Below the pieces are notes generated by a model. That model searched no databases, was not told the origin of the DNA, and was given only the letters and a program-made list of their open reading frames with translations. A stretch of 63,977 bases of DNA, the filler included. It is 6 parts of 6 records of this genome, joined end to end, with 100 filler letters (N's around TTAATTAATTAA, not from the genome) between each part and the next. Parts side by side here need not be neighbours in the genome. Positions count along the whole stretch, not along the records: positions 29,032 to 50,740 come from SRR31156797_8573; 5 more parts are not named here. The stretch is one strand, 5' to 3'. Numbering within the stretch: position 1 is the first letter of the stretch; each line of letters begins with the position of its first letter. Made by a program: the position numbers and the translations under genes. Of this stretch, positions 1 to 63,977 are shown piece after piece.

Positions 1-875
1 TGCGCCCGATTTCGAACCTCTTCCAATTCCCCTTCGGTGGCGATACCCTGTTCCAGCAACTCTTTTTCAAAACGGGGAATCCCGTCCTTCTTTTTCATTG
101 CCGCCATCTCTTCGGGGGTACGGTAATGTTGGGGATCTCCCTCAAAGTGGCCTTTCCACCGGGTGGCCTTAATTTCAATGAGGGCCGGTCCCTTGCCGGC
201 GCGGATGTGTTTTGCCGTTTCCGTCACCGCTTCATGGACGGCCATTATGTCGTTACCGTCAACGGTGAGCCCAGGAATGCCGTAGCCCGCGGCCCTGGCG
301 GAGATGTCTTCCACCGAGCAGACGTCGTCCACGCATCCGCTGATGCCGTATTCGTTGTTGACGCATATGGCAAGGGAAGGGAGTTTCCAGCAGGAGGCCA
401 GATTGAGCGCTTCATGGAACTCGCCCCGGTGGGAGGCGCCGTCTCCAAAAAGAACCACCGCGATATCCCCCTCGCCCTTTTTTTGCAGCGCCAGGGCGAT
501 GCCGTTATTGATGGTCTGGTTGGGTCCCAGAATACCGTTACAGCCGGGGGCGTTTTTTTCAAAAACCGCCAGGTGCATGGACCCCCCCTTCCCTTTACAG
601 TACCCGGTGACTTTGCCGAAGATCTCCGCCCGCATTCGGCCCATGTCCGCGTCCCGGGCGATCATGAGGCCATGCTCCCGGTGGGTGCCGGAAATCCAGT
701 CCGATGGCCGCAAGGCCGATACGAGGCCCACCATGGGCGCTTCCTGCCCGACCCCCAGATGGACGAATCCGGGGAGCGTCCCCCCGGTTACCGCATCGGA
801 GAGGGATTCCTCGAAGATCCTGATTTTCACCATCTTTTCATACATTTCCAGCAGTTTTTCCTTGGGTAATTCCAT
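1..875 (-). CDS. acoA: TPP-dependent acetoin dehydrogenase E1 alpha subunit (3' end runs off window; not in ORF track)
   Basis: Manual translation MELPKEKLLEMYEKMVKIRIFEE..LPGFVHLGVGQEA; TPP motif FGDGASHRGEFHEALNLA..VNN; GHFEGDPQHYR loop; RBS AAAGGAG; adjacent to acoX. Confidence 0.85.
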   Translation of the reverse strand, partial: MELPKEKLLEMYEKMVKIRIFEESLSDAVTGGTLPGFVHLGVGQEAPMVGLVSALRPSDWISGTHREHGLMIARDADMGRMRAEIFGKVTGYCKGKGGSMHLAVFEKNAPGCNGILGPNQTINNGIALALQKKGEGDIAVVLFGDGASHRGEFHEALNLASCWKLPSLAICVNNEYGISGCVDDVCSVEDISARAAGYGIPGLTVDGNDIMAVHEAVTETAKHIRAGKGPALIEIKATRWKGHFEGDPQHYRTPEEMAAMKKKDGIPRFEKELLEQGIATEGELEEVRNRA

Positions 876-999
876 TGGCCATACTCCTTTCGTTTAAGGT
901 TAAACAGTGTAGAATGGTACGGATTTCCCAACAGTCATAAGACAAGGACCCGGGTTTTACGGTCATATGGGGACCCTCATCCTTAGAACCTGAAATCCT

Positions 1000-1983
1000 C
1001 TAAGCCGCCTTAAAAAGTGATTTCATGGCGGCCTTTTTGAGCGTTTGGGGGATGTCAATTACCCGTGGGCCGTCCAGTTGCAGGGTTACGGTCCATTGAC
1101 TCCCTTCAGCGATAATGTGTTCCCGCTCCCCATCCAGCGCCAGCACGGCAGGCGTATGGGATATGGTGATTTCCTCGCCGGGCTCAATGATCCGGCAGCT
1201 TTTTACCGGCACATCTCTTATGAGCCCGGGGGCGATGGGGGCCTTCACCGTTTCTCCGCCGGCGCCGATCTTGATATGAATGCCTTTTTTGCTGTCCGGG
1301 GGAAGTGGCGAAAGGTGCCCGCCGATGGATGAAAAGCCGATATTTCCGGGTTCGGCGCGGGTCAGGAAAATTTCGTCCAGAAGGGAGACATCCCAGACGG
1401 CCCGGGAACCGATAAACCCGTGACCGGAAACCACCGCATCAACCAATGCAATGTCCCTGGGGCCTGATTGATCCCTTATGGCCAGCAGAGGTGCTTTCCG
1501 GGTGCACTGCTCCAAAGGGGTTTCGTTCAAGGCAATGACGCCTGCGGCCATCCCCGCCATGGTGCTTTCAACCATAAATGGAAAAACATTGTTGGTGCCC
1601 GTTGAGATGGGTAGAAGGGGAATGTCGCCGCAGGTTTTGGCCACGGCCCGGTTGGTGCCGTCGCCGCCTAAGGTGATGATGCAGGCGGCGCCCAGATCGG
1701 AAAGGATTTTGGCTGCTGTTGTGCTGTCGTCCTGGGTCCCTTCCATGGGCATGTCAAGAAAGGAAGTCTTTAAAGAGACCTCCAAATCTTCCATGGCCCT
1801 GGGGCCGATGCGGAAATGATCGGGCATGAAGAGAATCTCTTCCACACCCATGGCCTCAAGACCCAGAATGACGCGTCTTACAATGTTGACTTTTTCGTGA
1901 TTGTCAAACACGGAGCCAAAGGCGACCATGCGGCGAATATCTTTTCCGGATGCCGGATTGGCAACGATACCGATCGGCTTCAA
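1000..1983 (-). CDS. acoX: Acetoin catabolism protein AcoX (ATP-NAD kinase-like)
   Basis: IGIVANPASGKDIRR, LGGDGTNR, STGTNNVFP, ALDGERE motifs; TTG start with GGGAGG RBS; upstream of acoA. Confidence 0.88.
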   Translation of the reverse strand: MKPIGIVANPASGKDIRRMVAFGSVFDNHEKVNIVRRVILGLEAMGVEEILFMPDHFRIGPRAMEDLEVSLKTSFLDMPMEGTQDDSTTAAKILSDLGAACIITLGGDGTNRAVAKTCGDIPLLPISTGTNNVFPFMVESTMAGMAAGVIALNETPLEQCTRKAPLLAIRDQSGPRDIALVDAVVSGHGFIGSRAVWDVSLLDEIFLTRAEPGNIGFSSIGGHLSPLPPDSKKGIHIKIGAGGETVKAPIAPGLIRDVPVKSCRIIEPGEEITISHTPAVLALDGEREHIIAEGSQWTVTLQLDGPRVIDIPQTLKKAAMKSLFKAA

Positions 1984-2345
1984 ATGTTTCCTCCCTTAAA
2001 GCATGAGATTCGCTTTTTTTATGAAACGACTATATCGAAATGCTCCTTGGGCGTCAAATGAAAATCACGACCAAAATATAATATTACAATATTGTGGAGT
2101 GAATGTACCGTTTTGTTTCGGCCCTGATAAAAGATATCCGGCTTGCCGGAAGATTTATTGACAGGTTGATCCGGCTTTTCTATGTTGGCTTAAAAACATC
2201 TTTAAAGTAGAAATTTTAACCGCTGATCCATAAACAAAAATGCCTTTTCCGTAAGATTAAGGAAAATATACCTTGATCGAACAGACCATGAACCCCACTA
2301 TTTTCATTGTGAATTTCCTTGTTGGATCTTTCGAAAGAAAATCTC

Positions 2346-5150
2346 ATGGAGCAAACTTCGTCAATGAATATTCACGAAAAAATTATAGCGGCCATGGAAG
2401 CCTCCTGGTTGATCCGGGATCTTGATGAATTATTTGAGACATCCCTTTCATTCCTTCTCCAATTGCCGTACGTCCATCATGTGGCCATCGCCCTCTTTGA
2501 TGAAAGCGACAATTTGGTGCCCGTGGCCACCGCCGAAAATGAACGGCACGGGGACCAAAAAACCCAAAAAATAAGCGCCCAAAGCTATCTTTTGAATGCC
2601 TATGTCAGGCATTCCATCCGTCGAAGAATTACCATGCCGGAATACCGAAGGGCCTTCTATTACCCCCTACTAAAACATGATGGGCTTCTGGGGCTATTGA
2701 TCATCCGATTTACCGGACGGATCCACAATGAAATCGCCCTTCTGGAAAACCTTCATTTTTTTTCTCACCACCTGGCAGGAAAAGTTCGTGAAATCATAAA
2801 AGAGCAGGAAATCAGGGCTGTGACGGAGGAATTGGACCATGTGCGGCGCCATAGCACCGAAATTCTTCAACAGGTGACCGCCCTCAGCAAGGAACTGTAC
2901 GCCATAACCGCCATATCCACAAAGATAAATCAGTCCATGGATCTGCAGAAAAGTCTTCGAAAGAGCGTCGCCAAAGTCAAGGAGGTATTTGATCCCAAAG
3001 GGGTTTTGATCTACAGGCGAACGATCCTGAAAAACGCATGGGAACTGTCCCATTGCGATATGGCGAAAGGTCTTTTTTCAGATCTTGAACATAAGGAAAT
3101 AGAGGCGTTTTTTTTAGAAGAAATTGCACAAACCAGCAAGCCCCTGCTCAAGTTCGAAAGCAGCGATTTTTTTAAGCCCGGGCTAAAAAACGGAGTTAAA
3201 AGTACATCTGCCACGATTATCGGCGTTCCCATGAAATCAAAAGTGAGGATACACGGGGTATTATTGCTTTTTCTCGAACCGGGCAGATCCTTCAACCCGG
3301 ATAATCTGAGACTCCTCTCCGGCATGGGCAATATTATGGGAATGGCCGTTGAAAATATAGACCTTTTTCACAAGGCCGAAGTGAAGAAAAGGGAATCCGC
3401 CTTTCTGGTGGACTCCATTGCCAAGTTCAATGAAAAGCTGGATCTGGAAAGGACATTGAAGTCCGTGGCGGAAAAAGGCGCCCAATTGGTCGGGGAATCC
3501 AGCTGCATCTATCTCTTTTCCGAAACCAGATATCCCATGATCCAGGTTGCCTGCGAGAATCCCAAGGGAACGCCTCGCCCAAAAGCGCATAGTATGGACA
3601 AAATCGAGCCCAGGGAACTGAGATCTTTGTACCAATCCATGAAGTCTGAAAAGAAAGCGATTCTTGTGAGGGACATCGGTAAATCAAGGCGGATTCCCAA
3701 AGAAACGAAAATCTTTTTCAAAACCGAGGACATCCGTTCACTGATCATGATGCCGTTAAGATTCAGGGGGAAAACCCTTGGATTGGTCGTTCTGGGCCGC
3801 CTCAGGAAAAAACGCCCTTTTGACCGGCACGATTTAGCCTTGTGCAAGGCCCTTGGAAGCGCGGCCGCGGTGGCCATCCAGAATTCATGGACCTATGCGC
3901 AAAGCCTTGAAATGAGCGGCTTGCTGGAACGAAAAGTCAGAGAAAAATCAACGCTGATTCAACAGCTCCACGACAAGCAGACCTCCCGTTTTGAAACCCG
4001 GGACGATATCACCTTCTGGGTCAACAATCAAAACGAATTTGTCTTTGTCAACAGGGCCATGGAAACCCTGACAGGACTTTCGAGGGAGACATTGTGCGGT
4101 GGGCACATTCTGGCGACGGATGTGGTTTTCGAGGAGGATCGAAGCCGTATAAAGGACCGTTTCATGAGTGTCCTTATGGGAGAGGCGCCCTTTTTAACAG
4201 ACCTGGAATATCGTCACCTGAACTGGAAGGGAGAAGATCACATCGTTTCCCTAACCATTTATCCCGCAAAGAAAATCTCCGGGAAAATCATCGGGATCGA
4301 GGGCATCGGCCGCAACATAAGCGAAACGAAAATGTTGGAGGCAGAATTGGAAAAAAACAAGAATCTGGCCCTGCTCGGGGAATTTTCCGGCGCCGTTGCG
4401 CACCAGATTCGAAACCCCCTCAGCAACATTTTGATGAGCATCAATCTGCTGCAAAAATTCTTGCCCATTGACGGAAACGGGCGCCTCATTGAAACAAAAC
4501 AAGCGGCGCCGGGAAAGCCCGGTCTGTTGAACGAGCAATATCTTTCCGAGCTGTTTGGAAACCTCAGGGACAGCGTCAACAATCTGAACCGAGTGGTCAC
4601 CGAAATGCTGCAATACACCCGGACCCTGAAACTGAGCCTTTCCGTTCAGCAAATAGACCTGGTCATCGATGAAACGCTGAATCGTTTGCGCAATCACATT
4701 AAAGACAAAGACATTATTGTTCAAAAGCGCTTCGATTCAAACCTGCCGCCCATCCCCTTCGATGCCGTACTCATGAGCCAGGTATTTCAAAATGTTATTC
4801 AGAATGGCATTGAAGCCATGCAGGAAGGGGGAACCCTTGAAGTTTTTTCCGGTTTGTCGGAGCAAAAAGAAGATTTTCTGAAAATTGCCGTCAAGGACTC
4901 GGGACCCGGCCTCGCGCCTTCTGAAACCGGAAAGATATTTCACCCCATGTACACCACCAAGGTTTCGGGAACCGGCTTGGGGTTGTCCCTTTCCCATCGC
5001 ATTATTGAGGCTCATAAGGGAACCATGTGGGCAGCCAACAATTCTGAAAAAGGGATGACCGTTCATATTCTGCTCCCCACGAACACCCATGAAAAAACCC
5101 CCATGCCAAAGGGAGGACCCCGTGACGCCTCATATTCTCGTAGTGGATGA
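2346..5150 (+). CDS. Cytoplasmic multi-GAF/PAS sensor histidine kinase
   Basis: GAF-like segments, PAS (FVFVNRAMETLTG), H-box VAHQIRNPL, N-box QNVIQNGIEAM, DSGPG and GTGLGL boxes; no TM segment; start uncertain (2319/2346/2364). Confidence 0.9.
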   Translation: MEQTSSMNIHEKIIAAMEASWLIRDLDELFETSLSFLLQLPYVHHVAIALFDESDNLVPVATAENERHGDQKTQKISAQSYLLNAYVRHSIRRRITMPEYRRAFYYPLLKHDGLLGLLIIRFTGRIHNEIALLENLHFFSHHLAGKVREIIKEQEIRAVTEELDHVRRHSTEILQQVTALSKELYAITAISTKINQSMDLQKSLRKSVAKVKEVFDPKGVLIYRRTILKNAWELSHCDMAKGLFSDLEHKEIEAFFLEEIAQTSKPLLKFESSDFFKPGLKNGVKSTSATIIGVPMKSKVRIHGVLLLFLEPGRSFNPDNLRLLSGMGNIMGMAVENIDLFHKAEVKKRESAFLVDSIAKFNEKLDLERTLKSVAEKGAQLVGESSCIYLFSETRYPMIQVACENPKGTPRPKAHSMDKIEPRELRSLYQSMKSEKKAILVRDIGKSRRIPKETKIFFKTEDIRSLIMMPLRFRGKTLGLVVLGRLRKKRPFDRHDLALCKALGSAAAVAIQNSWTYAQSLEMSGLLERKVREKSTLIQQLHDKQTSRFETRDDITFWVNNQNEFVFVNRAMETLTGLSRETLCGGHILATDVVFEEDRSRIKDRFMSVLMGEAPFLTDLEYRHLNWKGEDHIVSLTIYPAKKISGKIIGIEGIGRNISETKMLEAELEKNKNLALLGEFSGAVAHQIRNPLSNILMSINLLQKFLPIDGNGRLIETKQAAPGKPGLLNEQYLSELFGNLRDSVNNLNRVVTEMLQYTRTLKLSLSVQQIDLVIDETLNRLRNHIKDKDIIVQKRFDSNLPPIPFDAVLMSQVFQNVIQNGIEAMQEGGTLEVFSGLSEQKEDFLKIAVKDSGPGLAPSETGKIFHPMYTTKVSGTGLGLSLSHRIIEAHKGTMWAANNSEKGMTVHILLPTNTHEKTPMPKGGPRDASYSRSG

Positions 5151-6528
5151 TGAAATTTCTTTCTGCCGCCATATACAAGCCATACTGGAAGGGGAAGGCT
5201 ATGATGTGGACACGGCCCATGAGGCAAAGGGCGCCATTGGGCTGCTCAATTCCCACAGCTACGATATCCTGCTGACCGACATGCGGATGCCGGGGATTCA
5301 AGGAATTGAACTCATTAAGTTGGCCTTGAAACTCGATCCGGACATTTCATGTATCATCATGACCGCTTACGGCACGATCTCTTCGGCCGTCAACGCCATC
5401 AAGGAAGGCGGAAGCGATTATCTGGAAAAGCCTTTCGAGCCGGAAACCCTGCTCATGGTCGTGGCAAGGATCGTCAGGGAAAGACAATTGCTGCAGGAAA
5501 TACGCGATCTCAGAAAAGAGGTGGATAGAAAATACGCCTTTGGGAACATCATTGGAAAGAGCCATAAGATGCAGGCCATTTATGAACTGATTCAAAGAGT
5601 CGCCGCAACGGATGCAAGGGTCTTTATTACCGGTGAGACAGGGGTCGGCAAAGAACTGGTGGCCAAGGCGATCCATTTCAACAGCCCCAGAAAAAGCAAA
5701 CCCTTTGTCAGTATCAATTGCGGCGCCCTCTCCGAAACCCTGTTGGAGACTGAGCTTTTCGGACATGAAAAAGGCGCTTTCACGGGCGCCATCCAAAAAA
5801 AAATGGGGAAATTTGAATACGCGCGGGGCAGCACGTTGTTTTTGGACGAGGTGGGAGAAATCTCATCCAGAATGCAAGTGAGACTTCTAAGGGTTTTGCA
5901 GGAAAAGAAAGTTGAGCGGGTAGGCGGAAACGAATCAATTGATGTGGATGTGCGTTTGCTGTCAGCCACCAATCGAGACATTGTCAAGCGGATCAGAGAG
6001 AGGGAATTCCGAACGGATCTCTATTATCGGCTCAACGTGGTGCCTATCCACATCCCTCCCCTGAGGGAAAGGATTGAGGACATCCCTCTCTTGGTGAAAC
6101 ACTTCGTCCAGGCCTTTAACAGGGATATGAACAGGAACATTCGAGAAATTTCCGTGGCCGCCATGAACCAGTTGATGAAATACCACTGGCCCGGAAACGT
6201 CAGGGAGTTGGAGAATATTCTGGAAAGGGCCTTTGTGGTCACCGACGGCGATGTTATCGATACGGTATTTTTTTCCCATGGCCCCCACGGCGCCGCAACG
6301 GAAGAATCGTCATCCTATCATGTGGATATTGACATACCCTTCGCCACGGCCCGTTCCGTTGTTGTCAGCCGATTTGAAAAGGCCTATCTTTATGAAGCCC
6401 TCAAGCGATATGAGGGGAATGTGTCCAAAACGGCCAGCAAGACCGGAATCAATCCCAGAACGCTTTGGCGAAAAATTAAAGCCTACGCCCTGAATCATGG
6501 GGGATTTAAGTCCGGAAACCCACAGTAA
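5122..6528 (+). CDS. NtrC-family sigma54-dependent response regulator
   Basis: Receiver ILVVDD..LTDMRMP..MTA..EKP; GETGVGKE, GAFTGA, FLDEVGE, WPGNVRELEN; Fis HTH; GTG start after GGGAGG. Confidence 0.95.
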   Translation: MTPHILVVDDEISFCRHIQAILEGEGYDVDTAHEAKGAIGLLNSHSYDILLTDMRMPGIQGIELIKLALKLDPDISCIIMTAYGTISSAVNAIKEGGSDYLEKPFEPETLLMVVARIVRERQLLQEIRDLRKEVDRKYAFGNIIGKSHKMQAIYELIQRVAATDARVFITGETGVGKELVAKAIHFNSPRKSKPFVSINCGALSETLLETELFGHEKGAFTGAIQKKMGKFEYARGSTLFLDEVGEISSRMQVRLLRVLQEKKVERVGGNESIDVDVRLLSATNRDIVKRIREREFRTDLYYRLNVVPIHIPPLRERIEDIPLLVKHFVQAFNRDMNRNIREISVAAMNQLMKYHWPGNVRELENILERAFVVTDGDVIDTVFFSHGPHGAATEESSSYHVDIDIPFATARSVVVSRFEKAYLYEALKRYEGNVSKTASKTGINPRTLWRKIKAYALNHGGFKSGNPQ

Positions 6529-6723
6529 CCCCGTGTCAGAGTGCGACATCTGCGTCACACTCATAACAATCTAAAATAACGTCATAATTTTAGATCCGGC
6601 TTCTTTTCCTAATTTTTTGACCTACGAATGTCACAGTGGTCGTCACATGATGAGGCCTGGAAATACCGGGTCCGACCACGGCTTTCCCCCAATCTTGGGT
6701 TAAAACCGCCATGATAAACTATT

Positions 6724-6739
6724 TGGCACTAAGTTTGCA
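6724..6739 (+). promoter_or_regulatory. sigma54 (-24/-12) promoter of mtaA-mtaC-cobW
   Basis: TGGCAC-TAAGT-TTGCA matches TGGCAC-N5-TTGCW. Confidence 0.85.
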
Positions 6740-6990
6740 TTATAACCTGCTATTGTAGCATCAACAACTACCGATGCCACGGAAACAAATTTTTCATTAA
6801 ACAATCGATATTCATCATAAAATAGGCCTCCCCAAAACGCGACGGACGGCACGGGGAGGGCACTTGTTTTTCAAGTAATTCAGAAACACCCCCAAACACT
6901 GCTCAAAAGATATGCCGGCCTTTGCCAGCGAAGGCAAAGGCTATCCAATGATTATGCACGTAACATTTTTCCTTGAGGAGGATACAAAGA

Positions 6991-8004
6991 ATGAATGCAA
7001 AAGAGCGCGTAATGGCGGTTTTGAACCACCAGAAGCCGGATCGGATGCCCTGTTTCGGCGCCAACTCAACCGTCTCCTACGGTCAGATGGAAAAGGTGCA
7101 GGCTTTCTGGCCGGATGGGCACCGGAATGGAGAAGTCATGGCCAAACAGGCCCTGGCCGCCTATACGGTACTCGGGTTTGACGCGGTGAGGGTTCCCTTT
7201 TGTCAAACCTTTGAAGCGGTGGCCCTGGGATGCAAGTACAAGCCGGCGGCAAATCTGGAAGGGGGCGAAGGCATTCCCGGAATTGACCACCCGCCCCGCT
7301 ATACTATATCCGACACACCGGAATTCCCGGACGATTTTCTTTCCAGGGGCAAAATACCGGAATTGCTCAAAGCCGTTCGACTGTTAAAAAAAGAGGTGGG
7401 GGACGAGGTGCCGATTGTTGCGGGAATCATCGGGCCCTTTACCGTTGCCGGTTCTCTTCTGGATGCGGTTCCCATTCTTAAAGCAAGCTTCAAATACCCC
7501 GACAAGCTTCGGCCCTTCCTGGACGTGGGGGAAAAGGCGGGCACAGCCCTTGCCAAGGCCCTGATAGAAGCGGGCGCCGATATGATTTCCTGCGAAGATA
7601 TGACCGCATCCCCCGAACTCATCGCTCCAACAACTTACAGAGACCTGGAATTGGAGTATCAGAAGAAACAGTTTGACGCCATCGCCGTTCCCAAAATCCT
7701 TCATATTTGCGGCAACGTAGATCCCATTGTGGGATGGATGGGACAAACCGGGGCGGACATACTGAGCCTGGAACCCAAAGCGGATGCCGGACTTGCCAGA
7801 AGAAAATGCGGCCCCCACATGATTCTGATGGGCGGCGTGGACACCGCAACCACGCTCTTCATGAAAGACGCCGCCACCGTAAAGGAGGGGTGTGAGGAGT
7901 CCATTTCAGACGGCATCCAGATTTTGGCTCCGGGATGCGCCGTGGCCCCGGGCACTCCCGATGAGAACCTGCTGGCCATGGTGGACGTGGCCAAAGGCCA
8001 TTAG
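6991..8004 (+). CDS. mtaA: MtaA/CmuA-family methylcobamide:thiol methyltransferase (URO-D fold)
   Basis: GFDAVRVPFCQTFEA, GPFTVA, Zn-ligand motifs LHICG and APGC; GAGGAGG RBS; context with mtaBC. Confidence 0.85.
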   Translation: MNAKERVMAVLNHQKPDRMPCFGANSTVSYGQMEKVQAFWPDGHRNGEVMAKQALAAYTVLGFDAVRVPFCQTFEAVALGCKYKPAANLEGGEGIPGIDHPPRYTISDTPEFPDDFLSRGKIPELLKAVRLLKKEVGDEVPIVAGIIGPFTVAGSLLDAVPILKASFKYPDKLRPFLDVGEKAGTALAKALIEAGADMISCEDMTASPELIAPTTYRDLELEYQKKQFDAIAVPKILHICGNVDPIVGWMGQTGADILSLEPKADAGLARRKCGPHMILMGGVDTATTLFMKDAATVKEGCEESISDGIQILAPGCAVAPGTPDENLLAMVDVAKGH

Positions 8005-8083
8005 CGATAGTGCAATTTTGGATATTGGTGGTTCTTGCCGGAACCATTTTGATGATGCAAACACTGACGTAAGGAGAGGAAAA

Positions 8084-8830
8084 ATGAAAGTACTGAATGA
8101 TTTTTCTGACATTTTCAAGCGGTACGACCTCGACCTTGAGGTTTCGGGCGGCGCCAGGGAAGTTTCTAATGACGCGATTCTTCAAAAAATCGCTCAGTTT
8201 GTGGTGGATGGAGACGACGAAGGGATCGGTCCCGCCGTCAAAGAGACATTGGAAACAAAATCTCCCCTGGAGGTCATCAACGATGCTCTGATCGCGGGCA
8301 TGAACGAGGTAAGCCGCCTGTGGGAGGAGGGGGTATATTTCCTTCCCCAGGTGATTCTCTCATCGGACGCCATGAATGTGGGCATCGCCCTGTGCGAAAA
8401 CGCCATGGGCAAATCCATGGAAAGAAAAGCGCCCGTTGTCACCCATACGGCCGAGGGAGATATCCATGACATCGGTCAGGTGATTGTGAACGCCCTGTTG
8501 ACCGCAAACGGTTTCGAGGTCATCGATATGGGAGCGGACGTTCCGGTGGACAAGGTTGTGGCTGCGTGCAAACAGCATAAACCCGTGATGGTCACCGGAA
8601 CGGCCCTGATGACCACCACCATGACCGCCTTTCCCAAAATCGCCCATCAGCTTAAGAATGCCGGACTCGCCATCCCCTTCATATGCGGCGGCGGCGCGGT
8701 GTGCGAAGAGTATGTAACCGGTTACGACCTTGGGGTCTGGGGCAAAGAGGCAAGCCAGGCGCCTGACATGGCCGAGGACGCCCTGGCGGGAGAAAGCTGG
8801 GAATCCATGCGGAGCACATGGAACGGATAG
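8084..8830 (+). CDS. mtaC: Methanol corrinoid protein MtaC
   Basis: B12 motif AEGDIHDIG; FLPQVILSSDAM, TGTALMTTTM, IPFICGGGAV and N-terminal KRYDL resemble methanogen MtaC; AGGAGAGG RBS. Confidence 0.9.
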   Translation: MKVLNDFSDIFKRYDLDLEVSGGAREVSNDAILQKIAQFVVDGDDEGIGPAVKETLETKSPLEVINDALIAGMNEVSRLWEEGVYFLPQVILSSDAMNVGIALCENAMGKSMERKAPVVTHTAEGDIHDIGQVIVNALLTANGFEVIDMGADVPVDKVVAACKQHKPVMVTGTALMTTTMTAFPKIAHQLKNAGLAIPFICGGGAVCEEYVTGYDLGVWGKEASQAPDMAEDALAGESWESMRSTWNG

Positions 8831-8865
8831 CGCCGACAAAAAGTTGATGGAGAGAATTACAGGGT

Positions 8866-9912
8866 ATGATCGTTGATATCGTCTATGGGTTCTTAGGTTC
8901 CGGCAAAACTACTTTTATCACAAAAGTCCTCGAGAGATGGGGTAGCGATGAAAGAACCGTGGTGCTTGTCAATGAGTTCGGTGATGTGGGCATTGACGGC
9001 GACCTGTTGAGCAATCACGGCGGAAATGTTGTTGAAATGCCGAGCGGGTGCATTTGCTGCACCCTCCAGGCGGATTTCAGGAGTCAGATGCTTGACATCT
9101 GCCGCTCGATCCGTCCGGAAAGGGTCATTGTTGAACCGACCGGCGTTGCCACGATCGCACAGATTCAATCGATTTTTCATGCGCAGCTCTTTGAGGATGC
9201 CTTTGAGGAAATCCACAATATCTTGATTGCGGACGTCTCCGGTTTCATGGGGTTATATAAGGCCAATCGCCATTTCGTGGAATCGCAGGTGAAGCACGCC
9301 CATCTATCCATTTTAAACAAGTGCGACAAAGTCGATAAAAAAAAGGCCATGGTAACCCAAGGGGCCATATCGGCGATCAATCCAAACATCACCGTTTTAA
9401 TGAGTGAATTCGGCGCAGTGGACTGGGCGGAGTATCAGTTCGCCCTCTCCTCCATCGGAAATCTTGAAAAAGACCGCTTGCAAGACGTCCATCATTCAAC
9501 CCTTGCGGCAGGTTCAACAAACGAACTTCCTTCCTTTCAACACATCCACGAGACCAATGGTGAAGGACCCCATGTTCATTTGAATGAAACGGAAAATGCT
9601 CTGGGATACGAATCTTTCGGGGATATTTACCCCGGCCTTTCATTTGAAAAAGGCCCCTTGGAGACGGTTTTTCAGAAATTCAAATCCCGTTCCCGAATGG
9701 GAGACATTGTCAGGGCCAAAGGCGTGTTTCGCATCGGCCAGGGGTGGATATTGATAGAACTGGCATCCGGTGAGTTTTCATCTCAGCCCCTCAGGAACGG
9801 GTCGAACAGCAAGTTCTCCATTATCGGAAAGGAACTCAACCGGGAAATGATCCGCGAAGCCCTGGCCCGTTGCCAATCCAGGGGGCTAAAGCAAGGAAGC
9901 GGAAACCCTTAA
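8866..9912 (+). CDS. COG0523/CobW-family metal-chaperone GTPase
   Basis: GFLGSGKTT, NEFG, GCICC, EPTGVA, NKCD, His-containing linker, RAKG C-terminal domain. Confidence 0.92.
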   Translation: MIVDIVYGFLGSGKTTFITKVLERWGSDERTVVLVNEFGDVGIDGDLLSNHGGNVVEMPSGCICCTLQADFRSQMLDICRSIRPERVIVEPTGVATIAQIQSIFHAQLFEDAFEEIHNILIADVSGFMGLYKANRHFVESQVKHAHLSILNKCDKVDKKKAMVTQGAISAINPNITVLMSEFGAVDWAEYQFALSSIGNLEKDRLQDVHHSTLAAGSTNELPSFQHIHETNGEGPHVHLNETENALGYESFGDIYPGLSFEKGPLETVFQKFKSRSRMGDIVRAKGVFRIGQGWILIELASGEFSSQPLRNGSNSKFSIIGKELNREMIREALARCQSRGLKQGSGNP

Positions 9913-10015
9913 ACCAAAAATAACTTACCTATAATTTCGAATCTTCACACGCTTCTTTCTGAAAAAAATTTACTTCCTTTTTTTTCAGGACAAGCAATTC
10001 ATCAAGGATTGACCC

Positions 10016-11449
10016 ATGGAAAAAGCAACCGATATTCTTAAACCCACCGTTCTCATCGTTGACGACCGGCACAGGAGTTTCCGCCTTTTGCTCCGATTGA
10101 TATCGGAAGACCTGTTTTCGCCCCTTTGGGCGCCCGATGAACAGCAGGGGATGAAGTTGCTGGAAGCGCACGCCCACCGCGTGCGAATCATCGTCATCGA
10201 CCTTAAATCCTCCGGAATGGGGGGCGGCGGGTTCCTGCATCAAGCCAGAAAAACGGCGCCTCACGCCTCCATTCTCATCACCGCGCCCCTGGGGCCTTTC
10301 CTGTATCAGAACGGTGAATTCTACGATTTTCACGGTTCCAGTCTAAAGAAGGACATCAATGCCATCCTGCTGAGCATTATTGAAAAGATGGCGCCATCCC
10401 GCGGCCCCCATGAAAACACCCATCCGGAACGGGAATGGAAAGAACGTTTCGGCCTCATCATCGGCGCAAGCCGAAGCATCAATGAAATCTACGGCCTGAT
10501 TGAAAAATTAAAGACCTCCAATGCCACGGTCCTGATCCAGGGAGAAAGCGGCACGGGAAAAGAGTTGGTCGCACAAACCATCCATAAAACCGGCCTCAGA
10601 AAAGACCGTCCATTTGTGGCCCTGAACTGCGGCGCCATTCCCGCCAATCTGGTGGAAAGCGAGCTGTTCGGACATGAGAGGGGGGCCTTCACCACGGCAA
10701 TCCATCAAAGAAAGGGTAAATTCGAGATTGCCCGCGGCGGTACACTGTTTTTGGATGAAATCGGCGAACTGGATCATCAAGTGCAGGTTAAGCTTCTTCG
10801 GGTTCTTCAGGAAAGAGAATTCCAACGGGTTGGTGGGAACAGGTCGTTTAAAACCGATGTCCGGGTGATTGCGGCCACCAATCGAAATTTAAAAAACGCC
10901 GTTCAAAGGGGGCATTTTCGCGATGACCTTTTCTATCGTCTCAACGTGGTGCCCATATATATCCCCCCCTTGCGCGAAAGACGCGGAGACATCCCCCTGT
11001 TGTTGGATCATTTCTTCCACAAGGCAGCGGACCGGGAGGGTCGAGGGGCGCCTTTTCTCACCGAAGAGGCCGCAAGCCTTTTGATCAATTACCCCTATCC
11101 GGGAAATGTAAGAGAACTGGCCAATATCATCGAACGGTTGGCGGTGATCTGTTCCCATGAAAAGATCACAACCCGGGACCTGCCGTTGGAGGTCCGTGAG
11201 GCAGGGGACGTTGCTCCGGTTTTCAGCGAAATGATAGGGTGTTTGCCTGATGGGGGTGTTTCATTAAAAGAAATGGAGAGAGCGCTTATCCTGAAAACCC
11301 TTGAAATGACATCGGGGAACAAAGCGGCGACAGCCAGAAGCTTGGGCATTACGCGACGATTGCTCTATCTCAGGCTTTGTGAATACGGCCTTTCAGTCGA
11401 CCGTAAAGCGTCACCTGAGGTGACATTTGAAACAGCGGCTGTCCCCTGA
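10016..11449 (+). CDS. sigma54-dependent transcriptional activator with atypical receiver-like N-terminus
   Basis: GESGTGKE, GAFTTA, FLDEIGE, YPGNVRELAN, GNKAATARSLGI HTH. Confidence 0.92.
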   Translation: MEKATDILKPTVLIVDDRHRSFRLLLRLISEDLFSPLWAPDEQQGMKLLEAHAHRVRIIVIDLKSSGMGGGGFLHQARKTAPHASILITAPLGPFLYQNGEFYDFHGSSLKKDINAILLSIIEKMAPSRGPHENTHPEREWKERFGLIIGASRSINEIYGLIEKLKTSNATVLIQGESGTGKELVAQTIHKTGLRKDRPFVALNCGAIPANLVESELFGHERGAFTTAIHQRKGKFEIARGGTLFLDEIGELDHQVQVKLLRVLQEREFQRVGGNRSFKTDVRVIAATNRNLKNAVQRGHFRDDLFYRLNVVPIYIPPLRERRGDIPLLLDHFFHKAADREGRGAPFLTEEAASLLINYPYPGNVRELANIIERLAVICSHEKITTRDLPLEVREAGDVAPVFSEMIGCLPDGGVSLKEMERALILKTLEMTSGNKAATARSLGITRRLLYLRLCEYGLSVDRKASPEVTFETAAVP

Positions 11450-11456
11450 GGTTACA
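11409..11456. promoter_or_regulatory. Candidate upstream activator sequence: two 17-bp imperfect palindromes
   Basis: CGTCACCTGAGGTGACA (11409-11425) and TGTCCCCTGAGGTTACA (11440-11456), 31 bp apart, about 90-140 bp upstream of the sigma54 promoter. Confidence 0.6.
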
Positions 11457-11546
11457 GGGTGGATTGCCGCCCTGTAAGCAGCGGGTTTTACGACATATAA
11501 TCCATATAAATAACAACATGTTACAAAACATATAAAGGGGACCGTT

Positions 11547-11562
11547 TGGCACGCTAATTGCT
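11547..11562 (+). promoter_or_regulatory. sigma54 (-24/-12) promoter of mtaB-ramA
   Basis: TGGCAC-GCTAA-TTGCT. Confidence 0.88.
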
Positions 11563-11719
11563 TTTAAAAAAGGTGCATTAATTGAACAATAACCATTTTT
11601 TTCAGAACGGGGTTTCGGGAGGGGGTGCGGAAAAGGCTGAAAAGAGTTTTAACCAGTTTGTAAATGGAGACAAGCACGATTGTCGACCTTTTTCAATGCT
11701 TAGAATAAAGGGGATAAAA

Positions 11720-13096
11720 ATGGCACGAAAAAAGATTACAAAGATGGCTTACGGCAATGGCACTGAAATGATGTTTGGTACCGCAAAACATCCGGTAACC
11801 ACCAAGAGAGGAATCGAAATCGGCGGGGGGTTCGTGCATCCGGAGGTGGTTCCCCATCCCAGACCGGGAAGTGAAAAGACCATGAAAACCCTGTTAAGGG
11901 AATACGAAAAAGCCAACGGAGATGCCTTGGAAAGGATGGTCATCGTGGGGCATCCCACTTTGCAAATTGAAAATGAGCATGTCTTTCAGATGACTCACAA
12001 CCCCAAATGGGGCGGGGAAATCGCAGCCCAGACCGCCAGGCAGATGGATGACTATCTTGAAAGATACGGGCTCAAAGCCTCTTATCGGTCCACCCCCGCG
12101 GATCTGCGCAAACCGGACATGGTCAATATGCGGGACAGCGACTATACAAGGGAAATCATAGAGAGCTTCGAAGAATGCTCCAAGTACGCGGACGTGGTAT
12201 CCATCGAATCCATGGGCGGCAAAGAGATCTTCGACCATGCCATCATTCGAAACGATATCGGCGGCATCCTCTTCGGCATCGGGGTCTTAGGCGCCATCGA
12301 CATGGAATGGATGTGGGACCAGATCGTTGCCATCTGCAAAAAGAACGACTGCATTCCCGGCGGGGACACCAACTGCTCCGAAGCCAACACGGCCATGTTC
12401 ATGGCGGGCGGCATGACATCCAAGGACGTGCCCCACGTGATCGCCGCGCTGGCCAGGGCCATCGCCGCCTCCAGAACCCTGGTGGCCTATGAGTGCGGCG
12501 CCACCGGTCCCACCAAGGACTGCGCCTACGAGGATCCCATCATCAAGGCCATGTCCGGCGTGCCCATCTCCACCGAGGGAAAGACGAGCGCCTGCGCCCA
12601 TTCCGACCTTGCCGGCAATCTCATCATGGCGGTCTGCGACCTGTGGAGCAACGAGGCGGTCGAATATCACGACATGTTCGGCGCCACCACCACATCGGTT
12701 TTCGCGGAGATCCTGGGCTACGACGTGGCCATGCTCAACACATCCATTAAACTGGGCCACCAGGAACAGATGAAGGAGATCCTGGTCACCTCCGACAAAT
12801 ATCGGGATTCCCACAGCCTGATTGTGGCACCGGACAATGCCTGGGAAATCGGCAACGCCATCGTCAGCAACCGTGCCACAAGCAATTATGCCAGCGCCAG
12901 GGCCGGCGCCATGAAAGCGGGCGAAATCATTCTGGCGGATGCTCAGATGAAATTGACCGCTCTGGAAAAAAGCGCTCTTGAAAAGGCCATGAATGACATG
13001 GAAGCCCTCCCCGATGCTGAAGGGGACTTCATTGACCAGTGCCTGGCCAAGTATAAAGATGTCAAGGGGTTCAACCCCGGGTCTTACGGACTGTAG
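11720..13096 (+). CDS. mtaB: Methanol:corrinoid methyltransferase MtaB
   Basis: KMAY..MMFGTAKHPV, IESMGGKE, GGDTNC, GPTKDCAYE (Zn-ligand motifs), EGKTSACAHSD, DLWSNE, C-terminal FNPGSYGL. Confidence 0.93.
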   Translation: MARKKITKMAYGNGTEMMFGTAKHPVTTKRGIEIGGGFVHPEVVPHPRPGSEKTMKTLLREYEKANGDALERMVIVGHPTLQIENEHVFQMTHNPKWGGEIAAQTARQMDDYLERYGLKASYRSTPADLRKPDMVNMRDSDYTREIIESFEECSKYADVVSIESMGGKEIFDHAIIRNDIGGILFGIGVLGAIDMEWMWDQIVAICKKNDCIPGGDTNCSEANTAMFMAGGMTSKDVPHVIAALARAIAASRTLVAYECGATGPTKDCAYEDPIIKAMSGVPISTEGKTSACAHSDLAGNLIMAVCDLWSNEAVEYHDMFGATTTSVFAEILGYDVAMLNTSIKLGHQEQMKEILVTSDKYRDSHSLIVAPDNAWEIGNAIVSNRATSNYASARAGAMKAGEIILADAQMKLTALEKSALEKAMNDMEALPDAEGDFIDQCLAKYKDVKGFNPGSYGL

Positions 13097-13142
13097 CCGT
13101 TGTTATGGATGCAGGACATTGGATCGTAAGATTTGATTTGGG

Positions 13143-13196
13143 GGGGCAGAGCATGATACATTGAATTTCATATGGGCTCTGCCCCTTTCCTTTTTT
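13143..13196 (+). terminator. Hairpin with pyrimidine tract between mtaB and ramA (partial terminator or stabiliser)
   Basis: GGGGCAGAGC (13143-52) / GCTCTGCCCC (13176-85) followed by TTTCCTTTTTT. Confidence 0.55.
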
Positions 13197-13290
13197 CCAC
13201 AGGGAAAATCTTTGGATGATACGGAGAAGCATATCTGTCTCAAGTGCAAAGGCAGGTTTTTAAAAAAAACAGGGAGGCGCAGCAAAACAA

Positions 13291-14988
13291 ATGGCAAAAC
13301 TGGGCATTGCTTTGGACCTGGGCACAAGCGGTTTTCGAGGACACGCCATCGATCTCCACCAAGGGGGGATCATTTTATCCACCGCTGTCACCACCCGTCA
13401 CCCTCTTCCCGGGGCCAATGTGATCGACCATCTTCATTTTGCCCTGGAAGTGGGCATTGAAAAAGCCCACGCGGTTATGGTGCAATCGGCCAATCAGGTG
13501 ATCAACCACCTGAAGATTGAAAAAAAAGATGTGGTGCGACTGGCCATTTGCGGCAACCCCATCCAACTTTCCCTGTTTCAGGGAATCGAGTTCAGGGATT
13601 TGGCCTATGCCGGGAAACGTAAACTGGAATCCCTGGGGGTCGTCCCGCCCAAAAGGGACGCCCTGATCCTGAAGGCAAAGGAAATACCCGGGCTTGATTT
13701 GCCGGATGACGCCGGTGTTCTGATCCCCCCGGCCGTTCGACATGAAATCGGCGCCGATGCACTGGCCATGATGATTCAAACCGGCATGCTGGAAAAAGAT
13801 GAAACAGCCATCGTCACGGACTACGGTACCAATGCCGAAATGGCGCTTATTTACAAGGGGACCGTCTACACCGGTTCCACCGCGGCGGGTCCCGCCCTTG
13901 AAGGTCAACAGATCGAAGACGGTCTTCTGGCCCTTCCCGGCGCCATTTCGGACGTCGATTTCGAACCGGATGAAAGCGTTGACGCGGCGGTCGGCTTCAG
14001 GCGGATCTCCCGTGGGAGCCGACCCCTCCACGGAAGATTGAAAACGCATATCCTCAATGAAGAGATGACCCCCTTATCCGGGGATACGGTGGATCCCGCA
14101 ACGGGGTCCGTCCTGGAAAAGGGTGAATTGAGGGCTGCGGGGATTACGGGTACCGGAGTGGTTGCCCTCCTCAGCCAGGGAAAAAAGGCCAACCTCATCA
14201 GCATTCCGAAAATAAACACGACGGATACGGAAATCCATCTTCCCGACGGGATCAAGTTTACCGAAAAAGACCTCTCAGAGGCCGGAAAAGCCATCGGATC
14301 CGTCAGGGCCGGACACATCACCCTCTGCCGGGAAGCCGGAATAGGGGTGGAGGACATTGAGACCGCCTATATGTCGGGGGCGTCCGGCACCTATGTGGAC
14401 GCTCTGAAAGCCCAGGAAATCGGCATGACCCCCGCCAAGGTCAAAAAAATCTATCAGGTGGGCAATACCTCCCTGGCCATGGCGGCCGATATGGTCAGAG
14501 ACGAAAACAAGCTCCGGCACATGAAACAGGTAGCCGATGAATTGCGACAGCATCACTGTATGTTTGCCGAGTCCAAGGTGTTCGAGAAAGTCTATATTCT
14601 GGAACTGTCCCACTGGACCGAAGGGATGCCCTTGAAACAATACCAGAAATTCTTAAAGAAATATGGACTTCCCGCTTTGAAAGAAGTCACGTCCATTCCC
14701 CAGGTCATCAAAACCGTTGAGAGGGACATCCCAGACCTGGGCGTCATGGGGCTTACCATTATTCCCGACATTGGGAAGCGAAAGACCGTTTTTTTCGATG
14801 GTTGCCTGGGCGATGACGCCTGCGCTCGGGAATGCCCGGAAAATGCCCTTGAAATGCTGAAACAGGATGACGTTTTTGGAATCCGCATCAATCTGGCCCT
14901 GTGCGACGGCGTTGCCTGCAAGCGATGCGAAAGGGTTTGCAATGAAAAAGTATTCTCCCTCCTTGAACTGCTGGTCGCGGAAGATTGA
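13291..14988 (+). CDS. ramA: RamA/RamM-type ATP-dependent corrinoid reductive activase
   Basis: GIALDLGTSGFR, RHPLPGANVIDHLHFA, HEIGADALAM, TDYGTNAEMAL, GSTAAGPALEGQ, SGASGTYVDA; C-terminal ferredoxin-like Cys motifs; no N-terminal 2Fe-2S domain. Confidence 0.88.
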   Translation: MAKLGIALDLGTSGFRGHAIDLHQGGIILSTAVTTRHPLPGANVIDHLHFALEVGIEKAHAVMVQSANQVINHLKIEKKDVVRLAICGNPIQLSLFQGIEFRDLAYAGKRKLESLGVVPPKRDALILKAKEIPGLDLPDDAGVLIPPAVRHEIGADALAMMIQTGMLEKDETAIVTDYGTNAEMALIYKGTVYTGSTAAGPALEGQQIEDGLLALPGAISDVDFEPDESVDAAVGFRRISRGSRPLHGRLKTHILNEEMTPLSGDTVDPATGSVLEKGELRAAGITGTGVVALLSQGKKANLISIPKINTTDTEIHLPDGIKFTEKDLSEAGKAIGSVRAGHITLCREAGIGVEDIETAYMSGASGTYVDALKAQEIGMTPAKVKKIYQVGNTSLAMAADMVRDENKLRHMKQVADELRQHHCMFAESKVFEKVYILELSHWTEGMPLKQYQKFLKKYGLPALKEVTSIPQVIKTVERDIPDLGVMGLTIIPDIGKRKTVFFDGCLGDDACARECPENALEMLKQDDVFGIRINLALCDGVACKRCERVCNEKVFSLLELLVAED

Positions 14989-14994
14989 GGGTAA

Positions 14995-15615
14995 ATGAGG
15001 GCTGAAGAAAAAGGAAAAACGGCAGTCATGGACCGAAGGGAAGCAGATGCGGCGATACTCCAGGCCATAGAAAAGAGCAGCGGCATTATGGAGGCTGCCC
15101 CTTTTTTTCCGGAAGACCGCAAAAAGATTCTGGATATTGAGCTGGACGCCGAGGAAAGATCCCTGATGGGACTGGGAAAGGTGATCAATACCGGCGTGAG
15201 GGAAGTCCTTGATTGCGATTTGATCTACGTGGCGCTCAACAACATGGAATTTGACTGGGGACCTCATGCCACCTTGTTGATGAAAAAGGGCCGGGAAGTG
15301 GTGGGGGAGGAAGTCCGGGATAAGGACCGGATTGCCCAATTGTCCCGTCAAAAGAATGTCTGGTTCATGCACAAGAGTTTTGTCGTATACAGGGATAGGG
15401 TCCGGTTTCCGGAGGATATCATGAAAAAGGTCTGCTATTTTGAAATTCCCTCGCTTCCCGCACAATGGTGCAATGTCGAAGATGATCAACTGCAATGCGG
15501 GCCCATAATTCACGCCAATCCTTCCACGCCTTCCGATGTTTTCTTGAAGGATCATTATTTCAAAGGGATGGATCAACACGGGTCCGGAACGATTCTCATC
15601 GGCGTACGGAAATAA
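14995..15615 (+). CDS. Hypothetical protein co-transcribed with ramA
   Basis: 206-aa ORF starting 6 nt after the ramA stop; globular composition. Confidence 0.75.
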   Translation: MRAEEKGKTAVMDRREADAAILQAIEKSSGIMEAAPFFPEDRKKILDIELDAEERSLMGLGKVINTGVREVLDCDLIYVALNNMEFDWGPHATLLMKKGREVVGEEVRDKDRIAQLSRQKNVWFMHKSFVVYRDRVRFPEDIMKKVCYFEIPSLPAQWCNVEDDQLQCGPIIHANPSTPSDVFLKDHYFKGMDQHGSGTILIGVRK

Positions 15616-15924
15616 CCGGGCGAGAAGAAGGGGCGCAGTGATGATCTTTTCAAAGGAAATATTCAAAACCCCGACCTGTCGAACCGCATGCGCCGGCAAA
15701 GATGACGGGGGAAATAGAAAAAAATTCGAAAACTCAAGCGTTTTTTGACAAACCCGAAAAAAAATGGTGAAAAAATATTTGACAGGGAGAGAGCACCGCC
15801 CTCGCGCCAGGACCCGTATTTCACCGGCAACCATCAAGAGGCTTCGATGAACGTCATCTTGGCACCCACGGTGGCAGTAATCCATTGGTCCCGAAATCTC
15901 TCCATCAGGATGCGCTGGGCATAA

Positions 15925-16024
15925 NNNNNNNNNNNNNNNNNNNNNNNNNNNNNNNNNNNNNNNNNNNNTTAATTAATTAANNNNNNNNNNNNNNNNNNNN
16001 NNNNNNNNNNNNNNNNNNNNNNNN
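15925..16024. other. Artificial contig spacer
   Basis: N44-TTAATTAATTAA-N44. Confidence 0.99.
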
Positions 16025-16482
16025 GCAGGAACGAGTGCGTAATTCTCCTGCAACTGGTTCCCGGCAGCATCCCGGAATCTCAGTTTCATTCGTCCTATTT
16101 GCGGAGCCCCCCAGCCAGTACCCGCTTTTGCCCAGCTGCGGAGGATATACACAACACCAGGGGTGGCTGGAACATCCTGGAAATACTGTCCATACGAGGT
16201 GTCGTCCCCCCAGGCGCCGACACCAATGTATTTGACCCCGCCATGTGCCGGAGTAGATACGGGAGGATCCGTTGCCCAGGGATTCTGCAACTCGCCGGTT
16301 TTCTGCCAGAGAGCCCAGCCGCTTGAATGTTCTTCGATCCAGCCCGACGGGTCGCCAACGCTTGAATCCCATGGATCAGAACCTGCGCCGTCTTCGAAAC
16401 CAGGGTTGCTCAACAACTCCTGACCTGATGCAGCCACGATCAATACAAGAACAAAACAACACAGGGAACCGACGAACCGCAT
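16025..16482 (-). CDS. Secreted protein with CBM4/9-like beta-sandwich (truncated by contig end)
   Basis: Signal peptide followed by ELLSNPGFEDG..GW and QDVPATPGVVYILRSW. Confidence 0.7.
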
Positions 16483-16520
16483 GAAAAACCTCTTTCAGAC
16501 AATAATGGCTTTCACCAGTC

Positions 16521-18131
16521 TCATTCTACTCCGTAGTTCTCCTGAAACGCTGCGAAGTCCTGAAGATCGACATCCTGATCACCATCGATGTCAGCGTTGG
16601 AACAGGCTGATACGGGCTCTACTCCTGTTCCAGTGAAACAATCGACAAACACGCTGTAATCTTCGAGAGAGACATCACCGTTTCGATCAAAATCCCCCGG
16701 ATAGTATTCAACACTGAATACGATGGTCAAGACTCCATCCGCGGGAATGGACACATCAACGGTGTTGCTGTTATTCACTTGGAGTGATGGCACGTAGGAT
16801 TTGCCGGTATCAGGAATCAGGTTGGCCGGATCACCAGCCTGATCCAGTTCATACCCCTCAATGCTTTCAATCGTCAGGTTCTTCACGCCGGAAACCTGTA
16901 ATGTTGCAGACTGAGGCGCCATCCAGTCATTCGACATCCCGACAATCAGCTGATCATCATCGAGAAATGCTGCAGAAAAAATCTTCCCCGCCTGGCTTGC
17001 CGCAGGCAATACCCGGGCTCCTACAGGAATCTTCGGACACAGCGTCTCAAGTGCACCGAATACCGGCTTGGGATCGCCATTCAGGTCAATCAGCCCCCAG
17101 GCTTTATCCTTGTCGTAGACCTCGGTTGGTTCATCGATCCCCTGCCACAGAAAAATCGCATTGGCTCCGGACGCAAAATGGGACAATGTGTTTTCATACA
17201 CCCTCGCGGCAAACGCAATGGTGTTCGTCGTGTTATAGCCACCGTTCTCATCGGGTCGGGGGTGGTAAACTCCATGGAATGTATCTTCCTTCGTTGCATA
17301 CTCGGTGATCCAGACCGGACGCGTCAGCTCCGGGTCTTTGGCAAGAATGGCACCGAGATAATCCGGCCATGTCGTTGATAGACAGGACCACCCCCCTGTC
17401 CAGTCATCTCCACAGATGTCGCCGTCATCCCACGCATGAGTGGACCAGGCTGCGATGGCATTCACACCATTTGCATCCAACGCACCAATGTAGTTGGATG
17501 CATGATGATCCCAGTTGAGATGCGAAACACCGGGGCCGACAATCCCGACATCGGCAAAACCGCTGTTGTCGAGTTGCGTGCGCGTGTATTGTGCCAGGAG
17601 ATTATAATTGCTTTCGGAAATCCCGGTACTCCACTGCCCTCCACTGTCAGGCTCATTCATCAGCTCAATGTAATGCGGACGCAATCCATACGAGTTGAGC
17701 TGCGACACGTGATTCGCCCACCAGAGCGCGAAATCACCGACCTTGTTGTCTCGCAGCATTCCTCCATAGACATAAGAATAGGGTGCAGACCAGACCATGT
17801 AGAGCCACTGAATCCCCCGTGCATCGGTCAATGCCCGCGTGGATTGCATCTGCGACCAGCTCGCACTTTCCCGGAAGTTTTCGATACGAACATACTGGAT
17901 GTTCAGACCATCGAACAACAATTCCAACGCATCGGGGTTGGAATAGTATCCCCAGATCTGTGCACCAAACCCATGAAACTCCTGACGTGTATCTCCGATA
18001 TGATAGAGAATATCCATCTCCCAGTTACGATCCTCAACGGGCTCTGCCGAGGCAATCGGAAGCAGGAATGATTCAGCACCCGCAGCGGGAAGAAGCATAA
18101 ATAAACAACTGATCAGCACATTAGGTCTCAT
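16521..18131 (-). CDS. Secreted clan-A glycoside hydrolase (GH30-like) with C-terminal dockerin-like domain
   Basis: Signal peptide; QEFHGFGAQ; acid/base MNEPD; nucleophile VWITEY; paired Ca loops GDFDRNGDVSLED and ADIDGDQDVDLQD. Confidence 0.75.
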   Translation of the reverse strand: MRPNVLISCLFMLLPAAGAESFLLPIASAEPVEDRNWEMDILYHIGDTRQEFHGFGAQIWGYYSNPDALELLFDGLNIQYVRIENFRESASWSQMQSTRALTDARGIQWLYMVWSAPYSYVYGGMLRDNKVGDFALWWANHVSQLNSYGLRPHYIELMNEPDSGGQWSTGISESNYNLLAQYTRTQLDNSGFADVGIVGPGVSHLNWDHHASNYIGALDANGVNAIAAWSTHAWDDGDICGDDWTGGWSCLSTTWPDYLGAILAKDPELTRPVWITEYATKEDTFHGVYHPRPDENGGYNTTNTIAFAARVYENTLSHFASGANAIFLWQGIDEPTEVYDKDKAWGLIDLNGDPKPVFGALETLCPKIPVGARVLPAASQAGKIFSAAFLDDDQLIVGMSNDWMAPQSATLQVSGVKNLTIESIEGYELDQAGDPANLIPDTGKSYVPSLQVNNSNTVDVSIPADGVLTIVFSVEYYPGDFDRNGDVSLEDYSVFVDCFTGTGVEPVSACSNADIDGDQDVDLQDFAAFQENYGVE

Positions 18132-18206
18132 AACACCCTCTGGAAAAGATACAGGTTTTTCGGTTCTCGCTGGAATTATAGCATAACGGCAACACGCCCT
18201 GTCCAG

Positions 18207-18222
18207 AATGTAACGTTACATT
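18207..18222. promoter_or_regulatory. Perfect 16-bp palindrome, LacI-type operator candidate upstream of the GH gene
   Basis: AATGTAACGTTACATT with central CG; TATAAT on the minus strand at 18175-18180. Confidence 0.6.
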
Positions 18223-18226
18223 GAGT

Positions 18227-18280
18227 AAAAATACCGCAGCGGCAGGCAGGGCATGATGCCCCACCCACCGCCTGGGTATT
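18227..18280 (-). terminator. Intrinsic terminator after the large dockerin protein gene
   Basis: Long GC stem with G-U pairs on the minus strand, followed by TTTTT. Confidence 0.6.
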
Positions 18281-18322
18281 CGTCAAAGTCAGAGTCCTGA
18301 AACTGGAAATTTCTCCAGTTTC

Positions 18323-21106
18323 TTACGGACCTGTCAGGAAGAGGTCAAATCCTCTCATATCGTCATTGTCGCAGTCACCGTCACCGTCGGCATCGGCAAA
18401 CTCGCAACCGGGCTCTACCGGAACACCATCACCCGAGAAACAGACCTGGTACATACCATAGTCCATCAGGTCCAGGTCGGTATCGCCATCGGCAGAGACC
18501 GGAACCGGAACCAGGGCAATGTTGTCAACCGATGCATACGAATCACCAAGACCCCAGGTTCCGATGCCTCCCGTTGCAAATGCAATCGTGTAGGCTTCGA
18601 ATCCCACCATGAACGGCGGGGTTGGGCCATAGACGGTGTTGAAGTCTTCGGAAAGGACAGGTACGCCACCGACCTGGATCTCAAGATTGTCGATCCAGAT
18701 GTCAGCTGCTGGTCCTTCCGTGACATCATTCGTGTAACAGATCAGGACGACCGAGTAGGTACCGGCAGCGGGATCTACGAAACCACCAGTCAGAGCGGTA
18801 TCGAGAGTACCACCAACCGAATGCCACGAGCCATCCGCAACACCTTCGAAGTAAAGATAGTTGCCTTCGCCGTATTCAACACGAAGAACCGGGAAACCAG
18901 CAACTTCACCTGCACCAACGGTCCAATCCGCCTTGACATCGGCAGTCACAGACACCTGGCTCAGATCACTGAGATCGATTGCAATATCGTGCCATGCAAG
19001 GCCAACCCAGTACGTTGCGCCGGCCTCGTTGGGATCATGCCAGATGCCATCCAGGCCGAGGTATCCGGTTCCGCTGCCGTCAGCGCCACAGCCGACGCAT
19101 CCTTCAGCGATCGTCGCGCCCGGACCAGCCATCCAGCCACCGGCAAACGCGTTTTCGCCTTCGATGCCATAATCCCAGTCACCGGTACCACCATCAAAGT
19201 TGCCACCAGGAGCAGCAAGACTGGAGCCAGCGGTTTCAAGCGGACCACCAATCGTCTGCCAGGCACCGGTCGCCTGCGTGTGGAAGTAGAATCGACCAAC
19301 TTCCGTCTGAAGCGGATTATCACACGGTGAAATCTGGATGTTATCGAAGTAGAGCGAGCCACCCCAGTTTCCGAAGGAACCCTGATCGCCCGTTCCCTTA
19401 ATCAAAAGCGCGATACTATAGGTTGCATCAAGATCCAGAGTAAAATCACCACTTCCGCCATTGGCAGTCGACAACGCACCACCAATAGATTCCCAGGCAC
19501 CGGTTGCGATACCCGTGAATCCAATCCAGTCGCCTTCGGCATCTTCAAACTTCAGTTCATAATAAACGGGTTCCTGCAGCCAGGCCGTATTCCATTCGCC
19601 CTTGATGTCGGCATTCACAAAGGTCTGCGACAGATCCAGCGAGCTGATCGTCTGGTTTCTCCAGACCACACCGGCATACCATTCACCGACAGGATCAGCA
19701 GACGGATAGACGTCAGTAACTTCAATTTTTCCGCAGGCACCAGGATATCCGCCTGTAGCAAGACCGCGAATATAAACCGAACCTGTTTCGGTAACTTCAG
19801 AATCCGTGTAACCGAAGAAGGCTTCTTCGTGATCAATCTGTGGATTCCAGTTGTCAGAACCACCGGCCCAGCCTGGACCGCCAATCTGCACTTCCGAATC
19901 TTCGGTAATGGTTTCAAAATCTTCGTTCAGGCAGGGAACGAATTCGAAACCTTCCAGGCGGACTTCAAGATCGGCACCAATGGTATCACCCTTCACGTCA
20001 GCAAGAAGAGCGTAACGGCGGGTATCCGGAGTCGGGAACGGAGCCAGGTCATTCCAGAAGAGTCCTGCAAAGTAGTCGCTCCCAGTCAGATCATCATTCG
20101 GCATATCGAGGTTATCGACACGAATCGTTCCCCCACTACCCCAGCCAGTGCCGAAACTGACATTGACCGTCAGTGGATCGGAATAGGCATCGAACACGCC
20201 TTCAGCGGGATTGTTCTCAAAATCACGTTCTTCAAATGTATTGAGTGCACCACCAATCGTGTGCCAGCTGTTATCCATCGTAGCCGATTCGTACACCATG
20301 CGGTTACCCGCGGTATCTTCTACAACCAGCGTAACCGTTCCGTAGGTCTCACCAGTGTCATCAGCATAGCCAAGAACATCAGCCGTCAGGCTGTAACCAC
20401 CCAGAAGATCCGGGTTGGCCGGTGCTCCGTTGACCATGATCGATACATCATCATAGAAACAGGCACCATCACCATTTCCTGTCGGAGAATGGAAGAACAA
20501 CTCAATACGAGCCTTGACCGCATTTGCCGGAGCAGTGGCCTGCAGATCATTTTCCATCCAGGTGTCATAGATGTCACTGGGTTCCAGAATCGTGATGCCA
20601 TTTGACGAGATCGTCGTATCGGTTGCATCAAGGAATCCAATTTCCATCGAAGCATAGTTGTCACCGGTGACCGCATCAGAAACCATATGCAGTGTCCAGC
20701 ACTTCAGATCAACCACATCACCTGCAGCGATCTCAACATCCTGGTAGCAGCTGGTATAGTTCGGAGCACCGAGCCACCAGACTTTCCACATTTTCAAAGC
20801 ATAACTGCCATGATGCGGAGGCGCCTGGCTGCCTTCCACGTACATACTTCCCTGCCAGCCCCAGTCATCTTCCAGCCAGTGCCCCTGACCACCGATGGTC
20901 CAGCCAGCCGGGTGCAGACCGAAGTCGAATCCCATCGACCCATCTTCTTCAAAGCTGCCATTACGGAACGTAGCCGGAAGAGTCGGGAACCCGGGGATTT
21001 CCCATTTCAGACCACCAAACCAGCCGCCGGTATTGACCGTAACGCCAGTGACGTCCATCACACCGCATTTCGAACCACCGACTCCCTGGGTCAGATCTGC
21101 GTATGG
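18323..21106 (-). CDS. Large acidic secreted multi-CBM-like protein with C-terminal dockerin-like domain (5' truncated)
   Basis: FRNGSFE CBM-like domain; four repeats with WxxIGGxL; ADGDTDLDLMD and DADGDGDCDNDD Ca loops. Confidence 0.75.
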   Translation of the reverse strand, partial: PYADLTQGVGGSKCGVMDVTGVTVNTGGWFGGLKWEIPGFPTLPATFRNGSFEEDGSMGFDFGLHPAGWTIGGQGHWLEDDWGWQGSMYVEGSQAPPHHGSYALKMWKVWWLGAPNYTSCYQDVEIAAGDVVDLKCWTLHMVSDAVTGDNYASMEIGFLDATDTTISSNGITILEPSDIYDTWMENDLQATAPANAVKARIELFFHSPTGNGDGACFYDDVSIMVNGAPANPDLLGGYSLTADVLGYADDTGETYGTVTLVVEDTAGNRMVYESATMDNSWHTIGGALNTFEERDFENNPAEGVFDAYSDPLTVNVSFGTGWGSGGTIRVDNLDMPNDDLTGSDYFAGLFWNDLAPFPTPDTRRYALLADVKGDTIGADLEVRLEGFEFVPCLNEDFETITEDSEVQIGGPGWAGGSDNWNPQIDHEEAFFGYTDSEVTETGSVYIRGLATGGYPGACGKIEVTDVYPSADPVGEWYAGVVWRNQTISSLDLSQTFVNADIKGEWNTAWLQEPVYYELKFEDAEGDWIGFTGIATGAWESIGGALSTANGGSGDFTLDLDATYSIALLIKGTGDQGSFGNWGGSLYFDNIQISPCDNPLQTEVGRFYFHTQATGAWQTIGGPLETAGSSLAAPGGNFDGGTGDWDYGIEGENAFAGGWMAGPGATIAEGCVGCGADGSGTGYLGLDGIWHDPNEAGATYWVGLAWHDIAIDLSDLSQVSVTADVKADWTVGAGEVAGFPVLRVEYGEGNYLYFEGVADGSWHSVGGTLDTALTGGFVDPAAGTYSVVLICYTNDVTEGPAADIWIDNLEIQVGGVPVLSEDFNTVYGPTPPFMVGFEAYTIAFATGGIGTWGLGDSYASVDNIALVPVPVSADGDTDLDLMDYGMYQVCFSGDGVPVEPGCEFADADGDGDCDNDDMRGFDLFLTGP

Positions 21107-21206
21107 NNNNNNNNNNNNNNNNNNNNNNNNNNNNNNNNNNNNNNNNNNNNTTAATTAATTAANNNNNNNNNNNNNNNNNNNNNNNNNNNNNNNNNNNNNN
21201 NNNNNN
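21107..21206. other. Artificial contig spacer
   Basis: N run with TTAATTAATTAA. Confidence 0.99.
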
Positions 21207-21250
21207 GTCCCTGAGCGGAGAGGTCCCTGAGCGGAGCCGAAGGGCCGAAG
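21207..21250. repeat. REP-like short palindromic element, two nested copies
   Basis: GTCCCTGAGCGGAG occurs twice; the second copy completes CCCTGAGCGGAGCCGAAGGG. Confidence 0.55.
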
Positions 21251-21514
21251 TATCTACAAAAAAACAACGGCGTGACATGTCGGTAGCCATTTAAATAACA
21301 ACAACTCCGTAGGAGTGAAAAAGACAAAAGGAAAAAACATAACGGTAAAAAGAGAGATTTTTCAATTAGTAGAGCCTCAAGGCCGTGCGGCTCTACTACA
21401 ATTTGAAAAATCCACACACATAATTAGCATTAACTCCCTGAAATAAATCATGTTAATAAATCCCTTTTTTGATGAATGTTGCATTTTGATTGATCAATAT
21501 TGAATCATAAGTGT

Positions 21515-21522
21515 TACTTTTG
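21515..21522 (+). promoter_or_regulatory. Bacteroidota -7 promoter element
   Basis: TACTTTTG matches TAnnTTTG, about 40 bp before the ATG; AT-rich leader with no SD. Confidence 0.6.
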
Positions 21523-21563
21523 CCGTAAATTTAGGCATCGCAATAAGTTAAAACAATTTCAAT

Positions 21564-24500
21564 ATGAGTTATTTATCGAAACTTTGGGTATTAGGGATAA
21601 TTATGTTTGTTTCATTATTTAGTTATGGACAAACTGGTCCCGGAGGCATTGGAAACATTGACGGGACAGATGGACAACCTGTTATCACCATGTGGTTTCT
21701 TCCCGATTCATTGGGATTAACAGATGGAAATGATGTGCTAACATGGACTGATCATTCAGGTAATGGTTATGATCTCACAGCTGCATCGGCCACATCTCCT
21801 ATTTTCCGATCCAATGCTTTGAACGGTCACGACTATATTGAATTTTCAAAAAATGACAACAGGATTGTACGAAATCCTTTTGACATGCCTTCTGATGCTG
21901 TTTCCGTATTCATAGTGCTACGCAGCACTGATGGTGGTGATGGATTATTATCTTATGCCGTTACCGGACAAAGTAATGAATATCTTTTCTACAATAGTAA
22001 CTCACATAACACTTATATTGGCGGAAACAATACCGATCTTGGTGTTGATTATAGCGATGGTAACTGGAATATTATGGCTCATCAATGGAGAAATGTTGAT
22101 GGTAGATTATATCTGCATGTTAATGGTACAGAAGAAGCCAATACTACCCACAGAGCTGGTTATGCCATCACGCAAAATGGTTCTTTAGCCATTGGTGGAG
22201 AGCAAGATGCTGTAGATGGAGGATACACTCCTGCACAGGATTATGATGGCGACATTGCTGAAATAATCATTTATGGTTCTTCATTGAATCAGGCCCAAAG
22301 AACAGTAATTGAAAACTATCTGGCTCAAAAATATGGATTGGATGCCAGTTTACCACAGGACTATTATGTGCCTGCAGACGCGAGTTACATAGTGAGCTTA
22401 TCGGGTGTTGGAAAAGAGAATGATGGATTCAGCGAGCTAAGTTCAGATGGATTTGTAGCTTTTGAAGAAACAAATTTTGATAATGGTGAATACCTCATGG
22501 CTGCACACGATGGTTCTGCCAATAGCGTGGACAATTCTCCATCTGTAGTGCATGCTGAAGTTGAAGCAAGCTGGAGCAGAAACTGGTATTTATACAAGCC
22601 CGCTGGTACAGATGTAGATGTAAACATTGGATTTGATTTAGGTGATGGAATTGGCGGTGATTATCCTATTGATATAGATAACTATAGATTATTATACAAA
22701 GCAACTCCGGGTGCCAGTTATGACACCATTGAATCAGCAGACAGGGGTATAACTAATGGCGATCAAATTTATTTTTTAATTGAAAATGCCAATTTAGCCA
22801 GTGGTTATTATACTTTAGGAACCATTGATCAGACCAACTCACCGGTTGAAGGCGCTCCTGCCAGAACCTGGTATACGCTTATTTCAGGTGACTGGGAAGA
22901 TTGGGAGACCTGGACATTAGACCCTTCGGGTGCTTTGCCTGACAACCCGGGTCATAATATACCAAGCGAAGATGATGCGGACCGAATTGTTATTCTTTCC
23001 GGACGTAGTGTGACTGTAAATTCCAATAATATCAATAATGCATTTATTAAAATAGATGGAGAAATTGATTTTCAGGCTACCACTGGCCATTCTTTTTATG
23101 AAATACAGGGATCCGGTAGGATTAGATTAGCAGGTGATAATTTCCCTTCAGGAAATGCCAGTAATTTCTATACTGAAGGAAAAGGTGAAGGTACCGTTGA
23201 ATATTATGGCACAAGTTTCACCCTTGCTCAAAATTTAGAGTTTTTCAACCTGAATATTTCATTGGATGATCCAAATCAAACATTAACATTAATGACCGAT
23301 TATACCATTAATGGAGACTTGTTGATTGACACCGGTGAACTTCAAATAAATAACTTTGCCATCCCAACGGCCCGGAATATTATAGTGTATGGCGATGTAA
23401 ATGTAAGTACCGAAGGTAAAATCCTGACAGGTACTGCCAATGCTCGTCACCAGTTTGATTTTTATGGCGATTTAAATAATAATGGTATTGTAAAATTCAC
23501 CAACAGAGCAGCCCCTAATTACACTAGTGAAGCAACAAATGGTATTGTAGATGCCAACTTCATCAATGATTTTGAAAACCAGCAAATCAATTGCGATAGT
23601 ACAACTTTCTTTTACAGAATAGAAATTGACAAGGGAACAGACATGACCTACGAGTTGCTCATTAGAGCATCAAATTCAGATCATTTCGAAATATATGGTT
23701 ATGCAAACCAGGGACATGGTTCCGTTGATCAATTGGCAACTAATGATAACGCACTGGGTCTTTTACGTGGAACAGTCAGAATTGGAAATAATGTATCTAT
23801 AGATGTTTTAAATAATAGTGGTAACTATAATGTTTCGGAAGCTGCCCGCCTATGGGTTGATGGTGGTTTTGTGGCCAAAAACAGCGGTACAGCAATCGTT
23901 CCCTATGGCGAAATTGATGTGACCAAAGGTACACTTGAGGCAAGAGTTAATAGTGGTATCACAACCCGGGGGAATGGACTTATAAAAGTCGAAGGAGGTA
24001 CTATAAATACCAATCAAATACGTACTTCTGTTTTGGGAGCAGAAAATGTGGGTGGTTATGTTCAAAGTGGAGGAACTACTAATATTTTAGGAACAAGCAC
24101 AAATGGTGATTATTACTGTTTCAATTTAACATATAGTGGTAATGTTTTTAACATGTCTGGTGGTACATTACACATACACGAAGCACACGGTAAGGGTGGT
24201 TTGTTTATTGCTTCGTCTGAAGTCAACCAAAATGTAACAGGCGGAACAGTTATTTTCGAAATTGATGACAGCAATGACTTTAATATTACCTCAGCCGCAC
24301 CATTTTATGATGTAATTTTAAGAAATTCATCCGGCGGATCAGGAGAACATATTTTAGCAGAAGGTGTTGATGTGGGGGCCACTGATGAAGACTTAGCAGC
24401 ACAACCTTTAGTTGTGTTGAATGACCTTACTATAGAAGCAGATGCCTTCCTTAATCATGATGGAAATGATGTGTATATCGGTCGTGATTTTTATATTGAT

Positions 24501-27500
24501 CGTGACGCCCAAACTCCAACATTTGACGATTCCGGAATTAGTGATAGCTATAACGATTATAATGTAGGGTATCTTTTCGATCAAACTAAACCCAATAATA
24601 CGGTATTCAATGGCGAAGAAGATGGGGAGTTTTATATTGGATATAATACATCTGATGGTTTTGAACAATATTTTCACAACATTGTAATTGAAAAATCCGG
24701 AAGTAGCAGGGTTACAGTTGTTTGTGACACCGAAAAAACAGCACAATATCAGGAAGATAATGGTCGCAACCACTGGTATGCCAGAATTGTAAGGGTTCAG
24801 GACACCTTAAAAGTAAATAGTGGGATCTTCGATCAGGGACAAAGTGCTTTCCGTTTATATGGCCCACTTTCAATCAGCTCCACAGGTCAATGTGGCGTAT
24901 ACGAACAAGGTGTAACTCACAAATGGGCATGGGTAATGTTAAAAGATGCCGACCTGAATATTTCCACTGAAACAGGGGCTATCATGGGTAACGTGAAAAT
25001 GAACCCCAACCCAACTACTGATATTATCAACTTTACAAGTGATGTGTATATCAAAAGAATTGGTTATTTCCATGGTCGCATAAACTTACAAAGTAATGAA
25101 CTTAAACTCGATTATCTACATGATGGGTTAACAGAAAACAATTATGATATTAGCAATGGTCGTGCGTCGGATGAAATGTTTTATACAACCGGTGCAGACT
25201 CAGATGGGGGATTACTGCTTTATATACCTGCAGGAACCGCTGATGGAACAGATTTTCCGTTTCCACTTGGTGTTGCCGGAAAATATACGCCTGCTGAAGT
25301 TCGATTGAGCAATGTAACCGATGATGGTTATATCAGTATCAGACCTGTTGATGGTGAATTACAAACAACAGATTTATCCGGAGGTGATTTATTGGATTAT
25401 TATTGGAAAATTGATTATGAAGATTTTAGCTCATTACCAACTATAGACAGGGTTCGTTTTGAATACAATAATGCTGATATTGTAGGGAACGAAAACAATT
25501 ATGTGGCCGGAAAAGTATTGAATGTGTATCCATTCGAGCGTGAATATGAAGATGATGACTTTGCACAATCAGAAGGAGTGGATGCAGGAAACAACCGAAT
25601 TACCTTCAACGGACAGACAGATGCTGGTTTTACACTTGAAAAAGCGAGTTACACTGCAGGTGTTACAGGTCGTTTTACAGGTAGTCCTGAAATCTTTTAT
25701 GTACGTGCAAATGGTGATTGGGATAATGGAAACACATGGTCTTATTCAAGAGGAGGCGGAGCCGCAGGCGATTATCCTCAAGCAGGTGACATTGCCATAA
25801 TGCGAAGATTAACAACAGGATACTCAGGTATCGTAAACATTAGAACAGCCCAAAATGCAGCAGCTGTTATATATGACGATGAAAATGGATTCAGTAGCGG
25901 CTGTCCACGAATTGTGTTTACCACAGATAATAATTATGCTGCTTATGATAGCTATTTCCAGGTTGTAGATGTGGCGGACACACACGAAGGAGGCACACTG
26001 ACTTATAATACCCATGGGGCAGTTGTTCAATATAATATCAATGATGATTATTCCAATGCCAATTCATCACTGCAATTTGATGGAAATGACGATTTTATAG
26101 CCATTCAATCATACAATTACACTGCTGCTCAAACAGCGTTGACTGTAGAAGCATGGATCAAAACAAGTAGTGGTAGCGACCAGGTTATTGCATCCTATGA
26201 CAGGAATGAATACTGGCGCTTAGAGGTAAATGGAGAAGGTGGTGGAACGGGTCAAATTGGTTTTGACTTAATGACAGATGCAGGCCAGCTAGACTTTGGA
26301 GGAAGTACAAGAATAGATGATGGCAACTGGCACCACATTGCTGCTGTGTATGATAATGGTAACGTATATATTTATGTGGATGGAAATTTAGATAATTCAA
26401 CCAGTAGTGGAACAACATTTGGTTCCGGCAATACAAGATATGGATTTATAGGTGTTGGATCTGAAGCCGATGTATTCAATGGCTCAACCGGACCAACCAA
26501 CTACTTTGATGGTAATATTTCAGAATTCAGAGTTTGGAACATAGCAAGATCACAAGGTGATATTCAAAGTACCATGAATGGTGCTTTAGCAGGTACAGAA
26601 CCCGGATTAGTGATGTACCATAAATTAGATGGTAATGGATCTGATGCAACAGCTACAGACTATTCGTCAAATGGATATGATGGAGACTTACAAAACTTTA
26701 GCCTGCCCGGTTCATGGCAAACAATTCATCCATGGGGTAGTGCATTCCCGGGAGGTGATTTCGGCGGATTTAACGATTATCCAAACGCACTTGTTATCTA
26801 TGGTTGGGATGGCGCCACTGCCAATGCAGATATTACGCTGTCGGCACAAGCTAATGAGTATCCACAAATGTGGTTCTCCGGTGGAAATAATAGCAGGGTT
26901 ATTCGTTTTCCAAATACTGATATGACCATTAAAGGTGGATTTACCATACCAGGACAAGTTATTGTTGTGGCAAATGGTGAATCAAAAAACACCATCACAT
27001 TTGAACAAAACGTGAACGTAGGACACCCTACTTGTTGTGGATTCCAGGGTCAATTCTTAATGCCTGGTGCGGATCCCGAATCAGTGACAATTGATATAAA
27101 AAAGAACCTGAAAGTAACTGGTAATGCTAATTCATTATTGGGTATAGAAAATGCCGCTTCAGGTATTAGTATACACAGAATAAAAGTTGCAGGTAATGTT
27201 TCTATTGAGGCCACAGGTGGTAAAATACAACTTGGTGATGGCGACGTAGCCAAAAGTAACGTTGAATTAGAACTAACCGGTGAATCAGACAATACATTTA
27301 CAAATAATTACGCAGCCAGTCACACACCACAATTCTACCGAATTATAATGAATAAAGGTGCCGATACAACCTATTCATTTGCATTCAATAATACTTTCAC
27401 ACTCACAGGATCCACAGATGGTGTAGATGAGCCTAAAGCAGTGGAACTTGAAAATGGACTACTCATTTTTGATGATGCTTCCATCAATGTGGATTTAACC

Positions 27501-28931
27501 ACGGGTGATGATGATTTTTATATCCCTGGTTCATCTGGTCTTGAATTAAGAACAGGACAATTGAATGCCAACGGTTCAAGTGGAATTCGCCTGGATGGAA
27601 TGCTAAGAAATGCCGGTGGTACCATTGATATGAGTGGCGGCGATAATTATATCGAATATTCTGCCAGTGGTAACGCCAAAATAGATGTTTCTGACGGAAC
27701 ATTAATAGTTGGCGGTCAAATAAGAAGGGGATTAAGCTCAACGCAAGGTATATTACAATACTATCAATCAGGTGGAGAAGTTGTTGTGGGTAATAACTCA
27801 GCTCCTGAAAATAGCAGAGGTGTATTAGAAATTGCCAATAATGGCAGTAGATTTAACTTAACCGGAGGAACGTTATATATCAACAGAGCGCAATCATCTC
27901 CTCAAATCGCTGCTTTTTATCTTGACCCTCAAAACTCAACCATATCAGGAGAAGCATCTATTCACCTGGGGTATTCTAATACACCTGCCAGTCAGGAAAT
28001 TGGAGTTTATTCCACAGTAGATTTACCAAAACTGGTTGCTGACAATAGCTCCGGGAACACACCTACCATCAAGCAGTGGGTTGTACCTTTGACAATTACT
28101 GATACACTCTTAATACAGGCAGGGGCCGACTATGACGCCAACGGACTTGACTTAACTGTCAGTGGAAACTTCATCAATAATGGAACATTTATTCCAAATG
28201 GCAACACTACATACTTTAATGGAACAGCCAATCAGGTAGTAAATGGTGCAAGTGCAACTTCATTCTATAACTTAACATATAGTAGTGATCAGGACTTCTC
28301 CATTACTAATGATGTTCTTGTGAGCAATATCTTTGATATGGCGACAGGCACATTTACCGATAACGATAACACTTTAACTGTAGAAGGAAACATCAATTTT
28401 GGTGGAACCCATAACTGGGGTGGTTCAAGTAACGGTATATATTTAAATGGTAACGATGAGCAAATCATGACCGGAGCCGGTACTTATGCCCGCTTAACCA
28501 TTGAAAACTCAGATGGTGTAAGTATTGACCCAAATACAGGATCTGATATCGCTATTACCAATGAATTGCAGTTAAATGAAGGTGTACTGGATATTGATCA
28601 ATATCTGCTTTACCTACAAACCAATGCAGAGATTACTACTACCGCAGCATTCGATGAAAACACACTGGTGCAAACCAATATTTCTTTTACCGATGCCGGT
28701 ATTTTGAAAGATTTTCCTGCCATAGCCGCTACAACTGATTATGAATTTCCGGTAGGTGTAGGTGGAAAATATACACCTGTATCCTTCTCCATTGATAATG
28801 TGGATGCCGGAGGAAGTATCCGTATCAAGGCCGCTAACGAAATGCAGCCTACTATAACAGATGATAATGATGAGACTTGTGAGTTTGATGACTTACAAAA
28901 CGTATTGCAGTATCACTGGATTTTAGAAGCT
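21564..28931 (+). CDS. Giant secreted LamG/pentraxin-domain surface protein, probable T9SS cargo (3' truncated)
   Basis: Signal peptide ..SYGQTGPGG; two LamG-like domains (LAIGGEQD..GDIAEIIIY; TVEAWIK..WHHIAAVY..FDGNISEFRVW); G/N/T-rich beta-solenoid repeats; more than 2450 aa. Confidence 0.8.
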
Positions 28932-29031
28932 NNNNNNNNNNNNNNNNNNNNNNNNNNNNNNNNNNNNNNNNNNNNTTAATTAATTAANNNNNNNNNNNNN
29001 NNNNNNNNNNNNNNNNNNNNNNNNNNNNNNN
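28932..29031. other. Artificial contig spacer
   Basis: N run with TTAATTAATTAA. Confidence 0.99.
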
Positions 29032-30071
29032 CTCAGCCCTTCCAGCCACGGCATACCGATAGCGTTAATCCCTTCTCCCATTCCCCACCAGTCGGGCAGG
29101 CTCGAACCTGGGGGCGTGTGAAAGAGAACGCCGAACGTCTTCGGGTATGACTGGTACGTATCCAGCGTGCCGTGCATACCGTACCCCAGGCGATTCGGTG
29201 CAATTAAACCCTCGGCTCCCGGCGAGTACGTGCAGGCAAATGGAGCGCCTAAACCAATCCCTAGAGCAACTTTCGTCAGTCTCGATGGATGTCCAATCGG
29301 GCGGTGGTTAAAAAATCCCAGCGCGCTTTTCCAGATGTCCTGTGTGGTACTGCGACCCAGTGGCCAATCGTATTCACTGTCATACCCCCTCAGTCTCATC
29401 TCGGAAATGTACAGGTCCACCCACTCATCTTTCATTCCCTGGGCTTTCTGTGGATCATTGGCGGCGATTTCTTCCATCTCCAGATACGTGAATGATCCAA
29501 AACTGAACATCATGTCTGTGAAGCCGAAGTAGTTGCAATCGTGCTGTTGAAAGTTGCTCGGCGAGTAGTAACCGTACCTGGAATGTTCATGACACCATGT
29601 TGCAGGGGATTCGAGCATCATTGATTGAAGGACTGGCATTTGTTCCCATTCCTTCGATGCTTTTGTCCAGGGTCTCTCTTGCCCGTGGATCATCATGGGC
29701 AATTTCAGCCAGTCGTTATCTACAAACCCCTGGTAATTTCGTCCCACAAATCCGGTTTCATTGAACACCAGCTCGGCGCTCACCATTCGTGTCTGTTCTA
29801 ATGGATAACTGAACTGTGATTCCCCGATTAGTGGTTTCGGAGCAGCTCGGAATTGAATATTCCGAGGAAGCCACAATTGAAGATAGGTCGGCCCCCAATG
29901 GTAAGAGATACCGTAGAACGTCAGGTAATCATGTAATGGGTGGGCAAGGCGGGCCCACATCTGCCTGAATGATCTGTCACCCAGCGGGGGATTCTCTGGA
30001 TCCGGTACGGGGATCGGATTCGGCAGGATGATGTCTGATTGACAGCAACAATTGTGATGGGCGGTCGGCAT
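29032..30071 (-). CDS. Putative tail tip/receptor-binding protein (truncated)
   Basis: Third gene after the tape measure; TAATG coupling; N-terminal MPTAHHNCCC; aromatic-rich. Confidence 0.5.
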
Positions 30072-30532
30072 TATCCACATGCTCCATCGATGCTGTTCGG
30101 GGAAAGCATCATGTATTCCAGCTCGGACACCTTGATCACCGGGATCGGTGGCCGTTTTTCCGGTTCTTCAATCACCCAGGATTTCAAGGCAAACGTCCCA
30201 GTCAGGTTGTCCACGTTGACATTGTTCCCCTCGATGCCGGATCCGGTGTTCACTTCCTCGTAGGGATTCAGGATCACCGGTCCGCCCTCGAAAAAGAAAT
30301 TAACCTCAGCGGTCACGAATTGCCGATTTGCAGGATCCCGCACCAACAGGTGGCCGTAGTACTCCCAACGGTTGGCGCTGATCTCATTGACCGCGGTTGC
30401 CCTGGCCCACTTCACCAGGCTGACCTGGTGTTGTTGCCTGGCTTTCCTGGGACCGGACAGGCGGACCTTTTCCGTGCTTCGCACTGCCTGGCGGACCCGC
30501 TTGATAAAATCAGGATCAAACCGCTGGATCAT
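30071..30532 (-). CDS. Phage tail-region hypothetical protein
   Basis: ATGA-coupled start MIQRFDPDF; the longer ORF-track start overlaps the upstream gene. Confidence 0.65.
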   Translation of the reverse strand: MIQRFDPDFIKRVRQAVRSTEKVRLSGPRKARQQHQVSLVKWARATAVNEISANRWEYYGHLLVRDPANRQFVTAEVNFFFEGGPVILNPYEEVNTGSGIEGNNVNVDNLTGTFALKSWVIEEPEKRPPIPVIKVSELEYMMLSPNSIDGACG

Positions 30533-31491
30533 GGTACACGTTCTCCGAACTCGATAGCGGACTTTCGGTTGAACCGCAGATAGACAGCGCTGTTCGTTAT
30601 GCCGGCTGTGGTGTTGGGCAGCTCCGCCCCCTGCCCATTCAGTAGCCTGGGTGTGGACACCAGGTTCCCCTCGGCGTCCAGGAACGGCCGGTGTACTACA
30701 TCCCCCTCTATGTTTTTCCAGTGATAAAATCCGGCGTCCAGGATGTCGGTTTTCCAGCCGCGTTCCTCCATGTTGAACGCGATCTCCCACCGCTCGTTCC
30801 AGAACTGGACAGAATGAAAATAATCGTTCGATGCTGTCACGTTTCGGATGATTGCGTGCCCTGGATCCGCTCCACGGTACACGTCGGAATTAACCTTGTT
30901 TTTCAACTGGAGTGCTTCCAGAGGATCGTAGGTCAGGACTGCGCGTTCAATGTGGAGAACCGGCAGGAACGATTCCTCCATAATCGGCTCATCGAACGGA
31001 TCCCCCGCACTGTTCAGGATCGGGATCCTGGGAAGATCATTCGGATCCGTCACTACTGTCCCGTTTGCAGTGCCGCCGACAACTTCGACACTCAGAGCCC
31101 CTTGGACCGCCTTTTCTTCCGTCAGGTAATCCCAGCTGTACCTGGGTGGCTCCAGCCAGGGCGCCATGTCCAGGACCTCCGCCGGCGGATTCAAATCCCT
31201 GGGCCGGATCGAATATTCAACCGTGACCTCCCACAGGGTCCGATCGTGCTTCACCTGGTCCACCTGGACGTCTACCACTGGTGCCTGGGTTTCGTGGTGC
31301 AGGCAGTATTCAGGATGCCGATAGAAATCCAGCGTCACGGACCCTGGGCCCGGTGGGATCCACGCATTAAAGGATCCGGTGTCTGTGTAGTAGTGGAACA
31401 AGAAAATCCGGGTGTTGGACCAGCCCCCGCTGTTCAGGGATCCGCCGCCGCCCTTCTTTTCCTTGATGACAAGCTGTGCATCATATGCCAT
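30529..31491 (-). CDS. Putative distal tail/baseplate hub protein
   Basis: Immediately after the tape measure; beta-rich with WEVTVEY and ILNSAGDPFD. Confidence 0.55.
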   Translation of the reverse strand: MAYDAQLVIKEKKGGGGSLNSGGWSNTRIFLFHYYTDTGSFNAWIPPGPGSVTLDFYRHPEYCLHHETQAPVVDVQVDQVKHDRTLWEVTVEYSIRPRDLNPPAEVLDMAPWLEPPRYSWDYLTEEKAVQGALSVEVVGGTANGTVVTDPNDLPRIPILNSAGDPFDEPIMEESFLPVLHIERAVLTYDPLEALQLKNKVNSDVYRGADPGHAIIRNVTASNDYFHSVQFWNERWEIAFNMEERGWKTDILDAGFYHWKNIEGDVVHRPFLDAEGNLVSTPRLLNGQGAELPNTTAGITNSAVYLRFNRKSAIEFGERVP

Positions 31492-31493
31492 GG

Positions 31494-32882
31494 TTAGACA
31501 CTCACCGTTTCAGGTTGCAGATTGTTTTCCACTCTCCGCATGATCGCGGCGATCCGCTCGAATAGCCGGGTCTGTTTCTTGTTTTCACTCAACAGCTTGG
31601 CGTCCCCGCTTTGACTGTCCCGCATGATCCGCCAGGCCGCTTCTGATCCGGATGTAGCCAGGGCGGCCCGCTCCGTCATGCTGATTTCCTGGCCGGCTTC
31701 CTTGACCTGGTCCAGGACGGGCTGGATCTGCTTTTCAACAGCGGCGGCGGTTGCCTCGGCGGTCTGTTCCACCTGGCGAACCGCGGACCGGTATTGATTT
31801 ATTGTCCGATCCACCTGGCCAGACATGATTCGATCGAACTTCTGACCGGTCGCCACGAATGACTGGACCCCCTCGTCCACCATGGCGTCCCCCAGGATCC
31901 CCACGAAATCACTCTTGAACTCAACACCGAACTTTTCGAGAACCCAGGAAACCCCGTCAATGAGTTTCTGGATTCCCTTCAGGATGTTCCCCATGATCGT
32001 GGCAACCAGGCCGCGGATCCCAGACCAGGCCATGGAAATCCCGTTGAACAGTGCGGCGACCGGTGCCGCATAGTCCAGGATCGTATCGAATGCGTTGCTG
32101 ATGATCTGGCCGAAATTAAATCCCTCAGACCCGGCGTTCCGGATCCAGTCCGTCATGACGGTAATGTGCGGGGCCATTTCAACGGCGATCTTATCGATGA
32201 CCCCCTTGATCACCGCCTGCAGGTTGGCGATCGCATCGTTGGCCATTTCGACCTGGGCCGCGTCAACGCGGGAGATAGCCAGGCCCGTGGCCTGGAACCC
32301 CTTCTCCACGTCGTCCAGGCCCGCCTTGCCCATCTTCAGCATGTTGACCAGGCCCACGCCTTCAGAATCGAATAGCGCAAACGCCAGGCGGACGCGGTCG
32401 CTCTGGCTGGCTACCCCGTTCATCTTCTCGGCGATCGCGGCGAACTGTTGATCTGGTGACAACCGTTTCAGGTTCTCGATGTTCAGACCCATTTCTTTCA
32501 GCGCCGGCGCGGCGGTTCCCTTGCCGGTTGCTCCGACCTCCGAAATCCGGCGGACCATTCGTTGCAGCGCGGTGCTGAAGTTATCCCCGGACACCCCGGA
32601 CAGCTCCGCCGCGTGGCGGTATGCCTGGAGTTTATTCGTAGCAATGCCCAACTTGTCCGCGGTCTTTGCCAGGGAATCGATCGTCCCCATGGAGTTGCGA
32701 ACCAGGACCGCCATTCCGGCAGCTGCCGCACCGGCGAAGACTCCAGCCGCTTTTCCCAGGGACTTGAACCGTTTCCCGATTTTATCAAGCCGCTTTCGTA
32801 GCTTCCGCAGGGCCTTCAGGAACGGTGACACTCTGGCCACCACACCAACCGATATTTTGCTGTACAGGCTCTTACTGGCCAT
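31494..32882 (-). CDS. Tail tape measure protein (462 aa)
   Basis: Ala/Gly-rich helical sequence, IDSLAKTADKLGI..AAELSG; follows tail chaperones. Confidence 0.85.
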   Translation of the reverse strand: MASKSLYSKISVGVVARVSPFLKALRKLRKRLDKIGKRFKSLGKAAGVFAGAAAAGMAVLVRNSMGTIDSLAKTADKLGIATNKLQAYRHAAELSGVSGDNFSTALQRMVRRISEVGATGKGTAAPALKEMGLNIENLKRLSPDQQFAAIAEKMNGVASQSDRVRLAFALFDSEGVGLVNMLKMGKAGLDDVEKGFQATGLAISRVDAAQVEMANDAIANLQAVIKGVIDKIAVEMAPHITVMTDWIRNAGSEGFNFGQIISNAFDTILDYAAPVAALFNGISMAWSGIRGLVATIMGNILKGIQKLIDGVSWVLEKFGVEFKSDFVGILGDAMVDEGVQSFVATGQKFDRIMSGQVDRTINQYRSAVRQVEQTAEATAAAVEKQIQPVLDQVKEAGQEISMTERAALATSGSEAAWRIMRDSQSGDAKLLSENKKQTRLFERIAAIMRRVENNLQPETVSV

Positions 32883-33189
32883 TTCGTCGGTCTCCGTGTT
32901 TCGACATAGACGCCAGGATCGAAAAGTGATCCGATGATGTCTGTTCGACCGGATCCCCCAGGCTGGGGAACAGCTCGGACGGATCCATCTTTACACCCAG
33001 GGCACTGCAGACGATCGAACACAGAACGGCGAACCGCAGATCCTGGGCAAAGGGGCCGAATGGTTCCGTTGCAGCAAACACCCTGTATTCAGTCAGAACA
33101 GTCCAGGGGATCCGCTCACCCAGCTCGTTCACAGGGATCCCCAGGGCCAGGCTCAGGCGGACCAGGTCCCGCCTGGCCGGGTTCTCTAG
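32872..33189 (-). CDS. Tail assembly chaperone -1 frameshift extension (gpT-like)
   Basis: -1 frame is open from the slippery site: LENPARRDLVRLSLALGIPVNELGERI..EPFG..DLRFAVLCS. Confidence 0.8.
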   Translation of the reverse strand, partial: LENPARRDLVRLSLALGIPVNELGERIPWTVLTEYRVFAATEPFGPFAQDLRFAVLCSIVCSALGVKMDPSELFPSLGDPVEQTSSDHFSILASMSKHGDRRNGQ

Positions 33190-33524
33190 TTTTTTTCCGC
33201 GTCGTCCGCGTCGTCCAGGTTGATACCCGAATGCTCCAGGATGGCGGTGGCTACTCTCAGAACTACGTCAAAGTTTTTCTTGGCGATCTCGACATGATCC
33301 TCATCAGTGAACAGTCGTTTCCCATCGGAATCGCACAGGGAAAATGCCACAACTCGCTGGAACATCGAACATCGGTCCGCCTTTGGATTCTCTGCCAGGG
33401 AAACAACGATCGTGCCCTGTGCTGCGGTCAGGTTGCGGTAGTGAATATCTCCGCCCCACTCTGGGACGTTGATGGTCTTCACCTGAAAGTCCCGACTTTT
33501 CAGAATATCATCTTTCGTCAGCAT
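33186..33524 (-). CDS. Tail assembly chaperone (gpG-like)
   Basis: MLTKDDIL..VPEWGG..LCDSDGKRLFTDED; ends AEKN on GAA AAA AAC TAG. Confidence 0.85.
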   Translation of the reverse strand: MLTKDDILKSRDFQVKTINVPEWGGDIHYRNLTAAQGTIVVSLAENPKADRCSMFQRVVAFSLCDSDGKRLFTDEDHVEIAKKNFDVVLRVATAILEHSGINLDDADDAEKN

Positions 33525-33541
33525 TTAATTCGTTCCTTTCG

Positions 33542-34027
33542 TTATACGACGTGAATCAGGTCCTCGGTTCCATCGAACGTACTGGGGACAATCTTCACCG
33601 TTACTTCCTTGCCGACCTTGCTGTTTCGTTGCCAGCCCCCGATCTGGTCGGAGTTGATCAGGGCTTTGAATATCGCGGCCTTACTGGTTTCGGATCCGGT
33701 GTCGTCGGGATCCGGACACGTGATTTTGAACCACAATTTCTTTCCAACGTTTTGCCACAGCAACGCCTGCCCCGTTGGGACCGCCGCCCCCAGATCAGAG
33801 TTGTCCCAGTCCAGAGTTATGGTGACCTCGGATCCTTCAGGGACACCGTCCGAATCAAAGTCCGCGAACTCATCGGCCAGATTCGTAATGTCGTAATTCT
33901 CCGCGCTCTTGCCGACAGGGCCGATTTCCTTCACATAGGCCACCGCATCGGCGGTGAATGTCGGGTCCGTAGCTCCGATCGTTTCGATCTTCAGGGTCGT
34001 CCGCGCCCCTGGTACTTTCTTTGCCAT
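33542..34027 (-). CDS. Major tail tube protein
   Basis: Lies between tail completion and chaperone; VKEIGPVG..YDITNL..VTITLDW..FKITCPD. Confidence 0.75.
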   Translation of the reverse strand: MAKKVPGARTTLKIETIGATDPTFTADAVAYVKEIGPVGKSAENYDITNLADEFADFDSDGVPEGSEVTITLDWDNSDLGAAVPTGQALLWQNVGKKLWFKITCPDPDDTGSETSKAAIFKALINSDQIGGWQRNSKVGKEVTVKIVPSTFDGTEDLIHVV

Positions 34028-34029
34028 GA

Positions 34030-34458
34030 TCAAGTCTCCTGGTATTGGATTTCAAAGGTGGTGGTAAAACCGAACCGCGGCACGTCTTTCCCGTCCGGGA
34101 AAAACACCGGTTCGTCCGCCGCATTTGTTGGAGCGCAGCGGTGTACTATCAAATTATCCCCGTCGATCGTTTCCCGTCCGACAGCCCCAGCCAGGGCGGC
34201 CTGGATCTTTGCGGCCAGGTTGCGGGCCTCGCCGTGGGTTTCCCCCCAGGCGGTAACCTCGACATTCACCGCGTCCTCGGTGGCCGGTGCGGCGTCCAGA
34301 TCGTCGTCATACTCGGTGGACTGCCGGCGGTAGGTCACGAACGGATAGGGCGTGTCCTGGTTCGCAACAATCGGATAGACACGTGTGGGGTCTGAACCGA
34401 TCAGCGCGGTGACCGCACTGGTGGTACTCAGCTTTTTAAAAATCCATCGTTCAATCAT
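34030..34458 (-). CDS. Tail completion/terminator protein (DUF3168-like)
   Basis: VTALIG..RVYPIVA..PYPFVTYRR. Confidence 0.8.
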   Translation of the reverse strand: MIERWIFKKLSTTSAVTALIGSDPTRVYPIVANQDTPYPFVTYRRQSTEYDDDLDAAPATEDAVNVEVTAWGETHGEARNLAAKIQAALAGAVGRETIDGDNLIVHRCAPTNAADEPVFFPDGKDVPRFGFTTTFEIQYQET

Positions 34459-34868
34459 TTTCCGTGGATCCGTTTCAACACCTCACGCTGTAGGGTGGTC
34501 TTCACTTGGCTTTCTGCCGACCGGGTAGCGGACCAGAAGACGTTGGCGCCGGGGATCCGCTTTTTCGTGATCCAGTGAATGAATCCCTGGTCCCAGATCC
34601 ATCCGTGGAAGCCCTTGAACTTTTTCGACATGCGGGGCCCCACGATCGTCAGCGCGGCGTCCGTGACGCCCGCGTCCTTGTATGCCTTGGACTTTTTCCC
34701 GATCGATTTTTTGAGGTTCCCTGTCCGTACCGGGATCATGGGCGTGATCGCCTTTTTCAATGGCGTGGCCGCCTTGTTCGTCGCGGACTTCAGGGCCTTA
34801 TCATCGACCCGGCCGATCAGCTTCATGATGTCGCGGTCCAGGTCTTTTGAATCCCAGGTCACTTTCAC
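34455..34868 (-). CDS. HK97 gp10-family neck protein
   Basis: Basic; PVRTGNLKKSI motif. Confidence 0.8.
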   Translation of the reverse strand: MKVTWDSKDLDRDIMKLIGRVDDKALKSATNKAATPLKKAITPMIPVRTGNLKKSIGKKSKAYKDAGVTDAALTIVGPRMSKKFKGFHGWIWDQGFIHWITKKRIPGANVFWSATRSAESQVKTTLQREVLKRIHGK

Positions 34869-35215
34869 TGGGTCACCTCCTGACAGTTCATGATCAGAAT
34901 CTGATCCTTTTCGTAGAGCTTCCGAACGGACACGATTTCCAGGATCCTGGATCCGTACTTGATCCGGTCATTGGCCACGATATAGGTCCCGCTGGGGACC
35001 GCCTCGAAATGAGTAGGCACCCGAACGGTGATTTCATGGCTCACGATCGGCGTGGTGGTGTCACCGGCGTGGGTTTCCTGGCCGGCTGTGGGGCGGATCT
35101 CCGCCCACAGCTCGCCCAGCTCGCTCCACTCGCCGGTTACTTCACCATAGCTGTTCTGTTCCGGGAAAATCTGCCGTTCGATGGCAATCCGTTTTTTCAA
35201 TCGTCCAATGTTCAT
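34865..35215 (-). CDS. Head closure protein (SPP1 gp16-like)
   Basis: MNIGRLKKRIAIER..NSYGE..W..WAEIRPTAGQE..DRIKYGSRILEI. Confidence 0.85.
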   Translation of the reverse strand: MNIGRLKKRIAIERQIFPEQNSYGEVTGEWSELGELWAEIRPTAGQETHAGDTTTPIVSHEITVRVPTHFEAVPSGTYIVANDRIKYGSRILEIVSVRKLYEKDQILIMNCQEVTQ

Positions 35216-35433
35216 GGTTGCTTTTCGATCAAGGAATCCAGTTTCCGCTCCAGGCAATCGACCCGGTCAAGGAACCACTGCGGCGGCGCTGCCTCCTGCA
35301 GGGCCTGGACCTCGAGCGCTCGCAGTCGCTCACCGTGGGACACAACGGTCACGCACGACCATGCGATCAGGGAAGCCCCCACAACCCACAGCGTACTCAT
35401 GATGGCCATGTAGACGTCTTGCCGGTCTTTCAT
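35212..35433 (-). CDS. Small membrane protein with coiled coil (holin/XhlA-like)
   Basis: One hydrophobic segment followed by RLRALE..VDCLERKLDSLI. Confidence 0.5.
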   Translation of the reverse strand: MKDRQDVYMAIMSTLWVVGASLIAWSCVTVVSHGERLRALEVQALQEAAPPQWFLDRVDCLERKLDSLIEKQP

Positions 35434-35435
35434 AA

Positions 35436-35651
35436 CTAGGTCCCCGTTGATACGGACAGAAGGCCGCTGTTGTTCCACAGTGCGCCCTCGACTCCTGGAT
35501 CCGATGTCGGCAGACCGGTAGCCACCAGATCGTCCCCTGTTCGGGTCAGCGTGATGTCCCCGGCCTGAATCGTTCCTCCATCATGGAGAGTCAGGGTGTC
35601 GCCCCCGTCCGTTTTCGCAATTTTACAGTTGTGTTCTGACACGTGGTTCAC
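35436..35651 (-). CDS. Small virion protein, possibly head fibre/decoration
   Basis: Directly after the capsid gene; C-terminal LPTSDPGVEGALWNNSGLLSVS; GGAG RBS. Confidence 0.55.
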   Translation of the reverse strand: MNHVSEHNCKIAKTDGGDTLTLHDGGTIQAGDITLTRTGDDLVATGLPTSDPGVEGALWNNSGLLSVSTGT

Positions 35652-35708
35652 TCCGTTGTTATGGTTGTGCCCCTGGCCCGTGGACCAGGGGCGGTTCTGG
35701 TTTCATGA

Positions 35709-36938
35709 TCAGGATGCGGCCATCTTCAAACGGACAAAGCCATTCTTGTCCGCGGCTTCACAGTCGAACTCAGCGCGGAAGATGTAACCGGTCGAATTGG
35801 ATTCGGCATACAGTTCATGCAGAACCTGCAGCGCGAAGTCCTGCCAGAGTGCCACGATCATTTCGGCCGGATCGAAGAATGCGCCGACATACAGTCCGGC
35901 GGTCATGGTGTTGGGGACCTGGCTGGACCGATAGACCGGGTGGCCCAGCAGCTCGTTGCCGACTTTGGCCATCATGGACGGATTCACCAGGTACTGGCCA
36001 TCCCCGTCCTTGAGCGTGATGATCTTTTTCCACGTGTCCTTGTGGAATGCCCAGAGTGCACCCTCCAGGAACTCATCCTCCAGATCCGCCTCCGCTTCAC
36101 GCAGCGTGTCCGCGTCCACGGCGTTGGTGGCGGTGAACGCTATATCCCGCGAGGTGGGCAAGATCGTAGTTTCGCCAAAGATGCCGCAGGGCTGGGAACT
36201 GTTCGTGCCATTGAACAGATAGTATTCCATTCTTTTGCGGAACTTCTTGGCGATCACGCGAATCAGCTCGGACTCAATCCCGATCGCGGTATTGCGAATC
36301 AGCGTATTAGACAGCTTCAGCCTTGAGGCAATAGGAATCGGTTCCAGCTTCATCTGGCCGAACTCGGCGGCCCCTTCGGATCCGGTCCCGGTTTCGGTCG
36401 TGATCGTCGGGTCGTCCGGCTCGTCGGTCAGTCGCGGGATTTCCAGCGCGTTGTGCCCGGTCAAGTCGTACCGGGTCACCTTGTCCAAAAGGGTGAACTT
36501 CTGAACCAGGTTCGTGAGCAGCTTGGCCACGAACTGGGTGGGACAGGTGTAACCGCCAAGGGTGGTGGTCCCGGCAACCAGCGTCGTCCGGACTTCGCCG
36601 GTTCCGGCGTAGTGATTGAAATCGGTGCGGTATTCTTCGGATCCCTGGGGATCATCGTTGGACGTTTCGCGGGTTTCTGTCGATTGCATGGCTTGGCCGG
36701 CCTGGCGGGCCCGGTCTTCCAGGTTCTCCAGGTTGGCCATGGTTTCGGTGATGATCTCATTGCGCCGCTGGTCCTCGATCTGATCGTCCAGACGGTTGAT
36801 CTCGTCCAGCATGTCGTCCACCTGTTTGCGTTCCTCGGCAGACGTGGAACGCTTTTCGGCTTGCGCCTTGTCCATGATCGCCTGGCTATCCGCCAGCAGC
36901 TTGGCCTTGCGTTCCTGCATTTCCTTGACTGTTTTCAT
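35709..36938 (-). CDS. HK97-fold major capsid protein
   Basis: N-terminal coiled-coil delta domain, GGYTCPTQF, FNGTNSSQPCGI, LKDGDGQYL, LLGHPV. Confidence 0.93.
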   Translation of the reverse strand: MKTVKEMQERKAKLLADSQAIMDKAQAEKRSTSAEERKQVDDMLDEINRLDDQIEDQRRNEIITETMANLENLEDRARQAGQAMQSTETRETSNDDPQGSEEYRTDFNHYAGTGEVRTTLVAGTTTLGGYTCPTQFVAKLLTNLVQKFTLLDKVTRYDLTGHNALEIPRLTDEPDDPTITTETGTGSEGAAEFGQMKLEPIPIASRLKLSNTLIRNTAIGIESELIRVIAKKFRKRMEYYLFNGTNSSQPCGIFGETTILPTSRDIAFTATNAVDADTLREAEADLEDEFLEGALWAFHKDTWKKIITLKDGDGQYLVNPSMMAKVGNELLGHPVYRSSQVPNTMTAGLYVGAFFDPAEMIVALWQDFALQVLHELYAESNSTGYIFRAEFDCEAADKNGFVRLKMAAS

Positions 36939-36976
36939 GATTCATACTCCTGGTTCTTGTGTTGTTCTCGGTTCAT

Positions 36977-37540
36977 TCAACCCTTTGCAGCAGCGATCCT
37001 CAGTCGGGTCAGCCGCTCCTGGTCCATTGCCGTTTCGTCAGCGATCAGGCTCCGGACTGCTATTTCGGTGTCCTGGTATGCCGGAAACGTGGCAATCGAC
37101 ACCTCGAACAGGGTCACGTCCTGGAGTATGCGCAGGGGCTTGTTGCCGGTGCGGTCCCATGACTCAGAACGGACAGTGAATCCAAAACTCATGGCGTCCA
37201 GATCCCCACGTCGGACACTCTCCAGGACGTCCCAGCCCAGGCTGTTGTTGGGTGGATTGATTTCCACGCGCAGGCCGCGGGTGTCCTCGGTGACGGTCAG
37301 GGTTCCAGCTTTCGCTCGTCCCAGGACCTTGTTGGTGTCGTGGTTCAGCAATGCGCGAACGTCGGGGGATTCGGTCAAGGTGCGCTGAAACGCACCTGGT
37401 AATATCATTTCACGGATCGGGTTTCGGCGGCCCGCTCCGATTGTGGTTTCTGAATTGAACAATGCCGCGTAGCCGATCAGGCGGGGCTTGTCGTCGCTGA
37501 TCGATTCGATTTCCTGCAGGGCGCGATATTCAAGGTTCAT
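36977..37540 (-). CDS. HK97-family prohead protease
   Basis: GYAALFN, ALLNHD, MSFGF, LFEVSIATFPAYQDT. Confidence 0.93.
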   Translation of the reverse strand: MNLEYRALQEIESISDDKPRLIGYAALFNSETTIGAGRRNPIREMILPGAFQRTLTESPDVRALLNHDTNKVLGRAKAGTLTVTEDTRGLRVEINPPNNSLGWDVLESVRRGDLDAMSFGFTVRSESWDRTGNKPLRILQDVTLFEVSIATFPAYQDTEIAVRSLIADETAMDQERLTRLRIAAAKG

Positions 37541-39072
37541 GATAAAACGTCCTCTCTGATTTCTGACCGGATCTCCGTGGCCAGGTCTTTCAGGTTTGCG
37601 GCGTCCTCGATCCGTCGTAGTTGTGCAGACTGGTAATTCCGAACGATTTCCGCCGTGTTGATCTGTTCGCCCAGAGTGGTGCCGTAGGCCATCAGGACAG
37701 GTTCCAGGATCTGTTCACACCGGTTGCGGTGTTCCTCTGCAAAGAACCGCTTGGCCCAGGTGGTGACCTGGTCCCGTGGCCGGCCGGCCATTCGTTCGAT
37801 CCGATCGGCTTCCACGGCCGCCAGGTATTCCAGGGCCTGGCGGATCAGGGGCCGAAAAGCATTCCGCACTTTCTTGTCCTGGTTGTTCGGTTTCGGATCC
37901 GGTTCACCCAGGGTTCCCATGTTCAGGGGTTTGTTGTGTTCGTCCCCACCTTCAACCGGCGGTAGGTTTTCCAGGCGGCGGATCTCGTTGATCGACATGA
38001 TCCCACGATCTGACATTTGTCCGTAATAGTTCGCCCTGGTCGTTGTGTCGCCACGCATTAATGCTGCCGTGGAGAACTCGGCGTAATGGTCTGATTCATC
38101 GGCCAGCAGCTTGGCGCCCGCTTCCTGTTCGAACGCGGTCAGCCAGGGAAGCATGGTGTCTTGAATGAATGACACGTTTTCGCTTTCCAGGTTGCCGTAG
38201 GTCTGGGACTGGGCCCAGTGTTTCAGTTTGTGCGGTTGCAGATTAAACCAGCGGGCTATGTCCTCGATGCTGAACTGCCTCGATTCCAGGAACATGGCGT
38301 CCTTGCCGGAAACCGGAAACGGTTCAAAGTCCACACCGTACTGGGCCACGAAAATCCCGTGTGAGTTATCCACACCGGAATACAATTTGTTGATAGAATC
38401 CCGGACCTTTTTCATCCGTTCATCGTTGAACTTTTCGGGAATGGTCAGCTTGCCGGCTACCGTGGTCCCCTGGTCAAAGTACTTCTTGGAAAACTCCTCG
38501 GTGATGTTTGCCAGGGCAAACGATCGGGCGGCGATCTCCAGCACCGACAGGCCCACAATGCCATCTTCGCTATCACCTTTCACGTGAAACATTTCCCAGG
38601 GCTCGATAGGCACCCGCTCGGCTTTGCGCATTCTCACCAGGTACACCAGGGATCCGTCTTCACGGATCTTCGGTTCCACGTTGTCCGGATGCAGTGGAAT
38701 CAGGGCTTTCAGTTTTCCGCCGTTCGACCGGCCGATCAGGGCGTAGGCGTTGCCGCGTAGCAGCAGCTGCCGGAACAGGTAACGCTTGAACACCGCAGGG
38801 GTCTGGTAATCATTCGGGCGGTCGTGGAGGATCGCATAGACTTCATGACCCAGGGCCCGTTCTCTGGCTTCCTTTTCCTGGCGGACATACACGTGAATCG
38901 GCATAGTAGCAGCCGCGCCGGCGATCACAGAAACAGCGCAATGGACTGCAGAAAGATTCTGCGCGGCGGTGTCGGCCCGCGTGCCGTTGACCAGCTGCAC
39001 CTGGCCGGTGGACTGATCCATGTACCAGTTGCGGGTCCGCGTAGCTATCCAGTGTTTCAGTCGATTCAGCAT
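37537..39072 (-). CDS. HK97-family portal protein with C-terminal extension
   Basis: SAVHCAVSVIA, LLRGNAY, DGIVGLS, FLESRQF, MSINEIRRLENLPPVEGGD. Confidence 0.93.
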   Translation of the reverse strand: MLNRLKHWIATRTRNWYMDQSTGQVQLVNGTRADTAAQNLSAVHCAVSVIAGAAATMPIHVYVRQEKEARERALGHEVYAILHDRPNDYQTPAVFKRYLFRQLLLRGNAYALIGRSNGGKLKALIPLHPDNVEPKIREDGSLVYLVRMRKAERVPIEPWEMFHVKGDSEDGIVGLSVLEIAARSFALANITEEFSKKYFDQGTTVAGKLTIPEKFNDERMKKVRDSINKLYSGVDNSHGIFVAQYGVDFEPFPVSGKDAMFLESRQFSIEDIARWFNLQPHKLKHWAQSQTYGNLESENVSFIQDTMLPWLTAFEQEAGAKLLADESDHYAEFSTAALMRGDTTTRANYYGQMSDRGIMSINEIRRLENLPPVEGGDEHNKPLNMGTLGEPDPKPNNQDKKVRNAFRPLIRQALEYLAAVEADRIERMAGRPRDQVTTWAKRFFAEEHRNRCEQILEPVLMAYGTTLGEQINTAEIVRNYQSAQLRRIEDAANLKDLATEIRSEIREDVLS

Positions 39073-39079
39073 TTTTCAC

Positions 39080-40669
39080 CTACCACATAACCAGGCCATC
39101 ATCGTCGTAAATCGTCTCGTCCGGGTCGCCCTCGTCGTCGTCCAGCTGTAACCTGGACATGGCGGTCACCAGGGCGGAAATACCATCGATCCGATCCCTG
39201 GCCCGTTTCTTGTCGGGCTTGATGTTTTCGTGTTCGTCTTCCTTCACCACCACGTTTGATGCACACCAGCGGAGAACCGGGTGTCCACCGTGGCGGAGTT
39301 GTTTGGACTTCACAGCCCGTTCCAGCTCTTTGCAGGGGCTATTCATGGACAGGTAACCCTGGCGGACAAACACCACTTCCAGGCCCGCCTTGGTGAACCG
39401 ATTCTCCAGGCTCTTGGCGTTGGCCGGATCCATGGCGACCTGGGAGACGTTGTACTGGTCGGCCAGCTCCATAACCCGCTTGTAGATAAAGTCATAATCC
39501 ACGGTTGGGCCTGGTGTCGGCTCAACGAATCCCTGATCTGCCCACGCCTGGAATGGCGCCTTATCCTGTTTGTCCCGGTTCACCAGGGTGGTTTCGGGGA
39601 TCCAGAAATATGGTGACATGGAATAGAACCCGTCCTGATTGCGGGTCAGCATGACCAGGGCGGTCAAATCGTTGACACTCGACAAGTCGATCCCCAGGTA
39701 GGTCGGGCCATCATCGTGGATCGGGTTGTCCGTTCCGGTGTTCCAGTCGTCCATGGACAGCCAGGCACTGGCGGCCTCCACGAACTCATTCAGATAAAGG
39801 GTTCTGAACTTCAGCGCGAACCGTGGATTGTTCAGCGCCTTTTTATATTCCCGCTCCAGGTAATCCCAGGTAACAGACACACCCAGATTCGGGTTGGCCG
39901 CTTCCCAGGCTTTTCGGTTGTGCCAATCCAGGTCCTTGGGTTTCTCATAGATGACAGGCAAGTATTGCGGGTCCTCGATGACCCCGTCCCTCACCTTGCA
40001 GGCATAATCATAGATTTCCATTAACGGCGATTCGGGCCCGACCTGGCCCGCCGTGGAAATGTAAATGGTCAGGGGTTGAACTCGAGCGCCGGCGCCGGTG
40101 ATCAGGGCGTCGATGAACTCCATGTCCTTGTGGGCCAGCAGCTCATCGATCACCGATGTCGATGGGTTCAGCCCGTAGGTAGTGTTGGAATCTGCGGCCA
40201 GACAGGTAAACGTGGAATTGCTTTTCGGCACTTCCATGTCGTAGTTTCGGACAATGATCCTTTTGTCCAGGTCCCGATCGGCGTGGACCATTTCCTTCGC
40301 CTGTTTATAGATGATCCTGGCTTGTTTTCGTGCCGATGCGGCCGCGTACACCTCCGCACCGACTTCCCGATCGGCGACCAATCCCTTCAACGCGATCCCG
40401 GATCCGAATGTTGACTTTCCGTTTTTCCGTGGGATGAATACCAGGCCCTCGCGGTATCGTCGGTTTCCATTTTCGTCCACCCACCCATACACGACATGGA
40501 CAATATCCCGCTGCCAGGGTTCCAGGACGAACGGCTGGCCGGCTACTTTTCCTTTTGTGTGGTGAAGGTGCCGAGAAAAGAACAGCTCCGCGTCCTTGGC
40601 TTTCTTCTCATCGAAGTGATAACCAGCCGCGTCACGCGTTGGATCGTATCCCTGGATGTCGGTGATCAA
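39080..40669 (-). CDS. Terminase large subunit
   Basis: LEPWQ, Walker A IPRKNGKS, VIDEL, ISTAG, GIDLS..DLTA, RIDGISA; TTG start coupled to the small-subunit stop. Confidence 0.95.
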   Translation of the reverse strand: MITDIQGYDPTRDAAGYHFDEKKAKDAELFFSRHLHHTKGKVAGQPFVLEPWQRDIVHVVYGWVDENGNRRYREGLVFIPRKNGKSTFGSGIALKGLVADREVGAEVYAAASARKQARIIYKQAKEMVHADRDLDKRIIVRNYDMEVPKSNSTFTCLAADSNTTYGLNPSTSVIDELLAHKDMEFIDALITGAGARVQPLTIYISTAGQVGPESPLMEIYDYACKVRDGVIEDPQYLPVIYEKPKDLDWHNRKAWEAANPNLGVSVTWDYLEREYKKALNNPRFALKFRTLYLNEFVEAASAWLSMDDWNTGTDNPIHDDGPTYLGIDLSSVNDLTALVMLTRNQDGFYSMSPYFWIPETTLVNRDKQDKAPFQAWADQGFVEPTPGPTVDYDFIYKRVMELADQYNVSQVAMDPANAKSLENRFTKAGLEVVFVRQGYLSMNSPCKELERAVKSKQLRHGGHPVLRWCASNVVVKEDEHENIKPDKKRARDRIDGISALVTAMSRLQLDDDEGDPDETIYDDDGLVMW

Positions 40670-41097
40670 TCCAGTAATGACGTTGTCTCCACTTCGTTCT
40701 GGGCGTTCGGATCTTCCACGTCCAGTCGCGCCCGGGTACGGGCGGCCGGCGACATACACAACTCGTTTTCCAGGCGGGACATTTCCAGGCTCAGCTCTTT
40801 CAGCTCGCGGACCAGGGGGTGCTGTTTGATCAGCCCGTTTTCCGCTTCGTAGTAGACTTCCACGCACCCCATCATCAGCTTGGCCTCTTTGTAGCGAACA
40901 GCCGCGCGGCAGTACCTGGACAATGCCAGGGAATCGATGTCAATCAGGTTCGCCTCCAGCTGGCGGCCGATTTTCCGGAACAGCTTTTTTCCATCAGCGC
41001 ACAACCAGGTGGCGGCTTTCGGTTTGGTCTTTTGAATGACCTTCCCGCCGCTATCGGTCTTCGCCTTATCGCCTGGTTGTGGTCCTCTGGATCCCAT
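40666..41097 (-). CDS. Terminase small subunit (P27 family)
   Basis: MGSRGP..WL..LSRYC..KQHPLV..LCMSPAARTR. Confidence 0.88.
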   Translation of the reverse strand: MGSRGPQPGDKAKTDSGGKVIQKTKPKAATWLCADGKKLFRKIGRQLEANLIDIDSLALSRYCRAAVRYKEAKLMMGCVEVYYEAENGLIKQHPLVRELKELSLEMSRLENELCMSPAARTRARLDVEDPNAQNEVETTSLLD

Positions 41098-41142
41098 GTT
41101 TCACGCGGTCCAAAAAAAGTTTTGAAACCTGTAAGTTTGTTT

Positions 41143-41538
41143 TTAGAGGGGGGCGTCGGTCTTAGTATTTTCCGTTTTCCAGGTTTTCAACCCCCCCTGG
41201 GGCTCTAATCGCCCTTTTCGCGTTCCAGTCTCATGGCTATGACATGCCTTACAGAGTGCCTTCAGGTTGCCCCGATCAAGTGGATCACACTGCGGAATCG
41301 GTACGATATGATGCACTTCTGTGGCCGGATTGATGCCGCATTCTTCACAAATCGGATGATCCATCAGCACAATCTCCCGCAGCTGCCGCCACTCTTTCGA
41401 GTTGTAAACCTGCCGGGCCAGGTCGCGGTGGTGTACCCGTCGGCGTTCGGCGGGCTTGTGCATCGGGCAGTAGCCACCGCCGGCGACCAGGGCCGGACAA
41501 CCAGGGTGATTGCATCCGTATTTCGGCAGGTCATTCAT
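41143..41538 (-). CDS. Packaging-associated HNH endonuclease
   Basis: CNHPGC, YNSKEWRQLR, CEEC..EVHHIVP..NLKALCKACH. Confidence 0.9.
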   Translation of the reverse strand: MNDLPKYGCNHPGCPALVAGGGYCPMHKPAERRRVHHRDLARQVYNSKEWRQLREIVLMDHPICEECGINPATEVHHIVPIPQCDPLDRGNLKALCKACHSHETGTRKGRLEPQGGLKTWKTENTKTDAPL

Positions 41539-42107
41539 AACCAGGTCCTAAATGGGGCCAGTAGTCGATCAATTGTTTCTATGCGGCTGACAATCGTTCC
41601 TGTGATCGTTGACTGTCTGTGTTCAAACAGGTCAGCAACGATCAGCTTCACCGCATGAACCAGGGGCGCCGGCACGTCCGATGCCGCAGTGCCATGACCG
41701 CAGGTGAACACGATCTCCCAGTGTTCGTCGTCGTCGTAGGTCACGTCCTCGGATCCGGATTCAATCAATACATTGTTCCGCAACGCGTTGAATGTCCCGT
41801 CCACCAGCAGCTGCGAAACATCCGAACCGGCGATCCTTTTAGCTACCGATGTTACGTCGATCAGTGGGCTGAACAGGATCGGGTTTTCCCTGGTTAGAGT
41901 CGGCTGGATCTGTGTTCGAGTGGCGGTGATCAGCTGGATCCCCAGCTCGTCCTGGACGTGTCGCGTTGCAACGTCAACCAGGGTTTCCACATAGTCCTGG
42001 TGATCGGTCCCGTCCAGGTAAAGATGGCCCTGCATGTCCGCATACGACACCACCGGCGTGGCCGGCGGTGTCGTGTATTCGGTGTACGGTGTCCACGTGT
42101 CACTCAT
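41535..42107 (-). CDS. Head-tail connector protein (gp6/gp15-like)
   Basis: PPATPVVS..HLYLD..LITAT..FTCGHG..VPAPLVHAVKLIVADLFEHR..RLLAPFR. Confidence 0.85.
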   Translation of the reverse strand: MSDTWTPYTEYTTPPATPVVSYADMQGHLYLDGTDHQDYVETLVDVATRHVQDELGIQLITATRTQIQPTLTRENPILFSPLIDVTSVAKRIAGSDVSQLLVDGTFNALRNNVLIESGSEDVTYDDDEHWEIVFTCGHGTAASDVPAPLVHAVKLIVADLFEHRQSTITGTIVSRIETIDRLLAPFRTWL

Positions 42108-42148
42108 TGTCCCTGCCTCGCAAGAATGGACCGACCAGGCCGGAGCCT

Positions 42149-42541
42149 TTATGTCTCTGCAATGGTTGCTACCTCACCTGGTCGGCCAGGCTTTAAGATG
42201 TCGCGGGGCCGTCTCCAGCCCAGGAAGCTATTGCGATTGCTGCGACCGTGATCCACTGATAGGCCGCTCCTTCGGTCACATCGAACCCGAAGACTCCTAG
42301 GTACACCGCCACCAAGCCGGCGATCGCCAGGCGTACCGTTTTCAGCCGCAGGGGTGATACAATTTTTCGTAAGAAATCCATCCAGGACGTCCTCCATCAT
42401 TTCGGTGTCTGTCTGTGGCACTTCCTGATCAAGGCTTTTGGCGGGTGGATCCGCCGATTTGTGGTAATGGACGTGCAGACTGCAGCCGCTCGTCACGCAG
42501 ATCAGGATGCCGATCCAGTAGTAAACGTATCTGAGTTTCAA
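42149..42541 (-). CDS. Putative lipoprotein overlapping neighbouring ORFs
   Basis: MKLRYVYYWIGILICVTSG-C lipobox; TTG start. Confidence 0.45.
   Translation of the reverse strand: MKLRYVYYWIGILICVTSGCSLHVHYHKSADPPAKSLDQEVPQTDTEMMEDVLDGFLTKNCITPAAENGTPGDRRLGGGVPRSLRVRCDRRSGLSVDHGRSNRNSFLGWRRPRDILKPGRPGEVATIAET
42193..42381 (-). CDS. Holin-like two-TM protein
   Basis: Basic N-terminus, two hydrophobic segments; GGAGG upstream. Confidence 0.55.
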   Translation of the reverse strand: MDFLRKIVSPLRLKTVRLAIAGLVAVYLGVFGFDVTEGAAYQWITVAAIAIASWAGDGPATS

Positions 42542-42633
42542 AGAACGGTTTCCGTTGCTGGCCGTGTAGATCCCGCCGGCGCCGCAGTTCGGCCAGCCAG
42601 GCCCTGGGCGTCCAGCCGTCAGGGATCAACAGC

Positions 42634-42954
42634 TCAGCGGCCATTGGTGCCGGTGTCGTCCAGGGTCTCGATGAGGCGAAACAGGACGTCCTGGTCAACA
42701 TTCCGACCGTTGAAATCCAACGTCACGGCAGCATCGACACCTGGATTGATGAAAAACGATTGTTCCGCACCGATGGATCCAGGCCGGTTCTGAACCTGAA
42801 TGTGAGCGTCCGCCTGGGACGCCCCTGCAATCACGGCGAGGGACGCCAGATCCTGGGTTTCCATTTGATTAGGGTCAGAGGAACAACCGAACGGCGAGCA
42901 GGCCGGGTGCAGGAATGCCACGGCCAAAAACGGCAACACATAGAGTTTTCGCAT
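42634..42954 (-). CDS. Putative lipoprotein, first gene of the late operon
   Basis: MRKLYVLPFLAVAFLHPA-C signal. Confidence 0.55.
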   Translation of the reverse strand: MRKLYVLPFLAVAFLHPACSPFGCSSDPNQMETQDLASLAVIAGASQADAHIQVQNRPGSIGAEQSFFINPGVDAAVTLDFNGRNVDQDVLFRLIETLDDTGTNGR

Positions 42955-43413
42955 GGGGATGATTCCACATTACGGGCGTGCCCAACACGGTAGCATTGTA
43001 CCCGAAACGACGTCCAGACGATATGGGGTGGATCCTGTGTCCGATAAAATCAGGGAATGCATGAAATCAGCCCGGAAATGACAATTTTCTGTTGATTTTT
43101 ACTATTTTTGTGGCCGCTTTTCGCTCTTGAATTGGTTTAATAAAGGGGCGAAGTAGGGCTTACCGTTCGGGTATGGAAGCATGAAAAAATTGGATCCGAT
43201 GTGATGGCGCCAACCCAAAAGGGTTGGCCGGACGACAGTCCAGCGCCCGCAAGCCGCCAAGGAACTGCCGCCCAGCCGATTATGGAATCCCTGCGCTTAC
43301 AGGTTTCCTGGTCGGTATGGGCGGTCTTTCATGGGCCCTCAAATGGATGTATCGGGTAAAACAAATGCACAGATTAGAGAGTATTGGACTGAGCAGCGAG
43401 GAAATGGAGATTG

Positions 43414-43719
43414 TTATTCAGTTGATTCAGGATCCTGCCGGGCGGCAGATTCTTCGTCGATTAACTGCCGAAGTCGTTGAAGCAAATGCAGCGTATCAGC
43501 GTTCCGCCCAGCACCTATCCACACTTCGTCTAACGTCATTCCCAGGGCCTGGGAAATCTGGATCGCAGTGATGAGATTGGGATTGACTTTCGCGTCAGAC
43601 GATCGGAACCAGTTGGAGATGGTAGAGCGGGGAACACCGGACAATTCGGCCAGTTGTTCCTGGCCAACCTTGCGGAGATTCATCGCGCGTTTGAGATTTG
43701 CCTGAATATTCAACTCCAT
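43414..43719 (-). CDS. XRE-family HTH phage repressor
   Basis: QEQLAELSGVPRSTISNW..PNLITAIQISQALGMTLDEV. Confidence 0.85.
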   Translation of the reverse strand: MELNIQANLKRAMNLRKVGQEQLAELSGVPRSTISNWFRSSDAKVNPNLITAIQISQALGMTLDEVWIGAGRNADTLHLLQRLRQLIDEESAARQDPESTE

Positions 43720-43748
43720 AAGTCACCACACGTCCGCATCTTATGGAG

Positions 43749-43830
43749 TGTGTTATAAAAAACACAGAAAATTCCATATTCGACGCTTGAATTGTGTCAT
43801 TATTGGACTATATTCGCTACACATGACACA
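43749..43830 (+). promoter_or_regulatory. Immunity switch: rightward sigma70 promoter with operator-like repeats
   Basis: TTGAAT (43787-92) N16 TATATT (43809-14); TGTGTTAT (43749), TGTGTCAT (43793), inverted ATGACACA (43823). Confidence 0.55.
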
Positions 43831-44011
43831 GAAACCGAACAATTTTCGAGTTCAGAACGTTCCGGAAGATGACCTGGCAATTGTCATGAAGGCAGCACGT
43901 CGGCGTGGTCACAGGTTCGCTGCGGCATCCGCAGCCCGGTACGCAATCATCGAACTCGCAGATCAACTCCGGCGGGACCAGAAGGAACCGCAAGAGAATG
44001 CCGAGTCGTAG
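43823..44011 (+). CDS. Small Arc/Mnt-like ribbon-helix-helix regulator in the Cro position
   Basis: NFRVQNVPEDDLAIVMKAARRRG..AARYAIIELA strand-helix-helix pattern; divergent from the repressor. Confidence 0.55.
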   Translation: MTQKPNNFRVQNVPEDDLAIVMKAARRRGHRFAAASAARYAIIELADQLRRDQKEPQENAES

Positions 44012-44049
44012 GGTATGATTGGACAGAAGCCACACACTCGACAGTAAGT

Positions 44050-44256
44050 CCGGCTGGCCGGCCGGGCGCCCCTCCGGGGGCTAATCCATTTAACGCTCAA
44101 GTGTAAGCCATGCAGGCATGGCGGCCGACCGCGTCCGTTACGCAGTCGGTCTGCGCTGATTTTCTACGCATACACAGGGCGAAGCATGAACGACCATCAC
44201 AATACACTTGAGCGGGCGGGTCAGACCCGCCGCCCTGGTCCCGGCCGGCCAGCCGG
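44050..44256 (+). ncRNA. Candidate structured RNA (multibranch with pseudoknot)
   Basis: 17-bp and 12-bp perfect nested helices, five internal hairpins, C(UCCG)G tetraloop, 7-bp cross-pairing. Confidence 0.6.
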
Positions 44257-44831
44257 GGCCTCTTTTGCCAGCAACAGCGCTACCGGCGCTTCTTTCCCTC
44301 CGGTCCCGTCGTCGTCCGGATTAGATTCGGCGGCGACGGGATCCTTTCGATCGTGCCCAGGCTGGCCTCGTCATTGTGCATTGTGCATGGACTCGCTTAA
44401 GTGCCACTTCGTGGCCCATACACAAAACTACCTTCCCGGCGGCGGGGTTACCTCCGGCCCTGAACTACAAGCCCCGCCGCCTCCTCCTGAAAAACAACCA
44501 CCAGCGGGAAGTCGTCCGGATGTTCCGGGCGCCGTACTCCAGTGCCCACCACACACAGAGCCCGCTGGTGGTTTCGATTCTTCCGCGGTTGGAAGTCCGG
44601 ACGGTCCGGGCGCCTTTTCCACTGTATCCGATTCCCTTTCTCTGTGGGATCCAACGCCGACCGCGGACAACCATCAATCCCCATCGGTTTACCTCCAGGA
44701 TGGGGTTCGCGTTAAAGGCGGCCAGGGAACCAGCGGAAAAGCCCTGTACGACATGGGCATACTGTGGGTATTCATCCTCCTCCTGGCCGCCTTGCTTGTT
44801 TTCATTGTCACCGTATTCGGGAGAACCCCTA

Positions 44832-45221
44832 ATGCCTGAGATTCCAGGTCACTTGAAAACCTTGTCCTTGGCGAATCTTCGCCTGGTGGACAACGGGAAA
44901 ATCGAGATCACGTTCAATATGCTCCTGCGGACCATCCTGCAGGACATTACCGACCGCCCCAGGGAAAAAGCCAAACGAACCCTGACATTGACGGTCGAAG
45001 CAGTGCCAGTGATTGACCCAGAAAGCGGCGAACTGTTGAACACTGCAATCCAGTTTCTACTGACCCCAAAGGTTCCGAAAAAGAAAACCCAGGACTACCT
45101 GATGGCACCCATGTCGGACAACGTCGTCGCGTTCAGTCCTATGTCCCCAGAGGATCCCCGCCAGGGGGATTTCAGTCACAAGTTTGAACAATCGGCCGAT
45201 GGACCGGTCGAAGAAAGGTAG
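44832..45221 (+). CDS. Phage early protein (YfdP-like partner of the downstream gene)
   Basis: ILQDITDRP..KRTLTLTVEAVP pattern; paired with a 295-aa gene. Confidence 0.55.
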   Translation: MPEIPGHLKTLSLANLRLVDNGKIEITFNMLLRTILQDITDRPREKAKRTLTLTVEAVPVIDPESGELLNTAIQFLLTPKVPKKKTQDYLMAPMSDNVVAFSPMSPEDPRQGDFSHKFEQSADGPVEER

Positions 45222-45227
45222 GCACGA

Positions 45228-46115
45228 ATGGACCTCACAAAAGAGGCAATCAGTCACATCCAGAACACCACCCAGGATCGTTCCGAACTACTGATCTTTC
45301 CGGGTGAACCGAAAAACATGTTGCGAGTTCGTCGGGGAGACACCCTGGAAAAGGTGGAACTGCCCAATCCGCCCGAAGATCACGCCTTGGATCGCCTGGT
45401 GGATCTGGTTTCCCTGGCGAAATCCTGGAACGAACTCGAACGGGTAATCCAGATCTTCTGCAACCCCGACCGGATCGTCATGGTTGGCTACGAAACAAAT
45501 GGCCCCGAAAAGGAAGTCTCCAACACCGATCGTCCACACCTGGCAACCCTGTTGCTTCGACCATCGTCCGAGTTTGTTTTCTTCAGACAACGATTCACGA
45601 AACCCATGATAGCCATGCAGGAACTGCGGGAAGCCATGCAAACCTGCATAGCCAAGTGTCCGGCTGATTCAAAACTGCTGGGGATGATTTCGCATCTGCA
45701 GCGAGTGGAAAACAAGAGCCTCAATGTTCAGGTCGATAACGGCAAGGAATCCCTGGGACTGTCGGTCACCGATGAAGTGCGAAGTGGCCAGGAACAGCCC
45801 GACGAACTCCAGGTCTTCAATGTCCTGCGGTGGGCCAACGCAGATATTCCGATTCGCCATTCGATCGAGTGTCTTCTGTGTGCCGACATTACCGACGGCC
45901 CCCAGTGGTATCTCTATCCCTATGAATGGTCCCTGGAGGCGTTCGAGAAACGCGCGTTGGATCACGTATTCGAACACCTGGTCGGCCAACTTGACGATGT
46001 CGATGACGTGGAACTGTTCCGCGGTCGCTGGGGGGAACAGGCCACCTGGAACATGAACGATTTCGGTTCGGTCGAGAAAATCAACGCCATCACCAACCCC
46101 CGAACCCATGAGTAG
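45228..46115 (+). CDS. Phage early protein (YfdQ/DUF2303-like by position and size)
   Basis: MDLTKEAISHIQ start with AGGTAGG RBS; follows the YfdP-like gene. Confidence 0.5.
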   Translation: MDLTKEAISHIQNTTQDRSELLIFPGEPKNMLRVRRGDTLEKVELPNPPEDHALDRLVDLVSLAKSWNELERVIQIFCNPDRIVMVGYETNGPEKEVSNTDRPHLATLLLRPSSEFVFFRQRFTKPMIAMQELREAMQTCIAKCPADSKLLGMISHLQRVENKSLNVQVDNGKESLGLSVTDEVRSGQEQPDELQVFNVLRWANADIPIRHSIECLLCADITDGPQWYLYPYEWSLEAFEKRALDHVFEHLVGQLDDVDDVELFRGRWGEQATWNMNDFGSVEKINAITNPRTHE

Positions 46116-46506
46116 ATTTTTTATTCTTCACAAGTGCGGCCCGGCCTGCCCGGATCACATGATCCTGGTCAGCGGACGGATCCGATGCCGGGCCGCCGAT
46201 CTTTTACTGGAGGACGAGGACCAGGTCCAGCAGTTCCCGACGTTCTGTCCGCGGGGCAAGTCGTGCCAGGTGTTTGAAATCGTCGATCACCTGGTCCGAC
46301 TCGTTGAGGACCATCAGCCGGCCCAGGATCCCTACCAGGCAGCTGCCCATCGGCGAGCCCTGGCGGAATGCCGGCAGGCCCTGTCTGACCTCCTGAACCC
46401 CAATCCCGAAAGGGTTGAACATGAAACGAAACCAACTGTCCAACATCCAGTTTCACCACCTGGCGAACTGGATCAAAAAGAACAAGTCCAGGCTGATCAC
46501 CAGTGA
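46108..46506 (+). CDS. Cys-containing hypothetical phage protein
   Basis: Overlapping start; CGPACPDH..C..FCP. Confidence 0.5.
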   Translation: MSRFFILHKCGPACPDHMILVSGRIRCRAADLLLEDEDQVQQFPTFCPRGKSCQVFEIVDHLVRLVEDHQPAQDPYQAAAHRRALAECRQALSDLLNPNPERVEHETKPTVQHPVSPPGELDQKEQVQADHQ

Positions 46507-46771
46507 ACTGTCAAAGGCTGACATAGCCGAGGAAGCATCGACCGAACTGCAGTTTCCGGTCACCCAGCACAACCTCCGGGACGCCCTGGACCTGGCCGGG
46601 ATCCAGATGCCAGGTCGAAAAAAGCCGACAGAATCCAACGTCCTGCTCACGAAAGCGATGGTCCATGCCATCCTGACCCTGGCGAATCAGCAACACATCG
46701 TCGAATCGGCGGACCCGTACAAGGTCCTCCGGCAGTTCTGCAACGATCACCAGATGGTAATGGAGTTTTGA
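46421..46771 (+). CDS. Hypothetical phage protein, possibly DNA-binding
   Basis: SKADIAEEASTELQFPVTQHNLR; ends 3 nt before the replication gene. Confidence 0.55.
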   Translation: MKRNQLSNIQFHHLANWIKKNKSRLITSELSKADIAEEASTELQFPVTQHNLRDALDLAGIQMPGRKKPTESNVLLTKAMVHAILTLANQQHIVESADPYKVLRQFCNDHQMVMEF

Positions 46772-46774
46772 GAC

Positions 46775-47827
46775 ATGGCTGGAGACTGGTTCCCAGTGCG
46801 GACGGATCTGCTCTCGGATCCGGCGGTCTTTTCTATTGCCGGAATGACGGGACTGTCCAATTTCGACGTCGTCGGTCGCCTAGTGGCGATCTGGGCCTGG
46901 GCGTCGCATCACACCACGGACGGCGTGATCAACGTCCCCCCCGCTTGCCTGGAACGGATTGCGGATCACCCAGGCTTTGCAGACGCCATGTGCCAGGTGC
47001 AATGGCTGGAGACAGAGGACCAGGCGATCCGGTTCCCGAAGTGGAATGACTGGAACAGCCGGTCGGCCAAGAAACGGCTTATGAACTCGAAGCGAAAAGC
47101 GACCAGCCGCGCATCGGACGAGACAGATGGAGGACAAAAGCGCGACACAAGCGCGACCGATGTCCCCGAACCGTCACGCAGTGCGGGGGAAAAAAGCGTC
47201 GTCACAGAACACATAACACATTTACAGAACACACCAACCACCACCGTGTCTATAGATCCTAGTGTATCTGGGGGTGGGGGTGGTGAAGTTTCACAGGAAA
47301 CAAAACCGGATCCGGTCCGGTCGGCCCTGCAGGACGCGGGTATCGGATCCGCGTCCGTCGTGAACCGACTTTGTGCAGACTCTGCGATCACCGCGCCAAT
47401 CGTGAAGCAGGTGGCCGACCAGGTCCGGGCCGGCGGCGGTGGCCCCGGTGCCATCGTTAAAGCCCTGGAGAATCCAGAATCCCGTCAGACCTACCTGAAC
47501 ACCGCAGAGCGGGCCGGGCAACCCGACCGGGACAAACAGGCCCGCGACGCGGCCAGTGCTGCCTATCGGGCTGAGATGGATTCCTGGAAGAAAAACAAAG
47601 CAGCTGACATGGATCGGTTTCGCAAGCGGTGGGAAACCGTTCGACCGGAAGCGCGGGACCTGGTCCTGGCGGCCGCTGAAATCACATACACCCGAACCGC
47701 TCCGCCCAGCTTTCCCTGGCGGCCGGTGGATCCCGACGCGGATCCGGCAACCTGGCCGGCCTTCAGCCGGACGGCGATACGCGATGTCCTGGACCGGCGT
47801 GACCAGGCAAAGGAACCCGAACCATGA
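46775..47827 (+). CDS. Phage replication initiator/replisome organiser
   Basis: MAGDWFPVRTDLLSDPAV..VVGRLVAIWAWA..GFADAM..WL..FPKW, then a low-complexity linker. Confidence 0.75.
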   Translation: MAGDWFPVRTDLLSDPAVFSIAGMTGLSNFDVVGRLVAIWAWASHHTTDGVINVPPACLERIADHPGFADAMCQVQWLETEDQAIRFPKWNDWNSRSAKKRLMNSKRKATSRASDETDGGQKRDTSATDVPEPSRSAGEKSVVTEHITHLQNTPTTTVSIDPSVSGGGGGEVSQETKPDPVRSALQDAGIGSASVVNRLCADSAITAPIVKQVADQVRAGGGGPGAIVKALENPESRQTYLNTAERAGQPDRDKQARDAASAAYRAEMDSWKKNKAADMDRFRKRWETVRPEARDLVLAAAEITYTRTAPPSFPWRPVDPDADPATWPAFSRTAIRDVLDRRDQAKEPEP

Positions 47828-48069
47828 GAAGACACCGAGGACGATACCGACCACCCCGGCGAAAGCCGCGGGTTGATGAGGACCTGCAGCGCGGATTACA
47901 GCCCAGGATCGATGGGGACCAGCTCGTTGAATACTGCTCCGTCTGCCTGCACTACGACCAGATCGATGAGAAAACCGGCCATTGCCGCCATCCGTTCAGT
48001 GGCGGCGTGGTGGAACACTGGCGGATCGGACGATCGTGTCCTCTGCCCCTGGCTCCGAAGAAAGGATGA
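47824..48069 (+). CDS. Small Cys-rich phage protein
   Basis: ATGA overlap; CSVCLHY..HC..CPL. Confidence 0.55.
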   Translation: MRRHRGRYRPPRRKPRVDEDLQRGLQPRIDGDQLVEYCSVCLHYDQIDEKTGHCRHPFSGGVVEHWRIGRSCPLPLAPKKG

Positions 48070-48389
48070 ACATGAACCAACCCGACACCCGCTTTTTCGC
48101 GTGCCGCCTGGCTCCGCCGAAATCCAGCTCGACCCAGGCGTTTACCGTCCCCCATCCGAAGATGGCCGCCCGGCAGTACATCGATGCCGTGTTCGGCAGC
48201 TCCTGGCCGCGAACCCCGCACCTGGACGTCGAAGTCCGGGAAGTGGATCCCCATGACGCCCCGATGTCCGTGGGGGAACCGTCGTTTTTCCGGTGCCAGA
48301 TGAAACGGGGGATCCTGGAATGCTGGCCGATTGAAGCGGATGGCAGGCCCATTCCGCCGGAAAATCGAACCGTAACCATGGGATGGTAA
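48066..48389 (+). CDS. Hypothetical phage protein
   Basis: ATGA overlap with the upstream gene; AAAGGA RBS. Confidence 0.55.
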   Translation: MNMNQPDTRFFACRLAPPKSSSTQAFTVPHPKMAARQYIDAVFGSSWPRTPHLDVEVREVDPHDAPMSVGEPSFFRCQMKRGILECWPIEADGRPIPPENRTVTMGW

Positions 48390-48423
48390 CCGCCACACCG
48401 TGGCACAAGGAAAGGAAGAAAAC

Positions 48424-48696
48424 ATGACCGAGCCTCTCGAAGTTTTTTACTGCCAGAAACAAGAAGACAAGGACGGGCACATCGAGGATGCGTTCTATTG
48501 GATGCGAGTGGAAGCCCCAAACGCGGCGACGGCAGCGGAGCATTTCGCAGAGAACTGGTATGCATGGAACGGGCAGGAAGACCCCGCCAGTGTTTCGGTG
48601 ATCACGGAAGACCGGACAGGATGCGTGAAGCACTGGACCATTGATATTGTACATGATCTTTATTTTTACGCAGAGCAAAAGGATCCACCGAAATGA
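48424..48696 (+). CDS. Hypothetical phage protein
   Basis: AAGGAAG RBS; acidic 90 aa. Confidence 0.6.
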   Translation: MTEPLEVFYCQKQEDKDGHIEDAFYWMRVEAPNAATAAEHFAENWYAWNGQEDPASVSVITEDRTGCVKHWTIDIVHDLYFYAEQKDPPK

Positions 48697-48953
48697 CCCC
48701 CGACCCCCCTGCAAAACAAGGCCCCCTGTTCAGCCGGAAGGAGGCGATTTTCTACCTGGGCCTGCAGGATCGCAAGCGGCCGGACCAGGTGTTGACCCGG
48801 CTGATGGCCTCCGGGCAGCTGGCCTGGGTCCAGGTGACGGGGGATCCGCGTGGCGATCGACGCGGGATCCGGGCGTTTCACCGGGAGGACCTGGACGCAT
48901 ACATCGAGTCCCGCCGGCAAAAACTTCTTGACCCGCCGTGGGTGAAGTCCTAG
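48693..48953 (+). CDS. Excisionase/MerR-type HTH protein
   Basis: LFSRKEAIFYLG..SGQL..FHREDLDAYIE; upstream of the integrase. Confidence 0.75.
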   Translation: MTPDPPAKQGPLFSRKEAIFYLGLQDRKRPDQVLTRLMASGQLAWVQVTGDPRGDRRGIRAFHREDLDAYIESRRQKLLDPPWVKS

Positions 48954-49076
48954 TCTGTCCATCGGTGACAGTTCAATTCCGAAGGGATTAAAAACAAGAT
49001 TCTGGGCCCCCGGTCGGCGAAGTCTTCTGGACTGTCACCAACGCTGACCGGGTGGTCCTATTGGAAAGGGCTGAAC

Positions 49077-50210
49077 ATGAAGCCGAAAGTATGGATTGAA
49101 AAGTCCGGGGTGTCCAGGGGGTCACCCTGGCGGGTCCGATGGGTGGACACCAGGGGCCGGCGGTCTCGGATGGCGAAGACGAAAACCGAGGCGGAACAGA
49201 TCAAGGTCCAGGTGTATCGAAGCCTGCAGGCCGGCCAGTATGGCCAGCCGACCGATGGACCCTGGAACGATTTCGTGAGAGACGATTTAAAGGCCGCTGA
49301 GACCTCCATGTCCAAGGGCGGGCGGAAACGCCTGGAGACCTCGTTCAAAGCGGTGACGCGGATTCTCAAGCCCAGGCGGCTCTCTGAGGTGGCGACGTTC
49401 GGCGCGCTCGAGCGGTTCGTGGAAAAACGGTTCCAGGAACCGGGCAAGCGAGGCAAGAACATTCAGCCGGAAACGGTGGTGGCCGATCTGCAGTATCTCC
49501 GCGGGGCGTTGAATCGTGCCAGGCGGCGGCAGTTGATCGGCCAGGTCCCGGAGATGCCGAAGATTTCCACCTGGGAAAAAGTGCCGCAGATTCTTTCGTC
49601 CACGCGGATCAGCCGGTTGATGAACGCGGCGACGCATGATCGGGAGCGTGCCCTGGTGTGGCTCTTATTGACCACCGGCCGGCGACTCCAGGATATTCTC
49701 CATCTGCAGTGGCAATGGGTGGACCTGGAGGGTGGGTTGATCCGCATCGTCCAGGACGAGGAGTACCAGACCAAGGGCCGGCGGAACGACTACGCCCACC
49801 TGGATCCGTACGGAAAAGAATTGTTGGAGCTGTTGAACGAAAACACCCGAAAGAAAGTAGTCGGCGGGAAAGCCGTCCCTTGCTGTCCCTGGGTGTTCAC
49901 GACCCTGGACGGAAAGCGGCGGTGGACCAACAACGTGAGGCGGACCTGGCACAAGCTCTGCAAGGCGGCGGAGTTTCCCGAACCCTACCCCCGGATCCAC
50001 GATTGCAAACATACGTTTGTCAGTGGTCTGGTGGCGGCCGGGATCCAGCAGTCGATCATCACGGCGGTGGCCGCGCACCGCAGCTCGGCGACAACGCAGA
50101 AGTATTATTCGTGGGTCGTGGACGATTCACGGCGACAGGCCGTCCAGGCGTTGCCCTGGGTGATGAATGACCAATCAGAGGAACAGAGCCGAAAGGCAGA
50201 AGGAGCGTAG
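49077..50210 (+). CDS. int: Tyrosine recombinase/integrase
   Basis: N-terminal arm-binding WRVRW; LLTTGRR (R), TKG (K), HDCKH (HxxK), AHRS (H), TQKYY (Y). Confidence 0.88.
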   Translation: MKPKVWIEKSGVSRGSPWRVRWVDTRGRRSRMAKTKTEAEQIKVQVYRSLQAGQYGQPTDGPWNDFVRDDLKAAETSMSKGGRKRLETSFKAVTRILKPRRLSEVATFGALERFVEKRFQEPGKRGKNIQPETVVADLQYLRGALNRARRRQLIGQVPEMPKISTWEKVPQILSSTRISRLMNAATHDRERALVWLLLTTGRRLQDILHLQWQWVDLEGGLIRIVQDEEYQTKGRRNDYAHLDPYGKELLELLNENTRKKVVGGKAVPCCPWVFTTLDGKRRWTNNVRRTWHKLCKAAEFPEPYPRIHDCKHTFVSGLVAAGIQQSIITAVAAHRSSATTQKYYSWVVDDSRRQAVQALPWVMNDQSEEQSRKAEGA

Positions 50211-50213
50211 AAC

Positions 50214-50579
50214 ATGAGTCGGAACTGGACAGAATTGTTGAATTGGGTCAAAGAGGGCGACGAGGACGTGAATGCGTTTTTTCAGAACTTCCCGATACCG
50301 CCGTCTCCTGCGGACACATGGTCTTATCGCGATGGTGTCGTGACACTAACAGTAAACAACACCACCGAAACGGCTCTGATCGATTACCTGGAGCAACACA
50401 TGGTGTTGTTCAAGTCCACACCCACTGTACAACCGGTTGCCGCTTTGGATCATTGGAAAGATCCTCGAAACCAAAAGGACCGGGTTGGAGGCTATCCAGG
50501 CATGAACTCGTGCCCCACGGGTTGGATTGTCACGCTACAGAGTGACAAGTTTCCCCCACCACCAGAAGGTGCGATATGA
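50214..50579 (+). CDS. Hypothetical protein between int and att
   Basis: AAGGAG RBS; 121 aa. Confidence 0.6.
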   Translation: MSRNWTELLNWVKEGDEDVNAFFQNFPIPPSPADTWSYRDGVVTLTVNNTTETALIDYLEQHMVLFKSTPTVQPVAALDHWKDPRNQKDRVGGYPGMNSCPTGWIVTLQSDKFPPPPEGAI

Positions 50580-50593
50580 CCTGTTCGGGTGTC

Positions 50594-50615
50594 ACTCCCT
50601 ACACGACTCCCTACA
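50594..50615. repeat. Tandem 10-bp direct repeat, candidate integrase arm-type sites
   Basis: ACTCCCTACA at 50594-50603 and 50606-50615, about 80 bp from the tRNA end. Confidence 0.6.
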
Positions 50616-50695
50616 TGGGATTTTGTGTCGGTAAAACGAAAGAACCCGAATGCATGGACCGTGGTAAGTACAATGCATCCGGGCAATTACAACAG

Positions 50696-50740
50696 TGGAG
50701 ATGAGGGAACTCGAATCCCTGACCTTCGCATTGCGAACGC
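50696..50740 (-). tRNA. 3' half of tRNA-Ala(CGC), probable att core at the contig end
   Basis: Minus strand GCG-TTCGCAA-TGCGA-AGGTC-AGGGA-TTCGAGT-TCCCT-CATCTCC-A: CGC anticodon, T arm, U70, discriminator A; CCA not encoded. Confidence 0.85.
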
Positions 50741-50840
50741 NNNNNNNNNNNNNNNNNNNNNNNNNNNNNNNNNNNNNNNNNNNNTTAATTAATTAANNNN
50801 NNNNNNNNNNNNNNNNNNNNNNNNNNNNNNNNNNNNNNNN
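50741..50840. other. Artificial contig spacer
   Basis: N run with TTAATTAATTAA. Confidence 0.99.
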
Positions 50841-51471
50841 CCAGGGCATTGTAAGGATGAGGCTCTGGGGAAGTGAGATCTTCTACGGCCATCTTTTAAG
50901 CGGGGTTTCCGGTGCGATTCCTAGTTATCTTTCCTCCCCCACCGGGGGCAGCGGCACCTCGCCCGCCGTAGGCTTGGGGGCGGGCCATAAAAAAATAGAA
51001 AAGAACGAGCCGGTGCTGCTTGATTACGTGTTCGCCCTGGACGGTTATCTCTCAGACCACTCCAGGATCTTCTCAATCGGCCCGCTTCCGGATGAGCTTC
51101 TCAAAGCCCACGACGACATGCTTGAGCTCCAGGCGCTTGCCAAGAGAGAGGGGGTCCCCGGCGCCCTGTCGGGGGATCTTTACGAAATCATGGCGGCGGC
51201 GGCCACAGAGTGGGGCTATGCCGACAATTTCATGGGGGTAGGGGATCGCAGGGCAGGGTTCACCGGCCATGGTCTTGGTCTTGAGCTTGACGAGTACCCC
51301 TTTGTCGCCAAGGGGAACTCGCTCCCCCTCGAGGCGGGCATGGTCATTGCCATGGAGCCCAAGGTGGTCCTGCCCGGCAAGGGGGTGGTGGGCGTTGAGA
51401 ACACCGTGGTCGTCACTGAAGCCGGCCTGGAATCCCTCACCACGATCACGGAGGACGTGGTTGTGGTGTAG
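50841..51471 (+). CDS. M24-family Xaa-Pro peptidase (5' truncated)
   Basis: GYLSDHSR, GHGLGLELDEYP, AMEPK, GVENT. Confidence 0.88.
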
Positions 51472-51561
51472 AAATTCATTTTGGAATAACTTTTTCCCCG
51501 TATCCTTAATAGCTTTCACCATGCCTGGCGCCCACATGGTCAACGGGGAAAGGTTATTTAT

Positions 51562-51981
51562 CTAATTTTCAGGTATCAGATAACCTCCAAAACAGTAGCC
51601 ATCGGCAATACCGTCACCTTCCACATCCACCAGATACCAATCTCCGACCACTTTCAGGACCTGCACCACCTGGTTCAAGGGCAGCGCTTCCACGATATCG
51701 AACTCCTGGCTTGCGCCTTCACGGAGCCGGAGACCCCGCCATGCGACCACGCGGTATCGCTTCCCGCCACCACCGCTTACGGATTGGGGGGCCGGCTTTT
51801 CTTCCGCATCCTCCGGGCCGGGGACGATGGGTGGGCGTTGAGGCCGGTCATGGGGTAGCGGACTCCGGAAGCCTTCAAACAAACGGAAGGGCAGGTTTTC
51901 TTCCGTAAGTATTTGGGTTAATTGGGTGTACTTCCCACGAAAGGTTGGATGAAGATGCTCAAGCACTCTATCTCTTGCCAT
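51562..51981 (-). CDS. SH3b-domain protein with remnant M15 peptidase N-terminus
   Basis: LEHLHPTFR..FRLFEGFRSP, Pro-rich linker, then GLRLREGASQEFDIV..WYLVD..GY. Confidence 0.6.
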   Translation of the reverse strand: MARDRVLEHLHPTFRGKYTQLTQILTEENLPFRLFEGFRSPLPHDRPQRPPIVPGPEDAEEKPAPQSVSGGGGKRYRVVAWRGLRLREGASQEFDIVEALPLNQVVQVLKVVGDWYLVDVEGDGIADGYCFGGYLIPEN

Positions 51982-52197
51982 GGTGAAACCTCCTTATTGT
52001 TATGGGAGCATAAGGCCTGAATTAACTGAATAATGGCGAAGAAAGTTTGGTTGTTATAGAAATATATGGTTTCGCAACCTTGCTTTTTTTAGAATCCGAA
52101 TTACATTGTTGCTGTTATGAAGGGGAATGAACTTCCCTATATCATACAGATAAACAACGTAAAAAAAATCCTTAATTGTATTAAGGAGGTTCATATT

Positions 52198-52509
52198 ATG
52201 GAAAAATCAAAACATATGAAACGAAGAGTGGCGGCAGAGCTATGCTCCTGCGTGGATGATGAAAAATCCTCCCTTCACCTTGAATTTACCATGCCCGGTG
52301 TGAACAAAGAAGATATTGAGCTTAAATTGACCGACGGCAGTTTCAGGCTGCGGGCTGAAAGAGGCGATGTTGAATATGTTTCCACAGGCGCCTTTTGCTG
52401 CCCGGTTGAAATCGAGCATACCGAAGCCAGCTATAAAAACGGTCTCCTTCTTCTCAATATTCCTTTGAAGGACCCATGGAAAGATTCATACGATGTAGCC
52501 ATCCATTAG
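52198..52509 (+). CDS. Small heat-shock protein (Hsp20)
   Basis: MPGVNKEDIEL, ASYKNGLLLLNIP; AAGGAGG RBS. Confidence 0.85.
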   Translation: MEKSKHMKRRVAAELCSCVDDEKSSLHLEFTMPGVNKEDIELKLTDGSFRLRAERGDVEYVSTGAFCCPVEIEHTEASYKNGLLLLNIPLKDPWKDSYDVAIH

Positions 52510-52774
52510 ATCTGTGGGGGACGGTACACCGTTTAAAGTGTCCGTAAGGGAATTCACCGTAATGGGAAAACAAGCCAAAATCACCGGTTAGCATAGGGTG
52601 GTTTTGGCTTGATACATTTTCCCGTCCCCCCTTGTCTGGAAACCGCCTGTTAAACTGGGAAAAAATATTCTTTAGTTTTAAATGGGATTGATATACTATG
52701 AGCATCTCGATTAATTGCTCGGAAATTGGATAAACGAGTCCCGTAGTAGAACGCGAAAGCATGTAAAGGGTGAT

Positions 52775-53866
52775 ATGGAGAGGGATAAACAGAATTTGAC
52801 CAAAACAGAAGTGGCGTCTTTGAAATCCAGGTGGCATGAAAAAGATCCGGATGGAGAGGGAACCGCTTTGATCCATATGATTCAACGGTTGAGAACCGAA
52901 TGCAAAAAATACAATTCCAAACGGCCGCTAGGGCTGGATTTAAGGGGAATCCCCCTCCTGAATCAAGACCTTTCCGATCTGGATCTGTCCGGCTATGATT
53001 TTTCCTATGCCAACCTCAGCCGGACCAACTTAACGGGAACGGTTTTGAGTTATTCAAAATTTCACCGGGCCAGCCTTGAACAGGCGGTGCTGGATGAATG
53101 TGAATTCATCGGGTCGGATTTAACCGACGCCAGCCTGAATGAGTGCAGTGGCAAAAGATGCGGGTTTGGCGGAGCGGATCTGTCGTTTGCAAGCATGATC
53201 AATGCGGATTTAAGTGACGCCACCCTGAGCCGCTCGAAATTGGTCAATTCAGACTTGAGGGCTTCCAATCTAACCCGGGCAAGGCTTTCAGAGGCGGATC
53301 TCTCCTGGGCCATCTTTACCCGGGCCAACCTTTCTGAAAGCGACTTAAAAAAAAGCGACGTCAACAGTACCAATTTCGAACTGGCGGATCTCCAAGGCTC
53401 CCGGCTGCTGGGAATCAAGAATTTTAAAAGCGCCCGTTGGGTTGGGGCCGATATCAGGGGGCTGGACCTGAGGGGGGCGTACCTGGTCCGGCGGTACATC
53501 GCAGACGAGAACTATCTTTTTGAATTCCAGTCGATCTCCCGGCTGCACAGGGCCCTCTATCTGCTCTGGTGGGCCTCTTCCGATTGTGGGAGAAGTCTGT
53601 TAAGGTGGTTTGTGTGGCTCTTTTGTGCCACATTGATCTTTGCGGCCATCTATACCCAGGTGGAGATCGATTATGGTGACCATGTGACGGCTTTTTCACC
53701 CATATATTTCAGTTTTGTGACATTGACAACCCTGGGCTACGGGGATGCCGTTCCCTCATCTTTGCCTGCACAGATTTTTGTGTCTTTGCAGGCCATTACG
53801 GGCTATATGGGGCTGGGGGGACTGTTGAGTATCTTAGGCAATAAAATGGCCCGGCGGGCAGAATAA
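52775..53866 (+). CDS. Pentapeptide-repeat protein fused to a 2TM K+-channel pore
   Basis: A(D/N)LxxA repeats; YFSFVTLTTLGYGD filter flanked by TM helices. Confidence 0.85.
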   Translation: MERDKQNLTKTEVASLKSRWHEKDPDGEGTALIHMIQRLRTECKKYNSKRPLGLDLRGIPLLNQDLSDLDLSGYDFSYANLSRTNLTGTVLSYSKFHRASLEQAVLDECEFIGSDLTDASLNECSGKRCGFGGADLSFASMINADLSDATLSRSKLVNSDLRASNLTRARLSEADLSWAIFTRANLSESDLKKSDVNSTNFELADLQGSRLLGIKNFKSARWVGADIRGLDLRGAYLVRRYIADENYLFEFQSISRLHRALYLLWWASSDCGRSLLRWFVWLFCATLIFAAIYTQVEIDYGDHVTAFSPIYFSFVTLTTLGYGDAVPSSLPAQIFVSLQAITGYMGLGGLLSILGNKMARRAE

Positions 53867-53883
53867 ATCAAACCAGGTGGTAT

Positions 53884-54735
53884 ATGTTTTCATTTTTTAA
53901 AAACAAGGTTGATCCAAAAGCAAAATTAAAGAAGACCCTGAAGGGATATGAGCTTCCCTCGTTTCCCGCGGTGATCATGCAGATCCTGCAGAAAATGAGG
54001 AGCCCCTATGCGTCGGCGGCCAACATTGCCCAGTCGCTCTCCCTTGATCCCGGACTTTCCGTGCGTCTCCTGGGGCTTGCCAACTCCGCTGCGTTTTCAC
54101 CCCAGAATAAGGTTGAGAATTTGACCCAGGCCATTGCCCTGGTGGGCTTGTCCCAACTGGAATCCCTGGTACTGGGGGTCGGGGTGGCCAAGGGGATTCC
54201 CAAAAAGATGTGTCAATGGCATGATCCGGCAACGTTCTGGCTGACATCGGCCCGGCGGGCAATGCTGGCCCAGGAGCTTGCGCAGATCCTGTGTCCGGCA
54301 AAGGAATCCGAATGCTTTACCGCCGCTTTTCTTCAGGATATGGCCCTACCGTTCCTGGCCTGCCACAGGGGAGACGATTATGAGCCGATTTTTAAGAAAT
54401 GGCATCTTGAAGGCGGGGATCTTGCCCAATTGGAGCGTGAGGCCCTGGAATGGGATCACGCCGAGGTGGCCACCTGGATCTGCAGTGAATGGGGACTTCC
54501 TGAAAACATAGCCCTTGCCATTAAAAATCATCACAACATTTCCGCCGGTGATGATCTTGAGGCCCCGGGGCCCGTGATGCTGGTTTCCATTTTAAGGGAG
54601 GATGATACCAACGACGGGGTGGAGGACCTGATCGCCAAGGCCGGGGAACTTTACAATATCTCTCCGGAAAAGATGCAATCCATCATCGAGCCCAGTTTTG
54701 AAAAGGCCAAAGAGCTTGCCCGGATGATCGTTTGA
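53884..54735 (+). CDS. HDOD-domain protein
   Basis: LPSFP, DPGLSVRLLGLANSA, AFLQDM, DHAEVA..WGLP..NHH. Confidence 0.88.
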   Translation: MFSFFKNKVDPKAKLKKTLKGYELPSFPAVIMQILQKMRSPYASAANIAQSLSLDPGLSVRLLGLANSAAFSPQNKVENLTQAIALVGLSQLESLVLGVGVAKGIPKKMCQWHDPATFWLTSARRAMLAQELAQILCPAKESECFTAAFLQDMALPFLACHRGDDYEPIFKKWHLEGGDLAQLEREALEWDHAEVATWICSEWGLPENIALAIKNHHNISAGDDLEAPGPVMLVSILREDDTNDGVEDLIAKAGELYNISPEKMQSIIEPSFEKAKELARMIV

Positions 54736-54773
54736 TCTTTACTTGTCTGAACCGCAAAAGAATCAACAGATGG

Positions 54774-54800
54774 AAGCACCGGGATCACCGGTGCTTTTTT
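54774..54800 (+). terminator. Intrinsic terminator
   Basis: AAGCACCGG-GATCA-CCGGTGCTT-TTTT. Confidence 0.8.
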
Positions 54801-54832
54801 AATTATGTTTTAAGGATTACAGGAATCTATTC

Positions 54833-55369
54833 GTGGCATTAAAACCAACTATTTATAAGTTAAAAATCACCCTGTCCGATATCGACCGGGATTATTATGA
54901 TACGCTCAATTTAACGGTTGCTCAACACCCTTCGGAAACACTGGAGCGAATGATGGCCCGGGTTTTGGCTTTTTGCATCAATGCCCGGGAACATCTGTCT
55001 TTTACCAAAGGACTGTGTGCCGTGGAAGAACCCGATATATGGGCGCGCACCTTGGATGATCGAATATCATTATGGATCGATGTGGGGGAGCCCAGCCTGG
55101 AGAGAATAAAAAAGGCGACACGGCTTTCCCCGGCGGTCAAGGTGTATACCTTTAATTCAAAATCCGATGCGTGGTGGGCCCAGGGGCGCGCAAAGATCAG
55201 TGAGCTGACAGCTTCCGTGTATCAGTTTCCGTGGGGAAGCATACAGGCATTGGCAGCCCTGGTGAACCGTACCATGGATATGTCCGTCACCATTTCAGAC
55301 CATACGGCCTATATCTCCGCAGGAGCCGGGGAATGTGAGGTGTCCTGGGGGGCATTGCAATCCACATAA
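54833..55369 (+). CDS. yaeQ: YaeQ-family protein
   Basis: MALKPTIYK..SDIDRDYY..AQHPSETLERMMARVLAF..EPDIW..WIDVGEP. Confidence 0.92.
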   Translation: MALKPTIYKLKITLSDIDRDYYDTLNLTVAQHPSETLERMMARVLAFCINAREHLSFTKGLCAVEEPDIWARTLDDRISLWIDVGEPSLERIKKATRLSPAVKVYTFNSKSDAWWAQGRAKISELTASVYQFPWGSIQALAALVNRTMDMSVTISDHTAYISAGAGECEVSWGALQST

Positions 55370-55386
55370 GTTTTCGGAGGAGAACC

Positions 55387-56031
55387 ATGCGAATATGTCG
55401 AAACCTTTTGAGTCTTCTTATCTGCCTGTCTGTACTTGTACCTGCTGTCTGCTCCCACGCTGAAGAAGAAATCGAAGATCTGATCGATATCTTTGAATCC
55501 AAAGGCAGAATTGTCGCTGTCATGGAGGGGAGAAAAACCGTATACTTTGATCTTCGGCTAAATGAAAAGGTGGTGTGGCGGGGCGCAAGGGGCGATCTGG
55601 GGGCATTTCTGACAAATAAACGGTTCTTTGTCATCTCCACTTTGTCAGATCGCTGGCATGCATTGTCTTTGAGAGTGACGGAATCGGAGAATGCCACCGC
55701 GTTTTTATCCCCGCATATCGCCTTGCTGGTAACCGACGGCCGGGCCATCGGGTTTGATGCCGTCTCCAGGCGATTTGTCGAGACGCAACTGCCCATTCAT
55801 GATGAACTGGTTACCGCTGAAGCAGGAAAAGATGTGGCCGTGGTGATAACCTCGGGCCGGGCATTTGGTCTGGCAACCGGGAAATCGGCCTTTTCCGAAA
55901 TGGACCTCCGGATTCGGGAAACCATAGATGAGCTGAAAATAACATCCAGCAAGGCGGTGGTGCGCACCTCTGAGCGCTTTCTGATCTTTAACGTCAAGGA
56001 TGCCGCATGGAAAGAACGAACACTTTACTGA
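55387..56031 (+). CDS. Secreted hypothetical protein with internal beta repeats
   Basis: Signal peptide; repeated xxVTxxRAxGF-like units. Confidence 0.7.
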   Translation: MRICRNLLSLLICLSVLVPAVCSHAEEEIEDLIDIFESKGRIVAVMEGRKTVYFDLRLNEKVVWRGARGDLGAFLTNKRFFVISTLSDRWHALSLRVTESENATAFLSPHIALLVTDGRAIGFDAVSRRFVETQLPIHDELVTAEAGKDVAVVITSGRAFGLATGKSAFSEMDLRIRETIDELKITSSKAVVRTSERFLIFNVKDAAWKERTLY

Positions 56032-56097
56032 TTTCCCAATGGCCCATGGAAAAATCGGTATCGAATTAAAAAATGATAATTGAAGGAAAATAGAACA

Positions 56098-56307
56098 ATG
56101 AGTGAAGACCGTCTGATTGAAATTGAAACTAAAATCGCATACCAGGAAAAGACCATCAAAGACCTGAATGATGTGATTTGCGAACAGCAGGAGGAGATCG
56201 AACGCCTCAGCGCCCTGTGCGACACCCTGGTTAAACGGATCGGGGAACTCTCGGAGGCCGTCATGGGAATCGATGCTCCGGCAAACGAAAAACCGCCCCA
56301 CTATTAA
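56098..56307 (+). CDS. slyX: SlyX-family protein
   Basis: RLIEIETKIAYQE..LNDVI..EKPPHY. Confidence 0.92.
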   Translation: MSEDRLIEIETKIAYQEKTIKDLNDVICEQQEEIERLSALCDTLVKRIGELSEAVMGIDAPANEKPPHY

Positions 56308-56348
56308 CAGCCGCACCACGCGCGTAAGAGGCACAAAGGAATATTTAA

Positions 56349-56546
56349 ATGAGTGAAGGAACCAGAAGAGCCGACATCAGCCCCGGCTTGAATGTCTCCA
56401 TTGTATTGAAGCAGGACCAGAGAACCGGAAAGCTCACCCAGGGCATTGTCCGGGATATCCTCACAAAATCCGCCACCCATCCCCACGGGATCAAGGTGCG
56501 TCTTGAAAGCGGCCTTGTTGGGAGGGTCAAAACCATTCACGGTTAA
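56349..56546 (+). CDS. YwbE/DUF2196-family protein
   Basis: VLKQDQRTGKLTQGIVRDILTKSATHPHGIKVRLESGLVGRV. Confidence 0.9.
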   Translation: MSEGTRRADISPGLNVSIVLKQDQRTGKLTQGIVRDILTKSATHPHGIKVRLESGLVGRVKTIHG

Positions 56547-56552
56547 GGGGCT

Positions 56553-56588
56553 CGGGGCTGGTAACAGCCCCGGGCTGTCCGTTTTTTT
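56553..56588 (+). terminator. Probable intrinsic terminator
   Basis: CGGGGCTG-GTAA-CAGCCCCG followed by a T tract. Confidence 0.5.
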
Positions 56589-56915
56589 GTAACACTGAAA
56601 AATTGGGATAAGCCATGACGAAGAAAATGACGTTTTGGGCTGTGATTGTATGGCATATAAGGACAAAATCCCGCCTGTACGGCCTTTCGGTTGGTTTAAA
56701 TCTCAGTCTTAGCAAGAAAAATCAATTCGTCTCCCTTGAGATGGGGGCCGTTTCCATATTTCGACAGATTATGTCAGATGACGATTTGTTCTTTTTGATC
56801 GTTATCTCATCCAGGCTGGAAGCATAGATTTCAATTGCCTTTTGAGCAATAGACTGATAATTTTCCCTTGTTTTGTTACGATACACAGGAGCCTTTTTTT
56901 TGAAGAAATGGGAGA

Positions 56916-58212
56916 GTGTTCATGAACAACAAGGAAAACAGATTAAAGTTCGGTATTTCGTTTAAAACGTCCCTTCTTTGCGGAATCATTGTCTTATCGC
57001 TTTTAACCATCAGCAGTTTTATCTCGGTAAAACTTCAGTCCGGTCTTTCCCGGAAAATGATAACCGCCTTTGAGCAGAATGAAAAAAAATCCCTGGAAGA
57101 AGAATCGAAAAAGCTGGAAGCCGTCCTTGTGGCCAATTCAAAAATCAATCTGAAGATCTGCAGCGGGGTTGCCCAGTCCTATCTTTATAACTTTTCCCAG
57201 GATACCATCGGGAAAATGCTTGAGACTTTCGGCCAGATAGAGGGAATTCTTGCCATTAAGGTGCTTGATGTGGACGGCGGTGATTTCGGTGCATTATGGA
57301 AAACCCCTGCGGTTCAAACCGGGGAAAAAATTCCTGATGACTTTGCTGTTGATGAACAGCTCTCCGTTGTCGCCGATGCTATCCATGGGGATGAAAAGGT
57401 GGGGACGGTAAGGCTTTACTATACAAAAAAGTTCGTCAACCAGGCGATGGAGAAGCATAAACAAGCCACCCTGGCCGGAATAGATAATTTCAACCTCATC
57501 GCGGATAAAAACATCAGGGAATCGGTGACCATACAGGTCATTGTAACGGCTGTGATTATCATTACCCTCATGATTACGATTGTTGTCTGTCTCAGGATGA
57601 TTGTCGGCGCTCCCATTAAAAACACCGTAAATATGATAGAGGATATTGCCCAGGGCGAGGGGGACCTTACCGGACGGCTCGCCATCAGGAACGATGATGA
57701 GCTCGGAGAGCTATCATTGTGGTTTAACAGATTCATTGAAAAGATCCAGGGGCTGATCAAGGAGGTGGCAGAAAATGCCATAACGGTTGATACCTCTTCA
57801 AGTGAGTTGTCTGATATCTCGGGCGTGATGTCCCAAGGGATTGATCATCTGTCCAATAAATCCAATACGGTCGCTGCGGCCGCAGAACAGATGAGTGCGA
57901 ATATGAACTCCGTTGCAGCGGCAAGTGAACAGGCCGCCACCAATATCGATACGGTTGCAGCGAGTATTGACGAGATGACAATGACCATTGACGAAATTTT
58001 CAAAAGCTCTGAAGAGGCCAGTTCAATTACAAGTGAAGCCGTGGCCCAGGCCCGGGATGCGGTAACAAAGGTGGATGAACTTGGTAAGGCTGCAAGGGAT
58101 ATATCAAAGGTTACGGAAGTCATCAATGAGATATCGGGACAGACCAATCTGCTTGCCCTGAATGCAACCATAGAGGCTGCAAGGGCCGGGGAAGCCGGAA
58201 AGGGATTTGCCG
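56916..58212 (+). CDS. Methyl-accepting chemotaxis protein (3' truncated)
   Basis: Two TMs, HAMP GEGDLT..DELG, signalling [24 protein letters not shown]. Confidence 0.95.
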
Positions 58213-58312
58213 NNNNNNNNNNNNNNNNNNNNNNNNNNNNNNNNNNNNNNNNNNNNTTAATTAATTAANNNNNNNNNNNNNNNNNNNNNNNNNNNNNNNN
58301 NNNNNNNNNNNN
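58213..58312. other. Artificial contig spacer
   Basis: N run with TTAATTAATTAA. Confidence 0.99.
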
Positions 58313-59082
58313 ATCTGATACTTTTCTTTTTCTTTACTGTCCCCTTTACTTAGGGCGTCTGCAACTTTCTTTGATCTTTCAAAAAGATCAGGATGTGTTA
58401 TCGCAAAATATGCAAATGCATAGATCCAGGCAACAGAGGTGACATTTATTAAAATTGCATGAACCTGCCCTATAAAAGGGATGGAGCCCAGCAAATCTTT
58501 AAACGGAATAAAAAGGGACTGAAGAACAATGATCCCCATCCACAAAAGAACCGTTGTTTTAAGCCAAAGAACTTTTACGGCATCATCTTCAGTAAAGTAG
58601 TCATTACTTCTTTTAAGAAACCTCTGGAGAAAAACTACGATCTTTATTGTGTAGAATATTGAAACGGCAAAAGTAAAAAGAGATGATACAGCAAAAAGAG
58701 CGATGGAACATTCCCCTAAGATCAAAATTGGAAGAACAAAGGCAGCAAAATAGGTCAAAAACGGAATAATATGAATTAATTGCTTTTTTCCAACATCAGA
58801 GATCTCAAATGTGACAAGCCCTATGTAAAAATAGAACAGTGGCCAGGAGATCGAGATAGCAGTGTTTGAGAAAACATGCAGCTCTCTTGAATATGGAAAA
58901 ACTCCAATTCTCCCAAGATAGATCGACAGAAGTATAAATGAATAAAAAAGCAAGCCCAGACCTAAGGATTTATTTCCCAAACCACCTTTTTTCTTTCCTA
59001 GAAAGATAATTGAAAAGAATATCCCCGGAACTGCTCCTAAAAGCTCTACAACTGACAGCAAATTATTCATAGCATACCTCAT
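58313..59082 (-). CDS. Multi-TM protein, probable membrane-anchored AraC-family regulator (HTH lost at contig end)
   Basis: About 6 TMs, WPLFYFYI..LIHIIPF, ..VLWLK, then KEKY linker. Confidence 0.6.
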
Positions 59083-59180
59083 AAGCTAGAATTATCTTAG
59101 CCTAAAGAAAAAAAATATCAATTTGACCATAAAACAATAATAAAGTAGAATGTTTTCAGCTTTTTAAAATGTGGGGAAAT

Positions 59181-61271
59181 ATGGAACAGACTACTACACT
59201 TTTAGACCTTGAACTTCGAGACATCATTGATATTGACTCTATTCAAAGCGTTATTGATGCTTTTCACAAGCTGACCGGTTATGGCATCTCCATTGCAGAT
59301 CTCAAGGGAAATGTGCTTATTTCTGCAGGAACAAACAGTGTCTGTGCCAATTTTCACAGAAAAAACCCCAGATCAAAGAAAAGATGTCTTGAAAGTGATA
59401 CCGAGCTTACTTTAGGAGTTGAGCCGGGAATATTTAAAACATACAAGTGCAAGAACAATATGTGGGAAGTCGTAACTCCCCTTATTGTTGGTCAAAGACA
59501 TCTTGCGAACTTGTTTCTCGGGCAGTTTCTCTTTGAAGATGAGATTGTTGACATAGACGTCTTTAAAGCGCAGGCAAAAGACTGCGGGTTCGATGAAAAT
59601 GAATATCTGGAGGCCGTTGAGAAAGCCCCTCACTTCAGTTGGGAATCTATTAATGAGATAATGACTTTTTATGCAAAACTTGCAGATCTTCTTTCATCTT
59701 TAAGCTATAGCAACCTAAAGAACAAACTGGCGCTGAAAAAGCAGAAAGAAACTGAAAAAGCATTGCTGGATCAGGAAAATATTTTTAAAATGTTTGTTGA
59801 GAGCTCCAACGATATTCTTGTTTTTCTTGATGAGAGTGGAAAACAAAAATATATCAGTCCTTCAGTTGAGAAAATAACCGGATACACTCCCCAGGAGCTT
59901 ATGAGACCTTTCACAGAAGTTATTCATAAGGATGATGTTGAAAGGGTTAGAAAAGAGTTTATAAATCTTGTACAGAACTCTTCTGTAATTAAAAAGATAG
60001 AATACCGTCATATTCATAAAGATGGTGGATATAGAGATTTTGAAACTGTTGCCAAAAACCATCTTGATGATCCACACATTAATGGAATCGTTGCAAACAT
60101 TAGAGATGTAACTAATAGAAAAAAAGCAGAAAGACAGAATGCCCGTCTTATGGAACAGATCCAGAAAACGGAGAAACTAGAATCACTTGGAATTCTTGCA
60201 GGAGGAATCGCACATGATTTCAACAACCTTCTGTCAGGGGTTTTTGGATATGTATATCTAGCCAGTCAAAGCTGTGAAGATAGTGAGACTGCTGAGTATC
60301 TTGAAAAGACACTTTCGATCTTTAACAGGGCAAAAAGCTTAACTCAACAGCTCTTAACCTTTTCCAGAGGAGGAGCTCCTATTCTTAAAACGGGTGACTT
60401 GAAAAAAGTCATTAAAGACACTGTTTCTTTTGCACTTTCAGGTTCAAATGTTTCTGTAAAATACGATATAGACAAAGAACTTAAGCTTTGCAATTTTGAC
60501 AGCAATCAGATGAGTCAAGTCTTTGAAAACCTTAGCCTAAATGCTGCTCAGGCAATGAGAGATGGTGGTAAAATAAAAATATCTGCCCGAAATGAGTCTA
60601 TTGAAAATGACCCTACACTAAGAAAAGGAGAGTATATTAAAATCAGCTTTGATGATGAGGGCCCTGGAATTCACAAAGAAATTCTTAAAAACATATTTGA
60701 TCCATTTTTCACAACAAAAACAACGGGTAGTGGACTTGGACTTTCTCTGTGCTTTTCTATTGTGGAAAAACATGAAGGAACCATCAAAGTAGATTCAGTA
60801 GAAAATAAAGGAACTACTTTTTCTATTTTTCTTCCTGCCTCTGATGAAATACAGATCGAAATAGAAGAAGACTTTGTTGAGGAACATTTTGGAAATGGAA
60901 GAATTATCGTTATGGACGACGAGAGTCATATTAGAGAGATACTTTCCCAAATGCTTCTTTCAATGGGGTATGAAGTTTTAATTACAAAGAACTGCTCCGA
61001 AGCTTTAAAAACTGTTAATGAACAGTTCGCATCAGGCAGTACGATAAAAGCAATGATCCTTGACCTCACTATCCCGGGAGATAAAGGAGGAAAAGACATT
61101 GCCGGCTCAATTGTTGAGAAATATCCTGACATTAAGATCTTTGCATCAAGCGGTTACTCTGAAGACCCTGTTTTTTCAAACCCCGGCAACTTCGGATTTA
61201 CTGCAAGCATAAGAAAACCTTTTATGCAAAGAGACCTTGCGACAATGCTTGAAAAGCACTTGAAAGACTAG
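59181..61271 (+). CDS. Hybrid histidine kinase PocR-PAS-HisKA-HATPase-REC
   Basis: PocR CANFHR..CLESD..YKCKNNMW..LFLGQF; PAS YISPSVEKITGY; AHDFNNLL; GSGLGL; receiver VMDDE..LDLTIPG. Confidence 0.92.
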   Translation: MEQTTTLLDLELRDIIDIDSIQSVIDAFHKLTGYGISIADLKGNVLISAGTNSVCANFHRKNPRSKKRCLESDTELTLGVEPGIFKTYKCKNNMWEVVTPLIVGQRHLANLFLGQFLFEDEIVDIDVFKAQAKDCGFDENEYLEAVEKAPHFSWESINEIMTFYAKLADLLSSLSYSNLKNKLALKKQKETEKALLDQENIFKMFVESSNDILVFLDESGKQKYISPSVEKITGYTPQELMRPFTEVIHKDDVERVRKEFINLVQNSSVIKKIEYRHIHKDGGYRDFETVAKNHLDDPHINGIVANIRDVTNRKKAERQNARLMEQIQKTEKLESLGILAGGIAHDFNNLLSGVFGYVYLASQSCEDSETAEYLEKTLSIFNRAKSLTQQLLTFSRGGAPILKTGDLKKVIKDTVSFALSGSNVSVKYDIDKELKLCNFDSNQMSQVFENLSLNAAQAMRDGGKIKISARNESIENDPTLRKGEYIKISFDDEGPGIHKEILKNIFDPFFTTKTTGSGLGLSLCFSIVEKHEGTIKVDSVENKGTTFSIFLPASDEIQIEIEEDFVEEHFGNGRIIVMDDESHIREILSQMLLSMGYEVLITKNCSEALKTVNEQFASGSTIKAMILDLTIPGDKGGKDIAGSIVEKYPDIKIFASSGYSEDPVFSNPGNFGFTASIRKPFMQRDLATMLEKHLKD

Positions 61272-63364
61272 AGACCTGTGATGGTAACATCAACTGAATA
61301 TGCACCATAGTCTCCATAGAAAGTATCAAGAACTACATAGTAAGTTCCAGCATCTAAAGTAGTGTCTATTTTACTTAAATAATCACTTCCTGTTTTATCG
61401 TCGTTACATGTTTCTGAATTTCCACATGTTGAGCTAAGATAGATAACAGTGTCAGGAACCACAGTTGAGTTGAAAGTGGTAACGTCTATGGCAACTGATG
61501 ATCTTGCTGAAAGCTCTACTTTAAACACATAGTCAAAACTTGTATTTTCAGAAGCTGATGAACACTCTGATGAAGGCGCAAAGGCATTTGTATAGTCTGA
61601 CGTTGTTGTGAATGTATGCATGCCTGATCCAGTTACAGTGATCATCGGACCGGAACAGGTATCTCCAACGGTTCCAGATGTTTCACAAACAGTTTTATCA
61701 CCTGAAGGAGAGCTGTAACCTTCTTCGCAATCACAAACCGGGTTATCACTAACAACTTTACATTCTCCATGACCAGAACACGTTCTTCCTGCACATGGAT
61801 CGACAACAGTTTCAGCTGTATCCCATGAACCGCTTATTCTCAAACAGGCGGGGTTGTCCGCATCCATTTCCACAAGCTTCACTCCTGTGAGCGTTCCTTT
61901 TGAATGCTCTGTCATAGTTCCAGTGCCTTGAACTTGCTCTATTTCAAGAGTTCCTTCAGATTGGTAGTAAAGTCTGCCATAGTAGCTTGATGTTTCATTT
62001 TCTTTAACAAGAACTGCTTCGTTCGTTGTATCGTAATCACTATGTGCAACATCACTTAGATCAAATGAAACAGGTGAACTGTAATCACTTCCATAAAACT
62101 CAAGATAGATATAGTCAGGAATAACTTCTCCAAGTTCTGACTCCTGATCAAGTCCTATATTTGGTGAGACCTGCGCTCTATATACGTATCCATTGAATGA
62201 ATTTTTTCCACGCCACTCAATATCAGAAAATGTAATTTCTGTGCATATTTCATGAGGGAAAACACATTTGTTGAATGTTGAGCTTGCAGCAGCAGTGTCA
62301 CACTTCACTTTCCCGTCAGTATTGCCGGCACAGTCAGGATCTGTTGTGCATGCAGTCACCTCCACCGGTGCGATACAGGTTAAAAAAGTTGAACTGGATT
62401 GATCAAGATCACAGACTGTTTTTCCATCGCTGTTGAGATCGCAGTCGACATCTTTCATACATTCGGGAGGTGTATCGCCCACGTCATCAAACGAGCAGTC
62501 TCTGGGGGTTTCATCAGAACCTGCAATTGTTGCGCAGCTACAGGTTTCGTAATAGAAAAGCGATCCGTATGCTTTGGCTATCTCTTCTCGGTCGCTAACC
62601 ATTTCCGAATTCATCATCACTCCCATTTCTTCACCACCAATCCAGCTCATGTTCCGGGAAAGCACATAAAATCCATCTTTACTGAAAGGAGAAATATTTA
62701 TTTGAACAGGACATCTGATAACAGAATCGTCCTCTTTCCACTGCTTTATGACATCAACTATCAGATAATCACCATCTTTATTAAACATATTTTCATCTGC
62801 CAAAGTAAGAGCTTGGAGATTATCAACCGGGATCTCTACTCTTGCGGCATATTTTGTTCCCTGTGCATCTTCTTCACCTGTAAGAACAACATAGAGCTTG
62901 GTCGAAGTAGCCATAATATGACTTCCCTGAGCTTCAAGTGAAATTATTGAATTATCTTTAAGCTTCAATGAGGACTTGATCGTGTCAGGAAATTTAAGGT
63001 CACCAATATCGTTTGATATTTCTGAGATCACTTTAAAGGAAAGTCCTTTGTTTTCAGATATAAAATTCTCATCAAGACCGTCAGAAACAACCGGGTCGTC
63101 ATTTTCTTCTTCATCTACTTCTTCATCATTCTCAATGTCATCAGTTGAAACATCATCTTGAACTTCATCATCTGTCTGAGTCTCATCTTTACCCTGAGCA
63201 TCATCGTTTTGAGAATCATCGATCAATTTCTCATCACTTTCTTCATCTTGTATAAAATCATTTGATAGCTGATCATCATCTGCAGTTTGATCACCAACCG
63301 GGTTATCTGTCCCACAGGAAATAAAAAGAACTGTTAATGCAACAATTAAAAAAAATCTCTTCAT
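61268..63364 (-). CDS. Surface lipoprotein with acidic linker, Cys-rich repeats, EGF-like and PPC-like domains
   Basis: Lipobox LFISC; D/E-rich tract; DPCAGRTCSGHGEC..CDCEEGY; DTVIYL..CNDD..LDAGTYYVVLD. Confidence 0.75.
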   Translation of the reverse strand: MKRFFLIVALTVLFISCGTDNPVGDQTADDDQLSNDFIQDEESDEKLIDDSQNDDAQGKDETQTDDEVQDDVSTDDIENDEEVDEEENDDPVVSDGLDENFISENKGLSFKVISEISNDIGDLKFPDTIKSSLKLKDNSIISLEAQGSHIMATSTKLYVVLTGEEDAQGTKYAARVEIPVDNLQALTLADENMFNKDGDYLIVDVIKQWKEDDSVIRCPVQINISPFSKDGFYVLSRNMSWIGGEEMGVMMNSEMVSDREEIAKAYGSLFYYETCSCATIAGSDETPRDCSFDDVGDTPPECMKDVDCDLNSDGKTVCDLDQSSSTFLTCIAPVEVTACTTDPDCAGNTDGKVKCDTAAASSTFNKCVFPHEICTEITFSDIEWRGKNSFNGYVYRAQVSPNIGLDQESELGEVIPDYIYLEFYGSDYSSPVSFDLSDVAHSDYDTTNEAVLVKENETSSYYGRLYYQSEGTLEIEQVQGTGTMTEHSKGTLTGVKLVEMDADNPACLRISGSWDTAETVVDPCAGRTCSGHGECKVVSDNPVCDCEEGYSSPSGDKTVCETSGTVGDTCSGPMITVTGSGMHTFTTTSDYTNAFAPSSECSSASENTSFDYVFKVELSARSSVAIDVTTFNSTVVPDTVIYLSSTCGNSETCNDDKTGSDYLSKIDTTLDAGTYYVVLDTFYGDYGAYSVDVTITGL

Positions 63365-63652
63365 AACAACCTCCCAAAAAACTTAAAAAACATTCACTGC
63401 GCAGATATATTGTTAAGGAAAGGCTTTTCACATTCGTCTTTCTAGGTCAAAAAAAACCAAAAACCTCAAGCAGGCAGCATTCAAACGTTTTTCTTTACAC
63501 AGAAACACAGATAACCGACTGTTTTTGTTGTCTTTTATTTTTTAGAAGTTTATTAATTATTTTTTTCGTTTTTCTCTGCTCAGAGCGTCGAAGCACTTAA
63601 ATTAATATGTAAAGTACTCTTAGCTTTTTAGAAATTCTGTAGGGAGATGACC

Positions 63653-63977
63653 ATGCGTTCAACACTTATCTTAACAATTTTTATGACTATGCTTTTTACT
63701 GTTTCTTGTCAGATCGAAGAAGCACCCTTTCCTCAAGCTGATGATCCCTACACAGGAAATCAAGACCAGGAACTACCGGATTCCCAGTATCAGAACGAGC
63801 CGGATAAAAACCCACAGGAAAAACAGGATGACAATTTAGAAAGAAATGAAGAAACATCTGAAATGGAACTTGTTGGAACCGATAGAGAACAGGTACAGGA
63901 TTCAAACGAAACTCCTGATGATGAGATAAGTGATAATGATCCCGTCTCAGTTATTGATGATGAGAATACAGCCCCGG
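63653..63977 (+). CDS. Lipoprotein with acidic N-terminal tract (runs off window; not in ORF track)
   Basis: Manual translation MRSTLILTIFMTMLFTVSCQIEEAPFPQADD..; AGGGAG RBS. Confidence 0.7.
   Translation, partial: MRSTLILTIFMTMLFTVSCQIEEAPFPQADDPYTGNQDQELPDSQYQNEPDKNPQEKQDDNLERNEETSEMELVGTDREQVQDSNETPDDEISDNDPVSVIDDENTAP

Follow-up and report, generated by a model that had tools for sequence, protein, structure and literature searches.

Transfer of the methyl group of methanol to a corrinoid protein is described for methanogens, acetogens and sulfate-reducing bacteria. Methanosarcina does so with MtaCB, MtaA, RamA/RamM and a COG0523 protein, and COG0523 subfamily 13 is reported to co-localise with mtaA/B/C and ramM in that genus (PMC2770081). 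The acetogens (Acetobacterium woodii, Eubacterium and Moorella) likewise pass methanol through corrinoid transfer into the Wood-Ljungdahl pathway, but with an MtaA that is reported to be about 29.7 kDa and to methylate tetrahydrofolate, and with an activase of the RACo type, the O-demethylase kind (PMC13391211); control in E. limosum is ascribed to an AraC-type MtaR acting at a sigma70 promoter (PMC13602510). An operon for it (Desku_0050-0060) is also known from the sulfate reducer Desulfofundulus (Desulfotomaculum) kuznetsovii: the MtaB is reported to group with those of methanogens and not of acetogens, methanol together with cobalt induces MtaA, MtaB and MtaC, and a flux to CO2 by way of methyl-tetrahydrofolate has been proposed (PMC5770442). 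Type 1 mlp clusters, as described by Kountz and Balskus (PMC10418091), are also bacterial. In them URO-D/CoM-methyltransferase-like proteins are grouped with a corrinoid protein and an activase, a tetrahydrofolate methyltransferase is lacking, and the activity proposed is methyl-sulfur chemistry.

The cluster described here has MtaB of the same grouping as that of D. kuznetsovii, a RamA unlike the acetogen activase and, like the type 1 mlp clusters, a URO-D protein alongside a corrinoid protein and an activase, although those clusters are without MtaB, carry several Mlp paralogues and are mostly from Firmicutes. It shares families and motifs with the Methanosarcina system, but at 31–49% identity, in separate clades and below the equivalog cut-offs, and it differs further in that its relatives are without Mcr and in its predicted sigma54 control in place of archaeal regulators. 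Bacillota loci such as L153 share MtaA-MtaB-MtaC-CobW-RamA with it but fall in a separate clade and a different phylum, their MtaB being 56–61% and their MtaA 41–48% identical. We consider it likely, with a probability of about 0.7, that the cluster is the Desulfobacterota version of the bacterial methanol:corrinoid methyltransferase system.

Organization of the mta locus

The window, by which we mean the whole stretch of DNA analysed (63,977 bases), consists of six contigs joined by N44-TTAATTAATTAA-N44 spacers. The mta contig corresponds to window positions 1–15924 and ends at the artificial spacer at 15925–16024; genes past 15924 are therefore not its neighbours. Gene identities were assigned by Pfam and NCBIfam profile searches, and all of the genes below are on the plus strand. 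A sensor histidine kinase (2319–5150; Pfam GAF, PAS, HisKA and HATPase_c) is followed by a sigma54-dependent response regulator (5089–6528; REC, AAA+ Sigma54_activat and HTH_8), and because the two ORFs adjoin and overlap by 62 bases they are presumed to encode partners. Next is an MtaA-like methylcobamide methyltransferase (MT2; 6991–8004) of the URO-D fold family (PF01208, 222 bits), whose ORF spans 6973–8004 with a likely start at 6991. The mtaC ORF (7892–8830) has a likely start at 8084, preceded by a AGGAGAGG box, and the corrinoid protein (8084–8830) contains a B12-binding_2 cap (PF02607) and a B12-binding domain (PF02310). A CobW/COG0523 G3E GTPase (8866–9912; PF02492, 126.9 bits, and PF07683, CobW_C) precedes a second sigma54 activator (10016–11449) with a weak receiver-like N-terminus, AAA+ and HTH_8. 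Beyond this lie the methanol:corrinoid methyltransferase MtaB (MT1; 11720–13096; PF12176, 674 bits), whose ORF spans 11582–13096 with a likely start at 11720, a RamA-type ATP-dependent reductive activase of corrinoid proteins (13291–14988) and a 195-aa protein (15028–15615) matching no Pfam or NCBIfam model. The profile searches and a promoter scan bear out the genes and the two promoters listed in the initial annotation, with the correction that the second activator lies between cobW and mtaB.

MtaB matches PF12176 over its full length (profile positions 2–460 of 460), although it falls under the NCBIfam methanogen equivalog cut-off NF040651 (660.8 versus 720 bits). It aligns full length with 2I2X chain A (E 5.5e-137), keeping the ESMGGKE, GDTxC and KDCxYE stretches, and E163, C219 and C268 are invariant in an alignment of 10 sequences; the zinc ligands of M. 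barkeri MtaB are Glu/Cys/Cys. The MtaC translation contains GDIHDIG, an instance of the DxHxxG B12-binding motif of corrinoid proteins, and scores 261 against the NF040655 equivalog cut-off of 420. RamA is well placed in its family (TIGR04270, 742 bits against a cut-off of 500), with RACo middle and ASKHA domains, Raco_middle beginning at residue 4 and Fer4_7 covering 505–553; cysteines 505, 511, 515, 538, 543, 546 and 550 are invariant in 29 sequences, and these C-terminal motifs are predicted to bind two 4Fe-4S clusters. Profile searches found no N-terminal 2Fe-2S domain in RamA, and with its URO-D/zinc MtaA the locus is built of methanogen-type and not acetogen-type parts, as first proposed. 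The CobW protein carries a GSGKT P-loop and a GCICC motif, CxCC being characteristic of COG0523/CobW proteins, and it is presumed to be a metallochaperone for the Zn or Co sites.

The cluster belongs to an old bacterial lineage

The embedded activator is next to mtaB in 38 of 80 related loci, and the 38 with the same gene order, both activators included, take in that of the cultured Desulfospira joergensenii. In one locus (L005) all eight genes follow one another as in the window, at 67–87% identity, and contigs from three other studies bridge 6187–14900 and other parts with the order unchanged. In the possible source run, 15924 is likewise the end of an independent contig, and 1–15924 is matched without a difference by a contig of 19,968 nt. 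The recurrence of the order in these loci, D. joergensenii and the contigs of three studies among them, rules out a chimeric assembly.

The closest named MtaB is that of 'Desulfobacteraceae bacterium 4572_87' (96% identity), in keeping with the bacterial, Desulfobacterota-like host suggested at the outset. In a tree of 89 MtaB rows the window's protein lies in a 16-row Desulfobacterota-dominated clade (support 95) nested in a 51-row all-bacterial clade (99), separate from a 26-row archaeal clade (99). A careful tree of 41 rows splits bacteria from archaea with support of 100/99, and every one of 200 bootstrap trees shows the split. MtaA gives a tree congruent with that of MtaB, and the RamA and MtaC trees each require one domain change. 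The window's proteins are 56–91% identical to bacterial ones, against 42–48% (MtaB), 31–37% (MtaA), 37–47% (MtaC) and 43–49% (RamA) to archaeal ones.

The initial annotation had proposed that an archaeal module was acquired by this bacterium. In the test that it had itself set, MtaA, MtaB, MtaC and RamA all fell in bacterial clades apart from archaea, contrary to that proposal, and the contigs of the three other studies, which span the junctions, exclude the archaeal-bacterial assembly chimera it had envisaged. Import from a methanogen in the recent past, or a chimeric contig, would account for the match of component types to methanogens, for the sister relationship of the bacterial and methanogen clades when MtaB is rooted on distant MtaB paralogues (96/92), and for the rarity of MtaB in the phylum (2/301 sampled genomes, both carriers already known) and in the order of D. 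joergensenii (7/201 genomes), from which we conclude that inheritance is patchy. Both are nevertheless extremely improbable given the 31–49% identity to archaeal proteins, the strength of the bacteria/archaea split, the 38 loci in which bacterial sigma54 genes stand among the mta genes, and the exact agreement of the 19,968-nt contig. The cluster is an old bacterial lineage, common to dozens of sulfate-reducing species, and not a fresh methanogen import; an ancient transfer between domains, in either direction, may nonetheless have taken place.

Sigma54 promoters and activators

Exact -24/-12 sigma54 consensus sequences, with GG at -24, GC at -12 and the consensus spacing, are located at 6724–6738 (TGGCACTAAGTTTGC) and 11547–11561 (TGGCACGCTAATTGC), both on the plus strand; the mtaA start lies 267 nt downstream of the first and the mtaB start 173 nt downstream of the second. 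These are the only two exact matches to TGGCAC-N5-TTGC on either strand of the 63,977-base window, and both are intergenic; allowing up to one mismatch raises the count to 9, where 4.5 would be expected, an expectation that covers this larger set and not the exact pair alone. The mtaB promoter is conserved, at least 9 of 10 positions being kept in 29 of 36 window-type loci (17 of them exact) compared with 38 of 1000 random stretches. In the same kind of scan the mtaA-side site was not conserved, with at least 9/10 in only 1 of 30 relatives' loci.

The GAFTGA loop is the sigma54-contact motif of activators, and it is canonical in the first response regulator, which has an orthologue in the same position in L005 (84% identity). 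The second activator carries GAFTTA instead, and among its 38 orthologues 20 have GAFTTA, 9 have Ser at that position, 6 have the canonical Gly and 3 gave no match. This departure from the canonical motif counts against the sigma54 wiring as proposed. A 16-nt palindrome-like element occurs twice, as GTCACCTGAGGTGACA and GTCCCCTGAGGTTACA (11410–11456, plus strand), the copies lying 31 nt apart and about 90–135 nt upstream of the second promoter; they are weak candidates for activator binding sites, and the pair is not conserved in relatives (6/36 loci versus 85/1000 background stretches).

We infer both the extent of the operons and the pairing of activators with promoters. Transcription of mtaA-mtaC-cobW would be sigma54-dependent and driven by the kinase/response-regulator pair, and that of mtaB, ramA and the 195-aa gene would be sigma54-dependent and driven by the second, embedded activator. 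We found no account in print of sigma54 control of such mta clusters.

Proposed function

The most likely function is methanol:corrinoid methyl transfer that supplies methyl groups for oxidation, with sulfate reduction coupled to it; the gene identities, catalytic motifs, promoters, synteny, bacterial phylogeny and relatives' gene content are direct observations, and from the locus we infer substrate, acceptor and direction of flux. MtaB, as a zinc enzyme, would split methanol and methylate Co(I)-MtaC, and the MtaA-like MT2 would hand the methyl group to a carrier, after which it would be oxidised via the reverse Wood-Ljungdahl pathway with sulfate as the electron sink. RamA and ATP would re-reduce MtaC oxidised to Co(II), the COG0523 GTPase probably assisting metal loading and the 195-aa protein acting as an accessory factor tied to RamA. 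The dsr, Wood-Ljungdahl and mcr gene content is that of five relatives' genomes rather than of the window's own organism: DsrA is over the cut-off in 5/5, CdhC/acetyl-CoA synthase is present in 5/5, each has one MtaB, and McrA was found in 0/5.

The pathway had been termed undescribed, which overstates its novelty: PMC5770442 and PMC7808614 already report sulfate-reducer MtaB of the methanogen clade (Sousa 2018; Sim 2021) and an mtaB in D. joergensenii. Several points count against the proposed function. For D. joergensenii, whose cluster is the same as the window's, sulfide formation from methanol is reported, but no growth (PMC8048578). According to one abstract, no Gram-negative methanol oxidiser carries mtaB (PMC7808614). 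MtaA, MtaB and MtaC stay under the methanogen equivalog cut-offs, the mtaA-side promoter is not conserved in the scan, and MtaB is patchy in the phylum. In its favour are the induction of the homologous D. kuznetsovii operon by methanol with cobalt (PMC5770442) and bacterial mtaB transcripts, those of a Desulfobacterota MAG included, reported from paddy soil (bioRxiv 10.64898/2026.08.27.747368).

The locus might instead serve a donor other than methanol, or several, with the URO-D protein acting as a second substrate-specific MT1 (for methylthiols, halomethanes or methylated metalloids) that loads the same MtaC. URO-D relatives do have such roles, CmuA acting as MT1 and MtsA as both MT1 and MT2. 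The separate promoters and activators of mtaA-mtaC and mtaB-ramA would fit, as would the existence of MtaC-MtaB-RamA-type sister clusters without any MtaA, and one report ties the transcription of mtaB in bacteria to arsenic demethylation (bioRxiv 10.64898/2026.08.27.747368). We regard this as very unlikely, however, because MtaB is a full-length, high-scoring member of a methanol-specific family with its active-site alignment kept, and because MtaA and MtaB give congruent trees, as partners should.

MtaA and the methyl acceptor

The MtaA-like protein passes the subfamily cut-offs (TIGR01463, 260.6 versus 235.4; NF004889, 291.4 versus 244) but is under the methanogen equivalog cut-off NF040654 (MtaA_Meth; 286.6 versus 400). 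It aligns with 4AY7 (M. mazei MtaA; E 1.2e-60) with matching LHICGN and LAPGC stretches. The His-x-Cys...Cys triad, which is the zinc site of MtaA, is HCC in 55/55 bacterial and 29/29 archaeal rows (84/84), and appears to fit a thiol acceptor better than tetrahydrofolate.

The enzyme could be a true thiol methyltransferase, forming methyl-CoM or another methyl-thioether (of a bacterial thiol or of sulfide) in place of methyl-tetrahydrofolate. Besides the kept triad, its scores reach the MtaA/CmuA and methylcobalamin:CoM methyltransferase subfamilies, the cluster contains no pterin-binding methyltransferase, the MtaA with which acetogens serve tetrahydrofolate is reported to be a different, smaller protein (PMC13391211), and M. 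barkeri MtaA is reported to methylate non-native thiols (PMC13618148). We nonetheless think it unlikely: coenzyme M synthesis genes are not consistently present in the five relatives' genomes (ComA in 1/5 and ComE over the cut-off in 1/5, in different genomes), McrA is absent from all five, and no path is evident from a methyl-thioether to energy conservation. The literature assumes tetrahydrofolate as the carrier, and the published model of the homologous D. kuznetsovii system has methyl-tetrahydrofolate (PMC5770442).

A 195-aa protein associated with RamA

The last gene of the cluster has an ORF at 14995–15615, and 15028 is its likely start because homologues are 195 aa. None of 24 family members has a Pfam match. 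The family adjoins RamA in Desulfobacterota, Dehalococcoidia and Methanococcoides, is near RamA in Methanosuratincola and lies within the same mta clusters in Methanobacteriaceae; homologues are present in 5/5 Methanosarcinaceae genomes, and a search of two Bacillota genomes gave none. When the predicted fold was compared by VIA-align, nearly all of the top 44 rows were nitroreductase-type flavoproteins, at Z scores of 4.4–7.2 over 101–125 aligned residues, which is under the tool's caution line of 8, and Foldseek returned nothing at E ≤ 0.001. The model thus weakly suggests a nitroreductase/FMN-like fold, and the protein is possibly flavin-binding.

Implications

An invariant zinc/thiol MtaA in sulfate reducers without coenzyme M may mean that the methyl group passes via a thiol or sulfide. 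A combined proposal, which we hold to be unlikely, is that the methyl group of methanol travels via a novel thiol carrier or sulfide, before or instead of tetrahydrofolate, and that the 195-aa protein is a universal electron partner of RamA. If MtaA is a thiol methyltransferase, sulfate reducers would have an undescribed methyl-thiol route; and the 195-aa protein, if its proposed role is true, would be the universal partner, so far missing, that gives electrons to corrinoid reactivation in both domains.

Identification and soundness of the methanol methyltransferase cluster

The window comprises six concatenated contigs with G+C contents of 0.378 to 0.57, separated by N44-TTAATTAATTAA-N44 spacers (15925-16024, 21107-21206, 28932-29031, 50741-50840 and 58213-58312) that are presumably artificial six-frame-stop linkers. 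Adjacency across the spacers therefore carries no meaning, and ORFs reaching them (e.g. 21564-28979) are cut by contig ends. The whole reported cluster lies on one contig (1-15924, G+C 0.515). Using Pfam and NCBIfam profiles we identified, all on the plus strand, a GAF-PAS histidine kinase (2319-5150), a REC-AAA+-HTH_8 sigma54 response regulator (5089-6528), an MtaA/CmuA-type URO-D methyltransferase (6991-8004), the corrinoid protein MtaC (8084-8830), a CobW/COG0523 GTPase (8866-9912), a second, embedded sigma54 activator (10016-11449), the methanol:corrinoid methyltransferase MtaB (11720-13096), the corrinoid reductive activase RamA (13291-14988), and a small ORF (15028-15615) whose 195-aa product matches none of these profiles. 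Only two exact copies of the motif TGGCAC-N5-TTGC are present in the window, one (6724) in the gap upstream of mtaA and the other (11547) in the gap upstream of mtaB. The genes and the two -24/-12 sites are thus as first described.

A chimeric archaeal-bacterial assembly, raised by the initial annotation as an explanation that would undo its reading, is ruled out by independent contigs that span the cluster. In an independent assembly of the possible source run, a contig of 19,968 nt covers 1-15924 with zero differences, ending at 15924, and contigs from three other studies, at roughly 90% identity, span both the kinase-regulator region (1336-6216) and mtaA through ramA (6187-14900).

The remaining contigs hold other features of note. 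The 29032-50740 contig is prophage-like, encoding HK97-gp10-like, major capsid, prohead protease, portal, large terminase and HNH endonuclease proteins, with a tyrosine integrase at 49077-50210. A very large ORF (21564-28931, 2471 aa as listed; contig G+C 0.394) encodes pentraxin and LamG/ConA-like domains; its product is probably secreted or adhesin-like, and truncated. A hybrid histidine kinase (59169-61271) on another low-G+C contig has an N-terminal PocR sensory domain, a domain known from B12/propanediol regulation.

MtaB aligns end to end with M. barkeri MtaB (2I2X; E 5.5e-137), with the stretches that hold the zinc ligands conserved. MtaA, aligned with its M. mazei counterpart (4AY7; E 1.2e-60), keeps the His-x-Cys and distal Cys, a triad that is invariant in 55/55 bacterial and 29/29 archaeal homologues of the set collected here. 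DxHxxG is present in MtaC and GCICC in CobW, and the RamA C-terminus has seven invariant cysteines, with no N-terminal 2Fe-2S domain found by domain search. The window proteins reach the NCBIfam subfamily cut-offs for MtaA/CmuA and RamA, and fall short of all three 'equivalog' cut-offs set for the methanogen proteins (MtaA, MtaB and MtaC). The contrast originally drawn with acetogens is valid, as the acetogen MtaA is described as a different, smaller tetrahydrofolate methyltransferase and the activase as of the O-demethylase type (PMC13391211).

Gene order among bacterial relatives

A scan with patterns derived from the query, and hence biased to close relatives, was run on one genome per species and recovered 97 MtaB relatives from 104 candidate stretches; the 80 best, which were retained, are all bacterial by their titles. 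An orthologue of the embedded activator adjoins mtaB in 38 of these best 80 loci. The window's order, regulator-mtaA-mtaC-cobW-activator-mtaB-ramA-unknown, recurs for instance in a Desulfatiglandales MAG and in Desulfospira joergensenii DSM 10085 (loci L005 and L002, respectively). Arrangements differ elsewhere: Desulfomonilaceae-type loci have regulator-mtaA-mtaC-mtaB-cobW-unknown-ramA, Dehalococcoidia loci are also among the differing ones, Bacillota and Actinomycetota have mtaB-mtaC-cobW-ramA, and an mtaC-mtaB-ramA-DUF1638 type is found in Verrucomicrobiota, Bacteroidota, Pseudomonadota and others.

Several individual loci have further peculiarities. Clusters in L066-L080 (hosts include Verrucomicrobiota, Bacteroidota, Rhodocyclaceae and Methylococcaceae) are mtaC-mtaB-ramA without mtaA, followed by a DUF1638 protein (e.g. 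L080:9406-10194, L071:11063-11851). Loci L008, L009 and L014 carry a second, distant URO-D gene (26-32% identity to MtaA) a few kb downstream, at ~14-16.6 kb in the locus, with a second corrinoid protein nearby in L009; these may represent another methyltransferase system. In L004, a Chloroflexia MAG by title, the order is activator-mtaB-ramA-unknown as in the window, and its MtaB, with 90% identity to the window's, nests among Desulfobacterota rows, which points either to recent transfer or to mis-binning of the contig.

The cluster belongs to a bacterial lineage

A second scan, led by an archaeal MtaB, gave 76 loci, most of them belonging to Methanosarcinaceae, Methanobacteriaceae and Methanosuratincola, to which the window proteins have identities of 42-48% (MtaB), 31-37% (MtaA), 37-47% (MtaC) and 43-49% (RamA). 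A search of a 50%-cluster library, which listed no representative of the window's own cluster, supplied outgroups and archaeal identifiers. In a quick-search MtaB tree of 89 rows, the window's clade has 16 rows, mostly Desulfobacterota (support 95), and is sister to Dehalococcoidia (96). It is enclosed by a bacterial clade of 37 rows (100) and an all-bacterial one of 51 rows (99), and a 26-row archaeal clade is separate (99). A careful search with 41 rows splits bacteria from archaea at 100/99, in 200/200 bootstrap trees, and when rooted on distant MtaB paralogues places the bacterial clade as sister to the methanogen clade (96/92). The MtaA tree (53 rows) is congruent, joining Desulfobacterota and Dehalococcoidia at 99 and recovering a 32-row bacterial group (89). 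Archaea and bacteria are separated by one change in both the RamA tree (59 rows, one row dropped for a stop in the tblastn segment) and the MtaC tree (50 rows, 11 dropped for the same reason), the latter with a long-branch warning.

All four proteins thus sit in bacterial clades, and the proposal that this bacterium acquired an archaeal module is not borne out. An ancient exchange between bacteria and archaea, in either direction, is possible. We conclude that this is a real, well-conserved methanol methyltransferase cluster of a bacterial lineage, and known families together with published precedent largely account for the finding.

Probable sigma54 control of the mta genes

The -24/-12 site upstream of mtaB matches 9 or 10 of the 10 consensus positions in 29 of 36 window-type loci with the embedded activator beside mtaB (17 are exact), against a background of 38 in 1000 random stretches of the same loci. 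By the same scan the mtaA site does not recur in relatives, with one of 30 loci scoring at least 9/10, so that sigma54 wiring at mtaA is shown for the window's organism only. In a locus from a Bacillota MAG (L052:4981-9368), mtaC-mtaB-mtaC-cobW-ramA follow a GAF-PAS sigma54 activator and an exact TGGCAC-N5-TTGC site. Within the bacterial clade, predicted sigma54 control of mta genes therefore extends beyond Desulfobacterota.

The GAFTGA loop of such activators normally contacts sigma54. It is intact in the first regulator and reads GAFTTA in the embedded activator, as it does in 20 of 38 orthologues, with Ser at that position in nine more; replacement by GAFTTA or GAFTSA in 29 of 38 orthologues from the bacterial loci (L001-L080) is thus a conserved departure. 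A palindrome pair at 11410-11456, considered as candidate activator sites, is not conserved: 6 of 36 loci match, compared with 85 per 1000 stretches of background. No Rfam family matches the window at gathering scores, and none matches 6500-7000 even at E <= 1; the long mtaA leader thus gave no sign of a riboswitch. Terminator and sigma70 scans gave numbers near the shuffled expectation and do not set the operon limits.

Our literature search, which covered texts outside supplements, found no description of sigma54 control of mta genes. The E. limosum mta operon is reported to have an AraC-type regulator acting at a sigma70 promoter (PMC13602510), whereas the window cluster has sigma54 sites and activators.

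A conserved RamA-adjacent protein

The 195-aa protein has 357 homologues, mostly of the same length; all of them lack a Pfam domain and an informative name, and 24 family members gave no Pfam match even at E <= 1. A family profile picks up ORFs adjacent to mtaA, mtaB or ramA in 12 Methanobacteriaceae and two Methanosuratincola-type loci (E 3e-18 to 5e-14), and one or two copies in 5/5 Methanosarcinaceae genomes (E 1e-22 to 1e-37). In Methanococcoides sp. FTZ1 (L165:6710-12154) a homologue lies directly upstream of a RamA homologue, which is followed by an MTTB-family gene and a corrinoid protein in a methylamine cluster, an arrangement linking the family to RamA in a setting other than methanol clusters. 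Among five bacterial genomes whose mta clusters lack the gene, one has a homologue. DUF1638 was considered as a relative and is unrelated (hhalign probability 0.1).

The AlphaFold model is confident (pLDDT 90.4). Foldseek against the PDB returned no match and a protein atlas no usable one; in an all-against-all structural search nitroreductase-type flavoproteins fill nearly all of the top 44 rows, at Z 4.4-7.2, which is under the caution line. A predicted complex with RamA, made without alignments, scored 0.01 against a mark of 0.34 and speaks neither for nor against an association. We infer that this is a RamA-associated accessory protein, possibly one that binds flavin.

Physiology and significance

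Physiology was deduced from five relatives' genomes carrying the cluster, rather than from the window's own genome. DsrA (over its cut-off), CdhC/acetyl-CoA synthase and a single-copy MtaB are found in 5/5, and McrA in 0/5; ComA is present in one, and ComE is over its cut-off in another. MtaB is rare, in 2 of 301 evenly drawn genomes of the phylum (both already among the known carriers) and 7 of 201 of the order of D. joergensenii, so the trait is patchy.

In the sulfate reducer D. kuznetsovii an MtaABC system is induced by methanol and cobalt, with an MtaB that clusters with those of methanogens (Sousa et al. 2018, PMC5770442). D. joergensenii MtaB has been placed with that of D. kuznetsovii (Sim et al. 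2021, PMC7808614), and the organism is reported to form sulfide from methanol while not growing on it (Fischer et al. 2021, PMC8048578). COG0523 proteins adjoin mta and ramM genes (Haas et al. 2009, PMC2770081), and mtaB transcripts from a Desulfobacterota MAG are described in a 2026 preprint (bioRxiv 10.64898/2026.08.27.747368).

The B12-dependent methanol system has a patchy spread among sulfate-reducing Desulfobacterota in marine, vent and soil metagenomes. Methanol is usually seen as a substrate for which methanogens have no competition, and the presence of this system in sulfate reducers bears on which organisms consume methanol in sulfidic sediments. The cultured carrier Desulfospira joergensenii offers testable leads: the molecule that takes up the methyl group from a thiol-type MtaA where coenzyme M genes are not consistently present, sigma54 control with two dedicated activators, and a conserved RamA-adjacent protein held in common with methanogens.

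Follow-up and report, generated by a model that had tools for sequence, protein, structure and literature searches.

We describe a 207-nt element in the early region of a small temperate phage (positions 44050-44256 of the window, by which we mean the whole 63,977-nt stretch of DNA analyzed), whose predicted fold is real and exceptional. We consider its best explanation, at a probability of about 0.4, to be that of a cis-acting terminator/antiterminator leader of the rightward early transcript. Folding gives no ground for calling the element an RNA or for choosing a strand; the caution to be kept in mind is that nested perfect inverted repeats fold alike as RNA of either strand and as DNA.

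Results

The element is built around two perfect helices. The closing helix pairs 44050-44066 with 44240-44256 (17 of 17 positions complementary) and the inner helix pairs 44094-44105 with 44203-44214 (12 of 12); read on the plus strand, both are purely Watson-Crick with zero wobble pairs. They are accompanied by five plus-strand hairpins: one of 5 bp whose UCCG loop is closed by C-G (44068-44081), one of 6 bp with the loop CAGG (44107-44122), one of 7+4 bp with a single G.U pair (44124/44150) and a single C/A mismatch (44130/44144) at 44123-44151, a weak one of 4 bp (44152-44170) and one of 7 bp with the loop CAG (44215-44231). The hairpin at 44123-44151 carries one strand-specific wobble per strand. 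Both the minimum free energy (MFE) and the centroid fold of 44050-44256 include the 17-bp and 12-bp helices together with all five hairpins, and the architecture proposed by the sequence-only reading is borne out in each of these parts. When the 64-kb record was searched with the 17-mer arm, allowing up to 3 mismatches, 4 matches were returned against 0.24 expected, all of them at the two arms.

As RNA of the plus strand, the 207 nt fold at -121.6 kcal/mol, compared with -83.6 ± 4.6 for 200 dinucleotide shuffles (z -8.3), none of which (0/200) was as stable; the sequence-only reading had named a fold no better than such shuffles as a refutation, and the margin here is wide. Folding 207-nt windows along the record (1595 in all) and regressing energy on GC content put the exact element at -4.9 sd and the most extreme plus-strand window of the scan at -3.3 sd. 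The minus strand of the same 207 nt folds at -123.1 kcal/mol (z -6.7), and with DNA energy parameters the element gives z -7.9. The larger region 44012-44834 (823 nt) behaves alike, with -367.2 kcal/mol on the plus strand (z -7.3, 20 shuffles) and -384.4 kcal/mol on the minus strand (z -7.65). Wobble pairs in these 823-nt folds amount to 21 G.U among 244 pairs on the plus strand and 30 among 284 on the minus strand, with 122 pairs common to both strands. Folding shows no strand preference, and long helices that are perfect and free of wobble are what would be expected of DNA-level inverted repeats.

The sequence-only reading had also proposed that CAGGGCG (44175-44181) pairs with CGCCCUG (44231-44237) across the inner helix. 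Both segments, read on the plus strand, are unpaired in the predicted fold, and a complement of at least 7 nt between unpaired segments occurred in 1.06% of 5000 shuffles (P = 0.0106), in a test that was post hoc and in an element in which the words GGGCG and CGCCC are frequent. The complement itself is present and rarer than chance would have it at P of about 0.01, and we regard the pseudoknot 44175-81/44231-37 as suggestive. Less survives of a second contact, which was to join CUAAUCC (44081-44087) to GGAUUAG (44318-44324) in the loop of the next terminator-like hairpin. The 7-nt match exists, but it is near chance level (5.2% of 2000 shuffles), and GGAUUAG lies in a stem of the MFE fold and not in a loop; there are 74 complementary 7-mer pairs across the 823 nt.

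The 3' arm of the closing helix has an alternative, local fold, which the sequence-only reading does not describe. A consensus scan for terminators detected, on the plus strand at 44237-44267, a 9-bp hairpin with a loop of 6 (-19.8 kcal/mol; hereafter hairpin T) that is followed by UCUUUUG. Its stem-loop spans 44237-44260 with 8 of the 9 pairs being G-C, and TCTTTTG follows directly in the DNA, so that the plus strand has a GC-rich hairpin running straight into a U-rich tract, as an intrinsic terminator does. Hairpin T draws on bases that also make up the 3' arm of the closing helix; that helix ends at 44256, four bases short of the U-run, and hairpin T ends at 44260 and touches it. The 5' arm likewise can form a local plus-strand hairpin (hairpin A, 44048-44067) of 8 bp and -14.6 kcal/mol, with the motif AAGUCCGG...CCGGGCGCC. 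Folded freely, 44040-44270 adopts the long-range helix at -126.0 kcal/mol; when the terminator hairpin is enforced, the energy is -114.5 kcal/mol and hairpin A then arises spontaneously. Among prefix folds of increasing length, hairpin A is the earliest structure. There are, in other words, two mutually exclusive helices with the terminator strand common to both, and the modelled layout, in which the 3' arm chooses between the long helix and a local hairpin and the 5' arm between the long helix and hairpin A, is attenuator-like. The predicted terminator-like fold of the 3' arm lends some support to a role in termination. Terminator-like sites are not enriched in the surrounding 2 kb (4 against 2.3 ± 2.0 expected).

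The element opens a stretch of about 740-820 nt that holds no convincing gene in an otherwise tightly packed phage, and phages of similar size do not usually have so long a gap. Six large stem-loop domains lie in it (44050-44256, 44302-44343, 44438-44481, 44496-44573, 44582-44667 and 44715-44793). Beyond the element itself these comprise, all on the plus strand, hairpin D (44302-44343; 19 bp, bulged, -32.1 kcal/mol), which contains GUCCGGAU; a stem-loop with a GC stem of 10-12 bp (44438-44481); unit B (44496-44573), where a 13-bp closing stem surrounds GUCCGGA-UGU-UCCGGGC+GCC (44514); unit C (44582-44667), where an 11-bp closing stem with one U.G surrounds GUCCGGA-CGG-UCCGGGC+GCC (44595) and is followed by UUUU; and a stem-loop with a stem of 12-13 bp followed by GCUUGUUUUC (44715-44793). 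Read on the minus strand, the stem of unit B leads into a T5 run, and the unit looks terminator-like on that strand instead.

Hairpin A is a larger-looped version of the hairpin motif of units B and C, and a related GTCCGGA is found at 44314; this comparison of A-D was made by reading the sequences and by folding, their automatic alignment being poor. The hairpins of A, B and C carry a U.G pair at the identical stem position, although, since they are paralogues within one sequence, the common wobble may simply be inherited. CCGGGCGCC occurs three times in the 64-kb record, each time in this region and on the plus strand (the third copy at 44062), where 0.77 would be expected; a count this high arose in 3 of 100 shuffles. 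The closing stems of B and C are unrelated in sequence. At the DNA level the region contains direct repeats in two 20-nt copies, 81 bp apart and 90% identical, with internal dyad symmetry. CCGG was not enriched over Markov expectation (16 against 13.9). The only tandem repeat detected is a 7-nt unit repeated 2.4 times at 44372-44388.

The sequence-only reading further suggested that the pseudoknot would mask the purine tract before ATG 44186, and a translational switch was among the roles it considered. The frame that opens at this ATG encodes 217 aa (44186-44839, plus strand), rich in Pro, Gly and Ser and with a C-terminal hydrophobic helix. Over 44186-44700 the GC content at the three codon positions is flat (.65/.59/.58, as against about.6/.4/.68 in 14 phage genes of the contig) and each of the six frames has a negative codon score; the ORF scores positive (+0.20) over its last 46 codons alone. 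No relative of the ORF was recovered among 2018 candidates scored, which is weak evidence because the neighboring, real 295-aa gene also has none. Open frames of 70-150 codons also run through this region in other registers of both strands, which points to nothing more than a shortage of stop codons. As far as one can judge, 44186-44700 is non-coding, and the proposed switch is left with an ORF that lacks both coding signal and relatives. A hydrophobic mini-ORF of 28 aa (MGILWVF...; 44753-44839, plus strand), which overlaps the start of the next gene, is possible.

The window consists of concatenated contigs and is not one molecule, its parts being separated by five spacers of the form N44-TTAATTAATTAA-N44. 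The phage-like part is a separate contig at 29032-50740. Its flanks are assembly spacers and not host DNA, and the word "prophage" in the sequence-only reading is not supported. A 24,932-nt contig in the sequencing run spans the region at a depth of 14.4, and its two ends overlap by 30 nt, which points to a circular assembly of about 24.9 kb. In a second assembly, made from the one run that holds this DNA, the letters over 43827-45300 are identical (0 other letters, 0 gaps), which makes an error of a single assembler unlikely as the source of the sequence; the second assembly comes from the same sample and adds no independent biological support. Another contig of the window, carrying a methanol-methyltransferase, looks Desulfobacterales-like and has no physical link to the phage contig.

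The phage contig encodes terminase, portal and head-tail genes on the minus strand, an HNH endonuclease and a tyrosine integrase (49077-50210). A CI-type repressor gene of 101 aa (43414-43719, minus strand; Pfam HTH_3 3.3e-11, Phage_CI_repr 1.8e-05; PHROG transcriptional repressors) diverges from the early genes. A plus-strand promoter-like site, TTGAAT-16-TATATT (43787-43814), is the only one detected in 43300-45300, on a consensus match alone for which 0.9 would be expected by chance. It is followed by a small ORF of 62 aa in the cro position (43823-44011, plus strand), with GC1/2/3 of.68/.41/.57 and a positive codon score in frame, for which Pfam and PHROG searches returned no family. The ATG of this ORF, at 43823, lies 8 nt past the -10 box, and judging from this spacing the first early gene may be leaderless. 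The 207-nt element begins 38 nt past the stop codon of the same ORF, in the orientation of all early genes. The first clear gene past the gap (44832-45221, plus strand) encodes a protein of about 129-131 aa whose family is widespread (587 representatives at E <= 0.001) and has no assigned function, and downstream of it come the 295-aa gene, a pair of small genes and the gene of a 350-aa replication initiator (46775-47827; phrog_2509, 4e-36). The element thus lies in the rightward early region: the HTH_3 repressor, the divergent promoter-like site and the small ORF precede it, and the replication initiator comes later. Given the repressor, the promoter-like site, the first ORF, the replication initiator and the integrase, "early leader of a temperate phage" is a fair description. 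No antiterminator or RNA-binding protein was recognized among the neighboring genes in protein family searches, and no tRNA or tmRNA was found.

On protein comparison the phage is an orphan lineage, its terminase relatives being just 33-39% identical, and at most 39% to any deposited phage. The 129-131-aa family is present in 4 of 401 genomes from the phylum of a Thermoguttaceae MAG and was matched in 0 of the 401 genomes searched from the class of Desulfospira, counts that give a faint hint as to the host lineage.

The element is a structure unmatched in Rfam: a search of the whole stretch against Rfam 15 gave 0 matches at gathering score, and 43700-45000 returned six sub-threshold rows (E 0.17-9.4), the best of which reached 22.2 bits where its gathering score is 41.2. 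This agrees with the sequence-only reading, which could not match the fold to a known family. Comparison by sequence yielded no match either when 43400-45300 was searched by blastn against 50,697 phage records or when the 820 nt were searched by BLAST in two genomes. The 129-131-aa protein gave no tblastn match in phage records and, used as an anchor in genome, viral and metagenome contigs, no confirmed homologue of the element, and the 295-aa protein had no match among 5.8 billion proteins. At five loci that carry a gene of the 129-131-aa family, no comparably long gap precedes that gene, as far as ORF maps in GC-rich DNA can show.

Searched as exact DNA patterns in viral contigs, the inner-helix pair and the closing-arm pair gave 0 matches each, as did the double B-C motif in metagenome contigs. 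The single hairpin motif gave 7 single matches in viral contigs, 5 of them inside the longest open frame, and one locus reads as a small terminator hairpin. A single-sequence covariance model of the element was run on 11 sources (this stretch plus 10 loci) and in 307 genome searches, with two genomes falling in two of the searches. Over the loci examined nothing exceeded 15.5 bits except the element itself, and no match was obtained in a set of five genomes (0/5) or in the phylum of the Thermoguttaceae MAG (0/151). Two of 151 genomes in the class of Desulfospira produced matches of 25.7 and 24.3 bits, and both were rejected: their alignments retain nothing but the outer GC helix and a single hairpin, the inner domain being lost, one of them folds at z -1.3, and the other is a plain long palindrome (143 nt, z -10.8). 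None of these routes produced a homologue from which covariation could be judged.

Discussion

The model that we favor, at the probability given above, proposes that the leader regulates the flow of transcription out of the small first gene and into the genes for replication. If the 3' arm pairs with the distant 5' arm, the 17-bp closing helix would be formed; if it folds locally instead, the 9-bp hairpin against UCUUUUG would create an intrinsic terminator. With the 5' arm locked in hairpin A, the terminator could form and transcription would stop after the first gene, while a free 5' arm would allow the long helix, and polymerase would read on through the next stem-loops. It is conceivable that the hairpin A motif, which recurs at 44514 and 44595, is the binding site of a phage factor. 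Transcription from 43787-43814, termination at 44261-67, the switching between folds and any factor involved are what we infer for this model. The features confined to the plus strand, namely the C-G-closed UCCG loop, the U-run behind hairpin T, the U.G pairs of A, B and C and the copies of CCGGGCGCC, speak for the leader, as do the exceptional structure, its place 38 nt past the first early ORF and downstream of the promoter-like site, the competing folds and the missing coding signal of 44186-44700. It is weakened by the lack of strand preference in folding, with wobble not favoring the plus strand, by two long helices that are wholly Watson-Crick, by terminator-like sites that are unenriched in 2 kb and a unit B that is terminator-like on the minus strand, and by the failure to recognize an antiterminator or RNA-binding protein nearby or any homologue.

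The closest known systems are the attenuators of phage early leaders (lambda tR1 type, riboswitch platforms), with which the element has in common its position right after the first early gene, a GC-rich hairpin that abuts a U-run and a distant upstream segment that captures one terminator strand. It differs from them in that the competing helix is 17 bp long and encloses a 173-nt domain of four hairpins, far larger and stabler; to our knowledge, such a helix far exceeds the switching helices of known riboswitches in stability. It also differs in matching no Rfam aptamer or leader and in showing no conserved sensor domain of a described class, and no candidate factor was recognized among the neighboring proteins. 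The put RNAs of HK022 are likewise structured, consist of repeated stem-loop units and precede terminators in the early leader of a phage; the units seen here differ in size.

That the element is a stable, possibly processed non-coding RNA with a role of its own, be it an immunity RNA like P4 CI or P1 C4 or the first domain of an ornate RNA covering 44012-44831 in which the pseudoknot would be part of a tertiary fold, we hold to be improbable. The P4 CI and P1/P7 C4 RNAs also occupy the early-operon leader of a temperate element and depend on short complementary segments within the same transcript; the complementary 7-mers seen here are at or near chance, and the element has no Rfam match at gathering score, Rfam including a C4 model. 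Such an RNA would suit the compact multi-branch architecture with its closing helix, the pseudoknot complement that is rarer than chance (P about 0.01), the six domains of the 823 nt folding at z -7.3 and the absence of a matching family in Rfam, whereas conservation of any kind was not found, the inter-domain contact 44081-87/44318-24 is at chance level, and the helices are perfect and GC-rich without the pattern of wobbles and mismatches usual for old RNA families. Large, ornate RNAs associated with phages do occur, GOLLD and ROOL being examples (10.1101/2024.12.08.627333). The present region resembles them in extending over hundreds of nucleotides, in its multi-domain structure and in its place in a phage genome, but it has 0 Rfam matches at gathering score and both families are absent from its six weak rows.

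The main rival, which we consider unlikely although clearly ahead of the remaining ones, is an element that works at the level of DNA, with the ~820-bp stretch being a replication origin or an array of protein-binding sites. The copies of GTCCGGA-N3-TCCGGGCGCC at 44514 and 44595 would then be iterons, with degenerate copies at 44048 and 44314, and the large perfect inverted repeats would have a structural role or form cruciforms. This would account for inverted repeats that are perfect and wobble-free, for the equally good folding of both strands and under DNA parameters, for the 20-nt direct repeats with their internal dyad symmetry and for a long non-coding stretch in a packed phage some 2 kb upstream of the replication-initiator gene. 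It would leave the 7-nt crossing complement and the one-strand U-runs without a role, and it has to contend with there being only two good repeat copies, 81 bp apart, next to one or two degenerate and irregularly spaced ones, with the lack of an AT-rich unwinding region (the lowest GC content of any 60 nt in 44012-44831 is 0.467) and with the fact that nothing ties the initiator to the repeats. A published precedent is the PLE satellite, whose non-coding region (NCR) contains an iteron-type origin (PMC7145576). The PLE NCR is comparable in that it too is long, lies close to replication genes and carries both inverted repeats and semi-palindromic direct repeats, and it differs from the present region, where there are only two close repeat copies, no AT-rich segment and no link to an initiator (PMC7145576).

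A selfish or accidental palindromic insertion (MITE-like or inverton-like), or young, functionless GC-rich palindromes that terminate transcription incidentally, strikes us as quite unlikely. The 207-bp unit is indeed bounded by perfect 17-bp inverted repeats (17 of 17), and long GC-rich palindromes exist elsewhere, such as the 143-nt one in a Desulfospira-class genome (z -10.8). On the other hand, the 64-kb record contains no second copy, the two arms with a gap of 160-185 nt found no match in viral contigs, no target-site duplication is visible at the borders and no promoter-like site lies inside, and five hairpins with a second perfect helix exceed a simple foldback in complexity. The run's contigs, which cannot reveal a minority orientation, contained no joint at these 17-bp repeats. 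A protein gene at 44186-44839 (217 aa) with the hairpins inside it is very improbable: the frame is open over its 217 codons, its stop lies 8 nt inside the next gene and its last 46 codons are positive (+0.20), but against it stand the six negative frames and flat codon-position GC of 44186-44700, the open frames of 70-150 codons elsewhere on both strands and, as a weak point given that the real 295-aa gene has none either, the 0 relatives among 2018 candidates. Each of these readings, the non-coding RNA, the palindromic insertion and the protein gene, is less likely than an element acting at the level of DNA.

Returning to the terminator/antiterminator leader, one may go further and suppose that the 207-nt domain, possibly with the five following stem-loops (44012-44831), founds an undescribed class of large phage leader RNA with a pseudoknotted multi-branch fold, in which a phage factor recognizing GUCCGGN-loop-N'CCGGGCGCC hairpins would set the competition between outer helix and terminator and decide entry into replication after loss of the repressor. 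We rate this extension as a long shot, and a single orphan sequence is a lead, not a discovery. Were the DNA-level reading true, the element would mark where a small temperate phage of 24.9 kb has its origin. On the RNA reading, if true, it would amount to a terminator/antiterminator device of unusual size and stability within the region that controls lysis and lysogeny; coming from a phage lineage without studied relatives, it would offer a handle on the timing of early transcription.

Composition of the window and the phage genome

At least six contigs are joined in the window by spacers of the form N44-TTAATTAATTAA-N44 (at 15925-16024, 21107-21206, 28932-29031, 50741-50840 and 58213-58312), and the pieces are strongly unlike in GC content, which ranges from 0.36 to 0.61. 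It follows that no linkage exists between the phage contig (29032-50740) and the “host” genes next to it in the window, and open reading frames that cross a spacer, such as 28980-30080, are artefacts of the joining. A bacterial MtaB-type methanol:corrinoid methyltransferase (11582-13096; Pfam 1e-202), 85-90% identical to proteins of Desulfobacterales MAGs and followed by a RACo-type activase gene, likewise lies on a contig separate from that of the phage.

In run X1, the sole run that contains this DNA, we recovered a single contig of 24,932 nt whose two ends share a 30-nt overlap (43827-43856), and the phage thus assembles as a circle of ~24.9 kb, with a depth of 14.4. About 3.2 kb of this circle is absent from the phage contig of the window. 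The X1 contig and the window disagree at a single position, 43826 (A>T), where codon 2 of the first early ORF begins.

The gene-poor gap and the genes that follow it

Outside the 820-nt gap (44012-44831), the plus strand of the phage contig very rarely has words that include TAA or TAG (for example TAAG and CTAA), which may reflect ordinary TA avoidance or something beyond it; within the gap TAAG occurs 3 times, where its frequency elsewhere in the contig predicts 0.2. At the end of the gap there is a possible hydrophobic mini-ORF of 28 aa (44753-44839; MGILWVFILLLAALLVFIVTVFGRTPNA), which shares 8 nt with the beginning of the 129-aa gene and is located on the 3' arm of a stem-loop at 44715-44793. 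As a separate observation, a genome in the class of Desulfospira carries a nearly perfect, GC-rich palindrome of 143 nt (L099 1501-1641; G059:C67:51316-51456) that folds at -97.1 kcal/mol (z -10.8) and whose interior is unrelated to the 207-nt element studied here.

The 129-aa gene is followed by a gene of ~250-295 aa (the pair spanning 44832-46115). Among five loci with a homologue of the 129-aa gene (L081, L082, L094, L096 and L097), an IMG/VR contig has this pair, as do three genomes from the phylum of the Thermoguttaceae MAG; in the MAG itself the two genes stand in reversed order. The larger protein is only weakly similar between loci (pairwise E 2e-07 and 2e-04). Within the 277-aa ORF of a Thermoguttaceae MAG contig we also noted a 32-nt inverted repeat (L082 838-1011), 97% complementary with its arms 110 nt apart, which may be a genuine element or may have arisen in assembly.

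Start of the early genes

A perfect 10-bp inverted repeat with a 17-nt spacer (43713-43749; ACTCCATAAG / CTTATGGAGT) reaches into the beginning of the repressor gene and is a candidate operator. In the segment 43787-43825, a -10-like hexamer ends only 8 nt upstream of the ATG that opens the first ORF (62 aa), and this short distance suggests that a leaderless mRNA may serve for translation of the gene, which occupies the cro position.
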